Shown: in pieces, positions 1-64,000 of the stretch
How positions within the stretch are numbered: the first letter of the stretch is position 1
Layout: each line of letters begins with the position of its first letter
Virus record (IMG/VR): IMGVR_UViG_3300033407_000008
Span: 6,466 to 70,465 of that record
Strand: one strand, 5' to 3'
From: a virus
Taxonomy: Duplodnaviria; Caudoviricetes
DNA: 64,000 nt
Notes under the pieces: generated by a model
The model's input: the letters and a program-made list of their open reading frames with translations, nothing else
Database searches by the model: none
Told to the model about the DNA's origin: nothing
Program-made: the position numbers and the translations under genes

Positions 1-222
1 TACACGGCGGCAGGCCATCACCTCGACGACAGCCAGACGTCGTCTCTCTCGGTGGAGCGCCTCGCCGACGACGACAAGCTCACCATCGAGGTTCCCACCA
101 CCGGGCCGGAGACCTTCAGCGTCAAGGAGCTCGCCGGCGGGCCCGAGGGTCTGGAGCTCAACGTACAGGGTCGGCCGCCGTTCGGCCCGCCCTTCGGCGC
201 CCCCGGCATGGCGCAGCCGTGA
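1..222 (+). CDS. Hypothetical protein, 5'-truncated by window edge
   Basis: Frame 1 open from base 1 (YTAAGHHLDD...GMAQP) to TGA at 220-222. Confidence 0.5.
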   Translation, partial: YTAAGHHLDDSQTSSLSVERLADDDKLTIEVPTTGPETFSVKELAGGPEGLELNVQGRPPFGPPFGAPGMAQP

Positions 223-270
223 TGGATCTGCAATGACGATGGGCAACGACGGCCGATAGGCCGCAAGGAG

Positions 271-705
271 GTGATCATGAGGTGGCGACACGCGGTTCTG
301 CTCGCGCTGGCGATGCTAGTGGTGCTCACGGCAGCGGGCTGTTCCATGCTAGACCGAGGCGTGGAACACGTCGGCGAGTGGCGCGAGACCCGAGTGGAGA
401 AGAACGAGCGTGGATGGCGGGCGCCGGACGGAGGGCTGTACGTCTGCGGCAAGCCTGTCGTGGATGTCCAGCTCAAGGGGCGGACCTGTGCCCTGGAGCT
501 CGCCCCCACCGTGAAGGACTGCCTGAACGACTTCGGCACTTGGTATCATTTCAGAGACGAGGACGGGCTTTCAGGGATATCCCGCCAGCCACTCTTCTCG
601 GTTTGCCAGGACGCCGAGGCAGGCCAGCACTTCAAGGACGCCGACGGAATTATCGTGGCTGGCGAGCAGGTGGTCTTGGACGCCGGGAACGGCGCCAGGG
701 ACTGA
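271..705 (+). CDS. Putative lipoprotein
   Basis: Basic N-terminus, hydrophobic stretch, lipobox AAG-C; AGGAGG RBS upstream. Confidence 0.65.
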   Translation: MIMRWRHAVLLALAMLVVLTAAGCSMLDRGVEHVGEWRETRVEKNERGWRAPDGGLYVCGKPVVDVQLKGRTCALELAPTVKDCLNDFGTWYHFRDEDGLSGISRQPLFSVCQDAEAGQHFKDADGIIVAGEQVVLDAGNGARD

Positions 706-744
706 GAATGACCGCGCCGCAAGGCGCACGAAAGGAGAACGACC

Positions 745-1167
745 ATGCGACCGAATGCCGCTCTGATCTGTCTCGTCCTGGCTGTCCTGGGCCTCACTCT
801 CGGTGGTTGTCCCATCACGGAGGAGACCACCAACATCACCGAGCCCCTCCCGCCCCCACCGGAGCCCCCGGCGAAGGTGACGTGCGCCGGCAGTGCCGCA
901 GCGAACGGGACGAGCATCGACTTCGTCGACCGTTCATCGATCGAACCGCCGGCCCAAGCAAGCCCAGGAGCTGTTCTGTGGGAGCTCCGGTCCGGGTCCG
1001 CGACCGTGGTCGGCTCACGGATCACCGACCTGCGCGGGAGAGGAAGCTTCGGGCCTGGGTTGGCCCCAGGCACCTACGCCGTGGATCAGCACGTCACGGC
1101 CAAGGACGGGACCTCAGCCGACTGCGCGTACCCCGGGCTTGAAGTTGATGACCCGGCGGAGTTCTGA
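745..1167 (+). CDS. Putative lipoprotein with Pro-rich linker
   Basis: Signal peptide ending LGG-C, PPPPEPP linker, AAGGAG RBS. Confidence 0.7.
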   Translation: MRPNAALICLVLAVLGLTLGGCPITEETTNITEPLPPPPEPPAKVTCAGSAAANGTSIDFVDRSSIEPPAQASPGAVLWELRSGSATVVGSRITDLRGRGSFGPGLAPGTYAVDQHVTAKDGTSADCAYPGLEVDDPAEF

Positions 1168-1511
1168 TGGCAACCCCCTTCGACCGTCCGGACGGAGCCG
1201 GCATGTCCCGGACGAAAATCACCGCCGCGCTGGCGCTCCTCGTCCCCATGGGCCAGCGCTATTTGGAATCCCGCGGCTGGCAGGTAGACGACCAGGTGGT
1301 CCGCGACGTCCTGATCCTCCTGGCGGGTCTCGCGGCCTGGTTCCTGCGTGCCGGGATGAAGGCCAAGGGCGTCGCGACCCCTGACCTCGGCCGCCTGTTC
1401 GACGGGTACGAACAGGCGTTCAGGCAGCGGGCCGCCCTCCAGGAGACGGTTCGTATTCTCCAGGCCGAAAACGCCGCGCTACGCGCCCGAGGGGAGGAGC
1501 CGTCGTCATGA
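1167..1511 (+). CDS. Small membrane protein, holin-like with C-terminal coiled coil
   Basis: Two hydrophobic segments (ITAALALLVP; VLILLAGLAAWFL) then heptad-like ALQETVRILQAENAAL. Confidence 0.45.
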   Translation: MATPFDRPDGAGMSRTKITAALALLVPMGQRYLESRGWQVDDQVVRDVLILLAGLAAWFLRAGMKAKGVATPDLGRLFDGYEQAFRQRAALQETVRILQAENAALRARGEEPSS

Positions 1512-2107
1512 GCCACCGGGCAGCCGCAGTCCTCCTCGTCGCGGGGCTGGTCTCCGGCGTACCGGCAGCCGCCCAGCCGATCCTGTTCTCCGAGGAGGAC
1601 CCATCGGGGTGCTACGCCTTCGAGGGGACAGAGAGGCTCAGGGGCGGCATAGAGTTTCCGGAGCAGGTCGCCCCGGTCTGGTTCTTCGTGTGCCCGTTCG
1701 GCCAGAGGCCGCTTCTCGAGCGGCCGGATCCTGAGGCGAAAAGTCCGCTCCAGGTCGTGTTGGAAGACCTTGCAAAGGACGCGCGAGATCCGGAGGCGGC
1801 CTGGTGGGCTGGGCAGCTTGCGACCTGGGACCCGCGGACGCTCCACGGCAACCTGTGCAAGGTGGTCGCCTACAGCCGTTCGATCGAAAAGTTCCAGGGG
1901 GATCCGAAGCCTGGCCGGAACCGCTCCGCAAAGGAGATCCAGGCGTACCTTCTTGACCTCACAGGACCGGGCCGGCCGCCGGAGGTGCAGCGCTTCCGCC
2001 CCATCGTCCAGAGCTGGAAGCCAAGGACGCTGAAGGCGTGGCACGATGGGGCGAAAAAGGTCTGGCCGGTGATCGCCCGCGTCGCCTGCCCAGAGCTCGA
2101 GCCGTGA
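1508..2107 (+). CDS. Secreted hypothetical protein
   Basis: Sec signal with AAA-Q cleavage; ATGA overlap with previous ORF. Confidence 0.65.
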   Translation: MSHRAAAVLLVAGLVSGVPAAAQPILFSEEDPSGCYAFEGTERLRGGIEFPEQVAPVWFFVCPFGQRPLLERPDPEAKSPLQVVLEDLAKDARDPEAAWWAGQLATWDPRTLHGNLCKVVAYSRSIEKFQGDPKPGRNRSAKEIQAYLLDLTGPGRPPEVQRFRPIVQSWKPRTLKAWHDGAKKVWPVIARVACPELEP

Positions 2108-2322
2108 CCGCCCCCTCTCCCACGATCCGCAAGTTCGTAGACCTCGCCGAGGTCTTCCCAGGGGACGACATCCGTCCTCTCCTGGTGCTCATGGAAGAGC
2201 GGCTGACCGGCGATTCCGCATGGGCGAGCCTGGCGATCTGGCTCGTGCGAACCAAGCTCGACGGGGCCGCGCGCGCCCGGCTGCGTGCCGAGCTGGACTC
2301 CCTGGACGGAAGTCGGACGTGA
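2104..2322 (+). CDS. Hypothetical protein
   Basis: GTGA-coupled 72-aa ORF (VTAPSPTIRKF...). Confidence 0.5.
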   Translation: MTAPSPTIRKFVDLAEVFPGDDIRPLLVLMEERLTGDSAWASLAIWLVRTKLDGAARARLRAELDSLDGSRT

Positions 2323-3680
2323 GCCTGCACCCCTGGGCGGCACAGGTGGTAGCGGTCCGGGCAGGTGCCGCCCCGCCCGTGATGCCGCTCTTGATCCCCC
2401 CGAGGCTCACGAAAAACCAGGCGGCTGGCCACGCCGCGCAGCTACTCGTGTGCTGCGAATACGCCCCGGAGGGTCACCCGCTCGGCGACGAGGCGTCGGC
2501 GTCGCGGGCCGCCGAGCTCCTGAGCGAGGGAATCGACAGGGAGCGCGCTGGCGGGCTCTTCGGCGGGGAGGGGCCGGCGTCCTATGCGCTCCAGCACTGC
2601 GCGGCGCGGGGGGTGGCCACCACGGCGCTGATCAGCCTTCATGCGCGGTACCCTGGCGCCGGTGCGATCGAGGAGGCGCTGCAGCGTGTTGCAGGGTGGT
2701 GGGCCGCGGTGATCTCGGGGGCACTCGAGCTCCGCGGCGTGACGGGGATCGTGCGCTGGCCGGGCGACCGCCAGAAGGGCCAGATGGCGGACGAAGAGGG
2801 TGGGAACGAAGCCCTCGGGCTGGACGTGGTGGCGGACTGGGCCGACCCGTTGCCGGCTGGACAGCTTCACCCTGATCTCCGCCTCCGGCTGCGGGAGACG
2901 CCGCCGGATCACCCGTATTTCACGACGCACCGGCAGACCCACGGCCTCCTGAGGGCCGAGCTTGCCGGCCCTGCCGGGCTCTTCCTGCGGCCGCTCGTGC
3001 CGCCGGATCGTCCCCGTGCCTTCGGGCGCCTCGATCACGAGGTGTACGTCTGCTACGACCCGCTCGGCACTCTCACGCCGGAGCTTCCCGCCAGTCTCGA
3101 CACGGACGGGAAAGATCAGGAGGTGGACCGCGTCGTTCGCTGGAACCGGGAGGCGCGCCTGTACCAGGTGGAGGTCGGCGCGGCCAAGATCCCGAAGGGC
3201 TTCACGGCCGAGTGGGAGATCCGAGAGGATCTCGCTGGCCGGCTGGTCCGGGTGGTGGCGCTCCACGGCGTCCAGGGTGTCCGGGCCGGCGAGATGATGC
3301 CTCACCCGGACGGGACCCGACCGACCGGAGGGGGGTGGCGTCTGCTCATGGGGCCGCAGACCGAGCCGTTCCCGCTCCCCTCTCTGGAGGCCGTGCATGC
3401 CGCTCTGGCGCTGAACGATGATCCCCCGCCACCGCCCCCACCCCCGGAGTTCCTGCCGCCGAGCATCATCACCTGGCCGAGGGTCAACCGCCCCGGAAGC
3501 AAGCTCCACTCGGTGGCCCTTCTCCGGGCCGCGGCCGTCCTCGCCGAGCGAGAGCTCGCCCGTGACCCGGTCGGTGGCACCGACAATCCGGAGCTCGCGC
3601 GGCTGGTGACGGTCTACCGCGATCGGTTCCGGCCGGCGGTGCTCCACGCGAGTGTCGGGCCTCCACTCCGCCGGTCATGA
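2319..3680 (+). CDS. Hypothetical protein (about 453 aa)
   Basis: GTGA-coupled long ORF with GC3-biased codons and poly-Pro hinge; no family recognised. Confidence 0.7.
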   Translation: MSLHPWAAQVVAVRAGAAPPVMPLLIPPRLTKNQAAGHAAQLLVCCEYAPEGHPLGDEASASRAAELLSEGIDRERAGGLFGGEGPASYALQHCAARGVATTALISLHARYPGAGAIEEALQRVAGWWAAVISGALELRGVTGIVRWPGDRQKGQMADEEGGNEALGLDVVADWADPLPAGQLHPDLRLRLRETPPDHPYFTTHRQTHGLLRAELAGPAGLFLRPLVPPDRPRAFGRLDHEVYVCYDPLGTLTPELPASLDTDGKDQEVDRVVRWNREARLYQVEVGAAKIPKGFTAEWEIREDLAGRLVRVVALHGVQGVRAGEMMPHPDGTRPTGGGWRLLMGPQTEPFPLPSLEAVHAALALNDDPPPPPPPPEFLPPSIITWPRVNRPGSKLHSVALLRAAAVLAERELARDPVGGTDNPELARLVTVYRDRFRPAVLHASVGPPLRRS

Positions 3681-4255
3681 ACGTCGGCCTGACCCTCAAG
3701 TCGATCCGCCTCCGGAACCGCCTCTTGAACCGGAGGGCCGTCGCCCTCCTCGTCTACGTGGCGGACGATCTCTCGATCGCCAGCGGCCGACCCCTGACGG
3801 TCTCCCGCGTGCCGCTCGGGCCGCTCCAACCCGGGACCGCGCTGGTCTACGAAGGCCTCGGCCTGCTGCTCGTGCCGCCCCGAGAGGTCGGCTCCGCCAT
3901 CATCTGGCGGGTGGAGCTCTGGCAAGGCGAGGAAGCGCGGCACCAGGTCGAGCGCTGGCTCTCCGACCTCGTTTGCTCGATCACCCTGTCCGATCCGCTG
4001 GTCCGTTCGCTCGCCGCGGCTCCCCCGGATCTCCCGGGCGCCGAGCTTGCCCTGGGTAAGATCGCCGGCAGGATGGGCCACGCGCTTTCGGGTGCCGGGG
4101 ACGAGCGCCTGGAAGTCTGGCCCGGTTCGCTCCGGTGCTCCCAGGTCGAGGACCTGACCGGGAGCGTTTTCCGCCAGGTGAGCTACCACGCGGAGATCGA
4201 GCTCGGCATCCTCGTCACCGAGGGCGAGGGCCCTCAGGCAGCGGACGTCGAGTAG
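3677..4255 (+). CDS. Hypothetical protein
   Basis: ATGA-coupled 192-aa ORF; no family recognised. Confidence 0.65.
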   Translation: MNVGLTLKSIRLRNRLLNRRAVALLVYVADDLSIASGRPLTVSRVPLGPLQPGTALVYEGLGLLLVPPREVGSAIIWRVELWQGEEARHQVERWLSDLVCSITLSDPLVRSLAAAPPDLPGAELALGKIAGRMGHALSGAGDERLEVWPGSLRCSQVEDLTGSVFRQVSYHAEIELGILVTEGEGPQAADVE

Positions 4256-4326
4256 GCAGGCCCACCACTTCAACAGCCCGCGGACCACCCGCCGGAGACG
4301 CGGTCTGCTTCGTCTCCTGAGACCCC

Positions 4327-4354
4327 TTGACTCTGCCCCCGAATCAGGTACACT
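4327..4354 (+). promoter_or_regulatory. Sigma70-type promoter
   Basis: TTGACT-N16-TACACT followed by AAAC; near-identical to 8977 and 27896. Confidence 0.7.
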
Positions 4355-4410
4355 AAACCAACCGGCACCGCACAGACCGCCGGCCTGAACCAGCAAAGGA
4401 GGTCACGCAC

Positions 4411-5013
4411 ATGACCCGCAGAGAGAGGAAGGAACGGCGCGCCGAGAGCCGCCGGGAATGGGCCGAGGGCCGCGAGCAGAAGGCCGCCGCCCTCGAACGC
4501 CAGAACGAGCCCTTCCGGGGCGACTACGCCTTCAACACGCAGCCCGGGCACATCCCGGAGCGCGCCCGCGCCAACCGCCGAAGCGAGAGGGCCTTCGAGC
4601 ACCAGAAGATGGCGGCGCACCACCGGGAGCGCGCCGCGGGGATCGAAGACCAGCTCGACCGCACTGTCTTCAGCGATGACGAGGACGCCGTCGAGCGCCT
4701 GGAGGCCCGGATCGCCGAGCGGGAGGCGGAACGGGAGAAGCGGAAGGCCGCGAACGCGGCGTGGAGGAAGGCCGGGAAGCCGGGCCTCAACGGCACCGAC
4801 GAAGACCGCGCTGGCTGGGAAAAGGTCGCCGCCGCCATCGGCGCTGCGTGGGCGGCGAACGCCCGCCGGGGGCTCATGCACCAGGGGCGAAGTGATAGCG
4901 GCACCTGGGTGCCCTACTCCTGGGCCAAGCCCTTCGACCTGACGAACCTCGGAGCCAGCATCCGGCGGGATCAGAAGCGGCTCGAGGAGCTTCGCCAGGC
5001 GGCCGCGTCATGA
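4411..5013 (+). CDS. DUF3560-family protein
   Basis: FNTQPGHIPERAR, SDDEDAVERLEARIAE and LTNLGASIRRDQKRLEEL motifs; AGGAGG RBS. Confidence 0.75.
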   Translation: MTRRERKERRAESRREWAEGREQKAAALERQNEPFRGDYAFNTQPGHIPERARANRRSERAFEHQKMAAHHRERAAGIEDQLDRTVFSDDEDAVERLEARIAEREAEREKRKAANAAWRKAGKPGLNGTDEDRAGWEKVAAAIGAAWAANARRGLMHQGRSDSGTWVPYSWAKPFDLTNLGASIRRDQKRLEELRQAAAS

Positions 5014-5047
5014 TGGAGTCGGGGGTTCGGGTGCGAGAGGAGATCCG

Positions 5048-6028
5048 GTGAGCGGACAGCCCCTCAGGATTGCCCGGGACGCGCCCTTCCCGTGGTTCGG
5101 CGGCAAGCGCCGGGTCGCGCCCATCGTCTGGCGGGCGCTCGGAGACGTGCGCGGCTACGTCGAGCCCTTCGCCGGCTCGCTCGCCGTCCTGCTACAGCGC
5201 CCCGGCGAGAGCTTCGGCGTCGAGACGGTGAACGACAAGGACGCCTACGTCGCGAACTTCTTCCGGGCCTTGCAGCACGCTCCGGATGAGGTCGCCCGGT
5301 ACGCCGACTCGCCAGTGAACGAATGCGACCTCTTCGCCCGCCACCTGTGGCTCGTCAACACCGGCCGCGAACGAATCGCGGCCCTGGAGTCTGACCCGGA
5401 CCACTTCGACGCCAAGGTCGCCGGCTGGTGGGTCTGGGGTGTCTGCGCCTGGATCGGCTCGGGCTGGTGCAGCGGGAAGGGGCCGTGGCAACTCCCCCAC
5501 CTCGGCGACCCAGGCCGGGGCGTCAACCGGAAACTCCCCCACCTCGGCGACCCAGGCCGGGGTTACGTGCGCACCGAAGCGGTCTACGAATGGATGAACG
5601 GGCTCGCCGCCCGCCTTCGCCGCGTTCGCGTCTGCTGCGGTGACTGGTCGCGGGTGGTGACGCCGAGCGTGCTCCGCGGTGGCGGCTACCCTTGCGGCGT
5701 CTTCCTCGACCCGCCCTATGAGACGGGCGGGGAGAACTACTCAACCGGCGGTGAGGGGATCGCCGCGAAGGTCCGCGAGTGGGCGCTCGAGCACGGCTCC
5801 GATCGTCGGCTGAGGATCGTCCTCTGCGGCTACGACGGGGAGGGGGACATGCCAGGGGACTGGCACTGCCACGGGTACTCGGCGACCGGCGCCTACGTTG
5901 GCAAGGGAGCGACCGCCCAAGAAAACCGCCACAGGGAGCGGCTCTGGTTCTCTCCGCACTGCCTGCCGATCGACCTTCGGCACGTCGCGACCGCCGCCGG
6001 GCCGCTTTTCCAGGAGCCCAGCGCGTGA
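5048..6028 (+). CDS. Dam-like (D12 class, alpha) DNA adenine methyltransferase
   Basis: PWFGGK, YVEPFAGS (motif I), NDKD, FLDPPY (motif IV). Confidence 0.9.
   Translation: MSGQPLRIARDAPFPWFGGKRRVAPIVWRALGDVRGYVEPFAGSLAVLLQRPGESFGVETVNDKDAYVANFFRALQHAPDEVARYADSPVNECDLFARHLWLVNTGRERIAALESDPDHFDAKVAGWWVWGVCAWIGSGWCSGKGPWQLPHLGDPGRGVNRKLPHLGDPGRGYVRTEAVYEWMNGLAARLRRVRVCCGDWSRVVTPSVLRGGGYPCGVFLDPPYETGGENYSTGGEGIAAKVREWALEHGSDRRLRIVLCGYDGEGDMPGDWHCHGYSATGAYVGKGATAQENRHRERLWFSPHCLPIDLRHVATAAGPLFQEPSA
5490..5562 (+). repeat. In-frame 31-bp direct repeat, 42-bp period (LPHLGDPGRG x2)
   Basis: AACTCCCCCACCTCGGCGACCCAGGCCGGGG at 5490-5520 and 5532-5562. Confidence 0.9.
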
Positions 6029-6088
6029 CCCTACCCGCCGTCTGCGCCCTGTCCATGAGATCGAGTTGATCATGCCAATAAAGGAGAA

Positions 6089-6373
6089 ATGATGGTGCGA
6101 CCCAGGAAGACGACCATGACCTCGAAGCTGATCCTGTGGGTCAGCCCGGAGATGCTTGACGAGATCGACGCCTGCGCTGCCCTGGTCGAAGCTCAGACGC
6201 AGCGAGGGAAGGCCCGGCGCTGGACCCGGGCCGAATTCGTCCGGGAGGCCGTCCGCGTCGCCTGCCGGGATCTGCGGGCCGGGAAGTTCTTCCCGCGGGC
6301 CAACGCCGACCGGGAGGACGAGGTCCCGATCTACTCCGTCCACAGACCGACGAAGCCAGGAGACCGCACATGA
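6089..6373 (+). CDS. Ribbon-helix-helix-like DNA-binding protein
   Basis: LILWVSPEMLDEIDA ... TRAEFVREAV pattern; AAGGAG RBS. Confidence 0.55.
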   Translation: MMVRPRKTTMTSKLILWVSPEMLDEIDACAALVEAQTQRGKARRWTRAEFVREAVRVACRDLRAGKFFPRANADREDEVPIYSVHRPTKPGDRT

Positions 6374-6816
6374 GCCAACCATCCTCGACCACCCTCTACA
6401 CCGCCGGCTACGCCCGCGCGGGCTGGGATCCCGAGTCGCTGCTTGAGCGAGCCAAGGAGCTCGACGCCCTACTCGTCGACATTCGACTCTCGCCCAAGTC
6501 CCGCATCCCCGAGTGGCGCAAGTCCTACCTCGCCGCCCTGTGGGGCCGACGCTACTGGCACTGCCACGACCTCGGGAACGTCAACTACAAGGGCGGTCCG
6601 ATCGTGCTCCAGAACCCCGAGACGGGCGTCCGTTGCATGCTCGAGATCCTCGAGAGGCAGAGCGTCATCCTCCTCTGCGTCTGCGCCGACGTCGCCCGCT
6701 GCCATCGGGTGACGGCCGCCGCCGCGGTCGCCAACGCCTCGCCTCGTCCCCTCCAGGTGGTCCACCTCGTGCCCGAACGGGGCGAGGACCCGGATCAGCT
6801 CAGGATCGGAGGCTGA
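6370..6816 (+). CDS. DUF488-family protein
   Basis: LYTAGY, LVDIRLSP, LGN, LLCVC...CHR motifs. Confidence 0.8.
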   Translation: MSQPSSTTLYTAGYARAGWDPESLLERAKELDALLVDIRLSPKSRIPEWRKSYLAALWGRRYWHCHDLGNVNYKGGPIVLQNPETGVRCMLEILERQSVILLCVCADVARCHRVTAAAAVANASPRPLQVVHLVPERGEDPDQLRIGG

Positions 6817-6818
6817 GC

Positions 6819-7037
6819 GTGGATCTGCGAGAGCTCGAGGTGCTCGACGTCGAGGAGTTGCTACGGGTCAGCAGCACCGCCCTCTCGGTCGCCGGCCGCA
6901 AGCTCGACGCCGGGGACGGCCGCGACCGGCGGGAGGCAGTCCGGTGCCGGGCGCTGGCCGCCGAAGTGCGGTCGCTCCGGGAGCCCAGGGTGACGGTGGC
7001 CTCGCTACCGACGCTCATCGGTCTCGACGTGCCGTGA
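6819..7037 (+). CDS. Hypothetical protein
   Basis: GTG start with GGAGG RBS; GTGA overlap with MTase. Confidence 0.5.
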   Translation: MDLRELEVLDVEELLRVSSTALSVAGRKLDAGDGRDRREAVRCRALAAEVRSLREPRVTVASLPTLIGLDVP

Positions 7038-8980
7038 ACTGGCGCATCATCCAAGCCGACGCCATGGAGGGACTCCGCTCCCTGCCAGACGGGTCGGTCC
7101 ACTGCGTCGTGACCTCGCCGCCCTATTGGGGGCTCCGGGACTACGGGACCGGCGCGTGGGACGGCGGCGATCCGGCGTGCCCGCACCGGGTAGGCGGGCA
7201 AGTCGAAGACTCCAAGGCCCCCGGCGCCATCGCGTCTGGAGTGCGACCGGGAGCCGACGCTTCGACGTGTCGCGACTGTGGCGCTCGGCGAGTAGACCAA
7301 CAGCTCGGCCTCGAACGGACGCCGGAAGAGTACGTCGAGCGCATGGTCGAGGTCTTCCGGGAGGTGCGGCGAACTCTACGTTCGGACGGCATCCTGTTTC
7401 TCAATCTCGGGGATTCGTATTCTGCGAGAGAGTATGGTAGAATACATGGCGATGAGATCGACTCCTTCCTCAACCTCCCGATGGAAGTACGGCGACAACT
7501 GTTCGGCCTGTGGCGGAGATCTCTCCCAAGGTCGGTGTCGCGGGATGTGCGCGACCTGCTACCAGAGGGAGTGGAAGAAGAAGAACCCGGAACGAACCAG
7601 CGCCCACGGGAAGACGTATTACCGTCGCACGAAGACGGAGTTTTTGCGCCGGCAGGCGGAGAGGAACAAGAGACGCAGGGCCAAAATGATCGAGAAGCTC
7701 GGCGGGGTGTGCGCCTGCTGCGGCGAGACAGAGCCGATGTTTCTTTGCCTGGACCATATCAAGGGCGGTGGGCGCCGGGAATATGCGAAGAAAGGCGGGT
7801 CAGCGGGGGTTTGGAAGCGCGCGATCCGGGACGGACTAGATCGGAAGAAGTACCGGGTGCTGTGCTGGAACTGCAACGCCGCGCTTGGTCTCTATGGGAG
7901 GTGTATTCACTCGAACTTGACCTCGCCGACGTTCCACGGGAAGCACGCAGCCTATTTCACGTAACGCTCAAGCCCAAAGACCTAGTCGGCATCCCCTGGC
8001 GAGTCGCGTTCGCCCTCCAGGCGGACGGCTGGTATCTACGCAGCGACATCATCTGGGCGAAGCCCAATCCGATGCCGGAGAGCGTCCGGGACCGGCCGAC
8101 GAAGGCTCACGAGTACCTGTTCCTGCTCACGAAGTCGGAGCGCTACTACTTCGACGCCGAGGCCGTGCGGGAGGGTGACGTCGGGACCGACCACCCGCGA
8201 AACGTGCTCGACCAACCGGAGCCCTCGGGCGGCATCCTGCCGGCCCACAAGGGGATCCGGAAGGCCGCCGGCCGGAACGGCCACGGCAGGAACATCCGCT
8301 CGGTCTGGACGATTGCGACGCACCCTTTCCCGGAGGCCCACTTCGCGACCTTCCCGCCGGAGCTACCGCGGCGCTGCATTCTCGCCGGGACCTCGGAACG
8401 GGGGTGCTGTCCGGAGTGCGGGGCGCCTTGGGAGCGACTGGTCGACGTCGAGTACGACAACCCCGGCAACCGCTCGACGAACGGGCCGCGGAGCAAGGAT
8501 CGTCGGCACCTTGACCACGGGTCCGCCGGCTACGCGGTTCGCCTGGAACGTCGATCGACGTTCCACGGCTGGCGCCCGACCTGCGACCACTACGACGACC
8601 GCTACCGCACGGAGCTTCCGCGTGCCCGGCGAGCCCGGAAGCGTCACCAGCGCGCAGCTACCGGCGATTGGTGGAGGCGGGCGCGGCGCCGGCCGGGGCT
8701 CGACTCCTGGTCGGCCGTCCCTTGCACCGTCCTCGATCACTTCACCGGCTCAGGCACCACCGGCAAGGTCGCGGTCCAGCTCGGCCGGAACTTCATCGGG
8801 ATCGAGCTGTCACCCGAGTACGCCGCGATGGCCGAGCGTCGAATCGGGGAGGCGGACGTGAGCTCGGTTCTGGAGCGCGGCGGTAAGCTCAGGCCGATCG
8901 GTGGACCGCTGTTCGAGGACACGGCGGGCGAACGGCACCAGAAAGAGACCCCGAAGGAAGAAGCCTCCGTAGACCCTTGA
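7034..8980 (+). CDS. Beta-class N4C/N6A DNA methyltransferase with ~180-aa insertion and Zn-ribbon insertion
   Basis: VTSPPYWGLRDY (motif IV), NLGDSY, KPKDLVGIPWRVAFAL, IIWAKPNPMPES, HFATFP, LDHFTGSGTT (motif I), FIGIEL. Confidence 0.9.
   Translation: MNWRIIQADAMEGLRSLPDGSVHCVVTSPPYWGLRDYGTGAWDGGDPACPHRVGGQVEDSKAPGAIASGVRPGADASTCRDCGARRVDQQLGLERTPEEYVERMVEVFREVRRTLRSDGILFLNLGDSYSAREYGRIHGDEIDSFLNLPMEVRRQLFGLWRRSLPRSVSRDVRDLLPEGVEEEEPGTNQRPREDVLPSHEDGVFAPAGGEEQETQGQNDREARRGVRLLRRDRADVSLPGPYQGRWAPGICEERRVSGGLEARDPGRTRSEEVPGAVLELQRRAWSLWEVYSLELDLADVPREARSLFHVTLKPKDLVGIPWRVAFALQADGWYLRSDIIWAKPNPMPESVRDRPTKAHEYLFLLTKSERYYFDAEAVREGDVGTDHPRNVLDQPEPSGGILPAHKGIRKAAGRNGHGRNIRSVWTIATHPFPEAHFATFPPELPRRCILAGTSERGCCPECGAPWERLVDVEYDNPGNRSTNGPRSKDRRHLDHGSAGYAVRLERRSTFHGWRPTCDHYDDRYRTELPRARRARKRHQRAATGDWWRRARRRPGLDSWSAVPCTVLDHFTGSGTTGKVAVQLGRNFIGIELSPEYAAMAERRIGEADVSSVLERGGKLRPIGGPLFEDTAGERHQKETPKEEASVDP
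7434..7964 (+). CDS. HNH/EndoVII-type endonuclease nested in the +1 frame of the MTase
   Basis: CSACG...CATC Zn motif, K/R-rich helix, CACCG...LCLDHIKGGG...VLCWNCNAALG; lower GC than flanks. Confidence 0.8.
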   Translation: MVEYMAMRSTPSSTSRWKYGDNCSACGGDLSQGRCRGMCATCYQREWKKKNPERTSAHGKTYYRRTKTEFLRRQAERNKRRRAKMIEKLGGVCACCGETEPMFLCLDHIKGGGRREYAKKGGSAGVWKRAIRDGLDRKKYRVLCWNCNAALGLYGRCIHSNLTSPTFHGKHAAYFT

Positions 8981-9004
8981 CTTCCGCCGCGAGCCAGGTA
9001 TACT
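8977..9004 (+). promoter_or_regulatory. Sigma70-type promoter
   Basis: TTGACT-N16-TATACT-AAAC; -35 overlaps the MTase stop codon. Confidence 0.7.
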
Positions 9005-9046
9005 AAACGCAGCAGTGAACCAGCAACCGCACAAGGAGGACGGACG

Positions 9047-9445
9047 ATGGAGAACGCAGGCGGGTACTACTACCTGCACACGAACGGCGACCTGATCTAC
9101 AAGCGCTTCGATCCAGGCGAGGATGTCAGCGACCTGGTGCGGCGCGTCTGGCCCGTGGACATCCGGGACCGGGCGACAGCGTGGCGCATCGTCCTGGAGG
9201 GCCTTGCCCTTGGGGCGCGCGTGTCCCGGGTCCGCGAGCTGGCCACGAAGTGGGGATGCACGGCCGCGGACTTCCTCGAGTACCTGTGCCGGAACCCGAC
9301 CCCCGGCGCAGACGAAAAGGCCGGGGCCGACCCCTTCCTCCGGGAGATCGCTGGCTACGGCGACCCGGAGGTGTTCTGGAGCGCGCTCATGGCTACCCCG
9401 AAGGGACAGCAGCCGGTGCTGCCAGTGCCAGGAGGTGCTGTATGA
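9047..9445 (+). CDS. Phage hypothetical protein
   Basis: YYLHTNGDLIYK N-terminus; AAGGAGG RBS. Confidence 0.7.
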   Translation: MENAGGYYYLHTNGDLIYKRFDPGEDVSDLVRRVWPVDIRDRATAWRIVLEGLALGARVSRVRELATKWGCTAADFLEYLCRNPTPGADEKAGADPFLREIAGYGDPEVFWSALMATPKGQQPVLPVPGGAV

Positions 9446-9651
9446 CCTGCACCGCACAGCAGGCCCGCGACACCCTCATCCTCGCCCACGAGCTTTTCGG
9501 GCGGGAGACTCAGAGCTTCCGGGAAGCCGTCCGACTCGCGGCGGAGAAGCGCGCCCACGAGCTGGGCTGCGACGCCGACGAGCTCACCCACCTCGCGATG
9601 CAGAGGCTCGCCTCTGACATGGGCGATGCCCTGTTGGAAGGAAGGATCTGA
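9442..9651 (+). CDS. Hypothetical protein
   Basis: ATGA-coupled with GGAGG RBS (MTCTAQQARD...). Confidence 0.55.
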   Translation: MTCTAQQARDTLILAHELFGRETQSFREAVRLAAEKRAHELGCDADELTHLAMQRLASDMGDALLEGRI

Positions 9652-10256
9652 TGCTGCACGTCGAGGACAACATCCACCTGTGGCACATGGTGACTCTGCG
9701 GGTCGCGAACCCCGACGTCGCCAAGGCCATGCTCGCACTCGCCGGTTGGCACTGGCAGCGGATCGCCGTCACTCCCGACGGCTCCGCCTGCCAGGCGGTG
9801 TGCAGCCCCTTCATCGCCGCGTGCTCTCGAGTCCAGTCCTTTGACCCGGCCCGGTTGATCGCCTCCGTCGAGGAGCTCTACTACGGCAGCCAGCAGCATA
9901 GGAACGACCGGGACTGCCACCTCTACCTCTTCGAGGACCTGGTCTGCCTCGCCTGCGGCGCCGACCACGGTGGCGAGCCCTGTCCCCTGTGTGGTGGGCG
10001 CGGCTATCACGAGGAGGACTGCGACCTTCTGGAGCCCCGCGCGCTGCGGGCGGGCGACCGCGCCATGGTCTACGAAGACCATGTCGCCCGGAAGCGGCCC
10101 GAAGGCTACGCGGCCATCGTCGAGATCCTGAGCCACGACCAGGAGCTCGACCTGACCGAGGCCCGAGTGGACTTCAACGGCGACACCTACAACCCGGTCC
10201 GCCGACGGGTCAGCCCGCTCGACAGGATCGTAGAGTCTGGCGAAAGGGAAGGCTGA
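9651..10256 (+). CDS. Hypothetical Cys-rich (Zn-finger) protein
   Basis: CLAC...CPLCGGRG motifs; TGATG coupling. Confidence 0.6.
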   Translation: MLHVEDNIHLWHMVTLRVANPDVAKAMLALAGWHWQRIAVTPDGSACQAVCSPFIAACSRVQSFDPARLIASVEELYYGSQQHRNDRDCHLYLFEDLVCLACGADHGGEPCPLCGGRGYHEEDCDLLEPRALRAGDRAMVYEDHVARKRPEGYAAIVEILSHDQELDLTEARVDFNGDTYNPVRRRVSPLDRIVESGEREG

Positions 10257-10257
10257 G

Positions 10258-10773
10258 GTGAGCGAACCCACCCCGCTAGCCTATTGGGTGAGGCTCCAGG
10301 GCCACACCAAGTACCACCAGGCCAGCCGCCAGCGCGTCGCCTTCGAGGACGGCATGCGGTCTCGCGTACACAGGCAACCGGAGGCCGAGAATGCCTACGA
10401 ACACGCCGGCTTCAGAGCGGCTTTCCGGGCCGGGTGGAAGCGGACCGACGACGCCATCAGGAAGGGCCAGAAGTTCGTCTGCGACTGCTGCGGTTCCGCC
10501 CTAGAGAGACTGCTCGACGCCGTCCTCGACCGCAAAAAGAGGACGCTCTCCTGTCCGCTTTGCAAGGGCACAGACTTCTCCTATCAGGAAAAGGTATGGA
10601 CCTCCAGACGACTCGGGAAGCTCGACGCCATCGAAGGGACGGAAACCCTTTCGCTCGGCATCTTCGCCGGCGAGGACGTGCTCTCCGACAGCGAGCACGA
10701 TGCGTGCCTGTTCTGTAACGACTGCGCTCGGGAGCTTACGATCCCCGAGGGGCTGGAGATCGAGTGGCTGTAG
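10258..10773 (+). CDS. Rmf/CrpP-like N-terminal domain plus Zn ribbons
   Basis: AFEDG..SR....NAY....AAFRAGW resembles the Rmf pattern; CDCC, CPLC and CLFC..C motifs. Confidence 0.5.
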   Translation: MSEPTPLAYWVRLQGHTKYHQASRQRVAFEDGMRSRVHRQPEAENAYEHAGFRAAFRAGWKRTDDAIRKGQKFVCDCCGSALERLLDAVLDRKKRTLSCPLCKGTDFSYQEKVWTSRRLGKLDAIEGTETLSLGIFAGEDVLSDSEHDACLFCNDCARELTIPEGLEIEWL

Positions 10774-10810
10774 ATATTGCCCTTACCTATCACTTACGAA
10801 TCGAGGTCTC

Positions 10811-12142
10811 ATGATGGCGCGCAAGAAAGCGGACCCAGACCGGTTGGAGTTGCGGTACATCCCACTCAGCCAGGCCCGGCGGTGGGACGAGAACCCGAAG
10901 CGCCACGACCTGGACGCGCTGGTGCGCTCGATTGAGACCCACGGGTTCGGTGATCCGGCTAAGTACGACTCGACCTTGGGCGCGTTGGTCTACGGCAACG
11001 GCCGGACGGAGGCCCTGGAGCGGATGCGCCAGGCGGGGAAGCAGCCGCCCCGGGGGATCGGCGTCACCGGCGATGGCGACTGGGCGGTGCCGGTGATCTT
11101 CGGCGTCGACGCGGCCAGCCATGCCGCCGCCGTGGCGTTCGCGATCGATCACAACAACCTGACCTTGCTTGGCGGCGACCTCGACCTCGAGAGCATGCTC
11201 TCGATTTGGGATGAGGAGCTACTACGGAATCTGCTCGCGGACACTCCAGACGCGGGCGAGTTGCTGGCGAGCCTCGGTGAGGTCGACGTGGCGGCCATGC
11301 TGCGGAAGCTGGAGAGCGGCGGCCCGCCACCTGAGGAAGAGGAGCTCGAGGAGCCCGACGAAGAAACCGAGCCCGTGCTCCGGGCGGGCGACCTGGTGAC
11401 GATGGGCGAGCATCGACTGCTGGTCGGCGACTCGACCGACCCGGGAAGCGTCGAGCGCGTCCTCGCCGGCGCCGAGCCGCTCCTGATGATCTTCGACCCG
11501 CCGTTCGATGTCCCGTACTCGGCCTGGTCGGTCCCGGAGTCGGTTCGGGTGCTGATGGTCTGGGGCCGCGGCGAGGAGCGCATCCGGTGGGAGCCGCAGC
11601 TCCTGGAGTCTGGCTGGGGGGTGAGCGAGATTGTGTTCTCGGGAGGCGTCCAGGGCTGGCCCGCGCCGTGGTTCCCGTGCACGGTCCACAACGCGGTCCA
11701 CTTCTGGCGCCGGGATGGTTGGCGGATCGCCAAGCAGACCGGCTTCGACCCGGCGGTCATCCGAGCTTGCGGCTGCGAGGCGACGGTAGGCGACCGACCG
11801 AAGAGCGTCCAGGCTCACACTGGAGGCGTTCTCACCGGCTATGAGGGCATGAGCTGGGGCAAGCCCGTGCTCGCGATGGAGATCGCCGTCTCGTTCGTCC
11901 AGGCCACCGCCGGAGTCTATGACCCGCTCGCCGGTTCCGGCTCCAGCCTGATCGCGGCAGACAGGCACGGCCGCCGCTGGCTGGGCATGGAGAATCAGCC
12001 GAAGTGGGCCGACCTGGTCGTCCGGCGCTACCTCCGGCAGGGCAATGAGAAGACTTCGACACTGGAACGCGAAGGTGCGCGCTCTCCACTGATTCTTGAC
12101 GAAGAGTCTGGCCGTCTAGCAAACACAGAACAAGCGACTTAG
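10811..12142 (+). CDS. ParB-like N-terminal domain fused to beta-class DNA methyltransferase
   Basis: NPKRHD...SIETHGF...GNGR (ParB_N); GEHRLLVGDST, FDPPF, KPV, YDPLAGSGSSLIAA, LGME. Confidence 0.85.
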   Translation: MMARKKADPDRLELRYIPLSQARRWDENPKRHDLDALVRSIETHGFGDPAKYDSTLGALVYGNGRTEALERMRQAGKQPPRGIGVTGDGDWAVPVIFGVDAASHAAAVAFAIDHNNLTLLGGDLDLESMLSIWDEELLRNLLADTPDAGELLASLGEVDVAAMLRKLESGGPPPEEEELEEPDEETEPVLRAGDLVTMGEHRLLVGDSTDPGSVERVLAGAEPLLMIFDPPFDVPYSAWSVPESVRVLMVWGRGEERIRWEPQLLESGWGVSEIVFSGGVQGWPAPWFPCTVHNAVHFWRRDGWRIAKQTGFDPAVIRACGCEATVGDRPKSVQAHTGGVLTGYEGMSWGKPVLAMEIAVSFVQATAGVYDPLAGSGSSLIAADRHGRRWLGMENQPKWADLVVRRYLRQGNEKTSTLEREGARSPLILDEESGRLANTEQAT

Positions 12143-12186
12143 CGGCGCCTTGCAGAAAGGTGTTCAACTTCTGAGCACCTCCCCCA

Positions 12187-12215
12187 TTGCGCCTAATCTG
12201 TTCCTTGGGTATAGT
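12187..12215 (+). promoter_or_regulatory. Sigma70-type promoter
   Basis: TTGCGC-N17-TATAGT in AT-richer intergenic gap. Confidence 0.65.
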
Positions 12216-12254
12216 CCGCTCATGGACAGCAGGACGAACCCAGAGGAGACGACC

Positions 12255-12737
12255 ATGACGACCGAGACCATCACCAGCAGCCCCGAGACCCTGCCGACCG
12301 CGTGCCCCGATTGCGACCGGCACCGCGAGCACCTCGCCTGCGCCGACTGCGGGCACGAGGCCGACGTGATCGACTGCGGGCACTACCAGCAGCCTGCCGA
12401 GATCGCCGGATCGGCCATCAGCGTGCAGACGCGCGGGATGATGATGGGCGAGCCGGTGTGCGAGGACTGCGAGACCCGACGCGAAGAGCTGCGCCGGATC
12501 GAGTTCCTCGTAGCCGACCTCGACTTCCGGACTCCGCCGGTGAACCAGGGCCAGATCGTCGAGGTGAGCTACGCGATCGACGGCGACTCCGATCTGGTCT
12601 ACCGCCGCCGGCGCGATCGCTCCGCCGGCGAGACCACCTACCAGGTGGCCGACCTGGAAGACCTCCCCGGAGACGAGGAGTTCGAGCCCTGGCAGGCGGT
12701 GCCAGCGATCCCGAAGGATGCGTGGCGAGCTGCCTGA
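12255..12737 (+). CDS. Hypothetical Zn-finger protein
   Basis: CPDC, CADC, CEDC; GAGGAG RBS. Confidence 0.6.
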   Translation: MTTETITSSPETLPTACPDCDRHREHLACADCGHEADVIDCGHYQQPAEIAGSAISVQTRGMMMGEPVCEDCETRREELRRIEFLVADLDFRTPPVNQGQIVEVSYAIDGDSDLVYRRRRDRSAGETTYQVADLEDLPGDEEFEPWQAVPAIPKDAWRAA

Positions 12738-12739
12738 CC

Positions 12740-13288
12740 ATGGCGAATCCACACCTAGCGACCGTGGGGCAGCGCATCCTGGACCTCCGAGTGCGGCGCG
12801 GTTGGACTCGCGCCGAGCTTGCGGCCAGAATCGGCATAACAGCCGCCGCTGTCGCGGCTATGGAGCAGCGCGTCCACCAGAAGCTCCCGCAGATGGACAG
12901 GCTCCGGAAGTATGCGGCGGCGCTCGAAGTCGGACCGGAGGTGTTGCTACTGCCCGAGCCGGCCATGCGGCGCCCCGGCGGTGGCGGAGCAGCGCACGCG
13001 CAAGCCGAGATCCTGGAGATTCTCGGCAGGTCCGCTCAACCGATGTCGACGCGGCAGGTATCGGAAGAGCACGGCGCCGACGCCTGGAGGCCACTGGACG
13101 CCCTCCGCCGACGCGGCCTGATCTCGCTGGACCGCTCCCTCCGGCCGCACCGGTGGCGACGGATCGACCGGCGCCGGTCTCCGGGCATCCTGGAGGTGCT
13201 GGCGGAGATCACGGCGCAGGTGGTGGTCGCCTCCGACGGCCGCCGCTATCTGCTCGTCCCATCGAACGACGACCTGAGGGATGCGTGA
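12740..13288 (+). CDS. XRE-family HTH regulator with second winged-helix-like region
   Basis: VGQRILDLRVRRGWTRAELAARIGIT...AME. Confidence 0.8.
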   Translation: MANPHLATVGQRILDLRVRRGWTRAELAARIGITAAAVAAMEQRVHQKLPQMDRLRKYAAALEVGPEVLLLPEPAMRRPGGGGAAHAQAEILEILGRSAQPMSTRQVSEEHGADAWRPLDALRRRGLISLDRSLRPHRWRRIDRRRSPGILEVLAEITAQVVVASDGRRYLLVPSNDDLRDA

Positions 13289-13575
13289 TGAGTCCCCGCG
13301 TTGACTCGGAGGCCGCCGCCTTGGGAATTCCCCGTTGGATGCGCTTAGCGCTCCCGGAGGATGTCCGGCAAGAGGTGGCGCTGACGTTTGTCGAGTACCC
13401 GAACCTCACCCCGACCGCTCGGCGCCAGTTGGTACGCTACCGGCTCGCCCGGCTGCGGCACGAGGTCTGGGATCGGCGGCCCACTCGACCGCCGAAAACC
13501 CCACACGGGCTTCGTCCATCGAAGCTCGCACGCCGCCGCGGATACCGGCGGAATAAGGAGGTGACAGCATGCTGA
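13288..13575 (+). CDS. Hypothetical Arg-rich protein
   Basis: TGATG-coupled ORF. Confidence 0.5.
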   Translation: MSPRVDSEAAALGIPRWMRLALPEDVRQEVALTFVEYPNLTPTARRQLVRYRLARLRHEVWDRRPTRPPKTPHGLRPSKLARRRGYRRNKEVTAC

Positions 13576-14084
13576 GCAGACGACAGGCACTCCACCGCAT
13601 GGCGTTCGCGGGCGCCGGCGCGGTCCTATCCACAGAGACAGCCGATGCGATCGCCGGCGAGCAGCACTGGCTTGATAGCCGGTCGAGCCAGGAGATCGAG
13701 GAGGTGCTCCGGGAGACCGGAGCATGGACCGAGTTTCGCCGCCGGATGTCCAGGCGAGCGAAGCAGGCTGCGACGCGGCGGCGGCGCGAGACCCGCGCTG
13801 ACAACACCGTCATCTATCGCGGCCCACTGACCGGTCCGCTGCCTGAGTCGCACTCTCGCGGGCGGATCGTCCAGGCTTCGCGCCGAGAAATGATCCGCTC
13901 CACTGTCGGGCCTCCCGGAGAGACCTGGCAGGGATACGACCTTGCGCACGGAACGGTCGTGCTGGTCGATGCTCGCCTACGCGATGGGACGGCTGCCCTT
14001 GCCGAGATCATCGATACGCCGCGGGGGCGGCGAGTACACGTCTGGCCGGCTCCGATCGAGAGCCTTGCCGGCGGAGCGCCATGA
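13569..14084 (+). CDS. Hypothetical protein with twin-arginine-like N-terminus
   Basis: MLSRRQAL...AFAGAGAVL; AAGGAGG RBS. Confidence 0.55.
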   Translation: MLSRRQALHRMAFAGAGAVLSTETADAIAGEQHWLDSRSSQEIEEVLRETGAWTEFRRRMSRRAKQAATRRRRETRADNTVIYRGPLTGPLPESHSRGRIVQASRREMIRSTVGPPGETWQGYDLAHGTVVLVDARLRDGTAALAEIIDTPRGRRVHVWPAPIESLAGGAP

Positions 14085-14296
14085 GCCAGGGAGTCACCTT
14101 CGGAACGCGCACCTGGACCCTGGAGTCCCGCACCGCCGCCAACCAAGTCCGCCGCGTGCTCCGCGCCCACGCCGAGGACGGCGGCCGGTGCGACCGCGAG
14201 ACCCTAGACCGCCTGGTCGCTCTGGCGCGGAAGCGATCCGGGCGCCACGTCGAGACGATCCTGAACGAGTTCAGAGAGGAGACTGAGACTCCATGA
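14081..14296 (+). CDS. Hypothetical protein
   Basis: ATGA-coupled at both ends. Confidence 0.55.
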   Translation: MSQGVTFGTRTWTLESRTAANQVRRVLRAHAEDGGRCDRETLDRLVALARKRSGRHVETILNEFREETETP

Positions 14297-15213
14297 GTTT
14301 CCACGTCGACCGGAGCGCCGGCCTGCCCGGCTGCTCCATCATCTATGCGCCGCGGGGGCAGGCGGGCGAGTACGCCCCGCTCGCGACGAATCCCTACCGG
14401 GGGTGCGGGCACAAGTGCGCCTACTGCTACGTGCCGAAGGTGCTCCGCATGGATCGCCGGGAGTTTGACGCCGGCGCCGTGCCCCGCCGAGACTTCCTCC
14501 GGCTGCTCCGCCGGGACGCCGCGAAGTATCAGGCCGCCGGGATCACCGACCAGGTGATGCTCAGCTTCACGACGGACCCCTACCCGGTCGAGCACCACGC
14601 GCTGACCCGGGAGGTGCTGCTCGCTCTCGCCGAGCACGGGCTCGGGTTCTGTACCCTCACGAAGGGCGGCGCCCGCGCGCTCCGGGACCTCGACCTGTTC
14701 CGGCCGGACCGGGACGCTTTCGCCTCGACCCTGACCTCGCTCGACGCCGACTTCAGCCGGAAGTGGGAGCGCGCCGCAGCCGACCCCGCCGACCGGATCG
14801 CCACCCTCCGGCGCTTCCATGAGGCCGGGATCTTCACCTGGGTCAGTCTCGAGCCGACGCTCAGCGCCGAGGCCAGCTTGGCGATCGTCGAGGAGACGCA
14901 CGGGTTCGTCGACCTCTTCAAGGTCGGGCGGGCGAACTACCTGCCGATGACGGCCCGGACCGACTGGCGGGACTACACGCTGCGCATGGTCGAGGTGCTC
15001 CAGAGGCTCGGCGCCGCCCACTACATCAAGCATGACCTCCAGTCGTACCTTCCGGACGGCTACCCGAACCCGCTCCGGGTGGAGCAGCACCACCGAAGCC
15101 GCGGTCCTGGGAGCCGCTCTCGACGCCCTCTCGGACACGAAGTCCCGAGCCGGACGGAAAGACGCACTCTTGAAGATCGCACAGCAGTTGACCAGCACGC
15201 ACAGGGGAGGTAG
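14293..15213 (+). CDS. Radical SAM protein (spore-photoproduct-lyase-like phage family)
   Basis: NPYRGCGHKCAYCY (CxxxCxxC), FTTDPY, LTKG, SLEP; the C-terminal ~40 aa look like read-through. Confidence 0.85.
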   Translation: MSFHVDRSAGLPGCSIIYAPRGQAGEYAPLATNPYRGCGHKCAYCYVPKVLRMDRREFDAGAVPRRDFLRLLRRDAAKYQAAGITDQVMLSFTTDPYPVEHHALTREVLLALAEHGLGFCTLTKGGARALRDLDLFRPDRDAFASTLTSLDADFSRKWERAAADPADRIATLRRFHEAGIFTWVSLEPTLSAEASLAIVEETHGFVDLFKVGRANYLPMTARTDWRDYTLRMVEVLQRLGAAHYIKHDLQSYLPDGYPNPLRVEQHHRSRGPGSRSRRPLGHEVPSRTERRTLEDRTAVDQHAQGR

Positions 15214-15218
15214 GAAGA

Positions 15219-15870
15219 ATGCCAAGGAAGCTACGCGAAGACGAGCCGGGCGGCCCGCGGCGCCGGACCAAGACACGGTCCCAAGTACGGACTGAGATCC
15301 CGTTCGAGCACGATTACATCCTGGTCAAGGCGACGAAGCCTAGCGGCGAAGCACTGCGACTGCGCCGACGAGTTGCTGCCCTGCACCTGCGGCGGTGGCG
15401 ATGCGCCTCCCTGTCACCACGCCCTCGGCTGCCCGGCGCGGTTCCGCGGCGCCGTGGCCACCGCGCTCTGCGAGGCGAAGAGCTACGATCGGCGGCATGG
15501 CGCTGGCGAGACCGGCTTACATGCAGAAGTCGTTCGTACCGCTCGCGCTGTTCGTCGGGAGGAGCTTGCCAAGCCACTTTCAGCCGACCGTTACGTCACC
15601 GCCCTGAACGTGTTCAGAGCGGCCGTGGACCGCCTGGAAGGCCGCCACCCCGATACCTGCGACTGCGACGGAACCGCCATCCTCGACGGCGAGCCCTGCC
15701 CCTTCGGTGAGTGGACAGGTGACGAAGGGCCGGTGCCCGGCTGTTCCAACTGCGGACAGCCGCTCGCGCTCCACTGCAAGACCCACGTGGTGCCCTGCTG
15801 CCCAGGTCGCTGCACCAAGGCCACAGACGAGCCGTACCCACCGACCACAACGGGAGATCAAGATGCCTAG
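15219..15870 (+). pseudogene. Probable frameshifted Cys/His-rich gene
   Basis: ATG 15219 has an RBS, but the Cys-rich part (KHCDC...CTC...CDC...CSNC) lies in another frame with no good start; shift near 15345. Confidence 0.35.
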
Positions 15871-16111
15871 ACGACACCCCACCGAAGCCTCTGCCGAGGC
15901 CCACAAGCGGCACCGGGAGCGCCTCCAAGCCGCCCGGAAGGCCCTCGGCGAGATCCGCAACACCTACACGCCGAAGCTCGGCGATGCCTGTGGGGTGGCG
16001 AACCACCTCGGCCGGCTGGTCGGGCAGGCGATCGGCGTCTCCGGAGCTCACGGCCGGGACCTGGTCGTGGAGCTCGAGGCGCCCCGGCGTCGGAGGACCG
16101 CCCATGCCTGA
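15863..16111 (+). CDS. Hypothetical protein
   Basis: GGGAG RBS; overlaps neighbours. Confidence 0.5.
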   Translation: MPRRHPTEASAEAHKRHRERLQAARKALGEIRNTYTPKLGDACGVANHLGRLVGQAIGVSGAHGRDLVVELEAPRRRRTAHA

Positions 16112-16367
16112 CCCCAAGGTCACCATTGACCGCGAGCGGCTGACCAGGCTGCTCTCCGAGGCGGAGCAAGCCTGCCGGGATCTTGGCGGCAGGAGCGAGC
16201 GACGGGCCCTCGGCGTCGCCATCATCGACGTGCACAAGGAGGTGGTGGCCCACGATGTCTACGGCCGGCTCGGGCCGGACGGCGGGGCGGGGCCGCCGGC
16301 GGGATCGTTGGTGGCGGCGAAGGGGCGGGCGGCAGAGAACGACGTGCCGCCGTCTGGAGGGACCTGA
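16104..16367 (+). CDS. Hypothetical protein
   Basis: GGAGG RBS. Confidence 0.55.
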   Translation: MPDPKVTIDRERLTRLLSEAEQACRDLGGRSERRALGVAIIDVHKEVVAHDVYGRLGPDGGAGPPAGSLVAAKGRAAENDVPPSGGT

Positions 16368-16369
16368 CG

Positions 16370-16495
16370 ATGCCCGAGTGGATCCACTACGCGGAGCTCG
16401 TCTCCGAGGTGGGCTGCCTCGTGCTGCTGGGCTTCATCGCGATCCGCCTCCTACGGATCACTCGGAAGCCAGCCCCAGGAGAGGCCCACCGGTGA
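16370..16495 (+). CDS. Small single-TM protein (41 aa)
   Basis: GGAGG RBS; VGCLVLLGFIAIRLL; not in supplied ORF track. Confidence 0.45.
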   Translation: MPEWIHYAELVSEVGCLVLLGFIAIRLLRITRKPAPGEAHR

Positions 16496-16770
16496 GCAGC
16501 GACGGCGGCCGTGAGTTCCGTCTCCGTCGAGCCGAACGCGAGGAGTCGAACCAGCACGTCACGCCGGAGGACATCCTCGAGCAGGTCCTCGAAGACATCC
16601 GAAGCGGCAAGCTCCAACCCGACCAGCTCCTGATCGGCTACCGCTGCCCGGAGGATGGCAACGGCCGCCGGTACGGCACCTACTCCGCGAACCTCTCGAG
16701 GCCCGATCTCCTCGTGTTCCTGGAGTGGTTGAAGGTCAACCTGTTCGACAACTGGAAGGCCGATCTATGA
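16492..16770 (+). CDS. Hypothetical protein
   Basis: GTGA-coupled, GGAG RBS. Confidence 0.55.
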   Translation: MSSDGGREFRLRRAEREESNQHVTPEDILEQVLEDIRSGKLQPDQLLIGYRCPEDGNGRRYGTYSANLSRPDLLVFLEWLKVNLFDNWKADL

Positions 16771-17171
16771 CAGGAACCGGACGCCAGACCGAAGACCGGA
16801 TGGACACCTTCTTCACGCGGGAAGAGATGCTCGGGATTTGCGAGCGCCTGGCGCGGATCATCCGCAAGCCGAAGATCCAGGTCGTCACCATGGAAGCCTT
16901 GAGGCCGGACGGCTCGGTCTTCTGCTCCTACCGCTTCCCGCTGCCCGGCGAGGCCCCCGAAGCACCAGAGGACTGGCAGGGGCACATACAGGAGGCCGCG
17001 AAGGCACTTGGCGAGGCGGCCCGGGAAGCCGGCGTGGCCCTCGCTCACCCGCCGCTCCGAGTCACGCACCACAGCATCCCGCGCTCGGAGCACTACGACA
17101 CGATCCGCCTGCCGTCCGCGCACCCGGCGATCGACCGCCTCATCATGGGCACCGATGGGGGCGATTCGTGA
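16767..17171 (+). CDS. Hypothetical protein
   Basis: ATGA-coupled ORF. Confidence 0.55.
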   Translation: MTGTGRQTEDRMDTFFTREEMLGICERLARIIRKPKIQVVTMEALRPDGSVFCSYRFPLPGEAPEAPEDWQGHIQEAAKALGEAAREAGVALAHPPLRVTHHSIPRSEHYDTIRLPSAHPAIDRLIMGTDGGDS

Positions 17172-17396
17172 CCGCCGGCTGACCAGGCCCGCGCCCCGGA
17201 ACCTGGCAGCCGAGCCTCCCTACCCTCTGCACGAGACCGTCCTGGTCGCGCTCTCCGCGCCGGATCTCGTGGCTCACCTTCCGCGCCCAGACTGCCCCAT
17301 CGAGTCGCCCCACCCGATCGGCGAGTGCGCCGCCTTCCGCCCGCTGGTAAGCTATCGCCCAGCACTACAGCCGCCAGCGGAAGGGAGCGCAGACCT

Positions 17397-17651
17397 GTGG
17401 ATCGCCGACTCATCCTCGTCACCTGGCTCGATTCCCACTCCTACGAGGGGTGGACCGCGGTCAAGGATCTGAAGCCCGACGGCGTCACCTGTCGGTCTGT
17501 CGGCTGGCTGATCTCGGAGACCGAGCAGACCCTCACCCTCGCCCCGCACCTGACCCAGGCGGATCACGCGAGCGCCGAGGAGCAGGCCTCCGGCGCGATG
17601 GTGATTCCCAGGGTGTCGGTCGTCTCGATCGAGGATCTGGCGGTCCCCTGA
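17397..17651 (+). CDS. Conserved small phage protein
   Basis: LVTWLDSH...GW...CRSVGWLI...IPRVSVVSI pattern; GGGAG RBS. Confidence 0.65.
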   Translation: MDRRLILVTWLDSHSYEGWTAVKDLKPDGVTCRSVGWLISETEQTLTLAPHLTQADHASAEEQASGAMVIPRVSVVSIEDLAVP

Positions 17652-17854
17652 TGGCATCCGGCACCTACGCGCTCCACGTCCCTGCCGGCCGAGGCTTTCT
17701 CGCCAAGGGGCCGGCGTCCGGCCGCCGCTTCTACCGCTTCCGGCTCTCCCGGAACACCGTCTACGCCCCCTCGGGCAATCCCCCGCTCATCCGCCTCCAG
17801 TCCGTCGACGAGATGCACCGCCGGCGCTCCCGCGCCACAGCCGGGGGCCGCTGA
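17651..17854 (+). CDS. Hypothetical protein
   Basis: TGATG-coupled at both ends. Confidence 0.4.
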   Translation: MASGTYALHVPAGRGFLAKGPASGRRFYRFRLSRNTVYAPSGNPPLIRLQSVDEMHRRRSRATAGGR

Positions 17855-18459
17855 TGGCCTTCCCGTGGAACCAGCTCCCCGAGGAGGGCGGGAAGGCGTT
17901 CGCCGCCTTCCAGGTCTACCGGGAGCTCGGCCCGTGGGAGCGGTCGATGAATCGGGTGCGTGTCGAGCTCGGCCGACCCGAGTCCTATCTCCGGAGCCTC
18001 CAGTCGTGGAGCTCCAAATATCGATGGGTCGACCGCGTCCGGGCGTGGGACCAGCACTTGGACGGCGTGAAGCGCCGGAAGGTCGAGAAGGAGCTCGAGG
18101 GCATGGCCGAGCGCCACGTCGCTCTCGCCACCCGGGTCCAGCAGCTCATCGAGCTCAAGCTCTCCGCCACTCTGAGGAAGGTGAACGCCGAGCTCAGCAG
18201 GACGGGCGGAAGCGACTTCGACGTCGCCGGCCTGTCGATTAACCAGCTTGCGCCCCTGGTGCGCGTCGCGACCGACCTCGAGCGCCTGGCCCGGGGCGAG
18301 GCCACCACTCGGGCGGAGATCCGCGTCGCCGAGCTGCCGCTGCTACCCCAGGCGCTCCCGAAGGAGGCATTCGAGACGGTCATCGGCTCCATGCGAAAGG
18401 CCGGTCACCTCCCCGGCGAGAACCTCGACGACGAAGACCTCGACCTACCCGCGGGCTGA
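17854..18459 (+). CDS. Terminase small subunit-like protein
   Basis: KAFAAFQVYRELG..RS...WSSKYRWVDRVRAWD helix motif; directly upstream of TerL. Confidence 0.7.
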   Translation: MAFPWNQLPEEGGKAFAAFQVYRELGPWERSMNRVRVELGRPESYLRSLQSWSSKYRWVDRVRAWDQHLDGVKRRKVEKELEGMAERHVALATRVQQLIELKLSATLRKVNAELSRTGGSDFDVAGLSINQLAPLVRVATDLERLARGEATTRAEIRVAELPLLPQALPKEAFETVIGSMRKAGHLPGENLDDEDLDLPAG

Positions 18460-18462
18460 CTC

Positions 18463-19875
18463 GTGAGCTACGAGTTCACCGACTTCCAGCGCCTGGTCCA
18501 CGCCGTGCCGGAGGGCGTCTCGCGGGGCCTCTTCGGCGGCCGCGGCGGCGGGAAGTCCGTGAGCCTCGCCCAGGACATCGCCATCACGGCGAACCGCTAC
18601 CGCGAGAACGCGCGGATCCTCTACCTCCGGCAGGGTCCCTACAAGTCGCTCAACGACTTCATCGAGACGCTCAGCGCCGTCTTCGATGGCTGGTGGGGGA
18701 CGAGGGCGCACAGCCTCAACCGGAGCACCTGGAGCTGGTCGAACCCGGTCGGCTCCTACATCGAGCTCGGGATCCTCCCCGACGGTGACCTCGGCCGGCG
18801 CTACTACGAGAAGACCTACCAGGGGCGCTCGACCACGCACTTGATCGCCGACGAGATCCAGCAGTGGGCCCGCCCCGACAACCTGGATCTCATGATGTCG
18901 AACCTGCGCGGCCCGATCCCGACACGGGTGACGCTCTCGGGCAACCCCGGCGGCGTCGGCCACCAGTGGATCGCTCAGCGCTACATCAACGGGCGCGAGA
19001 ACTGGTCGATCTTCACCGACCGGCGCGAGGTGCGGCTCGGCGGGCGCGTGATCTCGACCACCAGGCCCTTCGTCACCTGCCCCTCGACCTACCGCGACAA
19101 CCCGCACAACGGCTCGGACTATCTCGCCAACCTCGCCGCCTCCTGTAACCACGACCTCGAGCTCCTCAAGGCGTGGATCTCGGGCTCCTGGAAGATCAGC
19201 CGCGGCGCCTACTTCGCGGCCGTCCTCGACAACCCGCACATCGAGGTGACATGGCCGACGCCGGCCTCCTGGGAGGGATGGTCCTCCGAGGGCTGGACTT
19301 GGTGGCTCGCCCACGACCACGGCTCCGCCGCCCCGTCGGCAACCTACGTCATGGCCCGGAGCCCCGGCGCCGACGGCCCCGACGGGCTCTACTACCCGGC
19401 CGACAGCCTGGTGCTGGTCGACGAGTACGTCACGCACCGCCCGGGCGACTTCGGGAAGGGGTTCGGGTGGACGGTGCCGCAGATCGCCCCGGGCATCCTG
19501 GAGCTCGCGAAGCGGTGGAAGATCTCGGCCCAGGGCAACGCCGACGACGCCTGCTTCGGCAAGACCGGCCACCAAAGCGGTACGATCGCCGACGAGTACG
19601 GCAGAGAGGGCGTCGTCTGGCGACCGGCCAGGAAGGGGTTGAGGGCTCCGCGGATGATCCGCCTGAAGCGGCTGCTTGCCGCCGCCGGCGACATCGAGAA
19701 GGCCGGCCTCTACGTCGCGACCCGCTGCCGGTATTGGTGGCAGACGGTGCCCTTTCTGGTGCATGATCCGGACGACCCGGAAGTGCCTCTCAAGTGCGAC
19801 ACCGACCATGGGCTCGACGCGACGACCTACGGCCTCGACGGCTACCTCGCTACGAGCTCGTTCATGAGAGCGTGA
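18463..19875 (+). CDS. terL: Terminase large subunit
   Basis: Walker A GGRGGGKS, Walker B LIADE, GNPGGVGH coupling motif, HDHG and DHGLD nuclease acidic motifs. Confidence 0.92.
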   Translation: MSYEFTDFQRLVHAVPEGVSRGLFGGRGGGKSVSLAQDIAITANRYRENARILYLRQGPYKSLNDFIETLSAVFDGWWGTRAHSLNRSTWSWSNPVGSYIELGILPDGDLGRRYYEKTYQGRSTTHLIADEIQQWARPDNLDLMMSNLRGPIPTRVTLSGNPGGVGHQWIAQRYINGRENWSIFTDRREVRLGGRVISTTRPFVTCPSTYRDNPHNGSDYLANLAASCNHDLELLKAWISGSWKISRGAYFAAVLDNPHIEVTWPTPASWEGWSSEGWTWWLAHDHGSAAPSATYVMARSPGADGPDGLYYPADSLVLVDEYVTHRPGDFGKGFGWTVPQIAPGILELAKRWKISAQGNADDACFGKTGHQSGTIADEYGREGVVWRPARKGLRAPRMIRLKRLLAAAGDIEKAGLYVATRCRYWWQTVPFLVHDPDDPEVPLKCDTDHGLDATTYGLDGYLATSSFMRA

Positions 19876-19885
19876 GGAGGCGAGG

Positions 19886-20149
19886 ATGCGGACCGTAGAC
19901 ACTTTCGAGATCATCCACGAGGAGCGCGGGAAAGCGCTCGCCATCGTGCTTGGTAGTCCAGACGGACCTGACGGAGCCACCATCAGGTTCGACACGTTCT
20001 ACACGCGGATCTGGTCGTTCCAGACCGCCATATTTAACCTCGGGGAGCAGTGCGGGAAGGTCGGCGTCTTTCCCTCGCACAACATCATGCCGGCGCTCTT
20101 CGCCAAGCTCGAGGAGCACTGGACTCGGATAGGTCAGGAGGTACGATGA
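19886..20149 (+). CDS. Hypothetical protein
   Basis: GAGGAGG RBS; between TerL and portal. Confidence 0.55.
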   Translation: MRTVDTFEIIHEERGKALAIVLGSPDGPDGATIRFDTFYTRIWSFQTAIFNLGEQCGKVGVFPSHNIMPALFAKLEEHWTRIGQEVR

Positions 20150-21789
20150 ACGACCCGAACACCGCCCAGCCCAACGTCCGGACCCCCTCCAGCCAGTACG
20201 AGACCATGGAGGCCGACCGGCGCCTCCCCCACATCCTCGCCAAGGGCCTGCCCGAGGTGATCAAGGAGTCCAGCCTCGAATCGGGCTCGGTCTTCTCCTA
20301 TCCCGAATTCGTCCAGCAGGGCACGCGAGCGCAGCACGGCCGCGGCTTCATCGTCAAGCACCCGAAGGAGGCGGTCGAGGACTTCGGCGCCCGCCTCGAG
20401 CTGCTCCAGTTCAACAACTTCTACTGGTCGGCATGCGAGCAGCTCGCTGCCCGGGCCTTCACCCACGCGGTCACCTGGGCCGAGGACGTGCCGGAGGAGG
20501 TGGTCGCCTGGGAGGACAACATCGAGGCGGTCAACCAGGTGGTGGGGAGTGCCGGCCGCGACCTCCGCGCCTTCGCCCGCTCGGCCGCCACGAGCGCGAT
20601 GGGCTACGGCCTGGGCGGGCTCTACGCGAACCTGCTCGAGGGAGCCGACCGGCCGTACTTGAAGTGGGTGCCCGGCTCGGCCATCATCGAGGTTCTCCAC
20701 CGGACCTCCGGCGGCATGTCGCGGCCGAGCCGGATCAAGCTCCTGACCCACGCGAGCACCGCCGCCGGCGACCAGGAGGGCAAGGATGCCCGCGGCGTGC
20801 CGTGGCGCCAGGCGAGCTACGAGCGGGTGATGGTCCTCTACGACGGCGACCCCGCCGACGGCAGTCTCGCGAGCTACGAGATCTACGACCGGGTGGAGCC
20901 GGGCAACGCCGTGTCGCCGTGGAAGACGACGCCGACCCTCGAGCGCACACCCCTCGATCCCCAGACGTCGATCCCCATGGCCTGCCTCTACGCCGGCTAC
21001 GACGAAGCGTGGTTCACGCGGCCGCGGCTGCGGCACCTGGCGTCGAAGGAGCGGGTGTGGATGAACCGGCGCTCCGACCTTGACTGGATCGAGAAGACCG
21101 CCTGCGTCCCGTTCTGGAACTGGGCCGGGGCGACCGCCGAGGACGAGCTGCGGCACCGCACGATCAGCGCGGCGAACGTCTGGCGGAGCGACAACCCCAA
21201 CGCCCGGCTCATGCCCGCCGAGTTCGAGGGCAAGTCCATGGAGGTCGGGGAGGCCTCGATCGACACCCTGCTGCGCGAGATCGAGGTGATGGCCTTGATG
21301 CCCCTCATCACCCGCCCGCAGGGCAACGAGACCGCCACCGGGCGCATGATCGACTCCGACCGGGCGAACAACCAGGGCGAGGCGTACTCGCTCGGCTGGG
21401 CCGACTCGTTCTCCCAAGCCCTCCAGTACATGGCGATCTACGCCCGGCTGCCCCCGAAGACGGTGGAGCGCATCTTCGTCATGTTCCATCACGACTTCGG
21501 GGTGAGCCTCGAGAACATCGAGTTCGCGAAGATCCACAGCCAGGACTTCATTGCCGGGCAACTGCGTCCGGAGCGCTACTTCATCGAGATGAAGCGCCTC
21601 GGCGCCTTCTCTGAGGACACCGACCCTAAGGAAGAGGCCCGGTGGGTCGAGACCAAGGACCGGGTGACTCTCGAGGCCCTGCTGGGGCGCTCCGCCGCCG
21701 ATGGGACGGAGCCGAACAACGCGCCGAAGGCGGAGCCCGGTCCCAAGCCTGCCAACCCACCGCCGCCCAAAGACCAGCCGCCGAACTGA
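20146..21789 (+). CDS. Portal protein (DUF4055-type)
   Basis: Size and position after TerL; ETATGRMID, SQALQYMA motifs typical of this portal type. Confidence 0.8.
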   Translation: MNDPNTAQPNVRTPSSQYETMEADRRLPHILAKGLPEVIKESSLESGSVFSYPEFVQQGTRAQHGRGFIVKHPKEAVEDFGARLELLQFNNFYWSACEQLAARAFTHAVTWAEDVPEEVVAWEDNIEAVNQVVGSAGRDLRAFARSAATSAMGYGLGGLYANLLEGADRPYLKWVPGSAIIEVLHRTSGGMSRPSRIKLLTHASTAAGDQEGKDARGVPWRQASYERVMVLYDGDPADGSLASYEIYDRVEPGNAVSPWKTTPTLERTPLDPQTSIPMACLYAGYDEAWFTRPRLRHLASKERVWMNRRSDLDWIEKTACVPFWNWAGATAEDELRHRTISAANVWRSDNPNARLMPAEFEGKSMEVGEASIDTLLREIEVMALMPLITRPQGNETATGRMIDSDRANNQGEAYSLGWADSFSQALQYMAIYARLPPKTVERIFVMFHHDFGVSLENIEFAKIHSQDFIAGQLRPERYFIEMKRLGAFSEDTDPKEEARWVETKDRVTLEALLGRSAADGTEPNNAPKAEPGPKPANPPPPKDQPPN

Positions 21790-21807
21790 CGCCGCCGGCG
21801 GCCCACC

Positions 21808-22914
21808 ATGCCTGTCCCGGCCAGAATCCTCCGCGCGATCGAGACCCGGGCTGCCAGGCTGACCCGGCTCGAGGACGCCGTGGTGGCGAGCGTCCTCGAC
21901 CTCCTGACCGATCTCCAGGACGAGCTCGTCAAGGAGCTCACGAAGGCCGACCCCGCCGGCCCGCAGCGGATCACCTGGCGCCGGGCGCGGTTGAAGAAGC
22001 TCCTCGAGCAGACCGAGCGCCAGATCAACGAGGTCTACCGCGAGCTCCAGAAGCGCTCCGCGGCCCACCTCGAGGTGACCGCCCGGGCCGAGCTCCAGTT
22101 CACGACCGCCCAGATCCGCGAGCTCCTCAACCCGATCCGGAGCTTCGTCTCGGTCAACACCGTCGCCATCAGCCCCGAGATCCTCCGGCAGCTCGCCACG
22201 AACACCGTGGTCCACATGGGCGAGAGCCTGGGGGCGCTCCCCATGCGGGATTGGCTCGCCGACCAGGCCCGGGAGACGCAGATCCGCTTCGCCCAGCAGA
22301 TGCACCGGGCGATCCTCTCGGGCGAGAGCACGGCGCAGATGGTGCGGCGGGTAGTGGGCGCCCGCGGCCGGCCCGGGATCATGGACGTCTCCCGCCACCT
22401 CGCCGAGGCCCTTGTGCGGACGTCGACCCAGGCGGTGATGGGGGAGGCCCGGAGGACGGTCTACGCGAAGAACCGCCACGCGGTCAAGGGCATCCAGCAG
22501 ATCACGACCGAGGACGACCGGACGACGCTCATCTGCATCGCCTACGCGGGGAAGAAGTGGCGGTTCCTGGAGGACGGCTCGCTCGAGCCCGTGGGCCACT
22601 CGCTGCCCTACCGCGGCGGCATCCCCCGGCACCCGAACTGCCGGTCCGGCGAGGTGCCCTGGGTCAAGTCGCTCGAGGAGATGGGGATCACCGAGGCGGA
22701 CGAGGTGCCGCCGGCGATCCGCCGGGTGCTCGACGGCCAGGGCTTGCCCGGGAAGGACGGTGAGGCACTGCTCGCTCGGATCGGCCCCAAACGGGCTCGT
22801 GAGATCCTCGGAAAGGGGCGGTGGGAGCTGTGGGAGGCCGGCAAGCTGCCGCTCGAGGACCTGGTGGGGCCGACCGGCGGCGTCCAGACGCTCGAGCAGC
22901 TCCGGGGCGGGTGA
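21808..22914 (+). CDS. Minor head morphogenesis protein (MuF/SPP1 gp7-like)
   Basis: LVRTS, DDRTTLIC, PRHPNCRS motifs. Confidence 0.85.
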   Translation: MPVPARILRAIETRAARLTRLEDAVVASVLDLLTDLQDELVKELTKADPAGPQRITWRRARLKKLLEQTERQINEVYRELQKRSAAHLEVTARAELQFTTAQIRELLNPIRSFVSVNTVAISPEILRQLATNTVVHMGESLGALPMRDWLADQARETQIRFAQQMHRAILSGESTAQMVRRVVGARGRPGIMDVSRHLAEALVRTSTQAVMGEARRTVYAKNRHAVKGIQQITTEDDRTTLICIAYAGKKWRFLEDGSLEPVGHSLPYRGGIPRHPNCRSGEVPWVKSLEEMGITEADEVPPAIRRVLDGQGLPGKDGEALLARIGPKRAREILGKGRWELWEAGKLPLEDLVGPTGGVQTLEQLRGG

Positions 22915-22970
22915 AGTCGCCCAGGCCAAGGACGCGCGGTGGGGAAGGTCGCCCATCAGGCCGCGGCCGC

Positions 22971-23005
22971 TCCACCCTAGTCCACCAGGCTCCACGGTTC
23001 TCCAC
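22971..23005 (+). repeat. Four TCCAC pentamers at exact 10-bp spacing
   Basis: TCCAC at 22971, 22981, 22991 and 23001. Confidence 0.85.
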
Positions 23006-23019
23006 CTCGCCGTATCCCC

Positions 23020-23048
23020 TTGCACCTACCGCCGTACTCTGCTACGCT
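23020..23048 (+). promoter_or_regulatory. Sigma70-type promoter with extended -10
   Basis: TTGCAC-N17-TACGCT with TGn before the -10. Confidence 0.65.
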
Positions 23049-23185
23049 CCGCCCATGGCTTCCAGCTCCGATCGGTCGCGGGCCAAGATCCCCTGCGTTC
23101 GCCCGGCCTGGTCGCCAGGGGTGGCGCCGGCGTACCCCCGACGGCGTCGCCCCACCTTCCGAACCGCACCCGACAGGAGGAGCCC

Positions 23186-23494
23186 GTGAAACACGCCCGA
23201 GACGACTACCGCTTCATCGTGGACCTGCGATCGCTCTCCGACGAACAGCTCGACGAGCTGCGCACCGAGCTCGCGAACGGCGACCTCGGCCCCGGCATCC
23301 CGCCGGAGGAGCCGGTCTTCCTGCTGCGCGCGAAGGACATCGCGGCGCCGCGCGTCGTGGCCTATTGGGCGGAGGCGGCGGAGCTTGCCGGCGCCGATCC
23401 GAAGATGGTTTTCATGGCCCAGGACCATGCGGTCAAGATGAACGACTGGCAGGTGAAGCAGGGGTACAAGGTGCCCGATCTGCCCAACGCCTGA
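23186..23494 (+). CDS. Phage hypothetical protein
   Basis: EPVFLLRAKD.AAP..V..W motif; AGGAGG RBS. Confidence 0.7.
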   Translation: MKHARDDYRFIVDLRSLSDEQLDELRTELANGDLGPGIPPEEPVFLLRAKDIAAPRVVAYWAEAAELAGADPKMVFMAQDHAVKMNDWQVKQGYKVPDLPNA

Positions 23495-23506
23495 TCCCGC
23501 CCCGCT

Positions 23507-23752
23507 GTGAACCGCACCGAAGACGTCACCTCCCGCACCTGGGGCCATGCCCCGGAGCTTCGACCCGGCATCCGAGTCGTGGTCTGGCCGGCCTCGGGAA
23601 AGCTCTACGCAGGGACGCTCGAGGATGGCCCGCGAGCCCTTCCCCGCCGGGCGTTCCTCCACTACCGCGTTCGTCCCACCGGCGGCCGGGCCCGGTGGGT
23701 CTCCTGCATCAGCCTCGTCTCCGCGGTCCTGCCCGGCGGCCGCCTACCCTGA
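23507..23752 (+). CDS. Hypothetical protein
   Basis: 81-aa ORF filling the gap; weak RBS. Confidence 0.4.
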   Translation: MNRTEDVTSRTWGHAPELRPGIRVVVWPASGKLYAGTLEDGPRALPRRAFLHYRVRPTGGRARWVSCISLVSAVLPGGRLP

Positions 23753-23778
23753 ACCACCAACCGCACAGGAGGAAGCCC

Positions 23779-24279
23779 ATGCCCCTCGAGATCCGACCGC
23801 ACACCACCGACCTCGACGATGGCCCCGTCTGGAAGGTCCACGATCCGGACGTCGGCCCGGAGGTGCTCTTCGACCTGAGCCTCCGGGAGGTCCTCTCGCT
23901 CGACTTTCTGGCGCCAGACTCGGAGCGGCGCCCGGCGGCGCTCACCGCCCTGACGCTGCTCAGGAGCGAGCTCTTCAAGACCTTCACCGCCGGCTTGTCG
24001 GTCGACTGCCTGCCGCCGCTGGGGGTGCGCAACACGGCGAAGGACACTCCCTTCGCCCGGGCTTGCCGACTGCTCGTCTCCTCGGTCTCTTGCGCCGGGA
24101 ACCTGATGCGCGAGCCGGACGATCTGCCGCCCCTGGTCGAGCAGTTGATCTACGCCGCGATCTCCGAGCTCAAGGGCCGGGATGGTGAGCCGCAGCCGGA
24201 CGCGCGCTACTGGCGGGACGACGTCACCCGCCGGCTCGAGGTGGCGCTGTCGGTCCTCCGGGACCGGGTGGTGACGTGA
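23779..24279 (+). CDS. Hypothetical protein
   Basis: Leader motif plus AGGAGG RBS. Confidence 0.65.
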   Translation: MPLEIRPHTTDLDDGPVWKVHDPDVGPEVLFDLSLREVLSLDFLAPDSERRPAALTALTLLRSELFKTFTAGLSVDCLPPLGVRNTAKDTPFARACRLLVSSVSCAGNLMREPDDLPPLVEQLIYAAISELKGRDGEPQPDARYWRDDVTRRLEVALSVLRDRVVT

Positions 24280-24509
24280 TCCTCGCCCCCGGAGTCCTCC
24301 GAGACCTCCGCTCCCGGGTCGGCTCGGCCTTTCTGCCGGCCTGGGATCAGGCGGTCACCCTCGCCTTCTCCGGCGAGCTCGTGGCCCACTTCGTGACCCG
24401 GCAAGGCCACGATGCCGTGCGCTTCGAGGACCCCGCCGGCGCTGCCTACGTGCGGTTCGGGCTGCTGCCGGAAGCGGTGATGGCGACCAAGGGGAGGGAC
24501 AAGCCATGA
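24276..24509 (+). CDS. Hypothetical protein
   Basis: GTGA/ATGA coupling. Confidence 0.5.
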   Translation: MILAPGVLRDLRSRVGSAFLPAWDQAVTLAFSGELVAHFVTRQGHDAVRFEDPAGAAYVRFGLLPEAVMATKGRDKP

Positions 24510-25024
24510 GGGTCAAGTCCGCTTTCGGTTGGTCGATCACGTGGCCCTATACCTCTGGTGAGCGCTGGGTATCCCTTCGTGTCTTCCCGACGCGCCAGGA
24601 GGCGATCCAGTTCGAGTGCTGGAACCAGAACCCCGCCCTCTCTTACGCGACCCGTGCCACTCTCAGCCCGTGGCGGTTCACCATGTCGGCCGAGGTCTCC
24701 AGGGCATGGAAGAAGCTCTACCGGCGCGGGTATCGAGCGGTCCATGTCGAGGTGCTGGCGATGTTGTTCGGCATGGACAGGGAGGGAGCCCACCCCATGA
24801 GGGGCCCGAACCTCAGGAGGCTAGCCGAGGCGGTCGCCGAGCGGCTCTTCACCAACGGCAGCGGCGAGGTGGCCGATCGTCTCGTGCTCACGGTGGACAA
24901 GCCGCGGCGCGACCTCGGCGGCTGGTCTCGTCGCCCCGCTGTTGACCAGATCGAAGAGGTCCTCCGCTTCGGCCTGGAAGGGAGGGAAGCCGATGCCCGA
25001 CCAGAAGCCCGGCCTGGTGGCTGA
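24506..25024 (+). CDS. Hypothetical protein (possibly two fused small genes; internal RBS-ATG at about 24797)
   Basis: GGGAGG RBS; internal GGAG-N8-ATG. Confidence 0.5.
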   Translation: MRVKSAFGWSITWPYTSGERWVSLRVFPTRQEAIQFECWNQNPALSYATRATLSPWRFTMSAEVSRAWKKLYRRGYRAVHVEVLAMLFGMDREGAHPMRGPNLRRLAEAVAERLFTNGSGEVADRLVLTVDKPRRDLGGWSRRPAVDQIEEVLRFGLEGREADARPEARPGG

Positions 25025-25238
25025 CATCGTTCCGCCCTGGCGCCGCTGGCGCATCGTCGATCGGCCGCGTCTCAAGGTGCAGCTTCAGGTCGAGCTCCGG
25101 GACGTCTGGATCGGCTGCTTCTGGAGAGTTTCCAGACACCCCGATCTACGGGCTTCCATTCTCCACCTGTACGTCTGCCTGCTTCCGCTTCTCCCGCTCC
25201 ATGTCTCCATCTTGCGAAGGGAGCACTCCAATGGCTGA
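24993..25238 (+). CDS. Hypothetical protein
   Basis: GGGAGG RBS; ELRDVWIGCFW motif. Confidence 0.55.
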   Translation: MPDQKPGLVADIVPPWRRWRIVDRPRLKVQLQVELRDVWIGCFWRVSRHPDLRASILHLYVCLLPLLPLHVSILRREHSNG

Positions 25239-25458
25239 CGTCATGGCCGAGCGGCCGCGACGCCTGTCCCGCGCCGAGGTAGACCAGCTCGCCCAGGAGA
25301 TCTACGAGCACGTCATTCCGACCGACACCCGCGGCAGGCGCTTCCCCGGTCACGACTGGGCCGAGGCCGGGGCGCCGGCGAAGGCGTTCTACCGCAAGAT
25401 CGCCAGGTTCGTGCTGTCGAGGACGAGCCGAGCCTCGGGAGTAGATGATGCGCGCTGA
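25231..25458 (+). CDS. Hypothetical protein
   Basis: GGGAG RBS; overlaps neighbours. Confidence 0.5.
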   Translation: MADVMAERPRRLSRAEVDQLAQEIYEHVIPTDTRGRRFPGHDWAEAGAPAKAFYRKIARFVLSRTSRASGVDDAR

Positions 25459-25804
25459 CGACTTTCGCCGCTCCAGACGGCAACTGCTCGCTCGAGGCCT
25501 CCAGGAGCGCATGCCCTGGCGCTGGTGGACCACCTTCGGCCGCTGGTGCTGGAAGACCTGGTGGGCCAGACGTTGCGGCGGCTCCTACCACTCGACGGCA
25601 CCTATCCACCTCGAGATCGAGACCAAGCTCAGGCGCTTCGACCGTCGTTTCGGCGCCGGCGCTACAGCCGCGCATGCCAGGTCCTTCAACGCCGCGTTGT
25701 TGAACGAGCGCGATCGACAGCGACGAGCTTTGGTCGTTGCCCGCCAGCATCTAGAGGCGGTGTTGGAAGGCCGCGCCATGGAGGTACCGCCAACGCCGCC
25801 ATGA
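25445..25804 (+). CDS. Hypothetical Arg/Trp-rich protein
   Basis: GGGAG RBS. Confidence 0.45.
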   Translation: MMRADDFRRSRRQLLARGLQERMPWRWWTTFGRWCWKTWWARRCGGSYHSTAPIHLEIETKLRRFDRRFGAGATAAHARSFNAALLNERDRQRRALVVARQHLEAVLEGRAMEVPPTPP

Positions 25805-26067
25805 TCGTCCTCCACGACCGCCCCCGGTGCCTGGGGTGTGGCGAGCTCGTCGAGGTCCTCCACCAGGTCACTACCAGGACCTACGAGCTTCGCTGTTCCC
25901 GCTGCGGTCCAGATCTGGTCGAGTTCGTCTTCCCGGTGGCGTTCACCTTTGACAGCCGGATCTCCAGAGTGCGCAGCCGAGGATGGCGCTGGAGTATCAT
26001 CGCGAGGGCGTTTCACGTGACACATGGTCGTGAGGCGAGCAGAGGGCCGGCTTCGGCCGGGGGGTGA
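25801..26067 (+). CDS. Hypothetical Zn-ribbon protein
   Basis: CLGC...CSRC; GGAGG RBS. Confidence 0.5.
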   Translation: MIVLHDRPRCLGCGELVEVLHQVTTRTYELRCSRCGPDLVEFVFPVAFTFDSRISRVRSRGWRWSIIARAFHVTHGREASRGPASAGG

Positions 26068-26286
26068 TAACCCGCCACCTTGGGGGGCCGCTCGCGGGAG
26101 ATGGCCGCCCCCTCTCTGCTGGCCTCCAGGCCGTTGACGACTTCCCCGCGCTTGCGCTGCGGCACAGCAGCCGCTAAGATCCCGCTCAACTGGTCCCAGG
26201 CGCCGAGCGAAACCTCCGAACTCGACCTCTTGGCGCGACGGTCGGGCTGCTCGGCGCCTGGGGCCTTCTGACGCAGGGAGGCCGCC

Positions 26287-26829
26287 ATGGGCATCGCCAT
26301 CCTCTTCCTCGCCGCCGTGGTCATCGCCGGCCTCCAGGTCCTCGAGAGCGACGCCGGCCGCGAGCTGATCTGCCGCGACCTCGCGATCCTCGGCCACGTC
26401 CTCCACCCCCTGCACGAGGCTCTCGCCGGCTTCCGCCGCCACTACAACCTGATCGTCACCCGGCACGTCTCGGAGGAGCGACCGATCGGCCGCCCGCGGC
26501 TCATCCTCCAGGTCACGGTCCAGATCCTCGCCTTCGGCGTCGCGGTCTACACCGGCGAGCTCTGGCCGGTGGTCGCCGCCCTCACCTTCACCGCCGTCGA
26601 CCTCGTGTGGACGCACCTGGGGCAGGGCATCCCCGGCTGGTCGACCGCCCTCCTGGGCACCGTGATCGACGGCCTCTACCTCTGGACGATCTGGCCCACG
26701 GCCGCCTGGATCGGGGAGAACCCCTGGCTCTTCGCCGGCCGGCTCACCCTCGGCGTCGCGGTGGGCGCCGGGATCCTCGCCGGCAACTGGTGGCTCGGCT
26801 ACCGCGCCGGGGCCCGCGTCGTCTCGTGA
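26287..26829 (+). CDS. Multi-pass membrane protein, HXXEE-like
   Basis: About 5 hydrophobic segments; HVLHPLHE...F..HYN motif; GGGAGG RBS. Confidence 0.6.
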   Translation: MGIAILFLAAVVIAGLQVLESDAGRELICRDLAILGHVLHPLHEALAGFRRHYNLIVTRHVSEERPIGRPRLILQVTVQILAFGVAVYTGELWPVVAALTFTAVDLVWTHLGQGIPGWSTALLGTVIDGLYLWTIWPTAAWIGENPWLFAGRLTLGVAVGAGILAGNWWLGYRAGARVVS

Positions 26830-27047
26830 GCGACCTCGAGCCCTACCCGCTGCCCGACGAGCTCGCCCCGGAGCGACGGCCGGACCTTTGGCGGCCCTGC
26901 GAGGACCCGATGTTCGAGTTCGTGACGACGGACAAGGGGCGGCAGATCCTCAACCGGGTGGTGCTCGACGGCGTGGCGGTTGAGGACGCGATCGAGGAGG
27001 CCGCTGGCTTCTTCACCCAGGGCGGGCGGGCTCTACTGCCCTCCTGA
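26826..27047 (+). CDS. Hypothetical protein
   Basis: GTGA-coupled. Confidence 0.5.
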   Translation: MSDLEPYPLPDELAPERRPDLWRPCEDPMFEFVTTDKGRQILNRVVLDGVAVEDAIEEAAGFFTQGGRALLPS

Positions 27048-27128
27048 TCTGCTATCCTCTCGCCACGGCGAGACGCCCGGCCGCCGTTCCCACCTCCACA
27101 CCGGGCCGCTCAACCAAGGAGACGAGCG

Positions 27129-27848
27129 ATGCAGATCAGACCGTACGACCCCGCTGTCCATGTGCCACCCCTGACCGATCAGATCCTCCGCGACTATGGC
27201 CCGGCCTTCGAAGTGCACGATGGTCCCTTCTACGTCGTCATCACGCTGGGGGAGATCCTCGGCTATGAGTTGGGCCTCGGAGAGCCCAGCAAGGCGCGCG
27301 AAGCGGCGGTGAATCACCTTCGCGCCCGCCTCCAGGAAGCGCTCGCCGCCGGCCTCCACCCCGAGTGCCTGCCGCGAGACGAAAGCGCACCGTCCTCGGC
27401 CGCCGACCATGCCAGGCGCTTGGTGGCCACCTCGCTCGACCTCGTGGTTCGCCACGGTCCCGGCCGCGACGAACTGAGCGCGCTCGCCTACGCCATCGAC
27501 CGGGCCTCCTGGGTCGCGGTCATGGAGCGGAAGCGTGTGGCCGGCGACCGTTCCGAGCTCGACCGCACCTACGCGAAGATCCACTCCGACCTCCGGGATC
27601 TCTTCAGCATCGCTCGCGACCGAACCACGCCGAGCCAGCCCGCCACGAGGTTCGAGTCGGTGCAGACCCTCCGGTGCCACCTGTATGAGGGTGGGCCGCG
27701 AGCCGGTTACACCGGCTTCATCGAGCGGATCGGATCTGGGGCGCCCGAGGGGCCGGAGCGCATCGTCTACTGGCTCGCTGCCGACGGCGAGGTGCAGGTG
27801 CCCGCGGAGCCAGGGTTACCGCCCGACGCCGACAGCCCTGGGGTGTAG
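27129..27848 (+). CDS. Hypothetical protein
   Basis: AAGGAG RBS; 239 aa. Confidence 0.65.
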   Translation: MQIRPYDPAVHVPPLTDQILRDYGPAFEVHDGPFYVVITLGEILGYELGLGEPSKAREAAVNHLRARLQEALAAGLHPECLPRDESAPSSAADHARRLVATSLDLVVRHGPGRDELSALAYAIDRASWVAVMERKRVAGDRSELDRTYAKIHSDLRDLFSIARDRTTPSQPATRFESVQTLRCHLYEGGPRAGYTGFIERIGSGAPEGPERIVYWLAADGEVQVPAEPGLPPDADSPGV

Positions 27849-27895
27849 ATGGGTTTGTGGGCGGCGGTCGAGGTAGTTCGCCCAGGCCGCCGCCC

Positions 27896-27924
27896 TTGCT
27901 TCCGCCCGCCGTACCCGGTACACT
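27896..27924 (+). promoter_or_regulatory. Sigma70-type promoter
   Basis: TTGCTT-N17-TACACT-AAAC, same family as 4327 and 8977. Confidence 0.7.
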
Positions 27925-27968
27925 AAACGTGTAGGTGAACCAGCAACCGCACAGGGAGGAACCGCGCC

Positions 27969-28205
27969 ATGTCCGAACCACAGCAGATCGAACGAATCGA
28001 AGGCTGGCAGCCCTTCGCGACCGCGCCGAAGGACCGCCCGGTCTTGACCTGGAACTGCATAGACCCGATGGATGGCCACAAGATCCTCGAGTGGTACACC
28101 GTGCCGTCTGGGGGTTCCTGGATCGACTCCGGTAGCGGCCACATCGTGGAGGAACCGTACTTGCCGACCCACTGGCACGAGCTCCCAGCGGGGCCGTCCT
28201 CATGA
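27969..28205 (+). CDS. DUF551-like small phage protein
   Basis: WQPFATAPKD...VL...PTHWHELP. Confidence 0.75.
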   Translation: MSEPQQIERIEGWQPFATAPKDRPVLTWNCIDPMDGHKILEWYTVPSGGSWIDSGSGHIVEEPYLPTHWHELPAGPSS

Positions 28206-28546
28206 CCACCCTCCCCTGCACCGCCTGCTGCTGCACCATCCCCGCCGACGCCCGCCCCTGCCCGGAGTGCGGAGTCGCCGACCCGGCCGCCGAGTACGAG
28301 CTCTGCCCGGAGTGCCACGGCGAGGGCAGCTACGAGACCCTCGACCGCGCGGAGATCAGCTACGTCACCCTCTCGCCGCCGTACAAGGTGGTGGCCTGTC
28401 ACCGCTGCCGCGGCAAGGGTGCCGTCGAGCGGCCCTACGTCCTCGAGCGCTCCGCCGCCGAGGGAGACGTCACCGCCATCGCGGCGATCGACCGCCGCAC
28501 CGCCCGGAGGCACCGCACATGCCTACCCGCAAGCGCTACGTCCTGA
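28202..28546 (+). CDS. Zn-finger protein (CxxCxGxG type)
   Basis: CPECHGEG, CHRCRGKG. Confidence 0.65.
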   Translation: MTTLPCTACCCTIPADARPCPECGVADPAAEYELCPECHGEGSYETLDRAEISYVTLSPPYKVVACHRCRGKGAVERPYVLERSAAEGDVTAIAAIDRRTARRHRTCLPASATS

Positions 28547-28833
28547 TCCTGGAGGTCGAAGCCGACCGGCCGCCGCCGGGTGACGCCGTCTCTCGGGTCG
28601 CCGAGCACTCGACAGCCGCCGAGGCCTTCGCGCTCGGGCTCGACGGGGCCTCCTGTCGGCTCTTCCGCCCCGCCGCCGGCGAGTCCCTCCTCCGGTGCGC
28701 CGCCGAGATCCTCCAGGCGCTGGCAGAGGAGCCCGCCGGCGAGCTCCGGCTACACCTCCGGGGAATCCAGCGGGAGGCGGCGGGCACCCGGGAGCTGCTG
28801 CTCGAGCTCTTGACGCCGAGCGAGGTCGGTTAG
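28519..28833 (+). CDS. Hypothetical protein
   Basis: GGAGG RBS. Confidence 0.55.
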   Translation: MPTRKRYVLILEVEADRPPPGDAVSRVAEHSTAAEAFALGLDGASCRLFRPAAGESLLRCAAEILQALAEEPAGELRLHLRGIQREAAGTRELLLELLTPSEVG

Positions 28834-29048
28834 TGACCGGCCACGCTCTCCGCAGGCTCCGCCTCCGCCGCCGGCGGACGGTCGTGGTCTACGCCGCGGC
28901 GAGCACCCGCGCCCGCTACCGCCGGCCGCCCTCCCGCCAGGACTCGACGCTACGGCTGATCCTGGCGGCCCTCCTCGCCATCGGGCGGGGGCCGACGCGC
29001 TCGAGGCGGAGCTTCCGGCCCTGCGAGGAGGAGTCGCCTGATGGCTGA
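28833..29048 (+). CDS. Small Arg-rich hypothetical protein
   Basis: TAGTG-coupled; weak support. Confidence 0.3.
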   Translation: MTGHALRRLRLRRRRTVVVYAAASTRARYRRPPSRQDSTLRLILAALLAIGRGPTRSRRSFRPCEEESPDG

Positions 29049-29063
29049 GCTCGGGCGGGGCGG

Positions 29064-29093
29064 TTGACACGAACGACACAGTTGACGTAGCGT
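29064..29093 (+). promoter_or_regulatory. Promoter for a near-leaderless RHH transcript
   Basis: TTGACA-N18-TAGCGT; ATG 6 nt downstream with no SD. Confidence 0.55.
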
Positions 29094-29099
29094 CTGCCC

Positions 29100-29300
29100 A
29101 TGACAGACAAGGCGGCTGGAAACGGAGCGGGAGAGGAGCCTGCTCCGCCGGTGACATTGAGGCTCTCGGGTCGTCTCTTCCGGGACCTGGACGAGATCCG
29201 CTGGCGGCGCCGGACCTCCCGGAGCGCGCTCATCCGCGAGGCCCTGGAGGAATACGTCGAGCGGCACGGCGACGCGGCCACCGCGGAGCCGGTTGCGTGA
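29100..29300 (+). CDS. CopG/RHH transcriptional regulator
   Basis: VTLRLSGRLFRDLD...SRSALIREALEEY. Confidence 0.8.
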   Translation: MTDKAAGNGAGEEPAPPVTLRLSGRLFRDLDEIRWRRRTSRSALIREALEEYVERHGDAATAEPVA

Positions 29301-29605
29301 GGACCAGCGGCGGGGCAGAACCGGCGACATGGACAGACGGCAGCGGCCAGCGCCGGAGGGAGCCCACAATCAGGGGCCGCCTCAAGATGCGCATTCCGTT
29401 GCATGCCGCGCTCCGAGACTTCGTGATTGAACGCGACGGGCACCGATGCCGACGCTGCGACTCCGGAGCCTTTCTCGTTGCGGATCACGTGGTGTCGCGG
29501 CGCAACGGCGGACGTCACCACCCCGACAACATGCAATGCTTGTGCGACTCCTGCAACAAGCGCAAGGCCAACCTAGAGGATCGGGTTCTGGGGGCATCCG
29601 CATGA
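29297..29605 (+). CDS. HNH endonuclease
   Basis: RDGHRCRRC...DHVV...GG.HHPDNMQCLCDSCNKRK. Confidence 0.85.
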   Translation: MRTSGGAEPATWTDGSGQRRREPTIRGRLKMRIPLHAALRDFVIERDGHRCRRCDSGAFLVADHVVSRRNGGRHHPDNMQCLCDSCNKRKANLEDRVLGASA

Positions 29606-30480
29606 GCCGCTACCGGAAGATCGAGCTCCGCATGTGGGGTGACGCGAAGTTTCGTCGCCTTTCACCAATTCCGCCCTGTGGTCAGGGCCTGTGGCTCTGG
29701 CTCCTCACAGGACCACAAACCGGCGTGATCCCAGGACTGTACTCCGCGGGAGAGCTGGGAATGGCGGAGCTGCTGCGGTGGGAGCCGAAAGCCTTTCGGG
29801 AAGCCTTCGCCGAAGTCTTAGGCGAAGGGCTCGCACGATTCGATTCCAGGGCGCCGCTGGTGTGGCTTCCAAACGCGATCCGGCACAACCCACCGCAGTC
29901 TCCGAACGTGGTCAGGTCGTGGGCGGATGCGTGGGCAGAGCTTCCAGAGTGCGGCCTGAAACTCCTTGCGTTTGAGGAACTTAAAGGCTTCCTCGAAGGC
30001 TTCGGGAAAGGCTTCGGAGAGGCTTTCCCCAAGGCTTGCCCGAAGCCTATGGCGAATCAGGAACAGGAACAGGAACAGGAACAGGAACAGGAGCAGGAGC
30101 AAGAACACTCTCGCCCATCCGGGCGAGCGAGTGCGCCGGCCGACCCGGCTGGGCTGAACGGATTCGATGCGTGGTGGGCGGTCTACCCGCGAAAGGTCGG
30201 GAAGCGCAAAGCCCTCGCCGCCTGGCAGCGGCTCAAGAGATCCGGCGAGCTCCCGCCGCTCGACGAGATCCTGGCAGCGACGGAGACCCAGGCGAAGTCC
30301 CGGGAGTTCCGGCGCGACGGCGGCCAGTTCATCCCGCACCCGACGACGTGGCTCAACCGCGGGGGATGGGGCGATGTACTCGACAAAGCCCCGCGCGGCC
30401 CCTACGGGAACGACTACGATCCGCGAGACGACTTCAAAGAGGGCGAATCTGAGCTGTGGTTACCGCCGGAGGAACCGTGA
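29602..30480 (+). CDS. Phage replication initiator protein
   Basis: N-terminal wHTH-type RYRKI..RMW.DAKFRRLS; (QE)n linker; C-terminal FDAWWAVYPRKVGK...FIPHPTTWLN. Confidence 0.8.
   Translation: MSRYRKIELRMWGDAKFRRLSPIPPCGQGLWLWLLTGPQTGVIPGLYSAGELGMAELLRWEPKAFREAFAEVLGEGLARFDSRAPLVWLPNAIRHNPPQSPNVVRSWADAWAELPECGLKLLAFEELKGFLEGFGKGFGEAFPKACPKPMANQEQEQEQEQEQEQEQEHSRPSGRASAPADPAGLNGFDAWWAVYPRKVGKRKALAAWQRLKRSGELPPLDEILAATETQAKSREFRRDGGQFIPHPTTWLNRGGWGDVLDKAPRGPYGNDYDPRDDFKEGESELWLPPEEP
30058..30105 (+). repeat. Hexamer microsatellite encoding (QE)8
   Basis: (CAGGAA)5(CAGGAG)2CAAGAA. Confidence 0.9.
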
Positions 30481-31352
30481 TGGAGAAGCTGAGCAAGCTC
30501 ATGGCGCAGACGCTTCCGGCCGTGGTCGCCTCGAGCGCGACGGGCGAGGAGATCGACCGGTGGCTATCGGAGCCGACCGAGGCCGTTTGCGGAATCTGCG
30601 GGTGCCAGGCACTGAGGCGGTTCGAGCGGTTCAACGGCCGCTGTGAGCGATGCCGCACGGGATATGTCCTGGCAGCGCGAAAGGAAGCAACAGCCGATCC
30701 GCTCTGTGGGACATGCGAAGGCTCCGGGTGGAAGACGACCGGCGGCGACAGGTGGGCGCGCTGCGGGTGCCGGCGACCCGCCGACCCCGTCACCGATGCA
30801 CTGCTCCGCGCCGGTGTGCCGGCGGAGTATGCGGCGTTCGACCTCCACGGCTGGCGAGGCGAACTTCCGGCGGCGGTGATGGCGTTTCTCGCCGAGCCGG
30901 CGGCGCAGCGCTCGATCTACGTGCATGGGAGCCCGGGCAGGGGCAAGACACACCTCACGACCGCGATCTTCCGCCGCCTGATCACCGAAGGTCTCTCCGG
31001 GCAGTGGCGCGACTGCCCGACGCTGGTTCAGGCCGCCCGCGGGATGCTCAGAAGGGGCGCCGACGAAGAGTACGACGCGGAGGTCTTCCGGCTGCAGACC
31101 GCCGACGTTCTCTTGCTCGACGATCTCGGCTCTGAGCTCGACTCAGAGTTCTCGCGCGACTACCTTGGGACGCTGATCCGGTCGAGGCACGCGGAGCAGC
31201 GGATCGTGATCGCCAACAGCAACCGGAGCCTCGCCGCCCTGGTCGCACCGAAAGAGGACGGCGGCCTGGGACGTGACCCCGCGATCGGATCCAGGCTGCG
31301 CGGCCTCGCCGTCGAGGTCGGCGGCTCAGACCAAAGGACGCGACGACACTGA
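30480..31352 (+). CDS. DnaC/IstB-like helicase loader ATPase
   Basis: Walker A GSPGRGKTHL, LLLDDLGSE, NSN, SRL; Zn motifs; follows Rep. Confidence 0.85.
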   Translation: MEKLSKLMAQTLPAVVASSATGEEIDRWLSEPTEAVCGICGCQALRRFERFNGRCERCRTGYVLAARKEATADPLCGTCEGSGWKTTGGDRWARCGCRRPADPVTDALLRAGVPAEYAAFDLHGWRGELPAAVMAFLAEPAAQRSIYVHGSPGRGKTHLTTAIFRRLITEGLSGQWRDCPTLVQAARGMLRRGADEEYDAEVFRLQTADVLLLDDLGSELDSEFSRDYLGTLIRSRHAEQRIVIANSNRSLAALVAPKEDGGLGRDPAIGSRLRGLAVEVGGSDQRTRRH

Positions 31353-31404
31353 CCCCGTGGTAGGCTTCAACCGAACCAGCACGCCGCACAGGGAGGACCG
31401 CACG

Positions 31405-31881
31405 ATGCCCGCCGAATCCACGACCGAGCTCAACTTGCTCGAGATCTCCGACGCCCGGGTCGACCTCGTCACAGCCGGCGACCAGGACGAGGCACTCGCC
31501 GCCTGGGCGCGCAAGTACGGTCGCCGCCTTGCCCACACCGCCCTCGCCGGCCGGCAGCACCTCGACCGGATGGACCGATCCCACCGGGCGCTACTGAACG
31601 CGGTCCAGGCCGGCATGCGGATGCTGACGAACATCGGGAACCTGATGGTCTCGTGCCGAAGCCGGCCGATCAACCAGGGCGCGCTCCGGGATGCCGTCCA
31701 GTCCCACTCGAGCCTGATGATCGGCCAGCTCTGTGCGGCCGAGGCGGTGCTCCTCTCCGACGATCCCGCCGAGCAGCAGGCGAGGGCGGAGGCCGGCGTG
31801 CGGAAGATCCTCGGCCGCGGGACGGAGTTCATCGCCGTGACCGAGGCGGACCTGGCAGTTCCGGGCGGGGGTGGGATGTGA
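31405..31881 (+). CDS. Hypothetical protein
   Basis: Leader motif plus GGGAGG RBS. Confidence 0.65.
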   Translation: MPAESTTELNLLEISDARVDLVTAGDQDEALAAWARKYGRRLAHTALAGRQHLDRMDRSHRALLNAVQAGMRMLTNIGNLMVSCRSRPINQGALRDAVQSHSSLMIGQLCAAEAVLLSDDPAEQQARAEAGVRKILGRGTEFIAVTEADLAVPGGGGM

Positions 31882-32315
31882 GCGTGCCGAGCGAGACGGA
31901 ACTGGAGCGCCGAGCCCGCCAAGCCGAACGCGCCGTGGTCCGGATGGCCGAGGAGTTGGCCGACGCTCTCGACAAGGTCCGGTCCCTGAACGCTGAGCGG
32001 GTGCAACTGCTGCGCCTGTTTGCCGATCGTCGGCTAGAGCTCGGCATGGAGACGATGGAGGACGAAGGCTCGGCGTTGTGCGGCTACCGCTACAGCGCCT
32101 CCGTGATCCTCAACGAAACTGGAATCCGCCCGCCGATCGGCGAAGTCTCGCACCTGTTGACCAACGTCCTCCCGCGCATGATCGCCGAGAAGGTCAGCCG
32201 GATGTCACCGGAGGAACGAGTGGCTTTGCGTCCGAAGATCATGCCGCGAGACGCGCGGGATCGCGCCGCCGAGATCGAGCCCGGAGACGACGTCAACCTC
32301 GCTCTGGAGCGCTGA
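31878..32315 (+). CDS. Hypothetical coiled-coil protein
   Basis: GTGA-coupled. Confidence 0.6.
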   Translation: MSVPSETELERRARQAERAVVRMAEELADALDKVRSLNAERVQLLRLFADRRLELGMETMEDEGSALCGYRYSASVILNETGIRPPIGEVSHLLTNVLPRMIAEKVSRMSPEERVALRPKIMPRDARDRAAEIEPGDDVNLALER

Positions 32316-32317
32316 CC

Positions 32318-32512
32318 ATGGCCGCCCACTCCGAGGACCGCATCCGCCGGCGTCGCATCCAAGGCCGCGAAGCCCACGAAACCGCCCGCCGCCGGAAGCG
32401 CCGCGAGCTCCGCCGTCGCGGTGTCGCCGTGGCCGACCACCACCTGTACCCGATGGACCCGGAGAAGCAGCCGTTCCGCAAGCTCGTGGCCCGGGCCGTC
32501 CGGCGCCACTGA
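32318..32512 (+). CDS. Small Arg-rich protein
   Basis: GGAG RBS; RRRRIQGR...RRRKRRELRRR. Confidence 0.5.
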   Translation: MAAHSEDRIRRRRIQGREAHETARRRKRRELRRRGVAVADHHLYPMDPEKQPFRKLVARAVRRH

Positions 32513-32553
32513 GCCTCCAACGCACCACCGAACCGACCGAGGAGGAACCACCG

Positions 32554-32829
32554 ATGGCCCGAAAGACCCCGCGAGAGCGCGCCCGAGCCCACGCCGGCAA
32601 GATCCTGCGCGCCTACTACGAGCTGGCGAAGGTGACCGACCTGCCGGAGGAGACGATCGCCGATCTCGACGAACAGCTCTCGGCGGCCCACTTCCACGCG
32701 ATGGAGAGCGTTCGGTCGCGGCCGACGGAGTTCCGGTTCCAGGACGAGGCGACGACGCCTGCCGCCGCCGCTCCCGCCGAGCCGCCCCCGAAGGCCCCGA
32801 AGGCCGCCCGCAGTCCGAGCACCGACTGA
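32554..32829 (+). CDS. Hypothetical protein
   Basis: GAGGAGG RBS. Confidence 0.6.
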   Translation: MARKTPRERARAHAGKILRAYYELAKVTDLPEETIADLDEQLSAAHFHAMESVRSRPTEFRFQDEATTPAAAAPAEPPPKAPKAARSPSTD

Positions 32830-32833
32830 CCCC

Positions 32834-33193
32834 TCACCGGCGGGCCGGCCTGGCAATCGCCGGCGCCGGTCCGCCGAGGTCTTCCTGGACCAGCATCCCC
32901 GCCGCCACCAGCACGTCCGCCCACTCGACCCCAAGAGACTCGGCCAGGGCCCGCGCCCTGATGCGGGTCGCCGGCCGGCTCCATCCGACCGAGCCGACGG
33001 TCTCGACGCGGGCGACGAAGTGCCGCTCTACCTCGATCTCTGAGCCCCCCGCCGCCCACGCCACGCTCCCCCTTGCCGCCGCCAGCAGGTAGGCGGTGGC
33101 GCGCTCCGCGACCTCCTCTTGCGAGGCACCCGTGATCTCTCGCGCCTCGCGGTACAGCCGGGCAACGTCCGCCGCCTCGAAGTTCGTGCCCAT
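32834..33193 (-). CDS. XRE-family HTH repressor-like protein
   Basis: MGTNFEAADVARLYREAREITGASQEEVAER...VARVE...RIRALAESLGV; GGAGG RBS on minus strand; only reverse gene in the left 58 kb. Confidence 0.7.
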   Translation of the reverse strand: MGTNFEAADVARLYREAREITGASQEEVAERATAYLLAAARGSVAWAAGGSEIEVERHFVARVETVGSVGWSRPATRIRARALAESLGVEWADVLVAAGMLVQEDLGGPAPAIARPARR

Positions 33194-33225
33194 CTGCTTG
33201 TGTCCTCCCCGATGACGAGATTGTA

Positions 33226-33247
33226 CGGAAAGTGTACAGACTTTCCG
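33226..33247. promoter_or_regulatory. Palindromic operator between divergent XRE gene and head operon
   Basis: CGGAAAGT-N6-ACTTTCCG perfect inverted repeat; overlaps minus-strand TACACT and abuts minus-strand TACAAT (-10-like hexamers). Confidence 0.65.
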
Positions 33248-33285
33248 GCGAAGATCTGATACACACCCGCTCGACAGCGGCCAGC

Positions 33286-33365
33286 CCGTGGAATCGGTAC
33301 TCGCCGCGCCGCCCACCAGCCGTGGAATCGGCGCAGGGCAAGAGGCTGCGAAACCGTGGAATCGG
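33286..33365 (+). repeat. Three CCGTGGAATCGG repeats at exact 34-bp period
   Basis: Copies at 33286, 33320 and 33354, with two unrelated 22-nt spacers. Confidence 0.9.
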
Positions 33366-33388
33366 ACCTCGCAGAAGGGAACTAGACC

Positions 33389-34183
33389 ATGAAGCTGAAG
33401 CTCAAGAAAGACGCCGAAGGAAAGCCCGTCTGGCAGGAGGACAAGCCCGTCTACGTGAACGAGGAGACGGGGCAGGATCTCGCGGCCAACGTGCCGGAGC
33501 TGTTCGATCGGCTCGAGGCCACTCGGCACGAGGCGCAGGACCACCGCGAGAAGAAGGAGGCGGCCGAGGGTCAGCTCCAGGCGCTCCGGGCGGTGATCGG
33601 TGACGCGACCACACCCGAGACCCTGAAGGCGACGCTCGCCGAGCACAAGCGCCTGAAGGAGGCGAAGCCCGGCGACCCGAAGGTCAAGCCGCCCTCCGAG
33701 GAGGAGCTCGAGCGCCTCGTTCAGGAACGGTTCGAGGCGGCCCTCGCCGAGAAGGAGACGGAGATCGAGGGGCTCCAGGCGAAGGTCACGCTGACCGAGA
33801 CCGACCTCGCAACGGCCGTGGGGAAACACGACCGTCTGCTCCTCAAGACCGAGGCCCAGGCCGCGATCGACCAGGTCGGCATCCGGAGCGAGCTCCGTGA
33901 CGACGCTCTGCGCTACGTCGAGTCGCTCTGGCGGGTCGAGAAGGACGGGCAGATCCTTCGCCGCGGCGCCGATGGCAAGCCTCTGACCGGCACGGACCCG
34001 ACGAAGAACTTGACGATCCTCGAGGACCTCCAGGGCTTGACCCGGAAGGAGAAGCGCGTCTGGCTGCCGCCGGCCAAGGGCTCCCAGGACCCGAGCTTCT
34101 CCCCGGACGGGCCCTCCGGTGTCGAGGACAACCAGAAGTCCGCGGGCGCCTTGATCAGCGAGTCGTTCGCGATACAACCCTGA
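33389..34183 (+). CDS. Capsid scaffolding protein
   Basis: KLKKDAEGKPV...KPVYV; coiled-coil, E/K-rich; immediately before MCP. Confidence 0.7.
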   Translation: MKLKLKKDAEGKPVWQEDKPVYVNEETGQDLAANVPELFDRLEATRHEAQDHREKKEAAEGQLQALRAVIGDATTPETLKATLAEHKRLKEAKPGDPKVKPPSEEELERLVQERFEAALAEKETEIEGLQAKVTLTETDLATAVGKHDRLLLKTEAQAAIDQVGIRSELRDDALRYVESLWRVEKDGQILRRGADGKPLTGTDPTKNLTILEDLQGLTRKEKRVWLPPAKGSQDPSFSPDGPSGVEDNQKSAGALISESFAIQP

Positions 34184-34227
34184 CCGGCGGGCTCTGACGG
34201 CTCCCGGGGATAGGAGGACGACCGGCA

Positions 34228-35160
34228 ATGTTCAGCATGACGGAGTTCCTGAAGACCGAGATGCCCAAGCCCACCCGGGCCGTCATCAAGAAGTTCGTCG
34301 ATGTGTCGCAGATCTTGCGGGTCATCCCGTGGGACTCGATCATCGGCCCCGGCAGCCCGTTCAACCGCCAGACCGGCCTTCCGACGCCGACGAAGCGCGC
34401 CGTCGGCGAGACCTACACCCACAGCCAGTCGACGATCGACCCCGGCTTCGAGGCGCTGAAGATCCAGGGCGGCAAGTCGACGTTCGACGCCTTCCAGGTC
34501 GCGACCGGCGGCGGGAGTCGGCGGACGACCGAGATCGAGGCCTTCCTCGAGGCGATCGCGCTCAACTTCAACCGCGACTTCATCAAGGGGGACCAGGCGA
34601 CCGACCCCCGCGACTTCGACGGCCTTCAGGTCCGGCTGACGGGCGCCCAGGTGATCCAGGCCGACCCGGCCGCCGGGACGGTCCATCCGCTGTCGATCAA
34701 GCAGGCGCTCGAGACGAAGAAGCGCGTCCGCAACCCGACGCACTGGGTCATGTCGGACTCCCACCAGAACTGGCTCACGGTGATGGCCCACGACCGAACC
34801 GTCGGCGGCTACATCACCCGCACCAAGGACCAGATGGGCGACGAGGTGATGAACTTCTGCAACCTCCCCGTCCAGGTCCTGGACGTCGACGCCGAAGACA
34901 CCGAGGTGCTGGACTTCACCGAAGCCGTCACCGCCGGTGGCAACGACGGCTCGAGCATCTACTGCGTCTCGTTCCGACCGGACCGCCTCCACGGGATCCA
35001 GAACGCCTTCCCGCAGGGCAAGGACCTGGGCCTCGACCCGACGAACGGCACCCAGTACCACGCGGTCGTGGACTGGTACGCCGCGATCAAGATGGAGCAC
35101 GCTCGCTCGGCGGCCCGCCTGCGGGACATCGCCGACGCGATGCCGACGCTCAACCCGTAG
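34228..35160 (+). CDS. Major capsid protein (HK97 fold, BPP-1 Bbp17-like)
   Basis: LP....RAVGE, FIKGD...DFDGLQVRL, VVDWY, ARLRDI; AGGAGG RBS. Confidence 0.85.
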   Translation: MFSMTEFLKTEMPKPTRAVIKKFVDVSQILRVIPWDSIIGPGSPFNRQTGLPTPTKRAVGETYTHSQSTIDPGFEALKIQGGKSTFDAFQVATGGGSRRTTEIEAFLEAIALNFNRDFIKGDQATDPRDFDGLQVRLTGAQVIQADPAAGTVHPLSIKQALETKKRVRNPTHWVMSDSHQNWLTVMAHDRTVGGYITRTKDQMGDEVMNFCNLPVQVLDVDAEDTEVLDFTEAVTAGGNDGSSIYCVSFRPDRLHGIQNAFPQGKDLGLDPTNGTQYHAVVDWYAAIKMEHARSAARLRDIADAMPTLNP

Positions 35161-35224
35161 GCGCGCGCTGACCCAGGAGAGCGAGCCCACCATCCTGACG
35201 GACTGAAAAGGGAGACCCAAGACC

Positions 35225-35647
35225 ATGCCCCAGAAGAAGAGCTTCACCCCCGCGATCGACCAGCTCATGCGGGACGCCGGGGCCATCACGGCCTCGGCGG
35301 CCGCCCTGGTCGGAGGGGTCGCCAAGGAGTTCAACCTCGGCCCCGGCCTCTACGAGGGCCGTATCCACGTCGAGCTCACGGCGTTCGACATCACCGGCGG
35401 TGCCGGCGGCTTCGAGCGCTACAACATCCTCGTCCAGGGCAAGGACGCGGCCGGCAACTGGACGACCCTCGCCCAGCTCCAGATCGGCGAGGCGACCGTC
35501 ACCGACCACGGCGAGGACAGCGTGGCCGGCCACTACGTCATCTACTTCGCCAACGAGCACAACGGCGAGATCTTCGAGACGATCCGGCTCTTCGACGCCA
35601 TGTCGGGCGAGACGCCGTCGATCAACTACAGCGCCTGGCTCGACTGA
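35225..35647 (+). CDS. Capsid cement/decoration protein (Bbp16-like)
   Basis: Beta-rich 140 aa after MCP; ITASAAA, NLGPG, ERYNILVQG. Confidence 0.6.
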   Translation: MPQKKSFTPAIDQLMRDAGAITASAAALVGGVAKEFNLGPGLYEGRIHVELTAFDITGGAGGFERYNILVQGKDAAGNWTTLAQLQIGEATVTDHGEDSVAGHYVIYFANEHNGEIFETIRLFDAMSGETPSINYSAWLD

Positions 35648-35673
35648 GGCGCGCGGAAAGGAACCGGACTGCC

Positions 35674-36117
35674 ATGGCGACCGAAGCGGAAACCATCACC
35701 CAGCTCATGACCCTCCTGACGCAGCAGCGCCAGGCGAACGAGCGTCCGCCCCAGCCGGCCCGCGTCGAGGTCTACGACGCCGTGACCGCCGAGCCCCGGA
35801 TGCTCTACCGGATCGACGCCCGCGAGCAGATGGCGCGCGGGATGGTCGTCGACGACCCCAAGAAGGCGAAGAAGCCCGACCCGAAGGTGCTCGCCGCGGC
35901 GAAGGCCGCCCAGCAGCGCCAGGAGGCCGAGGGGCTCGAGGCCCTGGAGATCGAGGAGCTCCGCAAGCTCTGGCGCGCGCTCCACGAGGACCAGGAGCCC
36001 AACCCGCGCCTGGGCACCACCCGCCTCATCAAGGAGATCGAGGAGGCGCGGGCGGCCGTCGAGAGCGCGGACCAGGAAGCCGAGGGCGGCGGCACCGGCG
36101 AGGGCGGCGAGGAGTAG
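35674..36117 (+). CDS. Head-region protein with C-terminal HeH/Rho-N-like helices
   Basis: LEIEELRKLW...TRLIKEIEEA. Confidence 0.55.
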   Translation: MATEAETITQLMTLLTQQRQANERPPQPARVEVYDAVTAEPRMLYRIDAREQMARGMVVDDPKKAKKPDPKVLAAAKAAQQRQEAEGLEALEIEELRKLWRALHEDQEPNPRLGTTRLIKEIEEARAAVESADQEAEGGGTGEGGEE

Positions 36118-36127
36118 CCCCTGAGCC

Positions 36128-36658
36128 ATGGCGTTCGCCCCCGAGGAGGTCGAGAACGGCGCCGGCTTGGCCACGGCGATCGTCTACGCCAAGCCGGCGT
36201 CGGTCGATCCCGTGGCCGACGCCGTCGCCCATCTCACCCGCCGGGGGCGGACGCGGTTTGCCGCCGAGATCACGGCCAGCCAGGAGGCGCATCTGCTCCG
36301 GGCCGTCGAGTACGCCGAGGGCCTGGCACGGGACCGGATCATGGGCATCCCGCGAAACCTGGACCAGGGGCTCCTCATGCCACGCCAGTACATCGTGGTC
36401 AACGGCCTGCTGCTGCCCGAGACCGAGGTGCCGCTTCTGTGGCTCTACGCGGTGTGGGAGGCCGCGGAGCTCTCGGCCTCCGGCCAGCCGCTCGGCCACG
36501 TGGTCGAGGACAAGGTCAACGTGACGAAGGAGACGACGGGACGGGCGCTCACGACCGAGTGGAGCGGCGCCGGCGCGACGAAGGCGCGGCGCTACCCGTG
36601 GATCTACCGCCTCCTGACGCCCTTCCTTCGGGAGGCCGGCGAGGTACAGCGAGGATGA
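36128..36658 (+). CDS. Head-tail adaptor (DnaT-like phage family)
   Basis: EAHLLRAVEY...G...QGLLMPR...VP; position in neck cluster. Confidence 0.7.
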   Translation: MAFAPEEVENGAGLATAIVYAKPASVDPVADAVAHLTRRGRTRFAAEITASQEAHLLRAVEYAEGLARDRIMGIPRNLDQGLLMPRQYIVVNGLLLPETEVPLLWLYAVWEAAELSASGQPLGHVVEDKVNVTKETTGRALTTEWSGAGATKARRYPWIYRLLTPFLREAGEVQRG

Positions 36659-36661
36659 GCG

Positions 36662-37048
36662 ATGGCGATCGATGTCACCGGCAAGCGGCTCGAGGCCGCG
36701 GAGAAGCTCCTGGAGGAGGGCATCCTCGTCACGCTGCGGCAGCCCATCTACACCGGCGACACGAAGACCGGAGAGACCGAGCTCCAGGTGCCGGCGCTCA
36801 AGGAGCGGTTCACCCCCTTGCAGATCAACAACGACAACGTCCGCGGCCGGGACGTGCGGCTGACCATGGCCGCCCTGCCGCGCAACGCCGACGGCACCTG
36901 GGGGGACCCGATCGAGCTCGCCCGCGGCGACCGCCTGGTCGTCTCCGGCAAAGAGATCCTGGTGCTCGACCCCGGCGCCGTCGATCCGAGCGACGAGCCG
37001 ATCCTCTACGAGGTCCACGCCGGCTACCGGACGAGCCTGGAGGATTGA
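36662..37048 (+). CDS. Head closure/stopper-like protein
   Basis: Position; GDRLVV...VLDP...ILYEVH. Confidence 0.55.
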   Translation: MAIDVTGKRLEAAEKLLEEGILVTLRQPIYTGDTKTGETELQVPALKERFTPLQINNDNVRGRDVRLTMAALPRNADGTWGDPIELARGDRLVVSGKEILVLDPGAVDPSDEPILYEVHAGYRTSLED

Positions 37049-37479
37049 TGGCGCCCGCGGTCAAGGCCCACGTGTTCAAGGTCCGCCTCGAGGGCCATGG
37101 CGCCGTCTGGCGCCACAAGGCGCGGGCGATCGTCGACGGCGTCACCTTCGCCCTCTACGCTGAGATCGTCGGCTCCGAAGAGCACCCGGTCGACACCGGC
37201 CGGGCCCGGGCCGGCTGGGCGATCAGCGTCTACGTCGCCGGCGACCACCTGCCGCCGGAGATCGAGGTCTCCAAGGTCCGGCAGCGCGGCGCGGCCGAGT
37301 ATCCGGCGCCCACGGCGGAGATCTTCGTCGCCGAGGTCACTGCCGCGCCGCTCGAGGCCAAGCGCGTGATCTACAACAACGTCGACTACGTCATCTGGCT
37401 CGAGGAGGGGACCGACACCCGCGAGGGCCGGCACTTCGTCCGCCTGGCGATCCAGCGCCTGAAGGAGGGTCGCTCGTGA
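37048..37479 (+). CDS. HK97 gp10-like neck protein
   Basis: PVDTGRARAGW, YNNVDYVIWLEEG. Confidence 0.75.
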   Translation: MAPAVKAHVFKVRLEGHGAVWRHKARAIVDGVTFALYAEIVGSEEHPVDTGRARAGWAISVYVAGDHLPPEIEVSKVRQRGAAEYPAPTAEIFVAEVTAAPLEAKRVIYNNVDYVIWLEEGTDTREGRHFVRLAIQRLKEGRS

Positions 37480-37919
37480 GCACCGAGACGCTCGCGGGCC
37501 TGATCGACGCCCGCCTGGACCAAGCGGCCGCCCTGGCCGCGGTCCTCGCCCCCACGGCCACGTTCGTCAAGGGCGGCCGGAACCGGAAGGCTTGGGAGCC
37601 CGAGGCCGGCTCCCGGACCTACCTCCGCGGCTACGAGCGGCGGGCCACGGGGCCCTCCCCGCTCTCAGCCGGCGAGCACACGGTCTCGGCTATCACCGGC
37701 CTGATCGTCATCCAGATCTTCCTCGAGCTCGAGACGAGCGACGAGCTGGCGTTGCAGCTCGCCGACACCATGCGGCCGGTCTTCATCACGGGCGACGACG
37801 GCCTCGAGTTCGAGGAGGGTTGGAGCTTCAGAAACCTCGGCCGGCCGCCGGACAGCGCCCACTGGATGGCGAGCTGCCACTTCCCCTACCGCTACCTCGT
37901 GGTCGGAGAAGGGACATAA
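37476..37919 (+). CDS. Tail terminator-like protein
   Basis: Position before tube; GLIVIQIF, C-terminal FPY. Confidence 0.6.
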   Translation: MSTETLAGLIDARLDQAAALAAVLAPTATFVKGGRNRKAWEPEAGSRTYLRGYERRATGPSPLSAGEHTVSAITGLIVIQIFLELETSDELALQLADTMRPVFITGDDGLEFEEGWSFRNLGRPPDSAHWMASCHFPYRYLVVGEGT

Positions 37920-37955
37920 ACCGGGCCACGGCGGCCCACTGGACAGGAGGTCACG

Positions 37956-39191
37956 ATGGCGGAATTCGAAAGCGGAGCCCGGGAAGAGATCCGGTGGGTC
38001 GAGACCGACCAGCACGAGGTCAGCAGCGTCACCGACATGACGGTGCTCCCCCACGGCGGCAATCCCACCGGCCCCCACAAGCCCTACGACCGCGGGCCGA
38101 CCGACGAGGTCGCCTCGGACCTCCAGGTCCAGGACAACCCCGCCCGGTCGTTCACCGTGCCGTTCTCGATGCAGAACGTGGCGCGCTACGGCGCCCACGA
38201 TCTGCCGCTCCAGCAGGTGGTGAACTTCCGCTGGCTGGCGGGGGTCGACACCGGGGTGCTGGCGACGATCGGCTCCGACGCCCCCGGCAACAAGCTGGTG
38301 GCGAGCGCCGGCACCCCGTTCGCCGGCCTTGCGGCGCACGTCCCCTGCGTCGTCTGGCTCTGCCGCGGCGGAGCCACGCCCATCGCCGGCCAGCCGGTCG
38401 TCGCGACCGAGGTCCTCGCCGCCGGTGCCGAGCTCGTCCTGGCGCTCGGTGGTGCCAACGGCATCACGCTCACGACCGTCGCCGCCGGCGACGACGTCCA
38501 GGTCATGCACTCGGGGGTGATCAAGCTCGGCACCGAGCTCATCTTCGCCATGATCGAGCGGGCGCAGGTCGGACTCGGCCACTTCTACGCCGGCTTCGGC
38601 CTGATCGGGACGCAGTACGACTTCAACGGCTCGAAGGGGAGCGACCCGACCCAGAGCTTCAACTTCATGGGCAAGGACGCCGACAACGCCACGGCCACCT
38701 TCGGCACCGGCACGCAGACGCCGGCGCCGGGGACCAAGGCGTTCAACTTCGGCTCCGACCTGAAGCACTTCCGCGAGGGCGGCACCGCGGTCCCGCTGCT
38801 CTTCCTCCAGTCGCTCCAGTACTCGATCCAGGCGGGTGTCGCCGCGGTCGACCCGGCGGGGATCGACGGCCCCTACGCTCATGAGAAGAACCGCTTCCAG
38901 ATCACCGGGACGGCCACCTACTTCTCGAACGACGCCGGGCGGGACGTGGGCCAGAAGGCGAACGACAAGGCCGACTCGAGCCTGATCTTCGCCCTCCAGA
39001 ACACGGTCTCGGGGATCACCCGGGCGTACGTCGACTGGCTGCCGCACGTCCAGTACGACCAGACCGAGCAGCAGGGCGGCGGGAACGACTCGATCTTGAC
39101 CACGCCCACGAACTTCATGGTCGCGAAGCACCCGACCCTGGGGCTCATGTGGTCGCGGTCGCGGTTCACCGGCGTGCCGCTCACCCTGTAA
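37956..39191 (+). CDS. Tail tube (major tail) protein
   Basis: 411 aa; AGGAGG RBS; ITGTATYFS, AYVDWLPHVQY; precedes chaperones and TMP. Confidence 0.75.
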   Translation: MAEFESGAREEIRWVETDQHEVSSVTDMTVLPHGGNPTGPHKPYDRGPTDEVASDLQVQDNPARSFTVPFSMQNVARYGAHDLPLQQVVNFRWLAGVDTGVLATIGSDAPGNKLVASAGTPFAGLAAHVPCVVWLCRGGATPIAGQPVVATEVLAAGAELVLALGGANGITLTTVAAGDDVQVMHSGVIKLGTELIFAMIERAQVGLGHFYAGFGLIGTQYDFNGSKGSDPTQSFNFMGKDADNATATFGTGTQTPAPGTKAFNFGSDLKHFREGGTAVPLLFLQSLQYSIQAGVAAVDPAGIDGPYAHEKNRFQITGTATYFSNDAGRDVGQKANDKADSSLIFALQNTVSGITRAYVDWLPHVQYDQTEQQGGGNDSILTTPTNFMVAKHPTLGLMWSRSRFTGVPLTL

Positions 39192-39233
39192 CCCGGGGCG
39201 CCTCGCCAGAGAGCGCTCAAGACGGATCACCCC

Positions 39234-39255
39234 GGGGCCGGCTTCGGCTGGCCCC
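39234..39255 (+). terminator. UUCG-capped hairpin after tail tube (terminator or stabiliser)
   Basis: GGGGCCGGC-TTCG-GCTGGCCCC; no U tract. Confidence 0.5.
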
Positions 39256-39277
39256 ACAGCTTCTAGGAGGGCAGACG

Positions 39278-39565
39278 ATGGCGACGGTCCAGACCAGTCT
39301 CACGTTCACGCTCGAGGTCGATACGGACGGCCTCGAGCGCTACAACCGCAAGCTCGAGGGCGGGGCTCGGGAGATCGACGCCGCCGCGAGCACGCTCGTG
39401 GCCTCGGTCACGAACACCGGCGACGCCCCCGACACCGTGCCGCTTCGGCGCGCCCTGCTCCAGCAGTCCGGCGTGCTCGAGAAGGTCAAGCGCGGCGCCG
39501 GCTGGGAGCCCCCCAAGGCGGCGGCCACCACGAAGAAGGCGCCGGCCGGCGAGTCCGGCGGCTGA
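39278..39565 (+). CDS. Hypothetical tail-region protein
   Basis: AGGAGG RBS. Confidence 0.55.
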   Translation: MATVQTSLTFTLEVDTDGLERYNRKLEGGAREIDAAASTLVASVTNTGDAPDTVPLRRALLQQSGVLEKVKRGAGWEPPKAAATTKKAPAGESGG

Positions 39566-39725
39566 GCCAACCGACCGAGGAGACACCAGTCCTGTTCAAG
39601 TGTGGTCACGGTCCCCGTCCGGCACCTCCTCGGCCCGCCCTCGGCATCAGCGGCCGTCGGGCGGCGCCCGGGGGAGCCGCCGAGGGTTCGCCCCGGGTCC
39701 GTGACCCTTGGCCGAGGAGACCAAG

Positions 39726-40367
39726 ATGACGAACCTGTTCGATGTCGACAAGACCCTCGCGCACGCCGAGTCGGTGGAGCGCGACACCCGCTGGTATCCC
39801 CTGGAGGGCCGCTACTTCGGCGAGCTCTCACCGACACCGCTCAAGGTCCTGGTGACCGGCGGCGGCGAGGCCTGGGGCCGTGCCTGGACCGAGGGGGCGC
39901 AGAGCTACGCGAAGCGCTTGAGCCCCTCGGCGAGAAAGGCGTTCAACAAGAACGCGACGAACCCCCTGACGATCAACCCGGACGCCCTGCCGCCCGCGAA
40001 CCGGCGGGCCATCGAGAAGAGCGGCGCTCTCCTCCGCGTGGCGCTCCTCGGTCCGGAGCTGAAGGACCCGGACAACCTCCCCCAGGAGATCCAGGACGCC
40101 TACGGGATGAAGAAGCTCCCGCCGGCGGTCCGGAGGCTCTACGTCCTGGGGTCGGACGGCTACTGGCGCATCCCGCTCCAGGCCGACCCGCCGGCGGAGT
40201 TCCTGGCGACCGACGAGCAGGTTCACCGCCTGATGGCGAACAACATGTTCGTCAACCAGGTGGCGGAGGCGCGCCGGCTGCTGCTCGAGGAGGGTGAGGA
40301 GTCCGAGGAGAGCGAACGGGGAAACTCCGAAGGTGGATCCGCTGGCAGCGATGGTGGGGAGACGTAG
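39726..40367 (+). CDS. Tail assembly chaperone (G-like)
   Basis: GAGGAG RBS; precedes TMP; ends just after the slippery site. Confidence 0.7.
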   Translation: MTNLFDVDKTLAHAESVERDTRWYPLEGRYFGELSPTPLKVLVTGGGEAWGRAWTEGAQSYAKRLSPSARKAFNKNATNPLTINPDALPPANRRAIEKSGALLRVALLGPELKDPDNLPQEIQDAYGMKKLPPAVRRLYVLGSDGYWRIPLQADPPAEFLATDEQVHRLMANNMFVNQVAEARRLLLEEGEESEESERGNSEGGSAGSDGGET

Positions 40368-40696
40368 ACGAGTCGCAGCGCTCCGGAATCGAGGAGCAGC
40401 TCGAGGAAGGCTATGAGCTCAACCAGATCGTCAGCTCGGCACCGGAGCCAGAGGACCTCTGGGTCGAGAACCAACTGGCGATCCTGCTGCACAACCGGGC
40501 GGCGGCGCTCAACTGCTCGGTGCTCGCTGTCCTCGACGAATGGGGCGAGCGGCCGGGTCCACTGCGAGAGGAGCTGATAGCGAAGGTCGATCTGATCAGC
40601 GGGGAGATGGCGCGCTACGAGAGGGAGAAGATGGCAGAAGCCAAGGCCAAGCAGCACAAGACCTCTTCCTCGGCGCCGAAGCCCCGGAGGCGCTAG
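40319..40696 (+). CDS. Tail assembly chaperone -1 frameshift extension (GT-like)
   Basis: G GGA AAC at 40319-40325; -1 frame reads GKLRRWIRWQRWWGD...KPRRR to TAG 40696; not in ORF track. Confidence 0.8.
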   Translation, partial: GKLRRWIRWQRWWGDVDESQRSGIEEQLEEGYELNQIVSSAPEPEDLWVENQLAILLHNRAAALNCSVLAVLDEWGERPGPLREELIAKVDLISGEMARYEREKMAEAKAKQHKTSSSAPKPRRR

Positions 40697-40700
40697 CGAG

Positions 40701-43700
40701 ATGTCCGACGTCGTCGAGCGCCTGCTGATCGAGATCGAGGCCAAGGGGGCCGACGCCACGCTGACCCGCCTCCAGGGTGGGTTGAGCGGCGTCGGCTCCA
40801 AGGCCGTCGACGCGGACAAGCGGGTCCGCCAGTTCGGCGAGGGCCAGGGCCGGCTCTCCCGCGCCTCCGCCGGCGTCGATCGAGCCCTCCGGGGCCAGAT
40901 CGCCCAGCTCGCCGCCCTGGGGGGCGCCTACCTTTCGATCCGGGCGGTGATCGACGGCATCGGCGGGAGCGTCCGGATCTTCACCGAGTTCGAGGCGACC
41001 CTCGCCGCGGTCCAGGCGGTGACCAATGCCACGGCGGTCGAGTTCGCCAACTTGAAGCAGCAAGCGAAGGAGCTGGGCGAGGCCACGATCTTTTCCGGCG
41101 TCGAGGCGGCCCAGGCCCAGGAGCTCCTCGCCCGGGCCGGCTTCCGCGTCTCCGAGGTGATCGGTGCGCTGCCGGGGCTCCTCGACCTTGCCGCCGCCGC
41201 CCAGCTCGGCCTTGGGGAAGCGACGGACATCACCGCCCAGGCCCTCCGCGGCTTCAACCTCGAATCGGACCAGAGCGGGCGCGTGGCGGACGTCCTCGCC
41301 GCGGCGGCGGCCAACGCCAACACCAACGTCCAGATGCTCGGCGAGGGCATGTCCTACATCGCCCCCGTGGCGGCCGCCGTGGGCATCTCGATCGAGGAGG
41401 CGGCGGCGGCGATGGGGGTCCTGTCCGACGCCGGCCTCCAGGGCACCATGGCCGGCACGGGTCTGCGCCAGATCATCTCCGGCCTGATCGATCCGACCAA
41501 GGAAGCGGCCGAAGCCCTGGCTGCGCTCGGGGTGAGCGCCGAGGAGATCAACCCCAGCACCAACAGCCTGATCGGGATCGCCGAACGTCTCGCCGCGGCA
41601 AACATCGACGCCGCCACCGCCTTCACCGTCCTCGGCGACCGCGGCGCCCCGGCGCTTCTGGCGCTGGTGAGCCAGGCCCCCCGGCTGCGGGAGCTGACGG
41701 GCGTCATCGAGGACGCCGACGGGACGTCGAAGAGGATGGCGGCCACCATGCTCGACACGGTCAAGGGCGCCGCCGACGAGCTCGACTCGGTCATCGAGAG
41801 CCTGCGGATCGAGTTCGGGGAAGGCCTTGCGCCGGCGCTGCGGGAGAATCTGGCGCTCTCGACCGAGTTCTTCGGCACCCAGGGCGCCGCGGCAGAGGCG
41901 TTCGGCCGCCGGGTCGGAGCCGCCTTGAGCACGGTGGTGCGGGCACTGCTGTTCGTCGCCGACAACATCCATTTGGTGTCGGCCGCCTTGACTGTGCTGC
42001 TTGTGCGTGCCGCCGGTCTCCAAGCGGCGTCCCTTGTGGCGGTCTTCATCGGTTGGATTCAGCACCTCCAGCAAGTAGCGCTTGGTGCCCAACTGGCTAC
42101 TGCCGCTGAAAACCGGCTGACGGCTGCGGTGGCGGCCAACGCCGTGGTGATCGGCGCCAGCGGCACCGTTGCCGACCTCTATGCCGCAGAACTCCACGGC
42201 GTCGCCGGCTCCGTGGTCGCGACCGGTACTGTCCTCGATCTCTACGACGCGCGGCTCATCAAGACGACGGTGACAACGGGTGTGGCCACGGCGGCAACCG
42301 GTGCCCACGCCGTCGCCTCGAACGTCGCGACTGGAGCCATTATCCGGACGGCGGGGGCGACGACGGTCCTCGGCGTCGCCATGGAGCGGCTCAAGATCGC
42401 CTTCGCGACCAACCCGGTCACCATCATCATCACCGCCCTCTCCATCCTCGTCGGCGTCCTCTTGCTCGTGAAGAGTCGCACCGCCGAGGCAGCCGAAGCT
42501 CAGGAGGACTACAACGACCGCCTCCGGTTCGGGAGTGCCGAGGTCGAGGCCGCGACCCGCGCCCACGCCGAGCTCATCACGAAGCTCGAGCGCGAGATCG
42601 AGGTCCGGCGCGAGCTCCAGGGCCTGCTCTCGGAGTCGGCCGCCCGCCTGGCACAGCTCCAGCCCATTCTCGAGGCGGCTGAGACCGCCCTCGCCGGCGG
42701 CGACACCGAAGGCTACCGGGCCGCCATCGCCGCGGCGAAGGAGCTCGGGGTGGCCTTCAGCTCGATCGCCGGCGATTCCGGCCTCGAGCGCCTCCGTCTC
42801 GAGGTCCGAGCCCTGGAGACCGACCTCGCTCGGGCGAGCACCGGGATTGAGCAGAGCGGCGCGGCGATCAAGAGCGTCGAGGACGCCATGGCGGCGAGCG
42901 CGGAGCAGACGCTCGACGCGGAGCTCCGGCTGCGGATCGAGCAGCGGGCTCGCCTCGCCGACATCGAATCCCTGGCTGCCAACGCCGAGGTGGCGATGCA
43001 CAACCTCATGGCCGCCGGCGGCGACGAGAACTCGGGCTTTTTCGTCGAGCTGGCGAAGGCGCGCGCGGAGCTCGGCCGGCTGGCCGCCGACGCCTCCGCC
43101 GCGGCCGACGAGCTCGAGCGGACGAACCAGCGCATCCTGGAGTTCGGCCAGGCGGTCAACGTGCGCCTGGGCCAGATGTTCCGGACCGGCGACATGGAGG
43201 GCTTCGAAGCCCTGCTGCGCTCGCTCCCCCAGGATCTGTTCCACACCGTCTTCGGCGAAGCCTCCGATGTCGAGGCCGTGCTCAAGGCGTACCAGGAGGC
43301 CCGCGTCCGGCTCGACGAGTACGCCGAGAGCCAGCGGAAGGGCGCCGGCGAAACGAACCGCCTCTCGGACGAGCAGAAGAAGCAGCTCGAGCGCTTCCAG
43401 GAGCTGCGAACGGAGCTTCTGGCACAGATCGCCGGCCTCGAGGACGTGGCCCGGGCCTACGAAAGTGGGGTTGTCGCCGGCGAGCGGGCGGTCGGCAACC
43501 TGGAGCTTGAGGCGCGCATCCGACAGGTGACGAAGGACCTCACCGAGCAGCAGGCGGCCGCCCTCGAAGACCTGGTGCGGGCTCAGGCCCAGGCCGAGGC
43601 CCGCGCCACGGGCGCCGCCTCGATCGCCGACCTCTTGAAGCAGGTGGACGCCCAGGGCGCCCTCGTGAGCGCCTACCACGGCGGCCGCGCCGCCCTCGAG

Positions 43701-46700
43701 GCCGCCCGCCGGGCCAACGCCCTGGCGGAGAAGCAGCACGAGGCGACCGCCGGCGCCGCCGACGAGCAGGTCGACACGATCCGGGAGCTGGTCCGCATCC
43801 TCTTCAACCTGGAGCGCTCGCTCGAAACCCTCCAGGTCCGAGACGACCTCCGGCGCGAGTTGGATCAGCTCGAGGACCTCCGAGACGCCTACGAGACCAA
43901 CGCCAACGCGGTCATGGAGACTGTCGCCGCCCAGGAGCTCCAGAACGAGATCCACGAGAAGACGGCCGGCTTGGTCGAGAAGGAGGCCAAGGAGATCGAG
44001 GAGCTGATCCGGACCCGGGCTCGGCTTCGGGCCGAGATCGGCGCCGGCGCCCGGGTGGCCGCCCTCGAGGAGGAGACCCGGCAGACCCGGGAGCTGGCGG
44101 CGGTCAAGCGCGAGGACTTCGCGACGGAGGACCAGTACCAGGCGGCGATCCGCGCCGTCAACGTCGAGCGTCAGGTCCGCCTGGAGTTGCTGGCGATCGA
44201 GGCCGAGCGCATGGCGGCGCTTGCCACAATCACCCGCGATGCGTTCGCGACCGAGGCCGAGTACCTGGCCGCTCTGGCAGAGGTCAACCGCACCTTCGCC
44301 GACTTCGCCCAGCGGGCCGAGGTCGCCATCCGGGCGAAGGCCGCTCTCGACCACCAGATGTCCAGCCAGGACGGCCTCACCACCTTCGACAAGTGGGTGG
44401 AGGCCGGGCACGCCCTCGCCGAGGTCCTCCGGGACGTGGACGAGGAGCTCGCCAACCTGGTCGAGTCCGCCGCGAATCTCCTCGATGCCTTCCAAAACAT
44501 GTCGGCCGAGGGCGGCAAGCTCAAGGCCGTGGTGGCCGGCCTGGGGGTCGTCCAGGCGGTAGGGACCGCCATCACCGGGCCGAACAACTACGCTGCGGAG
44601 GGGGCGCTGGTCGGCGCCATCGTGGGCCTCATCATCGGCGCCTACGCCGGGGACCCGGCCACCGGGGCGCAGGTCGGAGCGGCTGCGGGTGGAGCCCTGG
44701 GGAGCTTCATCAAAAAGGGATCGGACGAATTCCTAGCCGAGTTCGAGTTGACCGCGATGGGCGGCCTTGAGGGCGTCGCAACCAAGGTGGAGGGTGCGCT
44801 GGGCAGCGTCGGTCGACAGTTCATCGAGGCAATCGAGCGCGGTCTGGCCGCCGCCCTCGATGCCTTGGGAGCCTTCCTGGTCGGCATTCCAGACGTGTCG
44901 ATCAAGGTCCGCGACGGCATCTATTCCGTCTTCGTCGGCGCGGTCACCGCTCGTTTCAATTCGATGGCGGAGGCGGTGGACTTCGCCATCCTGGAGGTGC
45001 TGCGCCAGGGCGACATCATCGGCCTTTCGGACGAGGTAAAAACCGCGATCGAGAACTCGACCGCCGAGAGCTTCGCGGCTCTCGCTCAGGATATCGATTT
45101 CGCGCGCTGGGTCGAGCGGCTGCCGGAAATCGGCCAGCTCGCTTCCGACTCGGCGACGGCCCTCCTCAACGCAGTCGACCAGTACCAGGCGGCGCTCCGG
45201 AAGGCCAATGAGCTCGGGTTGGACACCGCCAAGATCGACCAGTGGTTCGCCCACACGCTCGACGCGATCCGAAAGAACGTCTTGGGCATCGTCGAGACGA
45301 ACGAAGAGCGGATCAAGAGAGAGGTCCTGGGCTTCAACCAGACCGTCATGTTGCTCCGGGCCGAGCAGGAGATGCGCCGGGCGGATCTCCTGATGAAGAA
45401 GGCCGAGCTCGGCGCCGAGCTGGCGCTCCTGGCCGCCAAGCACAAGATCTCCCTGGCTGACCTTCAGGCCATGGCCGCCCACGTCGCAGCCCAGGGCCGG
45501 CTGACCCAGGCGATGATGGAAATCGGGAAGGCAACCCTGGAGATGGTCAACGCCATGTTCCAGGCGCTGGCTGCGATCGACGTCGCCCTCGCCACGGTCG
45601 ACTCGATCCTTGCTGGCCTGCCCGAGCTGATCTCGGACCAGGAGCTCGAAGATGCCTTGAACCGCGCGGGTCAGGGCGGTGGCGGTCAACGCAAGCGCGA
45701 GCGCGAGGAAGCCCTCGCGGAAATCGAAGCCCTCCGCCTCGAGGCCTCCGGCATGGCCGCCTCGGCAATCTCTCTGCGCCAGGGCTTCGCCGACTTCGAG
45801 ACGTGGATCGCCGACGCCCGGAAGCTCGGCATCGCGGAAGAGCAGCTCGCCCAAGCGCGCCGGGACAATCTCGCGATCACCGAGCGCGAGTTCCGGGCCC
45901 GCTTCGAGGGGGTGCTCCTGGGTGACGGGCCGGCCGGCTCGATCCAGGCGCTGATCGACGACTACCGGACCGCCTTCGACGAGGCGGCCGAGATCGCCAG
46001 AGAGCGGGCGAAGGTCATGGGCACCACCTTCGAGGAGGAGTTCGCCAAGCTGGCCGCTCTGGTGGGCGATGCCTTCGGCAAGGAGCTCCGGGACCTCGTG
46101 ACCGGCGAGATCGGCTCGCTGATCGCCGCCGGTGACCTCTCCGGCCTCCAGGAGCTCCTCGACGTCCTGATGGGGATCTCGACCGCCGGCCTCCCCCCGG
46201 AGATGATCGCCGTCCTCCAGGCCATCCCCGGCCTCGCCGAGCAGATCCGCCAGGCGATCGACACCCTTCAGGAAGCCGGCCTCGAGGGCGGCACCCCCGG
46301 GCTCGACCTCTCGCCCATCCGGGAGGATCTGGACCGCGCCCGCGGCCTGTCCGAGACCGATGTTGCCCTTCGGGAGATCGCTCAGCGCTTCGCCGCCGTC
46401 CGGGCGCAAGCCGAGCTCCTGGGGGCGAGCCAGCAGGAGCTGATCGACATCGAGCTCGCCCACCGTTCCGCAATCGAGGCGGTCCGGCAGGCGGTCCTCG
46501 AAAGCGTCCAGGAATACACCGACGCCGTCCTGGGGATCGGCGAGTACCAGCGGCGCCTGATCGACCTCCAGGACACCTTCCGGGCCGCCCGGGAGGGTCT
46601 GGCGGCCGCGGACGACGCCCTCGCCGGCCTGGAGGACCCAGACACCGCGCGGGGCAACGAGATCGTCGAGCGACGGGTTCAGGCGATCGAGGACATCTTC

Positions 46701-48872
46701 ATCAGCGGGCTCGACCGGCTGGTCGAGGCGATCGCCGACCGCTTCGGGATCGACCCCGGGGACCTCGCCGCCGGGCGTGAGCCCGAAGGCGAACGCGACC
46801 GGGGGGCGACCGAGGGGCTCGACGCCATCCGCGAGGTGCTCGAGTCGCTGCTCGACCCGGGCCTCACGGCCCGCGAGGTGCTCGAGGGCCTGATCGAAGC
46901 CATCCGGGGGGTGCGGGAGGACGCCGGAAGCGGCGGCCGCAGCCTGGACGGCCTCGGCGACGCCATCGACGGCATCCGGGACACGATCCGCGGCGTGGCC
47001 GGCGCCTTCGACACCCTGACCGAGGCCGAGCGCCGGGCCGTCCGGGCTCTCGGGGTGGACTTCATCGGCTCGCTCGAGGATCTGGGGGTCGCGCTGCCGA
47101 CGGATCTCGTCCTCGAGCTGGCCGAGGCGCAGTTCGCCCTCGCCCAGGCCGAGGCGATTTCCTCGGCCCTCGCCCTGGCCGCCGCGGGCGCCTTCGAGGG
47201 GCTGTCGATCACCCTCGCCGACCTCCTCGAGTTGATCGCCGGCGCCAGCTTCGACGCCTCGAGCTTCGGCCGCGGCTTCGGCGGCGGCAGTCCCCGCCCA
47301 AGTCCGGACCGAGACCCCCAGCAGGAGCTTGACCGGGTGCGCCAGCAGATCGCCGACCAGGCGCGGCAGTGGCGGGATCTCCTGCTCGACCCGTTCACCC
47401 GCCAGCTCCTCGACATGCAGCGGCGGTTCAGCGAGCTCTCGTTCGCCCTCGCAGAGGCGGGCGGTAGCGCCGCCGAGCTCGCCGACCTCGAGGACGCCCT
47501 GGGGGCCGCCCGGCAGCACCTGATCGACCAGCAGCTCCAGCCCATCCGGGACGTGCTCCGCGACTTCCAGACCGAGGGCCCCGGGGTCGCCAGCCGGGAA
47601 ACGCTCCACTCGCTCGAGAGCCAGTTCGCGGCGGCGATCGCCCGGGTTGAGGGCGGGGACTTCTCCGCCATTCAGGACGCGACGGACCTCGCCCGCCGGC
47701 TGCGCGAGGTGGGCGCCGGCTTCTTCGGCACCTCGTCCGGCGCCTTCGAGCACCTGGTCGACACGATGGAGGCCCAGCTCCAGGCGATCCTCGACTCCGG
47801 CGTTGAGCCGAACATCCCGGAGGAGACCCTCGACGTCGTGACCGAGAACCGGGACCTGACGGCGCAGATCCTCTCGGAGTTCCGGGGCTTCCGCGACCAG
47901 TCGAAGGGGCAGGCCGATGCCCTGCTCACCAGCCGCGCCCAGGAGCTGGTCGAGATTCTCGGCCGAGACGACATCACCCAGGGGCAGCTCCAGTCGACGA
48001 TCTCGCAGCTCCTGGCGATCGCCAGCCTCGAGAATCTGGTCGCGGGCAACACCCAGGCGGTATGGACCGCCCTGGGGGGGCTCCTCTCCGTCAAGGACCA
48101 GCTCTCGCCCCAGCAGCTCGCCCAGCTCCAGGCTGTGGCGCAGACCCTCCTCGGCGTCGAAGGGCTGTCGGATGCTCAGCGGGATCTCCTGGAGGACATC
48201 CTCGGCGAGACCGGCGACACGGCCCGCTCGATCTCCGACAGCGTGGCCGCCCAGATCGCCTTGAAGATCACGCAGCTTCAGCTCAAGGCGGTCGCCGATA
48301 GCCAGCTCTCCGAGCTCAAGACCCACACGGACCGCCTCGCCTCGATCCGCGACTGGCTGAAGTCGATCGATGCCACGCTCAAGGCGATGCCGAGCTTCCA
48401 AGGCGGCGGCCTCATGCCCTCAGACGGCCTCGCCTTCCTCCACGCCGGCGAGCAGGTCCTGACCCCGGGCCAAACCGCCCACTACGAGGCGCTGCTGCGC
48501 AGCAGCTCTGCGGCAACGCTCCGACCCGACCTCCTGAGCCTCTCGAGTGGCGCGATCGCCTCAGGGGCACGCCAGGCGGCTTCTGAGTTCGCCTCGCTTC
48601 TTCTGCGCCAGGCCGAGACGAGCCTCGCCTTCCGAACGGCCGCTCCCGAGCAGAGCGTGCGGATCATCCTGCCGCCGCCTTCGACCGCCTCCGGCGCCGA
48701 CGCGGCCGACGCCCGAGATCTCCGCCGGCGCCTGGAGGCCCAGGAGCGCCAGAACGATCTCCTGGTCGAGGAGATCCGAACGCTCAACAAGAAGATCGAC
48801 CGGCTGGCCGACGCCGTTCTGGCCTCGGTCCAGCAGGGCCAGCCGCGGGCCGGCGGGAGGGCGAACCCGTGA
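40701..48872 (+). CDS. Tape measure protein (TP901-type core), 2723 aa
   Basis: EAAQAQELLARAG, LPGLLDLAAA, GLQGTMAGTGLR; Ala/Glu-rich helical; C-terminal FQGGG...LHAGEQVL. Confidence 0.95.
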   Translation: MSDVVERLLIEIEAKGADATLTRLQGGLSGVGSKAVDADKRVRQFGEGQGRLSRASAGVDRALRGQIAQLAALGGAYLSIRAVIDGIGGSVRIFTEFEATLAAVQAVTNATAVEFANLKQQAKELGEATIFSGVEAAQAQELLARAGFRVSEVIGALPGLLDLAAAAQLGLGEATDITAQALRGFNLESDQSGRVADVLAAAAANANTNVQMLGEGMSYIAPVAAAVGISIEEAAAAMGVLSDAGLQGTMAGTGLRQIISGLIDPTKEAAEALAALGVSAEEINPSTNSLIGIAERLAAANIDAATAFTVLGDRGAPALLALVSQAPRLRELTGVIEDADGTSKRMAATMLDTVKGAADELDSVIESLRIEFGEGLAPALRENLALSTEFFGTQGAAAEAFGRRVGAALSTVVRALLFVADNIHLVSAALTVLLVRAAGLQAASLVAVFIGWIQHLQQVALGAQLATAAENRLTAAVAANAVVIGASGTVADLYAAELHGVAGSVVATGTVLDLYDARLIKTTVTTGVATAATGAHAVASNVATGAIIRTAGATTVLGVAMERLKIAFATNPVTIIITALSILVGVLLLVKSRTAEAAEAQEDYNDRLRFGSAEVEAATRAHAELITKLEREIEVRRELQGLLSESAARLAQLQPILEAAETALAGGDTEGYRAAIAAAKELGVAFSSIAGDSGLERLRLEVRALETDLARASTGIEQSGAAIKSVEDAMAASAEQTLDAELRLRIEQRARLADIESLAANAEVAMHNLMAAGGDENSGFFVELAKARAELGRLAADASAAADELERTNQRILEFGQAVNVRLGQMFRTGDMEGFEALLRSLPQDLFHTVFGEASDVEAVLKAYQEARVRLDEYAESQRKGAGETNRLSDEQKKQLERFQELRTELLAQIAGLEDVARAYESGVVAGERAVGNLELEARIRQVTKDLTEQQAAALEDLVRAQAQAEARATGAASIADLLKQVDAQGALVSAYHGGRAALEAARRANALAEKQHEATAGAADEQVDTIRELVRILFNLERSLETLQVRDDLRRELDQLEDLRDAYETNANAVMETVAAQELQNEIHEKTAGLVEKEAKEIEELIRTRARLRAEIGAGARVAALEEETRQTRELAAVKREDFATEDQYQAAIRAVNVERQVRLELLAIEAERMAALATITRDAFATEAEYLAALAEVNRTFADFAQRAEVAIRAKAALDHQMSSQDGLTTFDKWVEAGHALAEVLRDVDEELANLVESAANLLDAFQNMSAEGGKLKAVVAGLGVVQAVGTAITGPNNYAAEGALVGAIVGLIIGAYAGDPATGAQVGAAAGGALGSFIKKGSDEFLAEFELTAMGGLEGVATKVEGALGSVGRQFIEAIERGLAAALDALGAFLVGIPDVSIKVRDGIYSVFVGAVTARFNSMAEAVDFAILEVLRQGDIIGLSDEVKTAIENSTAESFAALAQDIDFARWVERLPEIGQLASDSATALLNAVDQYQAALRKANELGLDTAKIDQWFAHTLDAIRKNVLGIVETNEERIKREVLGFNQTVMLLRAEQEMRRADLLMKKAELGAELALLAAKHKISLADLQAMAAHVAAQGRLTQAMMEIGKATLEMVNAMFQALAAIDVALATVDSILAGLPELISDQELEDALNRAGQGGGGQRKREREEALAEIEALRLEASGMAASAISLRQGFADFETWIADARKLGIAEEQLAQARRDNLAITEREFRARFEGVLLGDGPAGSIQALIDDYRTAFDEAAEIARERAKVMGTTFEEEFAKLAALVGDAFGKELRDLVTGEIGSLIAAGDLSGLQELLDVLMGISTAGLPPEMIAVLQAIPGLAEQIRQAIDTLQEAGLEGGTPGLDLSPIREDLDRARGLSETDVALREIAQRFAAVRAQAELLGASQQELIDIELAHRSAIEAVRQAVLESVQEYTDAVLGIGEYQRRLIDLQDTFRAAREGLAAADDALAGLEDPDTARGNEIVERRVQAIEDIFISGLDRLVEAIADRFGIDPGDLAAGREPEGERDRGATEGLDAIREVLESLLDPGLTAREVLEGLIEAIRGVREDAGSGGRSLDGLGDAIDGIRDTIRGVAGAFDTLTEAERRAVRALGVDFIGSLEDLGVALPTDLVLELAEAQFALAQAEAISSALALAAAGAFEGLSITLADLLELIAGASFDASSFGRGFGGGSPRPSPDRDPQQELDRVRQQIADQARQWRDLLLDPFTRQLLDMQRRFSELSFALAEAGGSAAELADLEDALGAARQHLIDQQLQPIRDVLRDFQTEGPGVASRETLHSLESQFAAAIARVEGGDFSAIQDATDLARRLREVGAGFFGTSSGAFEHLVDTMEAQLQAILDSGVEPNIPEETLDVVTENRDLTAQILSEFRGFRDQSKGQADALLTSRAQELVEILGRDDITQGQLQSTISQLLAIASLENLVAGNTQAVWTALGGLLSVKDQLSPQQLAQLQAVAQTLLGVEGLSDAQRDLLEDILGETGDTARSISDSVAAQIALKITQLQLKAVADSQLSELKTHTDRLASIRDWLKSIDATLKAMPSFQGGGLMPSDGLAFLHAGEQVLTPGQTAHYEALLRSSSAATLRPDLLSLSSGAIASGARQAASEFASLLLRQAETSLAFRTAAPEQSVRIILPPPSTASGADAADARDLRRRLEAQERQNDLLVEEIRTLNKKIDRLADAVLASVQQGQPRAGGRANP

Positions 48873-51800
48873 GCTCCGCCCTCTTCGAAGCCTTCGCCCG
48901 TTCCGCGTCCTCGAGGAAGATCCTGCTGGTCGAGCAGGACCTGGTCGACCCGGCGACCGGCCTGGTGGTCGATCCCCTGGTGGTGGACCTCGGCCGGTGG
49001 GCGACGCACCACTTCACCAACCGCCCGAGCGATGCCCCGGCGAACGTCTACTACGTGCCGCGGGTCAAGGGCGGCTTCGAGCTCACGCGCTCCCTCGTCG
49101 ACGGGAAGCGCCTCCGGGGCTCCTCGCTCCCGGACTACGGGACGCTCCAGCTCATCAACGTCGACGGCGGGCTCCACGCCCTCGCCGACTACGTGGCGGC
49201 CGGCCAGGCTCTGCGCTTCAAGCTCGGGAGCCACGGCTGGCCGATCGCCGACTTCGAGACGGTCTTCGACGGCCTCGCCGAGAGCCTTCAGCCATCCCGA
49301 GACGGCCGGGTGATCGTGCTCCGGCCCGAGTCGGCCGACCGGGTGCTCAAGGTGCCGATCCAGAGCCGGAAGTTCCTGGGGCTCGGGCAGGCGCTACTCC
49401 ACGACGGGGCGAACGACCAGGAGGACGCCGGCGACACCTGTGACGTGGGGGCGGCCGACAGCTTCGTCTTCCACGTCAAGTTCCGGGGCGACGCCGGGGA
49501 GGCCGGCACCACGGAGACGCTGGCGGCGAAGCGGACGACCGGCGCCGGCTACAACATCGACATCAACACCGCGAACCGGGCCGCGGTCACGGTCTCGGAT
49601 GGCACCGACGTCGCGACGGTGACGGCCCCCGCCGGCGACATGCGGGACGGCCAGGTCCACAGCATCTCGCTCGAGCTCAAGCGCTCGACGAACACGCTCC
49701 GCCTGCTGGTCGACGGCGAGCCCCAGGGGAGCGCCGACGCCGCGGCGGTCGGGAGCCTGGTCAACGCCAGTACGCTGCGCTTCGGGGAGAGAAGCAACGG
49801 CGTCCAGGACTTCAAGGGCTCGATCCTCGAGGTGGCCTGGGCGAGCGGGGAGCGGACCGACACCGAGCTCAAGAGCTGGGCCACCCGGCTCCTCGACTGG
49901 AGCGAAGACCGCGCCCTGACCTGGCCGATCAACGAAGGCGCCGGGCCGACCGCTTTCCAGGAACACGACCTCGTGCGGGACTACCTCTCCCTCAACGGGG
50001 TGGACGACTCGCTCGAGGTCGCGCTGGCGACACCGCTCTACGTCTCAGGGGCGCCGAGCTACTCGGTTGAGGTATTGGTTCACGAGGGGGCGATCGGCAC
50101 GAATGACGATCTCTGGTCCGAAGGACCTACGTCCGGCCTGGCACGGGTCAGGATTGGCAGCGGCGGCGTAACGGCTACGAACCTCAGGTACTTCCTCATA
50201 GATGACGCCGGGGTGACCAGGGCAAACCTCAACTGGACCAACGTCTTCGTCGGTGCGGGTCCGTGGCACCTCGTCCTCGTGGACGCCGCTGGGCAGGTGA
50301 GCCTCTACCGCAACGGCATCCTGGTATCCACGCTGGCCTACACGCCCGGCGGGACTTTCACGCTCAACCGCGCCGGGTTCGGCGCTCTGTTCACCTCCGT
50401 AGCCTCGAACTTCTTCCCCGGCCGCCTCCACGTCGCCCGCCTCTGGCGCCGACCGCTCACGGCAGAGGAGATTCCCGCCCTCGCGCACGCCACGACGGCG
50501 GCCGACCCCACGGGGCTTGCAGTGCAGCTTCTCCTGGACGAGAACTCCGGCACCCCGCAGGACAGCTCCGGGAACAACCGGACGATCACTCTGACCGGCG
50601 CCACGTGGGGCACGATCAACGCCGCGATCACCGGGTCGACCTGGACGAGCTCGTTCGAGGGAGACGCCAGCCTAGCCGGCAAGCCGTGGCCGACCTCTTG
50701 GGGCGAGGTGCCCCACCGGGAAGCCCACCTGATCGACCAGATCGAGCTCGTCTACGCCGTCCACTTCCGCGCCGTCCACGACATCGATGGTGTCTACGAG
50801 GGCGGGGGCAAGCTGATCCCGAATCGCTCCGAGACCTCGGCCGACGTCCGCTTCCACTCCGGATCGAAGCGGATCATCAACTTGGGCGGCCAGGACTGGA
50901 GGAGCTACAAGCCCGGCCAGACGATCACGGTCGGCGGCTCGGCGGGAAACGTCGGCGACAAGACGGTGGCGACGGTTGACGAGGTGGCCGGCCGGTGGCT
51001 CACGATCGTCGAGGCGGTGACCTCCGAGCTCGCCGGCCCCTCCATCACGATCGCCACGGCGAGCGGGACTCACGACTGGACCGACTTGGGCGACGGACTC
51101 TTCCAGCTCGAGAACCCGGCGACGAAGCCCGTCACCTGCCGGCTGCGCGGCGACGCCGAGGGCGGCTACGTCGACACGGTGCCGGCGCTCATGGAGCGGA
51201 TCGCGGTCGACATGGGCGGGTGGGATCCGGCCAAGGTCGCGGCCAGCTTCGCCGCGGTCGAGGCCGCCTACCCCGGCTTCGTGGCCGGCTACGCGACGGG
51301 CTTGAAGGAGGAGACGGTCGACCAGGTGATGAGCCGGCTGGCGGTCTCCCTCGGCGGCACCTGGGGGGTTACGACCGCCACCCGTGAGCTCGACCTCCTG
51401 GTGGTCGCCCCGCCCGACCCAGCCCCGGCGCCGGAGGACCTCCTGGAGATCACGGAGGCCGAGATCCTCCGGATGGAGTGGCAGAGGACCGAGCCCCCGG
51501 TCCTGAAGGTGGTGGCGAACCACCGGCCGAACTTCCGGGTGCTCACCTTCGATGAGCTGACGGGCTCGGTCCAGGAGGATCGCACCTCCGCCGGCCAGGC
51601 GTGGGCGAAGTTCGTGCAGCAGGAGTGGAGCCGGGTCGAGGTGGGCGAGCCCGCGGGGACCTCGCCCTCGCTCGCCGAGCTCTACCCCCTCGCCGAACCC
51701 GAGGACGTGGTCAACACCTACCTGGTGCGCCCCGCCCACGCCCGGGTGATCGCCGAGCAGGAGTTCGCCAAGTACGGGGCGGAGCGGGAGTTTTTCGCGG

Positions 51801-51955
51801 TCGATCTGAAGCTCCAGCCTTACCTGTATGATTTCCGCCGGGCCACGGTGCGGGCGACACACGAGCGGTGGGCGAGCACCGCCGCCGGGAAGGACTTCCG
51901 GATGGTCGAGGTGAAGCTGCGAAGGACCGGCACGACCTTGGAGCTATGGGGATGA
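48869..51955 (+). CDS. Tail tip/hub protein with two inserted LamG-like domains
   Basis: Hub-like N-terminus and GKPWPTSWG core; LamG starts LLHDGAND and LSLNGVDD with FKGSILEV and FPGRLHVARLW. Confidence 0.75.
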   Translation: MSSALFEAFARSASSRKILLVEQDLVDPATGLVVDPLVVDLGRWATHHFTNRPSDAPANVYYVPRVKGGFELTRSLVDGKRLRGSSLPDYGTLQLINVDGGLHALADYVAAGQALRFKLGSHGWPIADFETVFDGLAESLQPSRDGRVIVLRPESADRVLKVPIQSRKFLGLGQALLHDGANDQEDAGDTCDVGAADSFVFHVKFRGDAGEAGTTETLAAKRTTGAGYNIDINTANRAAVTVSDGTDVATVTAPAGDMRDGQVHSISLELKRSTNTLRLLVDGEPQGSADAAAVGSLVNASTLRFGERSNGVQDFKGSILEVAWASGERTDTELKSWATRLLDWSEDRALTWPINEGAGPTAFQEHDLVRDYLSLNGVDDSLEVALATPLYVSGAPSYSVEVLVHEGAIGTNDDLWSEGPTSGLARVRIGSGGVTATNLRYFLIDDAGVTRANLNWTNVFVGAGPWHLVLVDAAGQVSLYRNGILVSTLAYTPGGTFTLNRAGFGALFTSVASNFFPGRLHVARLWRRPLTAEEIPALAHATTAADPTGLAVQLLLDENSGTPQDSSGNNRTITLTGATWGTINAAITGSTWTSSFEGDASLAGKPWPTSWGEVPHREAHLIDQIELVYAVHFRAVHDIDGVYEGGGKLIPNRSETSADVRFHSGSKRIINLGGQDWRSYKPGQTITVGGSAGNVGDKTVATVDEVAGRWLTIVEAVTSELAGPSITIATASGTHDWTDLGDGLFQLENPATKPVTCRLRGDAEGGYVDTVPALMERIAVDMGGWDPAKVAASFAAVEAAYPGFVAGYATGLKEETVDQVMSRLAVSLGGTWGVTTATRELDLLVVAPPDPAPAPEDLLEITEAEILRMEWQRTEPPVLKVVANHRPNFRVLTFDELTGSVQEDRTSAGQAWAKFVQQEWSRVEVGEPAGTSPSLAELYPLAEPEDVVNTYLVRPAHARVIAEQEFAKYGAEREFFAVDLKLQPYLYDFRRATVRATHERWASTAAGKDFRMVEVKLRRTGTTLELWG

Positions 51956-53862
51956 GCAACGGCGAATCGATCAACTTCCTGCTCGGCTGCGCGCCGAACT
52001 GGATCGATCACCCAGACACGGTGCTGACCGCGGGCGGTGAGGTTGCCGGCCGGGAGGTCGAGAACCTCCAGACGAAGCTCATGGGGGAGACGTGGCGGAC
52101 GCCCAACCTGCTGCCCCACAGGACGAAGGTGACGGTGGACTTCGGAGCGACGGAGCGCGCCTCGCGGGCTCTTCTGATCGGGAACCACAACCTGCTCGGA
52201 GCGGACAACTTCGTCCGGGTTCGGCGGGATGATGAGATTACGGAGGACCGGTTGTGGCCGGCGTACAACGATGGGGTGAACGCCGACGCCTTCATCGCTC
52301 CCGATAACGTGACCGGGACTCCATCGATGCTGCACGAAGATCCGCTCGGATCGATCACCACGTGGGTAACTCCAACTGATCCGGAGTTCACAGGAGAGAT
52401 GGACTTTCGCGTGCGGCTGCAAAAGCCACGCAGGCCACTGAAGACTGGTCCGTTTCTTCAGTCGATCCTCGTCGCGTGGCGACCGGAAGACGAGTTGAAG
52501 GTTCTGGGCAGTCTTTACGTCGCCCTATATCAGAACGGCGTAGATCAAGCGATTGGTATCAATCAGGACGGCGATCTCGGAGGCGAAGAAGGTACTAGAG
52601 TTCTGGAGCTGAAATTCGATGCGGCCGACCTGGATGATCCCACGGGGGCCGACCTCGAGGTGCTTATCTCCTCGGTTGGTGCCGGCCTCCATGAAATCGG
52701 AGGCGTGGTCTGGCACGCTACCTGGGACAACCGGGAGTATAGGATCACCTCCCCTCCGTCCGGCGCTCAGGTGATTTCACCCACGAACACCGACCCGACG
52801 ACTCCTAACGCTGGCGAGGTCAGCGGCAACCCATTCGATCCGCCGTTCAACGATGCATTGCACATCGAAGCGAACAACAAGAGCGCCGACATGTCGTTCC
52901 GAGTCGGCCTGGTCGAAGCGGATGTCGTGGGGAAAGTCGCCCAAGGTGCCAACCTTCAGGTCGTCGCAATCCGGTGCGAGAGGACGCAGGGAACGGGCTC
53001 GCCCATCGCCACGGTGGAGGTATGGCAGAACGGCGTCGATCAGGGGATCTCCGGGCAGGTTACGATCAGCACCAACGGCGACCACTTCGTGATCGTGCCC
53101 TTCGACGCGGCAGACCTTGACGACACGAGCGGAGCAAACTTTGAAGTCAAGGTTATCGGGACCACCAACGGCTCGGATAACATCCGGGTTTTCGAGGTCA
53201 TGTGGTTCGCCCTCACCACAGAGACCGGCCATGAGTTCGACTCCGGCTATATCGAAATCAGCCCGGTCAACCCCAATTCCCTGTGGGGTGAAGTCATTCC
53301 CGATGATGTCGGCAAGGTGGTGATCGCTTCCCTGCCGGTGATCTACGAAAACGCTGCCGGGTCGGCGATCGCTTTGACCGGTCGCTTCATGCTGATCGAA
53401 TTCTACGCTCGCTCTGCCTACATCGAAACCGCCTCCCCTGGAGTCTTCGAGTTCACAAACCTGTTGGCATCAGGAGACGACTTCCTTGATCTCGGCCGCC
53501 TCGCCGAAGGCCCGGGCCTCGACGGCATGAACCTCGCTCGCGGCTTCCAGTTCGAGGTGGTCGATCTCTCGAGCTCCGACACCTCCGATGGCGGCGTTCT
53601 GTGGGAAGACCAGGAGGACGTCTACCGAGTGGCGCGGATCAAGCTCACCTCGCTCAGGAAAGAGATCGCCCTGTCTGACCTCTTCGAGTACCTCTACCGG
53701 CGCGTGGGGACGACCGAGGACGTGCTCTTGGTGATCTACCCGGAGGATGAGCAGTTCCGGCGGTCGGCCTTCGTGTGGGGGCCGATGGTGCGCCCCGGGG
53801 GCCTCGACAACGATGAGGGGGTCCGTTTCTTCTCCAACTTGCAGATTCGGGAGAGACTATGA
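51952..53862 (+). CDS. Distal-tail-like protein with duplicated internal module
   Basis: VENLQT...WRT N-terminus; LDLGRL...G.Q...D.S C-terminus; QNGVDQ...FDAADLDD repeated twice. Confidence 0.65.
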   Translation: MSNGESINFLLGCAPNWIDHPDTVLTAGGEVAGREVENLQTKLMGETWRTPNLLPHRTKVTVDFGATERASRALLIGNHNLLGADNFVRVRRDDEITEDRLWPAYNDGVNADAFIAPDNVTGTPSMLHEDPLGSITTWVTPTDPEFTGEMDFRVRLQKPRRPLKTGPFLQSILVAWRPEDELKVLGSLYVALYQNGVDQAIGINQDGDLGGEEGTRVLELKFDAADLDDPTGADLEVLISSVGAGLHEIGGVVWHATWDNREYRITSPPSGAQVISPTNTDPTTPNAGEVSGNPFDPPFNDALHIEANNKSADMSFRVGLVEADVVGKVAQGANLQVVAIRCERTQGTGSPIATVEVWQNGVDQGISGQVTISTNGDHFVIVPFDAADLDDTSGANFEVKVIGTTNGSDNIRVFEVMWFALTTETGHEFDSGYIEISPVNPNSLWGEVIPDDVGKVVIASLPVIYENAAGSAIALTGRFMLIEFYARSAYIETASPGVFEFTNLLASGDDFLDLGRLAEGPGLDGMNLARGFQFEVVDLSSSDTSDGGVLWEDQEDVYRVARIKLTSLRKEIALSDLFEYLYRRVGTTEDVLLVIYPEDEQFRRSAFVWGPMVRPGGLDNDEGVRFFSNLQIRERL

Positions 53863-54278
53863 TCCCCCGTCTCCAGGTGGAGATCCTGCTCGACACGGCG
53901 GCGCACGCGGCGACGGTGCGCGACTCCCTCTCGGCACAGGCGGCCTCCCGTCCGCGGCACGGCGGCCGCTTCGAAGCCGCGCCGGCGGTCGAGGCGGACG
54001 AGGCCGGTCGCGGCCACGTTGTGCGCCTGGACGTCCGCTACCCCGCCCGGGGGGACCGGGACGCCGTCCGGGACTGGGTTCGCCAGCAGCTCGACGAGCA
54101 CCCCGTGGTCAAGGGCTGGATCCGCGGTATCGTGGTCTCGACGCACCTCTGTACCCATGACGAGGAGCGTCCGGGCCCGTGCTCGGAGAGCGAGCACGTC
54201 GTGGTTCTGAGCCGGGGGGAGAGGGTCAACGGCGGGAGCGACCCGGCGAGGGCCGAGACCAGGAGAACTAACTCGTGA
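53859..54278 (+). CDS. Hypothetical protein
   Basis: ATGA-coupled; HLCTHDE...PC motif. Confidence 0.6.
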   Translation: MIPRLQVEILLDTAAHAATVRDSLSAQAASRPRHGGRFEAAPAVEADEAGRGHVVRLDVRYPARGDRDAVRDWVRQQLDEHPVVKGWIRGIVVSTHLCTHDEERPGPCSESEHVVVLSRGERVNGGSDPARAETRRTNS

Positions 54279-54679
54279 CCGAGATCCTTGACAGACTCCG
54301 CGTCCTCACCGCCTCGCTCACGAGCCCGGACCTGCTCGCCAAGCTCGTCGAGAGCCTTCCCGATGCGCTGGTAGTGGTCGACGAGGGGGGGCTCGTCATC
54401 CTGTTCAACGAACAGGCCGAACTGCTCTTCGGCTACCACCGCTCCGAGGTGCTCGGCAAGGCGGTAGAGATCCTCGTTCCGGAGGCGGCGCGAGAGCTGC
54501 ATATAAAACACCGGGCAGGCTTCGTCGCCGAGCCTCGGAACCGGCCGATGGGGCTCGGTCTCAACCTTTCCGGCCGCCACAAAAACGGCTCCGAGTTTCC
54601 GGTCCAAATCAACCTCTCGCCGGTGCAGACCCCTGATGGCCTATTCGTGTCGGCAGTCATTAGAAAGAAGCGAGCATGA
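54275..54679 (+). CDS. Stand-alone PAS (S-box) domain protein
   Basis: ESLPDALVVVD..G.VILFNEQAELLFGY...EVLGKAVEILVPE...H...GRHKNGSEFPV.INLSP...VSAVIR. Confidence 0.9.
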   Translation: MTEILDRLRVLTASLTSPDLLAKLVESLPDALVVVDEGGLVILFNEQAELLFGYHRSEVLGKAVEILVPEAARELHIKHRAGFVAEPRNRPMGLGLNLSGRHKNGSEFPVQINLSPVQTPDGLFVSAVIRKKRA

Positions 54680-54915
54680 GCGATGCCGGGCTTGAGGGCT
54701 GGGGCGAGTACAGGAGGCTGATCCTCCAAGAGTTGGAGCGACTGGCTCGGCAGGTTCAAGAGCTGAACATCAAGATCGACAATTTCCGCGCGAGCGACAT
54801 CGCGGACATCAAGGTCGAGATCGCCATGCTGAAGGTCAAAGCCGGGGTCTGGGGTGCTATCGGGGCGGCGATTCCAGTGCTGGCGGCGGCGCTGTGGTGG
54901 TTACTGTCGAAGTGA
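54676..54915 (+). CDS. Holin-like protein (coiled coil plus C-terminal TM)
   Basis: GVWGAIGAAIPVLAAALWWLL; ATGA-coupled to PAS. Confidence 0.6.
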   Translation: MSDAGLEGWGEYRRLILQELERLARQVQELNIKIDNFRASDIADIKVEIAMLKVKAGVWGAIGAAIPVLAAALWWLLSK

Positions 54916-54927
54916 TACAAGGGCTCC

Positions 54928-55392
54928 ATGATCCACGATGCGACCGCCAGAAAACTCCCCGCCGAGCCACTCCCTGACTCATATTTGTCAAGGCTTGCGC
55001 AAGGGGTTTCGAGCGTGACCGCTAAGACAAAGGAGCAGGTTCACGACCTGACGAAGGGATGGTTCCCGGCGACGAAGACCGCCGGCTGGATCGTGGCTGC
55101 CGTCTTCCTTGGCATGTGGGTACAGGCCAAGATTTCCGATGTCGAGTTGCTCAAGCGAGAGCAGGCCAAGACGACGGCCACCCTTGAAGAGATCCGGTCT
55201 GCTGTGCAGTCGATCCGTGACGATAGGGTGGCTGCGCAAAACGCAGTAATCGATCTCAAGGCGCAGATGATCGCGACCGAGGAAGCTCGGAAGAGATTCG
55301 AGTTGGAGTTCCGTCTGTTTGAAGATAAGGTGTGGGGTCGGGTCAGTCACATGCCCTACACAAACCCGGGACGTAGATCCCAACAGGAGTGA
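54928..55392 (+). CDS. TM plus coiled-coil protein (holin/antiholin or i-spanin-like)
   Basis: WIVAAVFLGMWV then long heptad region; lysis context. Confidence 0.5.
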   Translation: MIHDATARKLPAEPLPDSYLSRLAQGVSSVTAKTKEQVHDLTKGWFPATKTAGWIVAAVFLGMWVQAKISDVELLKREQAKTTATLEEIRSAVQSIRDDRVAAQNAVIDLKAQMIATEEARKRFELEFRLFEDKVWGRVSHMPYTNPGRRSQQE

Positions 55393-55604
55393 AAGCTATG
55401 GGACACAGCGAAGAGCACAATCGATGCATCCTGATCGGCGGGTGCGCCGCCTCGGCGCAGGCCGCACTTGACGCGGCGGCCGTCGAGCTCGAGCGGGCCG
55501 GAGATCACGCGGGGCTCTCTATGGTCGCTCGCGCCCGGCAGCCCCTCGGCGAGCTGGCGCGAGCCTACCCGTGCGATCGCGGCCGGGGGGAGAGCGGTAC
55601 ATGA
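55389..55604 (+). CDS. Hypothetical protein
   Basis: GTGA-coupled (or ATG at 55398). Confidence 0.4.
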   Translation: MKAMGHSEEHNRCILIGGCAASAQAALDAAAVELERAGDHAGLSMVARARQPLGELARAYPCDRGRGESGT

Positions 55605-55733
55605 CCAAGATGAGCCAGCCCGGGGCCGGCACAGGCCCATTCCCGCCGTGCGTCGGCGCAGTAGCTCAGGTCGGCGCCGCGATCGCGAAGGCCCTCTCGC
55701 CCCCGAAGGCCGGGCCGGCCCCGAAGGGGAACG

Positions 55734-56531
55734 ATGGCAAGCGCTGAGGATTGGGCCGAGCGCAACGCCGCCTTCGTCGGCAGGTTCCAGGCGGCGCTCG
55801 GGCTCCAGGAAGACCGACGGGCCGGAGACGACACGCACAACGCCCTGACCGGCCTGCTGCTGCGGGCCGGAGTCACGGCCCCGGAACCGCCGGCGCCGGC
55901 GGGGCTCGCCCTCAACCGCGGCATCCGGCTGCCCGCTGACCAGTACATGCCGACGAAGCAGGCCAAGAGCCTGATCGTGGTGCACCACACGGCCGGCGGC
56001 TCGGCTCGGTCTACTTTCGATTGGTGGAAGACCACGCCGGAGCGGATCGGCACCGCCTACATCGTCGAGCGGGACGGGACGGTCCACGAAGTCTTCGACC
56101 CGTCCTCCTGGGCCTACCACCTGGGCGTCAAGGGCGAGGTCGAGCTCGAACGCCGCTCCATCGGAATCGAGATCGCCTCGGAGGGCGGGCTCACCCCGGG
56201 GCCGGGTGACCTCTACGCGTTCGGGGTCGTCTCCGACCGCACACGCTTCCGGGGCGAGGTCTACGACCACGGGAGCGACTGGCGGGGCTTCCGCCACTTC
56301 GCCGCCTACACGGAACCGGCACTGCTCTCTGTCTTCGCCCTGGTCGACCTCCTGTGCTCGAGGTTCGGCATCCCCCGCCAGACGCCGGCGGCGGAGCTCG
56401 AGTACGATCAGGCGCTCAGGGGCTTCCGGGGGGTGATCGGCCACCACCACGTCCGGGCGGACAAGAGCGACGTCCACCCCGGCTTCCCGTGGGTTCGCCT
56501 GGTCGAGTCGGCTGGTCTGGCGCAGAGGTAG
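55734..56531 (+). CDS. Endolysin, N-acetylmuramoyl-L-alanine amidase (Amidase_2) with degenerate PG-binding domain
   Basis: IVVHHTAG, AYIVERDG, AYH, SIGIE, GHH...KSD.HPG; N-terminal FQAALGL..D..AG..T.AL. Confidence 0.9.
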   Translation: MASAEDWAERNAAFVGRFQAALGLQEDRRAGDDTHNALTGLLLRAGVTAPEPPAPAGLALNRGIRLPADQYMPTKQAKSLIVVHHTAGGSARSTFDWWKTTPERIGTAYIVERDGTVHEVFDPSSWAYHLGVKGEVELERRSIGIEIASEGGLTPGPGDLYAFGVVSDRTRFRGEVYDHGSDWRGFRHFAAYTEPALLSVFALVDLLCSRFGIPRQTPAAELEYDQALRGFRGVIGHHHVRADKSDVHPGFPWVRLVESAGLAQR

Positions 56532-56550
56532 GATCAGGGACAGGGGACCG

Positions 56551-56967
56551 ATGCCGATCTACTATCAGGAGGGCTTCCGCTACGTCCTCCACCAGCCCTA
56601 CGAGCTCGACTTGAGCGAGTACGGATTCCAGCCGATCATCCACGCGAAGATTGGCAACCCCTGGGTCTCGATCGACGAGCACTGCATCCTACGGATCAGC
56701 GCGACCTACGCCTGGGACGGCGATTCCGGGCCGGCGCGAAACACCCTGGCATCGCGCCGGGCCTCCCTGGTGCACGATGCCCTCTACCAGCTCATCCGGA
56801 TCGGGGCGATTCGCCCCACGCAGAAGCATCTGGCGGACCAGGTCTACCGAGACATCCTCTTGGAAAACCGCATGTGGCCACCCCGGGCATGGTGGAGATC
56901 GCAGGGTCTCCGGCTCTTCGGAGCCAACTCCCTGACCCGGGAGCGGCCGGTGCTGGTGGCTCCATGA
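56551..56967 (+). CDS. DUF1353-family protein
   Basis: YAWDG.SGP, ASLVHDALY, AD.VY...L, LRLFG. Confidence 0.8.
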   Translation: MPIYYQEGFRYVLHQPYELDLSEYGFQPIIHAKIGNPWVSIDEHCILRISATYAWDGDSGPARNTLASRRASLVHDALYQLIRIGAIRPTQKHLADQVYRDILLENRMWPPRAWWRSQGLRLFGANSLTRERPVLVAP

Positions 56968-56977
56968 GGTAGGCGGG

Positions 56978-57024
56978 GCGCCCCGGGGTGGGCTGCCAGG
57001 CTTCGGCCCCGGGGCGCTGTCTTT
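56978..57024 (+). terminator. Intrinsic terminator of the late operon
   Basis: GCGCCCCGGGG (56978-88) pairs with CCCCGGGGCGC (57007-17), followed by TGTCTTT. Confidence 0.7.
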
Positions 57025-57249
57025 GCGGAAGGCTTGAGGTAGGGCGTTGTGGAAGATCGGTTGGTAGGCTCTGTGGGCAGGAGCTCGCAGAGGACGGGCC
57101 GTGACCTTCGACCATCAGACCTGCGAGCAGATTGAGGAGAGTGTAGCAGAAGGTGGCTGAACGTCGGCGCAAAAGGATACGGCCCCGGATCAACGCCGGC
57201 ACGCTCGCGCGACTTGCCGACTACCCGGGGCCGTTGCGTCCCTCAGAGC

Positions 57250-57278
57250 TTGACAGGCGGGGTGCCTGACTGTAGCCT
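57250..57278 (+). promoter_or_regulatory. Sigma70-type promoter upstream of a non-coding structured region
   Basis: TTGACA-N17-TAGCCT. Confidence 0.7.
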
Positions 57279-57281
57279 GAG

Positions 57282-57592
57282 GTTGGACGGACGCCGAATG
57301 CTCTCTACCAACACCATAGTATCACAGGGCACGATACCAAAGCCTCTCCCTTCAACAGAGGCCAAGACGACTGCGCGTCCGGCTGGTCGGCAACCGAAAA
57401 TCCGGGCTCTGGACATACGCTGACAACCCGGTGAGACAGGGGCACCCTTCGGGGCGGGGATGGGGAGGAGGTCGCCGGCCGTAGCTCTCCCACCAGGGAA
57501 GAGCTGGAGACCGGATAGGGGCAGTGCAGCACTACCCCCACCCACCTCCTAGAGCGGGATGTGCCTGGCTCGAGACCGCGGGCAACCTCTAG
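57282..57592 (+). ncRNA. Candidate structured ncRNA (about 310 nt)
   Basis: Promoter directly upstream, no SD-led ORF, at least 7 helices including a cUUCGg hairpin. Confidence 0.45.
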
Positions 57593-57661
57593 CCCTTCCT
57601 GCTATAGTTCGTGTCTAAGGTTGTACGGGGATAGTCCCCGAACCAGACCGAGGAGGTGTCC

Positions 57662-58366
57662 ATGTTCCGCACGATCCTGTTCCTGTGGCTCGTTTCCCTC
57701 GCCGTCTGCGGCGCGCTTCCGGTCGCCGCCGAGTGCGGCGAAGGGCGCATCGACTGCGACGCGGAGGGCCCGTCGCCTCCCAGCTTGCAGGTGGTCCTCC
57801 ACAAGCCCGTAATCCAGGCCCGCTCGAGTGAGTTCCTGAACCCGCTCCCTGTGGGCGCCACCTTCCTCATCTACCCCGCGCCGGCCTCTGGACCGAACTG
57901 GCCCGGCCACGAGAACGAGTGGGCGATCTGGAACGGCTCCGGGTGGGATTTCGAGTTCCCGATCGACGGCTCGCTGACCTACGTCCAGGGGAACGACGCG
58001 ATCTCCGGAACCCACGCCGGGGAGTGGTATCGCTGGTCGGATCAGCGGGGATGGGACCTGATTGCCGAGCAGGCGATGGGCCGCATGCCGGTCGGCAGGG
58101 TCTCCGAGGACACGATGATCGACGCTCTCGCCCACTGGACGTCCTACCTGGTCGTCTGTGCGTGTGCGGTCGACCTCCAGGTGGCCGCGGCCGTCGAGTT
58201 CGGCACGGTCGTCATCCTCACGCAGAAGGCGGCGGGGACGACGACCGTGACGGCGGGCGGGGACCTCATCAGCGGCCAGCCGAGCCGGATGCTCAACCAG
58301 TGGCAGACGCTCCGGCTGCAGGTGATGGTGAACGAGCACGGCCTGGCCGAGTGGGTCCAGTGGTAA
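57662..58366 (+). CDS. Signal-peptide protein with DUF2793-like domain
   Basis: GAGGAGG RBS; signal ending VAA-E; FLIYPAP..G.NWPGHENEWAIWNGSGWDF..P..G. Confidence 0.65.
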   Translation: MFRTILFLWLVSLAVCGALPVAAECGEGRIDCDAEGPSPPSLQVVLHKPVIQARSSEFLNPLPVGATFLIYPAPASGPNWPGHENEWAIWNGSGWDFEFPIDGSLTYVQGNDAISGTHAGEWYRWSDQRGWDLIAEQAMGRMPVGRVSEDTMIDALAHWTSYLVVCACAVDLQVAAAVEFGTVVILTQKAAGTTTVTAGGDLISGQPSRMLNQWQTLRLQVMVNEHGLAEWVQW

Positions 58367-58482
58367 CGGGCCACGCCTGAGATCGACGGCGGCCGGGTCT
58401 CCGCTCGGGGCCCGGCCGTCCTACCCCGCGTTCCCGCCAGAGTCGGACCCGGGAGCCTTACCTCCGACAGCCGCAACCTCTT

Positions 58483-58731
58483 CTAGCAGCCGGCGGGCGG
58501 CGGCCTCGACCTGCCGCGCGTGCCTCTCGATTCCGGAGAGGGCGCCTCCGGTCGGTCGTCATGGACGTGAGCGGTGGTGAGAACCACCTTCGACCCGGTC
58601 ACCGGGTGCTGCTCGCCGTGCGCCGCCCCGCACCACTCGCACCGACCGCCAGCCCTCACGAAGCGGACGAAGTAGGAGCGGAGCTTCCAATCCTTCGGAT
58701 AGCGGGCTCGGTTCTCCGGGCGGATCGGCAT
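58483..58731 (-). pseudogene. Truncated HNH endonuclease
   Basis: MPIRPENRARYP..W...RCEWCG...SKVVLTTAHVHDD present, then the C-terminal NL.ALC..CH half is missing. Confidence 0.7.
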
Positions 58732-58737
58732 GGCGAC

Positions 58738-59574
58738 TCAGAACAGCCCAGCCTCCCGCTCCGGCCGGGTGTCGATCACCGCCCCGTCCGGCAGCGGCAC
58801 CTCGAAGCGTACCCGCCACAACCGCTCCGCCTCCCGGATGAGCAGGTCCCTCGAGCTCCCCTTCGGAGCGACACCCTCGACATCGAGGCCACCGGCGGCC
58901 ACCACGTAGCGGACAGGCTCGAAGTCCGGCTGCTGCCCGAGCCCCCGGATGGTCACCTTCGGCGCCACGTACTCGACCCGCGGGCCGATGTCGAAGATCC
59001 GGATCTCGACCCGCGGCGCCCATGGCTCGTCCCACCGGCGGCGGCTCTCCCCGTGCGCGTTGATCCAGTGGTCGTTCGACACCAGGCCGGCCTCCTGGAG
59101 GAGATCCCACACCCCCTGCTCGAAGTTGACCAGGTCCCCCCGCTGGCCGGAAGCCATGAAGATCACGGTCTCGACCTCCGCCATGTGGCCCTCCGGGAGA
59201 AGCGGCCGCGGCCCGGGCGCCTGCCGGGCGATCCGCTCGGCGTCGCGCTGCCAGCGGGTGAACTCCGTCGGCGGTTGGACCCGGGGGGCGAGCCTGCCCT
59301 CGGCGCGGCGGAGGACCTCGGCGGCCTTGGCCGGGCTGGTCTCGACCAGCTCCCGGAGGTGACGCAGGAGCGCGTTCGGCCCCATGACCAGCGCCGGCAC
59401 CCGGACGGCGTTCTTCCCCGCCCGCCGGGCCGCCGCCCGGTCCTCCTGGAGCTGCGCCTTGGTCTTCCGGAGCCGAAGGGATGCGATCCCGGGGTAGGTC
59501 AAGCGGGGGCTGGTCTTCTTCCCGACCACCCGCCCCGGGATCACGATCTCGGCGAGGGGCTCTCGCCGGCTCAC
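58738..59574 (-). CDS. RusA-like Holliday junction resolvase
   Basis: RGDLVNFEQGVWDLLQEAGLVSNDHWI matches the RusA DxxN...D...DD pattern; PRVEIRI. Confidence 0.7.
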   Translation of the reverse strand: MSRREPLAEIVIPGRVVGKKTSPRLTYPGIASLRLRKTKAQLQEDRAAARRAGKNAVRVPALVMGPNALLRHLRELVETSPAKAAEVLRRAEGRLAPRVQPPTEFTRWQRDAERIARQAPGPRPLLPEGHMAEVETVIFMASGQRGDLVNFEQGVWDLLQEAGLVSNDHWINAHGESRRRWDEPWAPRVEIRIFDIGPRVEYVAPKVTIRGLGQQPDFEPVRYVVAAGGLDVEGVAPKGSSRDLLIREAERLWRVRFEVPLPDGAVIDTRPEREAGLF

Positions 59575-60119
59575 CCGGTCGCGGCCTCGAGGTCTTCCTT
59601 GTCGCCGTCGCCCTCCGCCTCCGCGGCCTCCCGCGCGGCGAAGTCGAGCAGGAACTGGTCCGGCTCCTCGAGCGCCCGACGCAGATCCTCGAGCTGCGAC
59701 AGCTCGCGGACGAACTGCGGGTTGCGCGCCAGGACCTGCGGGTGAATGGCGAGCGACGGGCTGTCGCTCTGGTAGAGCAGGCGCGTTCCCCTCGAAGTGG
59801 ACTGCTCGGTCTTTCCTCCCGTCTTCCGCTCGACCTGCGAGAGCAGGTGGTCGACCAGGCCGATGCAGCCGGGATCGGAGAGGCCCGACCACAGCGTCAG
59901 GTTGACCTGGAGGACCAGGTCGTACTTCGAGAGCCACCAGAGCTCCTCGGAGGCGACCTTCATGGCGCCCCACTGCGTCTCCGAGCGGTCGAGCGCCCAC
60001 AGGAGGGCGATCGAAGCATCGGCCAGGCCCTGGTGGTGCTCCTTGATGAGCTTCTTGACCGTCTTCACCAGCTTGACGTCGTCTGCGACTTCGAGAGTCG
60101 CTGCCTTCACTTCGTCCAT
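59571..60119 (-). CDS. Phage metallopeptidase-like protein, degenerate Zn site
   Basis: IALLW...K...YDLVLQVN...W...LVDHLLSQ (family usually DHEL.H); AGGAGG RBS. Confidence 0.6.
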   Translation of the reverse strand: MDEVKAATLEVADDVKLVKTVKKLIKEHHQGLADASIALLWALDRSETQWGAMKVASEELWWLSKYDLVLQVNLTLWSGLSDPGCIGLVDHLLSQVERKTGGKTEQSTSRGTRLLYQSDSPSLAIHPQVLARNPQFVRELSQLEDLRRALEEPDQFLLDFAAREAAEAEGDGDKEDLEAATG

Positions 60120-60229
60120 GGCGTCCTCCTTAGGGCCTCCACCGCGCCATGGAGGTGGTTCGTCTCTCGTCCCGGGTGGCGCGACCTGCTCTGGACTGCC
60201 CTGCGATCGGGGGCCACTATACACCAGAA

Positions 60230-60267
60230 CCGTAGTCTGTTACCATCCCTGACGTAATGGACTACGG
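60230..60267. promoter_or_regulatory. Inverted repeat in divergent intergenic region
   Basis: CCGTAGTC..TTAC-N10-GTAA..GACTACGG. Confidence 0.55.
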
Positions 60268-60421
60268 GACAGAAAGGGAGAGGGACGGGGGAAGGCCCCT
60301 GAACGAAGTTGGCCCCCGAGGCCGCACAACCCCGGGGGCCGGGTCCTCCTGAACCAGCAACCTTCGGAGGTAGCGGCTGGGAGCCGCCGAGACAGAGGAT
60401 AGCACAGAGCGAGAGGAGACC

Positions 60422-60829
60422 ATGCGAGACCACGTGACCTTCGTGCCCGAGAGCGTCCGGGAGCAGCTACGGTGCCTGGCCGAGGAGCTCAAGACCGGGG
60501 GCGTCAACGGCGCCGTCGAGTTGATCCTGCGGGAGACCGCGGTGACCGCGGACTCCCTCGCCGAGCGAGTCGCTCAGGGATTCCGCGTGATCCCCGAGTA
60601 CCTCGGCGAGGAGTGGGTCCGGCTGCCGGTGACCGTCACCGGGGAGCACAAGGCCGCGATCGAGGAGGCTGCCGCCCAGCTCGGGGTCCAGAGGATGCGC
60701 CTCCTCGGCACTCTGCTCACCGCCGCCGCCCGCAACCCGCGGGATCTGGCGGCCCTCATCACCGGAGGCCGCGCCCGGTCCGCACAGAGCGAGGAAGAGG
60801 AAGATGTCGCAGTCGCAGTGGAAGCCTGA
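60422..60829 (+). CDS. Putative DNA-binding protein (tandem RHH-like)
   Basis: VRLPVTVTGEHKAAIEEAA...LLG; GAGGAG RBS. Confidence 0.55.
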   Translation: MRDHVTFVPESVREQLRCLAEELKTGGVNGAVELILRETAVTADSLAERVAQGFRVIPEYLGEEWVRLPVTVTGEHKAAIEEAAAQLGVQRMRLLGTLLTAAARNPRDLAALITGGRARSAQSEEEEDVAVAVEA

Positions 60830-60866
60830 ACCCGCCATCCCTGTCTTCGCGGGAGGCCGATAGGCC

Positions 60867-61394
60867 ATGCAGTGGCATCTCTTCGCGTCCCGCGTCCGGA
60901 AGGCTGGCCTGCGACCCGTCCGCCGGAACCCGACCCACTGGCAGATCCAGGGCGGGATCTTCCTCGTCAACTTCTACCCCGGCGGCCGGAAGGGCCCGAC
61001 GCTCTACGTCGCCGGCTCGGTCTCCGGGAAGCGCCTCCAGGGCGACGACGATGCCCAGCTCCGCCAGGTGATCGCCGCCGCCAGCACGCCGCCGCGGCGA
61101 GAGAAGCGCGACAGCCGGAGCAAGGACAGCCAGAAGCGCCGGCGCCACAAGCAACGCCTCATGGGCCGGGACCCGCACTGCTACTGGTGCCGGATCGAGC
61201 TCACCCTGGAGGAGGAGAAGGTCAGCGACACCGTCCGCTACGCCACGCTCGACCACAAGGTGCCGCTCGGCGCCGGCGGGCTCGAGCACTCGAACAACTA
61301 CGTTCTCGCCTGCGAGCCATGCAATCTGGCCCGGGGCGACCGCACCGGGGCTCCACCGACGGAGCCCCGCGAACCAGCAAGGGAGACGTCATGA
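60867..61394 (+). CDS. HNH endonuclease with N-terminal extension
   Basis: RDPHCYWC...ATLDHKVP...GG....NYVLACEPCN. Confidence 0.85.
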   Translation: MQWHLFASRVRKAGLRPVRRNPTHWQIQGGIFLVNFYPGGRKGPTLYVAGSVSGKRLQGDDDAQLRQVIAAASTPPRREKRDSRSKDSQKRRRHKQRLMGRDPHCYWCRIELTLEEEKVSDTVRYATLDHKVPLGAGGLEHSNNYVLACEPCNLARGDRTGAPPTEPREPARETS

Positions 61395-62701
61395 GAATCG
61401 TCAGGCTCGAGGTCGAAGACTTCAAGCGCATCGAAGCGATCGAGATCCGGCCGGAGGGCGAGGCCGTCGAGATCACCGGCAAGAACGAGCAGGGGAAGTC
61501 CTCCGTGCTCGACGCCATCGAAGCCGCTCTCGGCGGCAAGCGCCACCAGCCCCAAGAACCCATCCGCCGCGGCGCAGAGCGCGCCCGGATCGTCCTCGAT
61601 CTGGGAGACCTGGTGGTCGAGCGGGTCTGGACCGAGAGGACCGACCGGCTGCTGGTGAAGAACCCCGAAGGGGCCATCTTCCCGCGGGGCCAGGAGAAGC
61701 TCGAGGCCCTGTTCAACAGCCTGGCCTTCGACCCCCTCGCCTTCCTCCGGCAGGGCGACCGCGAGCAGCGCGAGCAGCTCCTCGAGCTGATCGGCGTCGA
61801 CCTCGAGGCCTTCGACACCGAGAGGAAGACGCTCTACGACCAGCGCCGAGACACCGGCCGCGACCTCCGTCAGGCCGAGGCCGAACTGGCAGCGGCCGCG
61901 GAGCCCGAGGGGGAGGTCCCGGAGGATGAGGTCTCGATCCAGGCGGTCACCGCCGAGCTCGAGGAGGTGAACCGGAAGGTGGCAGAGAACGCGACCATCC
62001 GGCAGGCGCTCGTGGCCCGCCGCGGCCGCCTCGAACAGGCCGAAGAGACGGCCGAGTCGCGCCGGGAGGCGGTAGCGGCCGCGCGGCGGACCATGGAACA
62101 GGCTGAGCTCCAACTGAAGGCCGCCGAGGAACAGGTGGCGCTCCAGAAGAAGGCGGTCGCCGAGGATGAGAAGCGCGTCTCGAAGTTGAAGGAGCCAGAC
62201 GCCGCAGCGGTCAAGACGCGTCTCGCCGGCGCCGAGGAGCTCAACCGGAAGGTGCGGCAGCGGCAGGCCCGGGCGACGCTCTCGAAGCGGGTCGCCGACT
62301 TGACCGCGGCCGTCGACAGGGTCACGAAGGGCATCGAAGCGGTCGACCAGAAGAAGGCGACCGCCCTCCAGAAGGCGAAGATGCCCGTCGCCGGCCTCGA
62401 GGTGACCGAGGAGGGGCTCACCTGGAAGGGCACGCCGCTCTCCCAGGAGGCCCTCTCCCGCCGGGTGCGGATCTGCACCGCGATCTCCGCGGCCTTGAAC
62501 CCGGAGCTCAAGATCGCCCTCGTCCGCGACGGGAACGACCTCGACGACGAAGTGCTCGCCGCGTTCTACGACGAGGCCAAGGCCGCCGGCCTCGAGCAGG
62601 TGTGGGTCGAGCGCCGGACCGGCATCGGCGAGCACGCGATCGAGATCGTGGCCGGCCGGCTGGGGAGTGAGGCGGGCGCCGAGGAGACGATCACCGAGTG
62701 A
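61391..62701 (+). CDS. SMC/SbcC-like coiled-coil ATPase
   Basis: LEVEDFKRI, Walker A GKNEQGKSS, long coiled coil, LSQEA and IALVRDG degenerate signature/Walker B. Confidence 0.85.
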   Translation: MRIVRLEVEDFKRIEAIEIRPEGEAVEITGKNEQGKSSVLDAIEAALGGKRHQPQEPIRRGAERARIVLDLGDLVVERVWTERTDRLLVKNPEGAIFPRGQEKLEALFNSLAFDPLAFLRQGDREQREQLLELIGVDLEAFDTERKTLYDQRRDTGRDLRQAEAELAAAAEPEGEVPEDEVSIQAVTAELEEVNRKVAENATIRQALVARRGRLEQAEETAESRREAVAAARRTMEQAELQLKAAEEQVALQKKAVAEDEKRVSKLKEPDAAAVKTRLAGAEELNRKVRQRQARATLSKRVADLTAAVDRVTKGIEAVDQKKATALQKAKMPVAGLEVTEEGLTWKGTPLSQEALSRRVRICTAISAALNPELKIALVRDGNDLDDEVLAAFYDEAKAAGLEQVWVERRTGIGEHAIEIVAGRLGSEAGAEETITE

Positions 62702-63138
62702 CCATGCGAGCCCTCACCCTGTGCCGGCCCTGGCCGTTCTGCATCCTCCGCCTCGGCAAGGAGGTGGAAAACAGGACCTGGGCGCCGCCGCGAGACCTGA
62801 TCGGCCAGGATGTCGCCCTCCATGCCGGCGATGGGTGGGATGCCCGGTCCTATCGGAAGCTCCAACGGCGCTTCCCGCAACTCCCGGTCTACTCCCGATC
62901 TCGCGACCATCCCGCCGGCATCGTTGCGATCGCGCGGTTGGCTCGCGTCGTCACCAACCCAAGCGAGCTCCCGCCGCTCCAGCGGCAGCGCTGGTGGATA
63001 GGCCCCGTGGGCCACGTCCTCGAAGACATCCGAGAGCTTCCGCGCCCGATTCGATGCCGCGGCGCCCTCGGCTACTGGACCGTGCCAGACGAGATCGTCC
63101 GGCAGATCGTTGACCAACTCCAAGAGGTACGAACATGA
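62698..63138 (+). CDS. ASCH-domain protein
   Basis: ALTLCRPW...[11 protein letters not shown]...ALHAG; GALGYW. Confidence 0.85.
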
Positions 63139-63452
63139 GCCAAGAGCAAGGCACCGTGAAGTTCTTCAACTCCGACAAGGGCTACGGCTTCATCACGCCC
63201 GACAGCGGCGGCGAGGATCTCTTCGTCCACCACTCCGCGATCGTCATGGAGGGCTTCCGGACCCTCGACGACGGCGAGCGCGTGAGCTTCGAGCGCGAGC
63301 GGGGCAAGAAGGGCTTCCAGGCACGCGGCGTGATCCGGCTCGGCTTCCCGGCGGGCGACGTGCCCGATCTGGAGCCCGAGGAACGCGATCGTGACCGGGA
63401 GCGCGGCAGGGCCGACAGGGGGCGCGATCGCCAGGCGGCGCGGAGACGTTGA
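63135..63452 (+). CDS. Cold-shock domain protein with R/E/D-rich tail
   Basis: [15 protein letters not shown] (RNP1), DLFVHHSAI (RNP2). Confidence 0.95.
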
Positions 63453-64000
63453 TGCTGGATCTCGAGATACTCCACTTCCAGCTCTTCTGCGGGCTCGGAG
63501 GGGCCGGCATCGGACTCAACCGATCTCGCGGGCAGGTGGGCGGCTTCCGGGGCACCACCCGCTGCCTCGGCGGCGTGGACGTCAACCGGAGCCGGATCCG
63601 AGACTTCGAGCGGCTGGTGGGCGTCCCCGGGACGGTCCTCGACCTGTTCTCGCGTGAGGGCTACGCCCTCTTCCACGGACACCCGCCGCCGGCGGACTGG
63701 CGCGAAGCCACGCCCGATGACCTCCGCCAGGCGGCCGGCGGTGAACGCCCGCACATCATCTACTCGAGCCCGCCCTGCACCGGCTTTTCCGGCCTCGTCA
63801 CCGAGAAGCGATCGAAGGGGGCTCGCTACCGGGCTCTCAACGAGCTCACCCTCCGAGGCATCTTCCTCGCCTTGACGGCGTGGGAGGACGATCCGGTCGA
63901 GTTCTTCGTGATCGAGAACGTCACCCGCATCCGGACCCGCGGCGTGGACTATCTCGACGCGATCAAGGCAATGCTCGACGCCCACGGCTACTCCTGGGCG
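63452..64000 (+). pseudogene. C5 DNA cytosine methyltransferase, 1-nt frameshift near 63500, 3'-truncated by window
   Basis: LFCGLGG (motif I) in the ATG frame; GGVDV...SSPPC (IV)...IENV (VI) in the frame starting 63505. Confidence 0.75.

What the first reader, a model, noticed from the sequence alone, without database searches (positions are those of the whole stretch)
7419..7964. Full HNH/EndoVII endonuclease overprinted inside a methyltransferase whose frame stays open
Seen: the MTase frame runs without a stop from NLGDSY to TLKPKDL across about 180 extra codons. The +1 frame over the same DNA (7434-7964) encodes a complete nuclease with Zn motifs, LDHIKGG and LCWNCN. The insert looks lower in GC than its flanks and sits between two conserved MTase blocks that are normally joined by a short loop. 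I see no intein (C/S...HN-C/S/T) or group I/II intron hallmarks. Knowledge: homing endonucleases usually avoid killing the host gene via introns, inteins or gene splitting. Inference: this is a splicing-free insertion in which the off-frame translation of the nuclease gene serves as a tolerated disordered loop of the MTase. Caveat: GC-rich wobble positions make this frame naturally stop-poor, which may be what permits the strategy. Both insert ends (IDSFLNLPMEVRRQL, LDLADVPREARSLF) look helix-like, as if selected in the MTase frame.
Basis: partly seen in the sequence, partly recalled or inferred. Interest (0 to 1): 0.85.

Follow-up and report, generated by a model that had tools for sequence, protein, structure and literature searches.

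The report
Hidden nuclease gene inside methylase gene
A soil phage's DNA-methylase gene contains a complete HNH homing-type nuclease gene written in a second reading frame, and the methylase frame has been kept free of stop codons so that it reads straight through. This arrangement was first described in 2025 for other phage methylases, and this is an independent further example, not a new kind of element.

Summary
A PF01555 N4/N6 DNA methyltransferase gene (7034-8980, +) carries about 540 extra bases between its NLGDSY and LKPKDL blocks. The +1 frame of that stretch (7434-7964) encodes an intact EndoVII-like HNH nuclease. The methylase frame has no stop over 182 codons.

This is not chance:
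- With the HNH protein held fixed and synonymous codons resampled, 3-7 stops are expected, and P(no stop) is 0.033 or less in each of three diverged DNA copies.
- 24 free-standing HNH relatives carry 4-26 stops in the same frame.
- 26 further protein clusters (50% identity) read through the same insert.
- One copy has lost the nuclease core by a deletion that keeps the methylase frame.
- 158 insert-free homologues have an 11-79 residue loop at this site.
- I found no intron or intein signal.

Its caveat about GC-rich wobble positions is refuted.

The architecture is already published: the "ShiLan domain" and Pacc40 gp60 (Arsenault, Gosselin and Gogarten 2025, PMC11855218). This element differs in nuclease subfamily, frame (+1, not +2), methylase family and insertion site. 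It is therefore a new member of a known kind. Nothing has been tested by experiment.

The parts
7034..8980 (+). Beta-class N4/N6 DNA methyltransferase gene (PF01555). It reads through the insert. Motif IV SPPY lies near the N-terminus and motif I F-x-G-x-G near the C-terminus.
   Evidence: The start at GTG 7034 is inferred from homologue alignment and the GTGA overlap with the upstream ORF's stop; the frame itself is open from 6944.
7421..7966 (+). Read-through loop: 182 methylase-frame codons between NLGDSY and LKPKDL with no stop. It replaces the 11-79 residue loop of insert-free homologues.
   Evidence: AlphaFold2: residues 133-166 and about 291-310 are structured or helical (pLDDT about 72-88), and residues 167-277 have pLDDT below 50. 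No Pfam family at E up to 10.
7434..7964 (+). HNH (EndoVII-like, His-Me finger) endonuclease ORF in the +1 frame, 176 aa. The likely real start is ATG 7452, which aligns one codon away from the ATG of the two closest DNA relatives. The TAA stop at 7962-7964 ends two bases before the LKPKDL block.
   Evidence: AlphaFold2 mean pLDDT 77.6. Weak fold matches, mostly to HNH domains.
7424..7443 (+). Block of nucleotides at the 5' junction that is largely shared by the three DNA copies (the stretch coding REYG-x-I in the methylase frame). It contains a -10-like TANAAT (TAGAAT at 7438-7443) that sits exactly 8 nt upstream of the proposed HNH ATG in all three copies. It could be an internal promoter or translation-start signal; this is inferred only.
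   Evidence: Alignment. The sigma-70 consensus scan, which also demands a -35 element, did not call it.
7916..7961 (+). 3' end of the insert. The HNH tail (LTSPTFHGKH) overlaps the methylase-frame peptide DLADVPREAR. It is conserved in both frames.
   Evidence: Invariance at HNH wobble positions is 0.50 here against 0.28 in the rest of the HNH (Fisher P 0.087, not significant).

Best explanation
A homing-type HNH endonuclease gene has colonised the variable surface-loop region of a phage DNA methyltransferase gene and lies in the +1 frame. I found nothing that would splice it out, as RNA or as protein. Ribosomes that start at the methylase start codon read through the nuclease gene in the wrong frame. 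The result is a methylase with a 180-residue, largely disordered loop between two core blocks. Selection has removed every stop codon from that frame while the nuclease frame keeps its amino-acid sequence. The nuclease is made separately by internal initiation, possibly from a short-leader or leaderless transcript driven by a conserved -10-like TANAAT at the 5' junction. It is presumed to cut insert-free alleles at or near the NLGDSY/LKPKDL-coding site, so that repair copies the element in.

Shown: the anatomy, the two-frame selection pattern, stop-codon avoidance, recurrence in many diverged methylases, and an in-frame decayed copy. Inferred: absence of splicing, translation of both products, methylase activity with the loop, and homing.
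For: - Anatomy.
- The insert is the exception: 158 homologue loci lack it.
- Stop avoidance: 3-7 stops are expected and 0 observed in each of three copies whose HNH wobble sites differ at 41-54%. The two extra DNA loci were retrieved with a pattern covering only the last 21 codons, so they were not selected for openness.
- Natural control: 24 free-standing relatives have 4-26 stops in the equivalent frame.
- Codon-position invariance switches at the borders. In the flanks the methylase third position is the most variable (3' flank 0.92/0.92/0.44); inside the insert the HNH third position is (0.28 against 0.66/0.68). So the HNH is under purifying selection, and so are the methylase parts on both sides in insert-bearing alleles.
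- A profile of the read-through peptide finds 26 representatives (50% clusters). At least 18 of them carry the SPPY motif and/or both junction motifs, and the loops measure 176-219 residues where measurable.
- P0018 keeps both insert ends but has an in-frame internal deletion, about residues 178-241 of the window protein. In HNH numbering that removes the CxCC and DH motifs. This is the pattern expected if only the host frame must survive.
- No intron family in Rfam at E up to 10 (window) or 1 (L038, L039). No Pfam or PDB-sequence match for the read-through peptide.
- Only 13-31 nt lie 5' of the HNH start and 2 nt 3' of its stop, which leaves no room for a ribozyme core outside the ORF.
- Published precedent for the same architecture: PMC11855218.
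Against: - No expression data of any kind. No RNA run holds the sequence, so splicing, bypass or lack of translation cannot be excluded directly.
- Most of the 26 additional read-through cases are known only as called proteins, and calling an ORF favours open frames. One hit (P0173, 209 aa) ends inside the loop; that could be a stop or a contig end.
- Homing is not shown. In the three DNA copies the insert has diverged about as much as its host gene (HNH 61-79% identity against flanks 46-82%), which looks like long residence rather than recent spread.
Confidence: 0.72

Rival explanations
1. The insert is removed after all, by an unrecognised ribozyme embedded in the nuclease ORF, by a non-canonical intein, or by ribosomal bypass. 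On this view the mature methylase lacks the loop.
For: Homing endonucleases normally ride on introns or inteins. Out-of-frame EndoVII-like nucleases inside true inteins of actinophages have been reported (bioRxiv 10.1101/2025.01.02.630785). Both insert ends are conserved. No RNA or protein data exist.
Against: RNA splicing or bypass would remove any need for an open frame, yet stops are purged in every copy. No Rfam hit. The read-through peptide has no Hint or intein match. It has no conserved terminal Asn, and the residue after the insert is Leu, Ile or Val, not Cys, Ser or Thr. AlphaFold2 gives helices plus disorder, not a beta-rich Hint fold. The methylase-frame peptide is only 40% conserved where the HNH is 61%.
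Confidence: 0.1
2. The open methylase frame is an accident of composition or of a recent insertion, and the interrupted methylase is a dead gene.
For: High-GC DNA has long open frames. One antisense frame of the window's insert has only two stops.
Against: P(no stop) is 0.033 or less in each of three copies with near-saturated wobble divergence. L039's insert has only 53% GC and is still open, whereas free-standing relatives with 50-55% GC have 4-17 stops. The flanks show the pattern of purifying selection. 26 more diverged read-through forms exist.
Confidence: 0.04
3. The element no longer homes. The nuclease has been kept for a job that serves the phage, for example cutting unmethylated competitor or host DNA while the surrounding methylase protects the phage's own DNA. 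That would be a nested restriction-modification-like pair.
For: Insert and host gene have co-diverged in the three DNA copies. The nuclease is under purifying selection long after insertion. The nuclease and the methylase are physically inseparable. Phage HNH genes often sit beside methylase genes, as with PopTart gp59/gp60 and Pacc40 gp59/gp60.
Against: Across 302 pairs of insert-bearing methylases, loop identity correlates only weakly with flank identity (r 0.20). That fits movement between diverged hosts better than strict co-inheritance. A decayed copy exists (P0018), as expected in a selfish-element life cycle. No target-site information is available.
Confidence: 0.12

Closest known systems
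ShiLan domain: hidden out-of-frame HNH insertion in mycobacteriophage DNA methylase gp65 (Arsenault, Gosselin, Gogarten, Genes 2025, PMC11855218; earlier PMC9957025)
   Same: An HNH gene lies inside a phage PF01555-type methylase gene in a different frame. The host frame has no internal stop. No intron or intein features are detectable. The read-through peptide is predicted to be a loop. The nuclease stop codon sits at the very end of the insert. Translation is proposed to be leaderless or internal. Neither case has been tested by experiment.
   Different: I checked this on Filuzino, Bipolar and Mantra. The ShiLan nuclease is in the +2 frame and is of the HVHH-x-NG...DNR type. It has no significant similarity to this one (blastp E 0.33). 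Its host methylase (PopTart gp63 family) matches ours only at motifs IV and I (E 5e-5). Its site corresponds to about residue 225 of PopTart gp63, well downstream of the position equivalent to ours (about residue 120). ShiLan domains are much less diverged than their hosts, which suggests active homing; ours is about as diverged as its host.
Pacc40 gp60 methylase insertion with a hidden 160-aa HNH-like ORF (same paper, section 3.6)
   Same: A second, non-homologous out-of-frame nuclease insertion in a phage methylase with the host frame open. It has free-standing relatives in Arthrobacter phages.
   Different: Pacc40 gp60 shows no blastp match to our methylase at E 1e-3 or better. Its +2-frame 159-aa ORF is not similar to our HNH.
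[quoted passage not shown]
   Same: An EndoVII-like or other homing nuclease is overprinted on a host-frame sequence that must stay open. Selection depends on the frame: the nuclease frame is conserved and the host frame is relaxed.
   Different: In those cases the host-frame sequence is part of a true intein that splices itself out. Here no splicing domain exists, so the read-through peptide should stay in the mature enzyme.
Genes split by free-standing homing endonuclease genes (for example Aeromonas phage Aeh1 nrdA split by mobE) and the T4 gene 60 bypass element. The first is recalled from my own knowledge and not checked here. The second was seen only as a title and abstract, bioRxiv 10.1101/2022.08.31.505936.
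   Same: These are alternative ways for a homing nuclease to sit inside a conserved phage gene without an intron or intein.
   Different: Those solutions break the host ORF into two polypeptides or make the ribosome skip. Here the host ORF stays continuous and is simply translated through.

Membership tests
Out-of-frame 'hidden' HNH insertion elements in phage DNA methylase genes (architectural class of PMC11855218) | Extra segment inside a conserved part of a methylase gene, absent from homologues | tested here: met
   Loop of 182 residues against 11-79 in 158 homologue loci
Out-of-frame 'hidden' HNH insertion elements in phage DNA methylase genes (architectural class of PMC11855218) | Host frame has no stop codon through the insert | tested here: met
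   0 stops in three DNA copies, significant against synonymous-codon nulls and against free-standing relatives. 26 read-through representatives.
Out-of-frame 'hidden' HNH insertion elements in phage DNA methylase genes (architectural class of PMC11855218) | A different frame of the insert encodes an HNH endonuclease | tested here: met
   PHROG HNH/EndoVII E 1e-9; tblastn to annotated phage HNH genes; invariant CxCC, DH and CxNC motifs kept
Out-of-frame 'hidden' HNH insertion elements in phage DNA methylase genes (architectural class of PMC11855218) | No detectable intron or intein machinery | tested here: met
   Rfam: none. Pfam on the read-through peptide: none at E up to 10. Junction residues are incompatible with intein chemistry. 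This is computational evidence only.
Out-of-frame 'hidden' HNH insertion elements in phage DNA methylase genes (architectural class of PMC11855218) | Disjunct distribution showing homing between diverged methylases | tested here: inconclusive
   Weak correlation between loop and flank identity (r 0.20, 302 pairs) suggests movement. The three DNA copies show co-divergence.
ShiLan domain sequence family proper | Homology of the nuclease to the ShiLan hidden HNH, with the same frame and insertion site | tested here: not met
   blastp E 0.33; +1 frame rather than +2; different site; distantly related methylase family
HNH / His-Me finger endonucleases, endonuclease VII-like branch | Catalytic D-H on the beta hairpin, Asn on the helix, and two CxxC zinc-binding pairs | tested here: met
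   C93-x-C95-C96, D107-H108 and C144-x-N146-C147-N148 are invariant or nearly so across 16 and 30 relatives
HNH / His-Me finger endonucleases, endonuclease VII-like branch | Significant match to a curated model or a solved fold | tested here: inconclusive
Beta-class N4/N6 DNA methyltransferase (PF01555) | Pfam match above threshold, with motif IV (S/D)PPY before motif I FxGxG | tested here: met
   145 bits against a 26.7-bit cut-off. S27-P28-P29 and F569/G571 are invariant and Y30 nearly so in 46 homologues. The methylated base and the target sequence were not tested.
Intein | Hint fold with an N-terminal Cys/Ser/Ala, a C-terminal His-Asn, and Cys/Ser/Thr at +1 | tested here: not met
   No Pfam hit. 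No conserved terminal Asn, and the +1 residue is Leu, Ile or Val in 27 sequences. The model shows helices and disorder.
Group I / group II intron | Ribozyme core detectable by covariance model, with room for it outside or around the ORF | tested here: not met
   No Rfam intron family at permissive thresholds in three loci. Only 13-31 nt lie 5' and 2 nt 3' of the ORF. Splicing itself cannot be tested with these tools.

The most novel reading that the evidence does not exclude
The nested pair is a functional unit and not just parasite and host. On this reading the nuclease attacks DNA that lacks the methylation made by the gene that contains it (competing phages, or empty alleles). The conserved helical ends of the read-through loop have been recruited as a working part of the methylase. 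That would make it a one-locus, two-frame restriction-modification-like weapon, kept in many phage lineages.
Probability: 0.1. Interest if true: 0.8.

Novelty: new member of a known kind. Interest (0 to 1): 0.5.

Why it matters
Homing endonucleases are usually thought to need an intron, an intein or a gene split to live inside a conserved gene. This locus is an independent, non-homologous instance of a fourth route that was proposed only in 2025: sit out of frame and let the host protein read through.

The analysis here adds three things to the published cases:
- A statistical demonstration that stop codons are purged from the host frame.
- A natural control from free-standing relatives.
- Evidence that the arrangement recurs in at least 26 diverged methylase clusters, and that it decays by deletions that keep the host frame.

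It also gives a compact system of about 2 kb for testing whether both frames are translated, and whether a methylase tolerates a 180-residue nonsense loop. For annotation, long "disordered inserts" in phage enzymes should be translated in other frames before they are called domains.

Tried and rejected
I could not fetch DNA for P0001, P0009 or P0018, or for the 26 close HNH relatives. Their contexts and host-frame status are therefore unknown.
- Degenerate junction and HNH-core patterns found nothing else in the viral contig collection.
- The genome-collection scan with P0018 returned only insert-free methylases and not P0018's own locus.
- No RNA holder listed for the stretch. The only full holder is a soil metagenome that may be the source sample, so I did not lay reads.
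- HNH relatives in IMG/VR at 31-46% identity (L001-L036) are not flanked by this methylase.
- The sigma-70 consensus scan did not call a promoter at the 5' junction. The TANAAT idea rests only on conservation and spacing.
- A weak Rfam hit to a Neisseria frameshift element at 7308-7390 (17.8 bits against a gathering score of 50, E 1.6) is treated as chance.
- A terminator-like hairpin at 7622-7638 is within the number expected by chance.
- The test for extra constraint on the 3' tail in the methylase frame was not significant (P 0.087).
- Back-translating the 26 read-through proteins shows that their +1 frame is far more compatible with this HNH than shuffled controls (z 9-51). Because they were found by similarity in the methylase frame, this is not independent proof that their nucleases are intact.
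- Fold searches of the HNH model gave only weak matches.
Full report
WHAT IS THERE

The window is part of a 70,465-base IMG/VR virus record, estimated about 90% complete. The only full holder among sequencing runs is a soil metagenome.

Between 6944 and 8980 one + strand frame is open. Homologue alignment puts the methyltransferase start at GTG 7034, which overlaps the TGA of a small upstream ORF. The product matches PF01555 (N6_N4_Mtase) at 145 bits and PHROG 67 at E 1e-69. It has SPPY near the N-terminus and F-x-G-x-G near the C-terminus, the order typical of beta-class enzymes.

Between the blocks NLGDSY and LKPKDL lie 182 codons (7421-7966) that have no counterpart in most homologues. The +1 frame of the same DNA holds an ORF at 7434-7964. 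It matches PHROG HNH/endonuclease VII families (E 1e-9 to 7e-7) and annotated HNH genes of Arthrobacter, Streptomyces and Synechococcus phages and a Salmonella phage ORF annotated as hypothetical. It retains every invariant residue of its family: CxCC-G-E, F-L, D-H and C-x-N-C.

GC drops by about ten points across the insert. The neighbouring genes are a D12-class adenine methylase (5048-6028) and a DUF488 protein (6370-6816).

IS THE OPEN METHYLASE FRAME CHANCE?

No, on four independent grounds.

1. Synonymous-codon nulls. I held the HNH protein fixed and resampled synonymous codons. The methylase frame then carries 3-7 stops on average. It is stop-free in 0.6-3.3% of trials for the window, 0.4-0.5% for L038 and 0-0.07% for L039.

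2. Unbiased extra copies. L038 and L039 are metagenome contigs found with a degenerate pattern that covers only the last 21 codons of the insert plus LKPKD. They were therefore not chosen for being open. Their HNH wobble positions differ from the window's at 54% of sites, so the three copies are close to independent trials at synonymous sites. All three have 0 stops in the methylase frame, 5-10 in the third sense frame and 1-7 in each antisense frame.

3. Natural control. 24 free-standing relatives of the nuclease (GC 39-55%) have 4-26 stops in the equivalent frame, 6.8 per 100 codons. That is nearly twice the rate in the other alternative frame. L039's insert has only 53% GC and is still open.

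4. Recurrence. A profile of the read-through peptide, searched against 1.84 billion representatives, finds 26 proteins at E 0.001 or better and 20 at 1e-10 or better. At least 18 of them carry SPPY and/or both junction motifs, and the loops measure 176-219 residues where measurable. This set is biased towards open frames because only called ORFs are searched. Even so, fragments of 70 residues are detectable, and only one hit (P0173) ends inside the loop.

WHICH FRAME IS UNDER SELECTION?

Between the window and L038 or L039, HNH identity is 61%. The read-through peptide is 40% identical, and the methylase flanks 46-66%. Nucleotide differences fall at HNH codon positions 1, 2 and 3 in the proportions 0.29/0.26/0.54.

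Mapped along the alignment, the pattern flips at the insert borders:
- In the flanks the methylase third position is the most variable (invariant fractions in the 3' flank 0.92/0.92/0.44).
- Inside the insert the HNH third position is the most variable (0.28 against 0.66/0.68).

So the nuclease is kept as a protein. The read-through peptide is mostly free to change as long as it contains no stop. The methylase core on both sides remains under purifying selection in alleles that carry the insert. That last point argues that the interrupted gene still works.

DECAY BY A FRAME-KEEPING DELETION

P0018 (567 aa) keeps both ends of the insert at 68% identity. It lacks about residues 178-241 of the window protein. 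In the nuclease frame this removes the zinc-binding and D-H motifs. The methylase frame continues through the deletion. This is what the life cycle of a selfish nuclease predicts if the host frame must stay translatable.

IS IT SPLICED?

Nothing suggests so.
- Rfam finds no intron family at permissive thresholds in the window or in L038 and L039.
- Only 13-31 nt precede the nuclease start, and 2 nt follow its stop within the insert.
- The read-through peptide has no Pfam family at E up to 10 and no meaningful PDB sequence match.
- In 27 aligned sequences it lacks a terminal Asn, and it is followed by Leu, Ile or Val rather than Cys, Ser or Thr.
- AlphaFold2 models a confident methylase core. 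Residues 133-166 and about 291-310 of the insert are modelled as structured or helical (pLDDT about 72-88), and residues 167-277 are disordered (below 50).

More generally, an element removed at the RNA level would not need an open host frame.

HOW THE NUCLEASE MIGHT BE EXPRESSED (INFERENCE)

The three DNA copies share much of a block at the 5' junction. It reads REYG-x-I in the methylase frame and contains TAGAAT, TATAAT or TAAAAT exactly 8 nt before the aligned nuclease ATG, which is 7452 in the window. This could be an internal -10 element giving a short-leader or leaderless mRNA, as the 2025 paper speculated for its cases. The consensus promoter scan, which also requires a -35 element, does not call it.

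IS IT HOMING?

Unresolved. The nuclease belongs to a clade of at least 26 clusters (46-81% identity) in metagenomes. One of them (P0139) ends with the +1-frame shadow of LKPKDL, so it is embedded at the same site. Across 302 pairs of insert-bearing methylases, loop identity correlates only weakly with flank identity (r 0.20), which hints at movement between diverged hosts. In the three DNA copies, however, insert and host have diverged in step.

COMPARISON WITH WHAT IS KNOWN

A literature search found Arsenault, Gosselin and Gogarten 2025 (PMC11855218). That paper describes the ShiLan domain of mycobacteriophage methylase gp65 as an out-of-frame hidden HNH with no stop in the host frame and no intron or intein features. 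It also describes a second, unrelated case in Pacc40 gp60. The earlier paper PMC9957025 documents the domain's patchy distribution.

I retrieved three ShiLan-type genes and Pacc40 gp60. Their nucleases lie in the +2 frame and belong to another HNH branch. They are not similar to this one (E 0.33 or worse). Their methylases match ours only at motifs IV and I, or not at all. The ShiLan insertion site is a different one.

Related preprints report out-of-frame EndoVII-like nucleases inside true inteins.

The present element is therefore an independent new member of a recently described kind, not a new kind. What this analysis adds is the quantitative evidence for stop purging, the frame-switch in selection, the breadth of occurrence and the decayed copy.

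VERDICT

- Observation: confirmed.
- Interpretation: supported at the sequence level and unproven at the bench.
- Novelty: new member of a known kind.
- Interest: moderate.

Noticed in passing
P0001 (closest homologue, 81% identity in its best local alignment, which covers 19% of the query); no DNA held: It lacks this insert. It has a different low-complexity insertion of about 190 residues after SVWTIATTPFKD, at another conserved site. This may be another out-of-frame element read through by the methylase.
   Followed up: partly
P0005 (homologue, 770 aa): It carries what looks like a canonical intein between IIW and SKPNPMPES: it starts with Cys and ends in His-Asn followed by Ser. This methylase family therefore hosts at least three kinds of invader at three sites.
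   Followed up: no
P0018 (homologue, 567 aa): Besides the decayed HNH insert, it has an extra segment of about 33 residues inside the AKP/NPMPES block.
   Followed up: no
window 6819-7037: A small ORF (about 72 aa, GTG start just after the DUF488 stop) ends in TGA overlapping the methylase GTG (GTGA). This suggests translational coupling of a DUF488, small-ORF and methylase operon.
   Followed up: partly
window 5048-6028: A second DNA methyltransferase of the D12 adenine class lies 1 kb upstream. It contains a tandem duplication of a peptide of about 14 residues (LPHLGDPGRG...), so the phage carries at least two methylases.
   Followed up: no
window 7545-7964 (protein P0121): A 139-aa product of the window's own contig, identical to the C-terminal 79% of the HNH ORF (consistent with a start at the internal Met of MCATCY), is already in the protein collection. 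So the nuclease frame was called as a gene in the source record, even though it lies inside the methylase ORF.
   Followed up: no
L116 (CANOYV010000083.1), locus 4243-5419: The N-terminal methylase block occurs twice, about 1.1 kb apart, before a single C-terminal block. This could be another insertion or a tandem duplication.
   Followed up: no
L120 and L205 (mycobacteriophages PopTart and Pacc40): A free-standing annotated HNH gene (gp59) sits directly upstream of a methylase gene (gp60), with overlapping stop and start, in both phages. Nuclease-methylase adjacency recurs.
   Followed up: no

What the first reader, a model, noticed from the sequence alone, without database searches (positions are those of the whole stretch)
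54275..56531. Orphan FixL/DosP-like PAS sensor translationally coupled to the lysis cassette
Seen: a 134-aa protein that is only a PAS domain, ending at IRKKRA where the usual DITERK linker to an output domain would start. It overlaps the upstream gene by GTGA and the downstream holin-like gene by ATGA, followed by a TM coiled-coil gene and the amidase. The segment VPEAARELHIKH...GRHKNGSEFPV places a His where heme-PAS proteins such as FixL and DosP have their proximal ligand (recalled alignment, not computed). Knowledge: phage sensor domains are known mainly as PAS-LuxR regulators (VqmA of VP882), not as lysis genes. Inference: a ligand-, O2- or redox-gated antiholin, or a lysis-timing switch acting by protein-protein contact.
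Basis: partly seen in the sequence, partly recalled or inferred. Interest (0 to 1): 0.75.

Follow-up and report, generated by a model that had tools for sequence, protein, structure and literature searches.

The report
Phage heme-type PAS sensor, membrane partner
An uncultured 70-kb tailed phage encodes, between its tail genes and its cell-wall amidase, a small stand-alone sensor protein of the heme-binding FixL/DosP/FG214 type coupled to a tiny membrane-anchored helix, so the phage may tie a late membrane event such as host bursting to the cell's oxygen or redox state, but nothing has been tested at the bench.

Summary
Window 54275-54679 encodes a 134-aa protein that is only a PAS domain. It overlaps the gene before it by GTGA and the gene after it by ATGA, and lies 1 kb upstream of an Amidase_2 endolysin.

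It is not an orphan. It belongs to a clade of stand-alone phage PAS proteins, 45-70% identical across phage contigs of 34-69% GC, separate from the kinase PAS domains that are its nearest cellular relatives.

Its closest solved relatives, by sequence and by fold, are all heme-PAS domains (FG214, FixL, DosP). The proximal His (H76) and a Met at the FG214 Met172 position (M92) are almost invariant. The FixL Arg220 and FG214 His175 positions are not conserved.

In 26 of 27 loci with readable downstream DNA, the next gene encodes a single-pass membrane protein. Here that is a 79-aa tail-anchored helix of no known family, which I call h79.

The reverse search adds something new. h79 relatives (3,755 cluster representatives) are often preceded by other one-domain sensors (other PAS types, GAF, cupin) or by none.

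The lysis link is only partial. Some PAS loci sit next to endolysins, one phage has its own holin as well, and a cellular clade exists.

This scan has reported the same module on other genomes before.

The parts
53859..54278 (+). 139-aa ORF of no known family. It is the last gene of the tail block, and its stop overlaps the PAS start (GTGA).
   Evidence: coordinates and overlap. Searches find no Pfam or PHROG family. GC3 is 0.89.
54275..54679 (+). Stand-alone heme-type PAS sensor, 134 aa. It has an N-terminal cap of two helices plus the PAS core. H76 is the predicted proximal heme ligand and M92 the predicted distal ligand.
   Evidence: Pfam PAS, E 3.4e-15. Best PDB profile hits are FG214 (10jx, 2e-28), DosP (9e-21) and FixL (7e-20), against 4e-6 for the nearest non-heme PAS. 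AF2 model has pLDDT 85.5. The top Foldseek hits are heme PAS. Residue census.
54676..54915 (+). h79: a 79-aa tail-anchored membrane helix. It has the conserved motif W-x-EYRRLIL-x-ELERL, then AMLKVKAGVWG leading into a Gly/Ala-rich C-terminal TM. Its start overlaps the PAS stop (ATGA). It is the presumed output partner of the sensor.
   Evidence: coordinates. Family of 35 close homologues with no Pfam match. phrog_1103 (unknown function) matches 10 of 35. 3,755 cluster representatives at E<=1e-3. AF2 predicts one continuous helix, residues 3-78, pLDDT 87.8.
54928..55392 (+). 154-aa membrane protein with a TM at about residues 52-70 followed by a coiled coil. It resembles an i-spanin or holin accessory, but its family is unknown.
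   Evidence: only weak phrog_1863. A homologue lies just upstream of the PAS gene in L002 (30% identity). No other viral relatives were found.
55389..55604 (+). Uncertain 71-aa ORF (GTGA overlap with the previous gene). It contains CILIGGC, a lipobox-like string without a proper hydrophobic signal peptide.
   Evidence: The frame/GC3 analysis is ambiguous. No family match.
55601..55747 (+). Uncertain 48-aa ORF. It has an ATGA overlap with the ORF before it and overlaps the amidase start by 14 nt.
   Evidence: sequence. (GC3 0.85 in this frame, measured on the longer 55571-55747 ORF). Coding status not established.
55734..56531 (+). Endolysin: N-acetylmuramoyl-L-alanine amidase, 265 aa.
   Evidence: Pfam Amidase_2, E 9.5e-15. 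PHROG amidase/endolysin families. tblastn matches annotated amidases of Tenacibaculum phages.
56551..56967 (+). DUF1353-like 138-aa protein, the last gene of the block. A weak terminator-like hairpin follows at 57000-57015.
   Evidence: Pfam DUF1353, E 5e-4, below the family cut-off. phrog_1158, E 1e-12. Terminator scan not above chance.

Best explanation
The 134-aa protein is a cytoplasmic b-heme PAS sensor, made late in infection together with the tail and lysis genes. Its predicted axial ligands are His76 and Met92. This is the hexacoordinate His/Met type seen in ferrous DosP and in dithionite-treated FG214, and it lacks the FixL Arg220 oxygen switch.

It is co-translated with h79, a 79-aa tail-anchored helix. 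I infer that the PAS domain docks on the cytoplasmic part of h79. A change in heme redox or ligand state (O2, CO, NO or redox poise, that is, the host's respiratory state) would then alter what h79 does in the membrane.

In this phage the most likely output is control of the timing of membrane permeabilisation before the amidase acts. That would make it a regulator of hole formation, or h79 itself the hole-former.

What is shown: the fold, the heme-PAS kinship, the conserved ligand residues, the separate stand-alone phage clade, the coupling to a membrane partner gene, and the position next to the amidase. What is inferred: heme binding, PAS-h79 contact, h79 topology, and any effect on lysis.
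For: Sensor type:
- The PDB profile search puts only heme-PAS domains at the top (FG214 2e-28, DosP 9e-21, FixL 7e-20). The next class, LOV, scores 4e-6.
- Foldseek on the AF2 model (pLDDT 85.5) gives the same order.
- H76 aligns with FG214 His156, DosP His77 and the FixL proximal His. M92 aligns with FG214 Met172.
- H76 is kept in 55 of 56 phage-clade sequences and M92 in 49 of 56. The one sequence that lacks H76 (P0026) also lacks M92.

Dedicated gene:
- The phage stand-alone PAS proteins form their own clade, apart from the kinase PAS domains.
- They are 45-70% identical across contigs of 34-69% GC.

Coupling:
- In 26 of 27 stand-alone loci with readable downstream DNA, a single-pass membrane protein gene starts at, or overlaps, the PAS stop.
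- The closest relative, L043, shares only PAS and h79 with the window.

Input-output logic:
- h79 relatives in other phages are preceded by other one-domain sensors. Among 38 neighbouring genes Pfam finds PAS in 12, GAF in 2, Cupin_2 in 2 and STAS in 1.
- One metagenomic protein (P0074) fuses a PAS_3 domain to an h79 module.

Lysis link:
- Window order is tail genes, PAS, h79, TM/coiled-coil protein, amidase. The genes from 53859 to 56531 are chained by overlaps apart from one 12-nt gap, and all lie on one strand.
- Endolysin-type genes lie within about 1.8 kb of the pair in the window, L001, L028, L043 and L077, and within 4 kb in L006 and L073.
- No recognised holin family is present in the window's cassette.
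Against: - No heme, binding or lysis measurement exists.
- The FixL Arg220 and FG214 His175 positions are not conserved (L96 and G95), so the ligand chemistry cannot be read off from either model protein.
- h79 matches no holin family and lacks the charged C-terminal tail typical of holins.
- In L001 a complete Phage_holin_10 holin, an endolysin and an Rz-like spanin lie beside the pair, so h79 is not needed as the holin there.
- Across 62 non-redundant h79 loci, only about 4 have a lysis-type domain within 1.7 kb, roughly what chance would give. Baseplate, terminase and portal neighbours are common.
- A sister clade of PAS+h79 lies in conserved cellular context (Peptidase_S24, ETR1_N-like, pyrD, HAD) in alphaproteobacterial MAGs.
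- h79 topology is unsettled. Two rare fusion proteins (P0074, P0075) would be easier to explain with the helix outside the cytoplasm.
Confidence: 0.45

Rival explanations
1. The PAS-h79 pair is a real sensor plus membrane-effector module, but its output is not lysis. It would act on another membrane process late in infection or in lysogens. Candidates are superinfection exclusion, control of host respiration or membrane potential, or docking of assembly steps at the membrane. Its position near the amidase here would reflect the usual insertion hot-spot between tail and lysis genes.
For: - The h79 family as a whole is not enriched next to endolysins. It is found between terminase and portal genes (L050, L070, L072), after tail fibres and near baseplate genes.
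- L001 has its own full lysis cassette.
- A cellular clade keeps PAS+h79 next to an ETR1_N-like 3-TM protein in housekeeping context.
- Window 52-55 kb has a lower GC (61-64%) than the rest (about 69%), as expected of a mosaic insert.
Against: - Endolysin-type genes lie within about 1.8 kb in 5 of roughly 23 phage-type PAS loci, more than the 1-2 expected by chance.
- The window has no other recognisable holin.
- The gene is chained by start/stop overlaps into the operon that ends with the amidase.
- T4 also keeps its holin next to tail-fibre genes and far from its endolysin (established knowledge), so lack of adjacency is weak evidence against a lysis role.
Confidence: 0.3
2. The PAS domain does not bind heme. 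It would bind another small ligand, or serve only as a protein-protein adaptor or dimerisation module for the membrane partner. The His and Met would then be conserved for structural reasons.
For: - Two residues that define the chemistry of the best-studied relatives are missing: FixL Arg220 and FG214 His175.
- Seven of 56 phage-clade members have replaced M92.
- PAS domains change ligands readily (established knowledge).
- The partner accepts quite different sensor domains in other phages.
Against: - There is a gap of 14 orders of magnitude between the heme-PAS hits and all other PAS structures.
- H76 is kept in 74 of 75 sequences across the three close clades.
- H76 and M92 are lost together in P0026.
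- His/Met ligation with exactly these positions was seen in the FG214 crystal (bioRxiv 10.64898/2026.03.15.711900).
Confidence: 0.15
3. It is a decaying fragment of a host FixL-like histidine kinase picked up by chance, with no function of its own.
For: The nearest cellular relatives are PAS domains inside multi-domain kinases (L008 Marinobacter, 55% identity; L009 Nitrospiraceae). The phage protein stops where their linker begins.
Against: - The stand-alone proteins form their own clade.
- They keep 17 invariant columns.
- They recur in dozens of unrelated phage contigs with the same partner arrangement.
- The gene has a strong Shine-Dalgarno and a coding-type GC3.
Confidence: 0.03

Closest known systems
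FG214 heme-PAS domain of the Fimbriimonas ginsengisoli HTH-PAS one-component regulator (PDB 10jx/10jy; bioRxiv 10.64898/2026.03.15.711900)
   Same: It is the best match by sequence profile (E 2e-28) and by fold. The proximal His156 aligns with H76, His159 with H79 and Met172 with M92. Like FG214, the protein has an N-terminal helical cap, and a PAS domain acts directly on a partner rather than on a kinase.
   Different: FG214 is fused to a DNA-binding HTH domain, whereas the phage protein has no second domain. The FG214 distal His175 is Gly here. The output here is presumed to be a separate membrane helix. No biochemistry exists for the phage protein.
FixL oxygen-sensor heme-PAS domain (B. japonicum / S. 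meliloti; PDB 1DRM, 1D06, 8JS5)
   Same: It aligns without gaps over about 105 residues (E 1e-14 with the single sequence). The proximal His lies in the same ...PE..R..H motif. It has the same fold.
   Different: FixL is a histidine kinase, and this protein has no HisKA/HATPase domains. The FixL Arg220 oxygen switch position is Leu here. A Met occupies the FixL Ile216 position, which points to six-coordinate heme rather than FixL's five-coordinate heme.
E. coli DosP (EcDOS) heme-PAS domain (PDB 1V9Y, 1VB6, 9BGV)
   Same: It is a strong profile match (E 9e-21). His77 aligns with H76. DosP uses His/Met ligation in the ferrous state, the chemistry predicted here (established knowledge).
   Different: DosP Met95 aligns two residues away from M92. 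DosP carries a second PAS domain, a GGDEF domain and an EAL output domain, and there is no equivalent of its Arg97 here.
VqmA of vibriophage VP882 (PMC8284805)
   Same: It is the one well-studied phage-encoded PAS sensor, and it lets a phage read a host-state signal before lysis.
   Different: VqmA is a PAS-HTH transcription factor that binds the quorum signal DPO and acts at the lysogeny-lysis switch. The protein here has no DNA-binding domain, is of the heme type, and sits in a late operon with a membrane partner.
Antiholins such as T4 RIII/RI, P1 LydB and lambda S107
   Same: They are small accessory proteins encoded with lysis genes that delay or tune hole formation through direct contact with a membrane protein. 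T4 RIII is cytoplasmic, as this PAS protein would be.
   Different: There is no sequence or fold relation. None of the known antiholins carries a cofactor-type sensor domain. The antiholin role of the PAS protein is a hypothesis only.

Membership tests
PAS fold (Pfam PF00989 / PF13426) | Significant match to the family model over the whole domain, and a five-stranded sheet with flanking helices | tested here: met
   PF00989 E 3.4e-15 (56.5 bits against a cut-off of 22.6) and PF13426 E 1e-11. The AF2 model (pLDDT 85.5) has the PAS strand and helix order.
Heme-binding PAS (FixL/DosP/FG214 class) | Closest solved relatives are heme-PAS domains, clearly ahead of other PAS classes | tested here: met
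   The top 14 PDB sequences are all FG214, DosP or FixL (E 2e-28 to 3e-16). The next class scores 4e-6. Foldseek ranks them the same way.
Heme-binding PAS (FixL/DosP/FG214 class) | Proximal axial histidine on the F-alpha helix | tested here: met
   H76 aligns with FG214 His156, DosP His77 and the FixL RSRH His. It is kept in 55/56 phage, 16/16 chromosomal and 3/3 kinase sequences.
Heme-binding PAS (FixL/DosP/FG214 class) | Distal ligand or ligand-stabilising residue (FG214 Met172/His175; DosP Met95/Arg97; FixL Arg220) | tested here: inconclusive
   M92 aligns with FG214 Met172 and is kept in 49/56 phage sequences. FG214 His175 corresponds to G95 and FixL Arg220 to L96. DosP Met95 is two positions off in the alignment.
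Heme-binding PAS (FixL/DosP/FG214 class) | Heme b actually bound (Soret spectrum) | not testable with these tools
   Needs purified protein.
FixL-type sensor histidine kinase | HisKA and HATPase_c output domains after the PAS domain | tested here: not met
   The ORF ends 4 residues after the PAS core. The related kinases L008 and L009 continue for more than 250 residues.
Holin (for the 79-aa partner) | Membership of a described holin family | tested here: not met
   No Pfam or PHROG holin family matches the window protein or its 35 homologues. One member gives a chance-level 0.017 to Phage_holin_10.
Holin (for the 79-aa partner) | Small membrane protein with at least one TM and a charged cytoplasmic C-terminal tail, encoded next to the endolysin | tested here: inconclusive
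   It has one C-terminal Gly/Ala-rich TM but only 1-4 residues after it. It lies 0.8 kb from the amidase in the window, but the family as a whole is not linked to endolysins.
Holin (for the 79-aa partner) | Forms lethal membrane lesions that release the endolysin | not testable with these tools
   Needs expression in a holin-null lysis system.
Two-component spanin (for 54928-55392 and 55389-55604) | i-spanin with an N-terminal TM and periplasmic coiled coil, plus an o-spanin lipoprotein with signal peptide and lipobox | tested here: inconclusive
   The 154-aa protein has one TM (about residues 52-70) followed by a coiled coil, with no spanin family hit. The 71-aa ORF has LIGGC but no hydrophobic signal segment, and its coding status is unclear. 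The host envelope type is unknown.
VqmA-type phage PAS-HTH receptor | C-terminal DNA-binding HTH domain | tested here: not met
   It is a single-domain protein.

The most novel reading that the evidence does not exclude
Tailed phages carry a widespread plug-in sensing system. In it, one common tail-anchored membrane helix (the h79 family, thousands of clusters) is the effector, and interchangeable one-domain sensors encoded just upstream (heme PAS, other PAS types, GAF, cupin, STAS) are the inputs. Different phages could then gate hole formation, or another late membrane step, on oxygen/redox or metabolite signals from the host.
Probability: 0.25. Interest if true: 0.85.

Novelty: new variant of a known kind. 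Interest (0 to 1): 0.66.

Why it matters
Lysis timing is the main life-history trait of a lytic phage. Holin triggering is known to depend on membrane energisation, yet no phage is known to measure oxygen or redox state with a dedicated cofactor sensor.

A conserved phage heme-PAS protein wired to a membrane helix would be the first such device. It would give a simple two-gene system, 134 plus 79 residues, to test how a PAS signal passes to a separate membrane partner.

The finding that the same membrane partner is paired with other sensor domains in other phages suggests a general input-output architecture. Such an architecture would also be useful for engineering conditional lysis.

If the pair turns out not to control lysis, it would still define an uncharacterised family of phage membrane proteins, with 3,755 cluster representatives, and their sensors.

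Tried and rejected
- The long contigs behind the protein hits P0006, P0024, P0026 and others could not be read. Synteny rests instead on related-loci scans.
- **Complex prediction.** Complex prediction with PAS (A1) and h79 (A2) scored 0.00 against a mark of 0.32, with no verdict. This is neither support nor evidence against binding.
- **Cultured-phage database.** A tblastn of the PAS protein against INPHARED found no match. No cultured phage carries it.
- **Naming h79.** The ESM Atlas look-up gave only unnamed phage clusters and one DUF7201 cluster. Pfam did not confirm that lead.
- **Naming the 154-aa protein.** The Atlas gave no named family. A pattern scan of IMG/VR for its relatives found none.
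- **A close relative without the pair.** I looked for a related phage lacking PAS-h79, to see whether the pair is an insertion. Amidase relatives (45% identity, L123-L127) share nothing else with the window.
- **Promoters and terminators.** The scan of 53-58 kb gave no promoter, and terminator-like sites were not above chance.
- **Host.** Terminase and portal are only 20-31% identical to proteins of Pseudomonas and Variovorax siphophages. No tRNA genes were found. The host was not identified.
- **Reading rejected: truncated kinase fragment.** See rival 4.
- **Reading rejected: h79 is the holin of every phage that carries it.** L001 has a separate Phage_holin_10 holin.
- One search had an off-by-one residue numbering error. 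It was corrected, and only one search is used.
Full report
**What is in the window**

The record is an IMG/VR virus contig of 70,465 bp, rated 90% complete by CheckV. The window covers bases 6466-70465 of it. It is a tailed phage of about 69% GC. It encodes DNA methyltransferases, a large terminase (18463-19875), a portal (20050-21789), a minor tail protein and a 2,723-aa tape-measure-sized ORF (40701-48872). After the distal tail genes the + strand carries a tight chain of ORFs:

| Coordinates | Length | Identity |
|---|---|---|
| 53859-54278 | 139 aa | no family |
| 54275-54679 | 134 aa | PAS |
| 54676-54915 | 79 aa | called h79 here |
| 54928-55392 | 154 aa | one TM, then coiled coil |
| 55389-55604 | 71 aa | uncertain small ORF |
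| 55601-55747 | 48 aa | uncertain small ORF |
| 55734-56531 | 265 aa | Amidase_2 endolysin |
| 56551-56967 | 138 aa | DUF1353-like |

An AGGAG lies 9 nt before the PAS start codon. Third-position GC supports coding for PAS (0.79) and h79 (0.81).

**The sensor**

Pfam sees a single PAS domain and nothing else (PF00989, E 3.4e-15). I built a profile of 29 stand-alone homologues (A1) and searched all PDB sequences with it.
- The top hits were only heme-PAS proteins: FG214 (10jx, E 2e-28), DosP (9e-21) and FixL (7e-20 to 3e-16).
- The next class, LOV domains, scored only 4e-6.
- The AlphaFold2 model (pLDDT 85.5) gave the same ranking in Foldseek.

In the printed alignments, H76 matches FG214 His156, DosP His77 and the histidine of the FixL RSRH motif. 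H79 matches FG214 His159 and M92 matches FG214 Met172.

The FG214 preprint assigns His156 as the proximal ligand and His175 as the distal ligand in the ferric state. Its dithionite-soaked crystal shows a His156-Met172 pair (bioRxiv 10.64898/2026.03.15.711900).

I counted these residues in 78 non-redundant sequences.
- H76 is kept in 55/56 phage-clade, 16/16 chromosomal-clade and 3/3 kinase sequences.
- M92 is kept in 49/56, 15/16 and 3/3.
- P0026, the only phage-clade sequence without H76, has also lost M92.
- The FG214 His175 position is mostly Gly, and the FixL Arg220 position is Leu in the window.

The predicted chemistry is His/Met six-coordination, or five-coordination. It is not the FixL arginine switch. 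Heme binding itself remains untested.

**Not an orphan and not a kinase fragment**

A search of 5.8 billion proteins returned 36 hits, nearly all 133-146 aa and 48-68% identical. Pattern-plus-tblastn scans found the gene in 7 IMG/VR contigs, 27 metagenome contigs and 7 genome contigs. The carriers range from 34% to 69% GC.

In cellular genomes the nearest relatives are PAS domains inside multi-domain histidine kinases. Examples are a 515-aa Marinobacter daepoensis protein (55% identity) and a 722-aa Nitrospiraceae protein. Both continue with ...AIRDITERK... exactly where the phage protein stops.

A maximum-likelihood tree of 64 sequences resolves three groups:
- kinase PAS domains (SH-aLRT 98);
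- a stand-alone clade from alphaproteobacterial-type contigs (99);
- the phage stand-alone clade that holds the window protein (86).

**The partner**

Among stand-alone PAS loci with at least 300 nt of readable downstream DNA, 26 of 27 have a single-pass membrane protein gene that starts at or overlaps the PAS stop.
- Nineteen of these match an HMM of the window's 79-aa protein.
- Six carry a different partner, with an N-terminal TM and then a conserved ETKIDIFWKxVSFDAAKILHSP-like motif.
- One has a third type.
- L039 is the single exception.

h79 has no Pfam family. PHROGs gives only phrog_1103, of unknown function, in 10 of 35 members. AlphaFold2 models h79 as one continuous helix, residues 3-78, at pLDDT 87.8. 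The conserved parts are the N-terminal W-x-EYRRLIL-x-ELERL and the AMLKVKAGVWG lead-in to a Gly/Ala-rich TM. Only 1-4 residues, usually basic, follow the TM. An exhaustive profile search finds 3,755 cluster representatives at E<=1e-3 and 763 at E<=1e-10. Almost all are 64-127 aa with the module at the C-terminal end.

The closest relative of the window pair is L043 (h79 72% identical). It shares PAS and h79 with the window and nothing else. The pair therefore moves as a unit.

**Reverse test: a new point**

I scanned IMG/VR with the h79 profile. It gave 92 relatives, of which 80 were kept.
- A FixL-type PAS gene lies directly upstream in 16 of the 80, or with one small gene between, and weakly in 5 more.
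- In the remaining loci the upstream gene is often another small one-domain sensor. Pfam on 38 such neighbours found PAS families in 12, GAF in 2, Cupin_2 in 2 and STAS in 1.
- Elsewhere h79 follows tail-fibre genes or sits between terminase and portal.

A search for longer proteins found a single 213-aa metagenomic protein (P0074) in which a PAS_3 domain is fused to an h79 module. It also found one protein with h79 followed by an XRE HTH domain.

This pattern fits a constant membrane output with exchangeable inputs. It also shows that 'strictly coupled' holds from the PAS side only.

**How strong is the lysis link?**

For it:
- In the window the pair sits between tail genes and the amidase, in the same overlapping chain of genes, and no recognised holin is present.
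- L001 has, just upstream of PAS, an endolysin with PG_binding_1, a Phage_holin_10 holin (E 5e-17) and an Rz-like o-spanin.
- L028 reads tail-fibre-like genes, PAS, h79, then a PF11860 muramidase (E 2e-43).
- L043 has an M15-type peptidase 1.5 kb downstream of h79. L077 has an endolysin homologue 0.3 kb downstream of h79. L006 and L073 have M15-like genes at 3-4 kb.
- That makes 5 of roughly 23 non-redundant phage-type PAS loci with an endolysin-type gene within about 1.8 kb. One or two would be expected by chance.

Against it:
- L001 shows that the pair can coexist with a complete canonical lysis set, so h79 is not the only holin there.
- A pooled Pfam census covered 150 ORFs within 1.7 kb of h79 in 62 loci. 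It found only a handful of lysis domains and more baseplate-type ones.
- The sister clade lies in conserved cellular context. Of six loci, 5 have Peptidase_S24 and 5 have an ETR1_N-like 3-TM protein right after h79, and aldo-keto reductase, DUF1194, pyrD and HAD genes also recur.

The lysis-timing idea is therefore the best guess for this phage, but it is not established.

**Mechanism proposed**

The PAS protein has no signal peptide. As a b-heme protein it should be cytoplasmic. It is probably a dimer through its two N-terminal cap helices, as in FixL and FG214; this is inference from the model.

It is made in fixed ratio with h79 through the ATGA overlap. I infer that it binds the cytoplasmic N-terminal part of h79. 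I further infer that a change of heme state changes the oligomeric or membrane behaviour of h79's glycine-rich TM. That change would be oxidation or reduction, or displacement of Met92 by O2, CO or NO. It would then advance or delay membrane permeabilisation and the action of the amidase.

Every step after 'heme-type PAS next to a membrane helix' is inference. The topology of h79 is also open, because the two rare fusion proteins would fit an outward-facing helix better.

**Comparison and novelty**

As a domain, this is a new member of the heme-PAS class nearest to FG214. As a system, I found no description of a stand-alone heme-type sensor in phage late operons paired with an uncharacterised tail-anchored membrane helix. 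Four full-text searches were run. The only studied phage PAS sensor they returned is VqmA of VP882, a PAS-HTH regulator (PMC8284805).

This scan has already reported the same module at least eight times on other genomes, with the same reading. I reached the core points independently here. I add the reverse test with its sensor swapping, the second partner type, the tree, and a more cautious view of the lysis link.

I rate it a new variant of a known kind, with interest 0.66.

**Limits**

- The complex prediction gave no verdict.
- The host is unknown.

Noticed in passing
L011:6854-7222, L024:1824-2342, L025:5672-6190, L029:5631-6077, L032:798-1241, L033:1727-2095, L041:5817-6185: In the cellular (alphaproteobacterial-type) clade, the PAS+h79 pair is followed by a protein of about 120 aa with three TMs. 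It matches the Pfam ETR1_N model (the ethylene-receptor copper/ethylene-binding domain) and has a CGLSH motif. Together these form a three-gene putative gas-sensing membrane set beside a Peptidase_S24 repressor-like gene.
   Followed up: partly
L006:3573-3968, L015:5329-5727, L016:871-1269, L017:447-821, L021:1089-1526: This is a second, unrelated partner type for the same PAS clade. It has an N-terminal TM and then a conserved ETKIDIFWKxVSFDAAKILHSP-like motif, and it also overlaps the PAS stop codon.
   Followed up: partly
L056:3750-4274, L081:4511-4999, L085:1454-2095, L088:3805-4257, L080:5210-5596 and others: h79-family genes in other phage contigs are preceded by other small one-domain sensors: other PAS types, GAF or cupin. 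In one case a STAS domain protein follows instead.
   Followed up: partly
P0074 (213 aa) and P0075 (249 aa): Two single metagenomic proteins carry fusions. One has a lipoprotein-like signal, a PAS_3 domain and an h79 module. The other has an h79 module followed by a zinc-ribbon-like segment and an XRE HTH domain. Both bear on the topology of h79.
   Followed up: no
window 55389-55747: Two small overlapping ORFs (71 and 48 aa) lie between the TM/coiled-coil gene and the amidase, chained by GTGA and ATGA overlaps. The first contains a lipobox-like LIGGC without a normal signal peptide. Their coding status and any spanin role are unresolved.
   Followed up: partly
window 52000-55400: GC drops to 61-64% here, against about 69% elsewhere in the phage. 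This suggests that the distal tail, PAS and h79 region is a mosaic acquisition.
   Followed up: no
L001:57-1435: A compact canonical lysis cassette lies directly upstream of the PAS pair. It has an endolysin with PG_binding_1, a Phage_holin_10 holin, a 75-aa N-terminal-TM protein, and an overlapping Rz-like lipoprotein.
   Followed up: yes
L050:920-1126, L070:4230-4469, L072:3938-4150: In low-GC phage contigs the h79 homologue sits alone between the large terminase and the portal gene, with no sensor gene beside it.
   Followed up: no
window 6944-8980 and 10700-12142: Two large DNA methyltransferase genes are present. The second combines a ParB-like N-terminal region with a methyltransferase. 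Another first-stage note on this genome flags a nuclease frame inside the first one.
   Followed up: no
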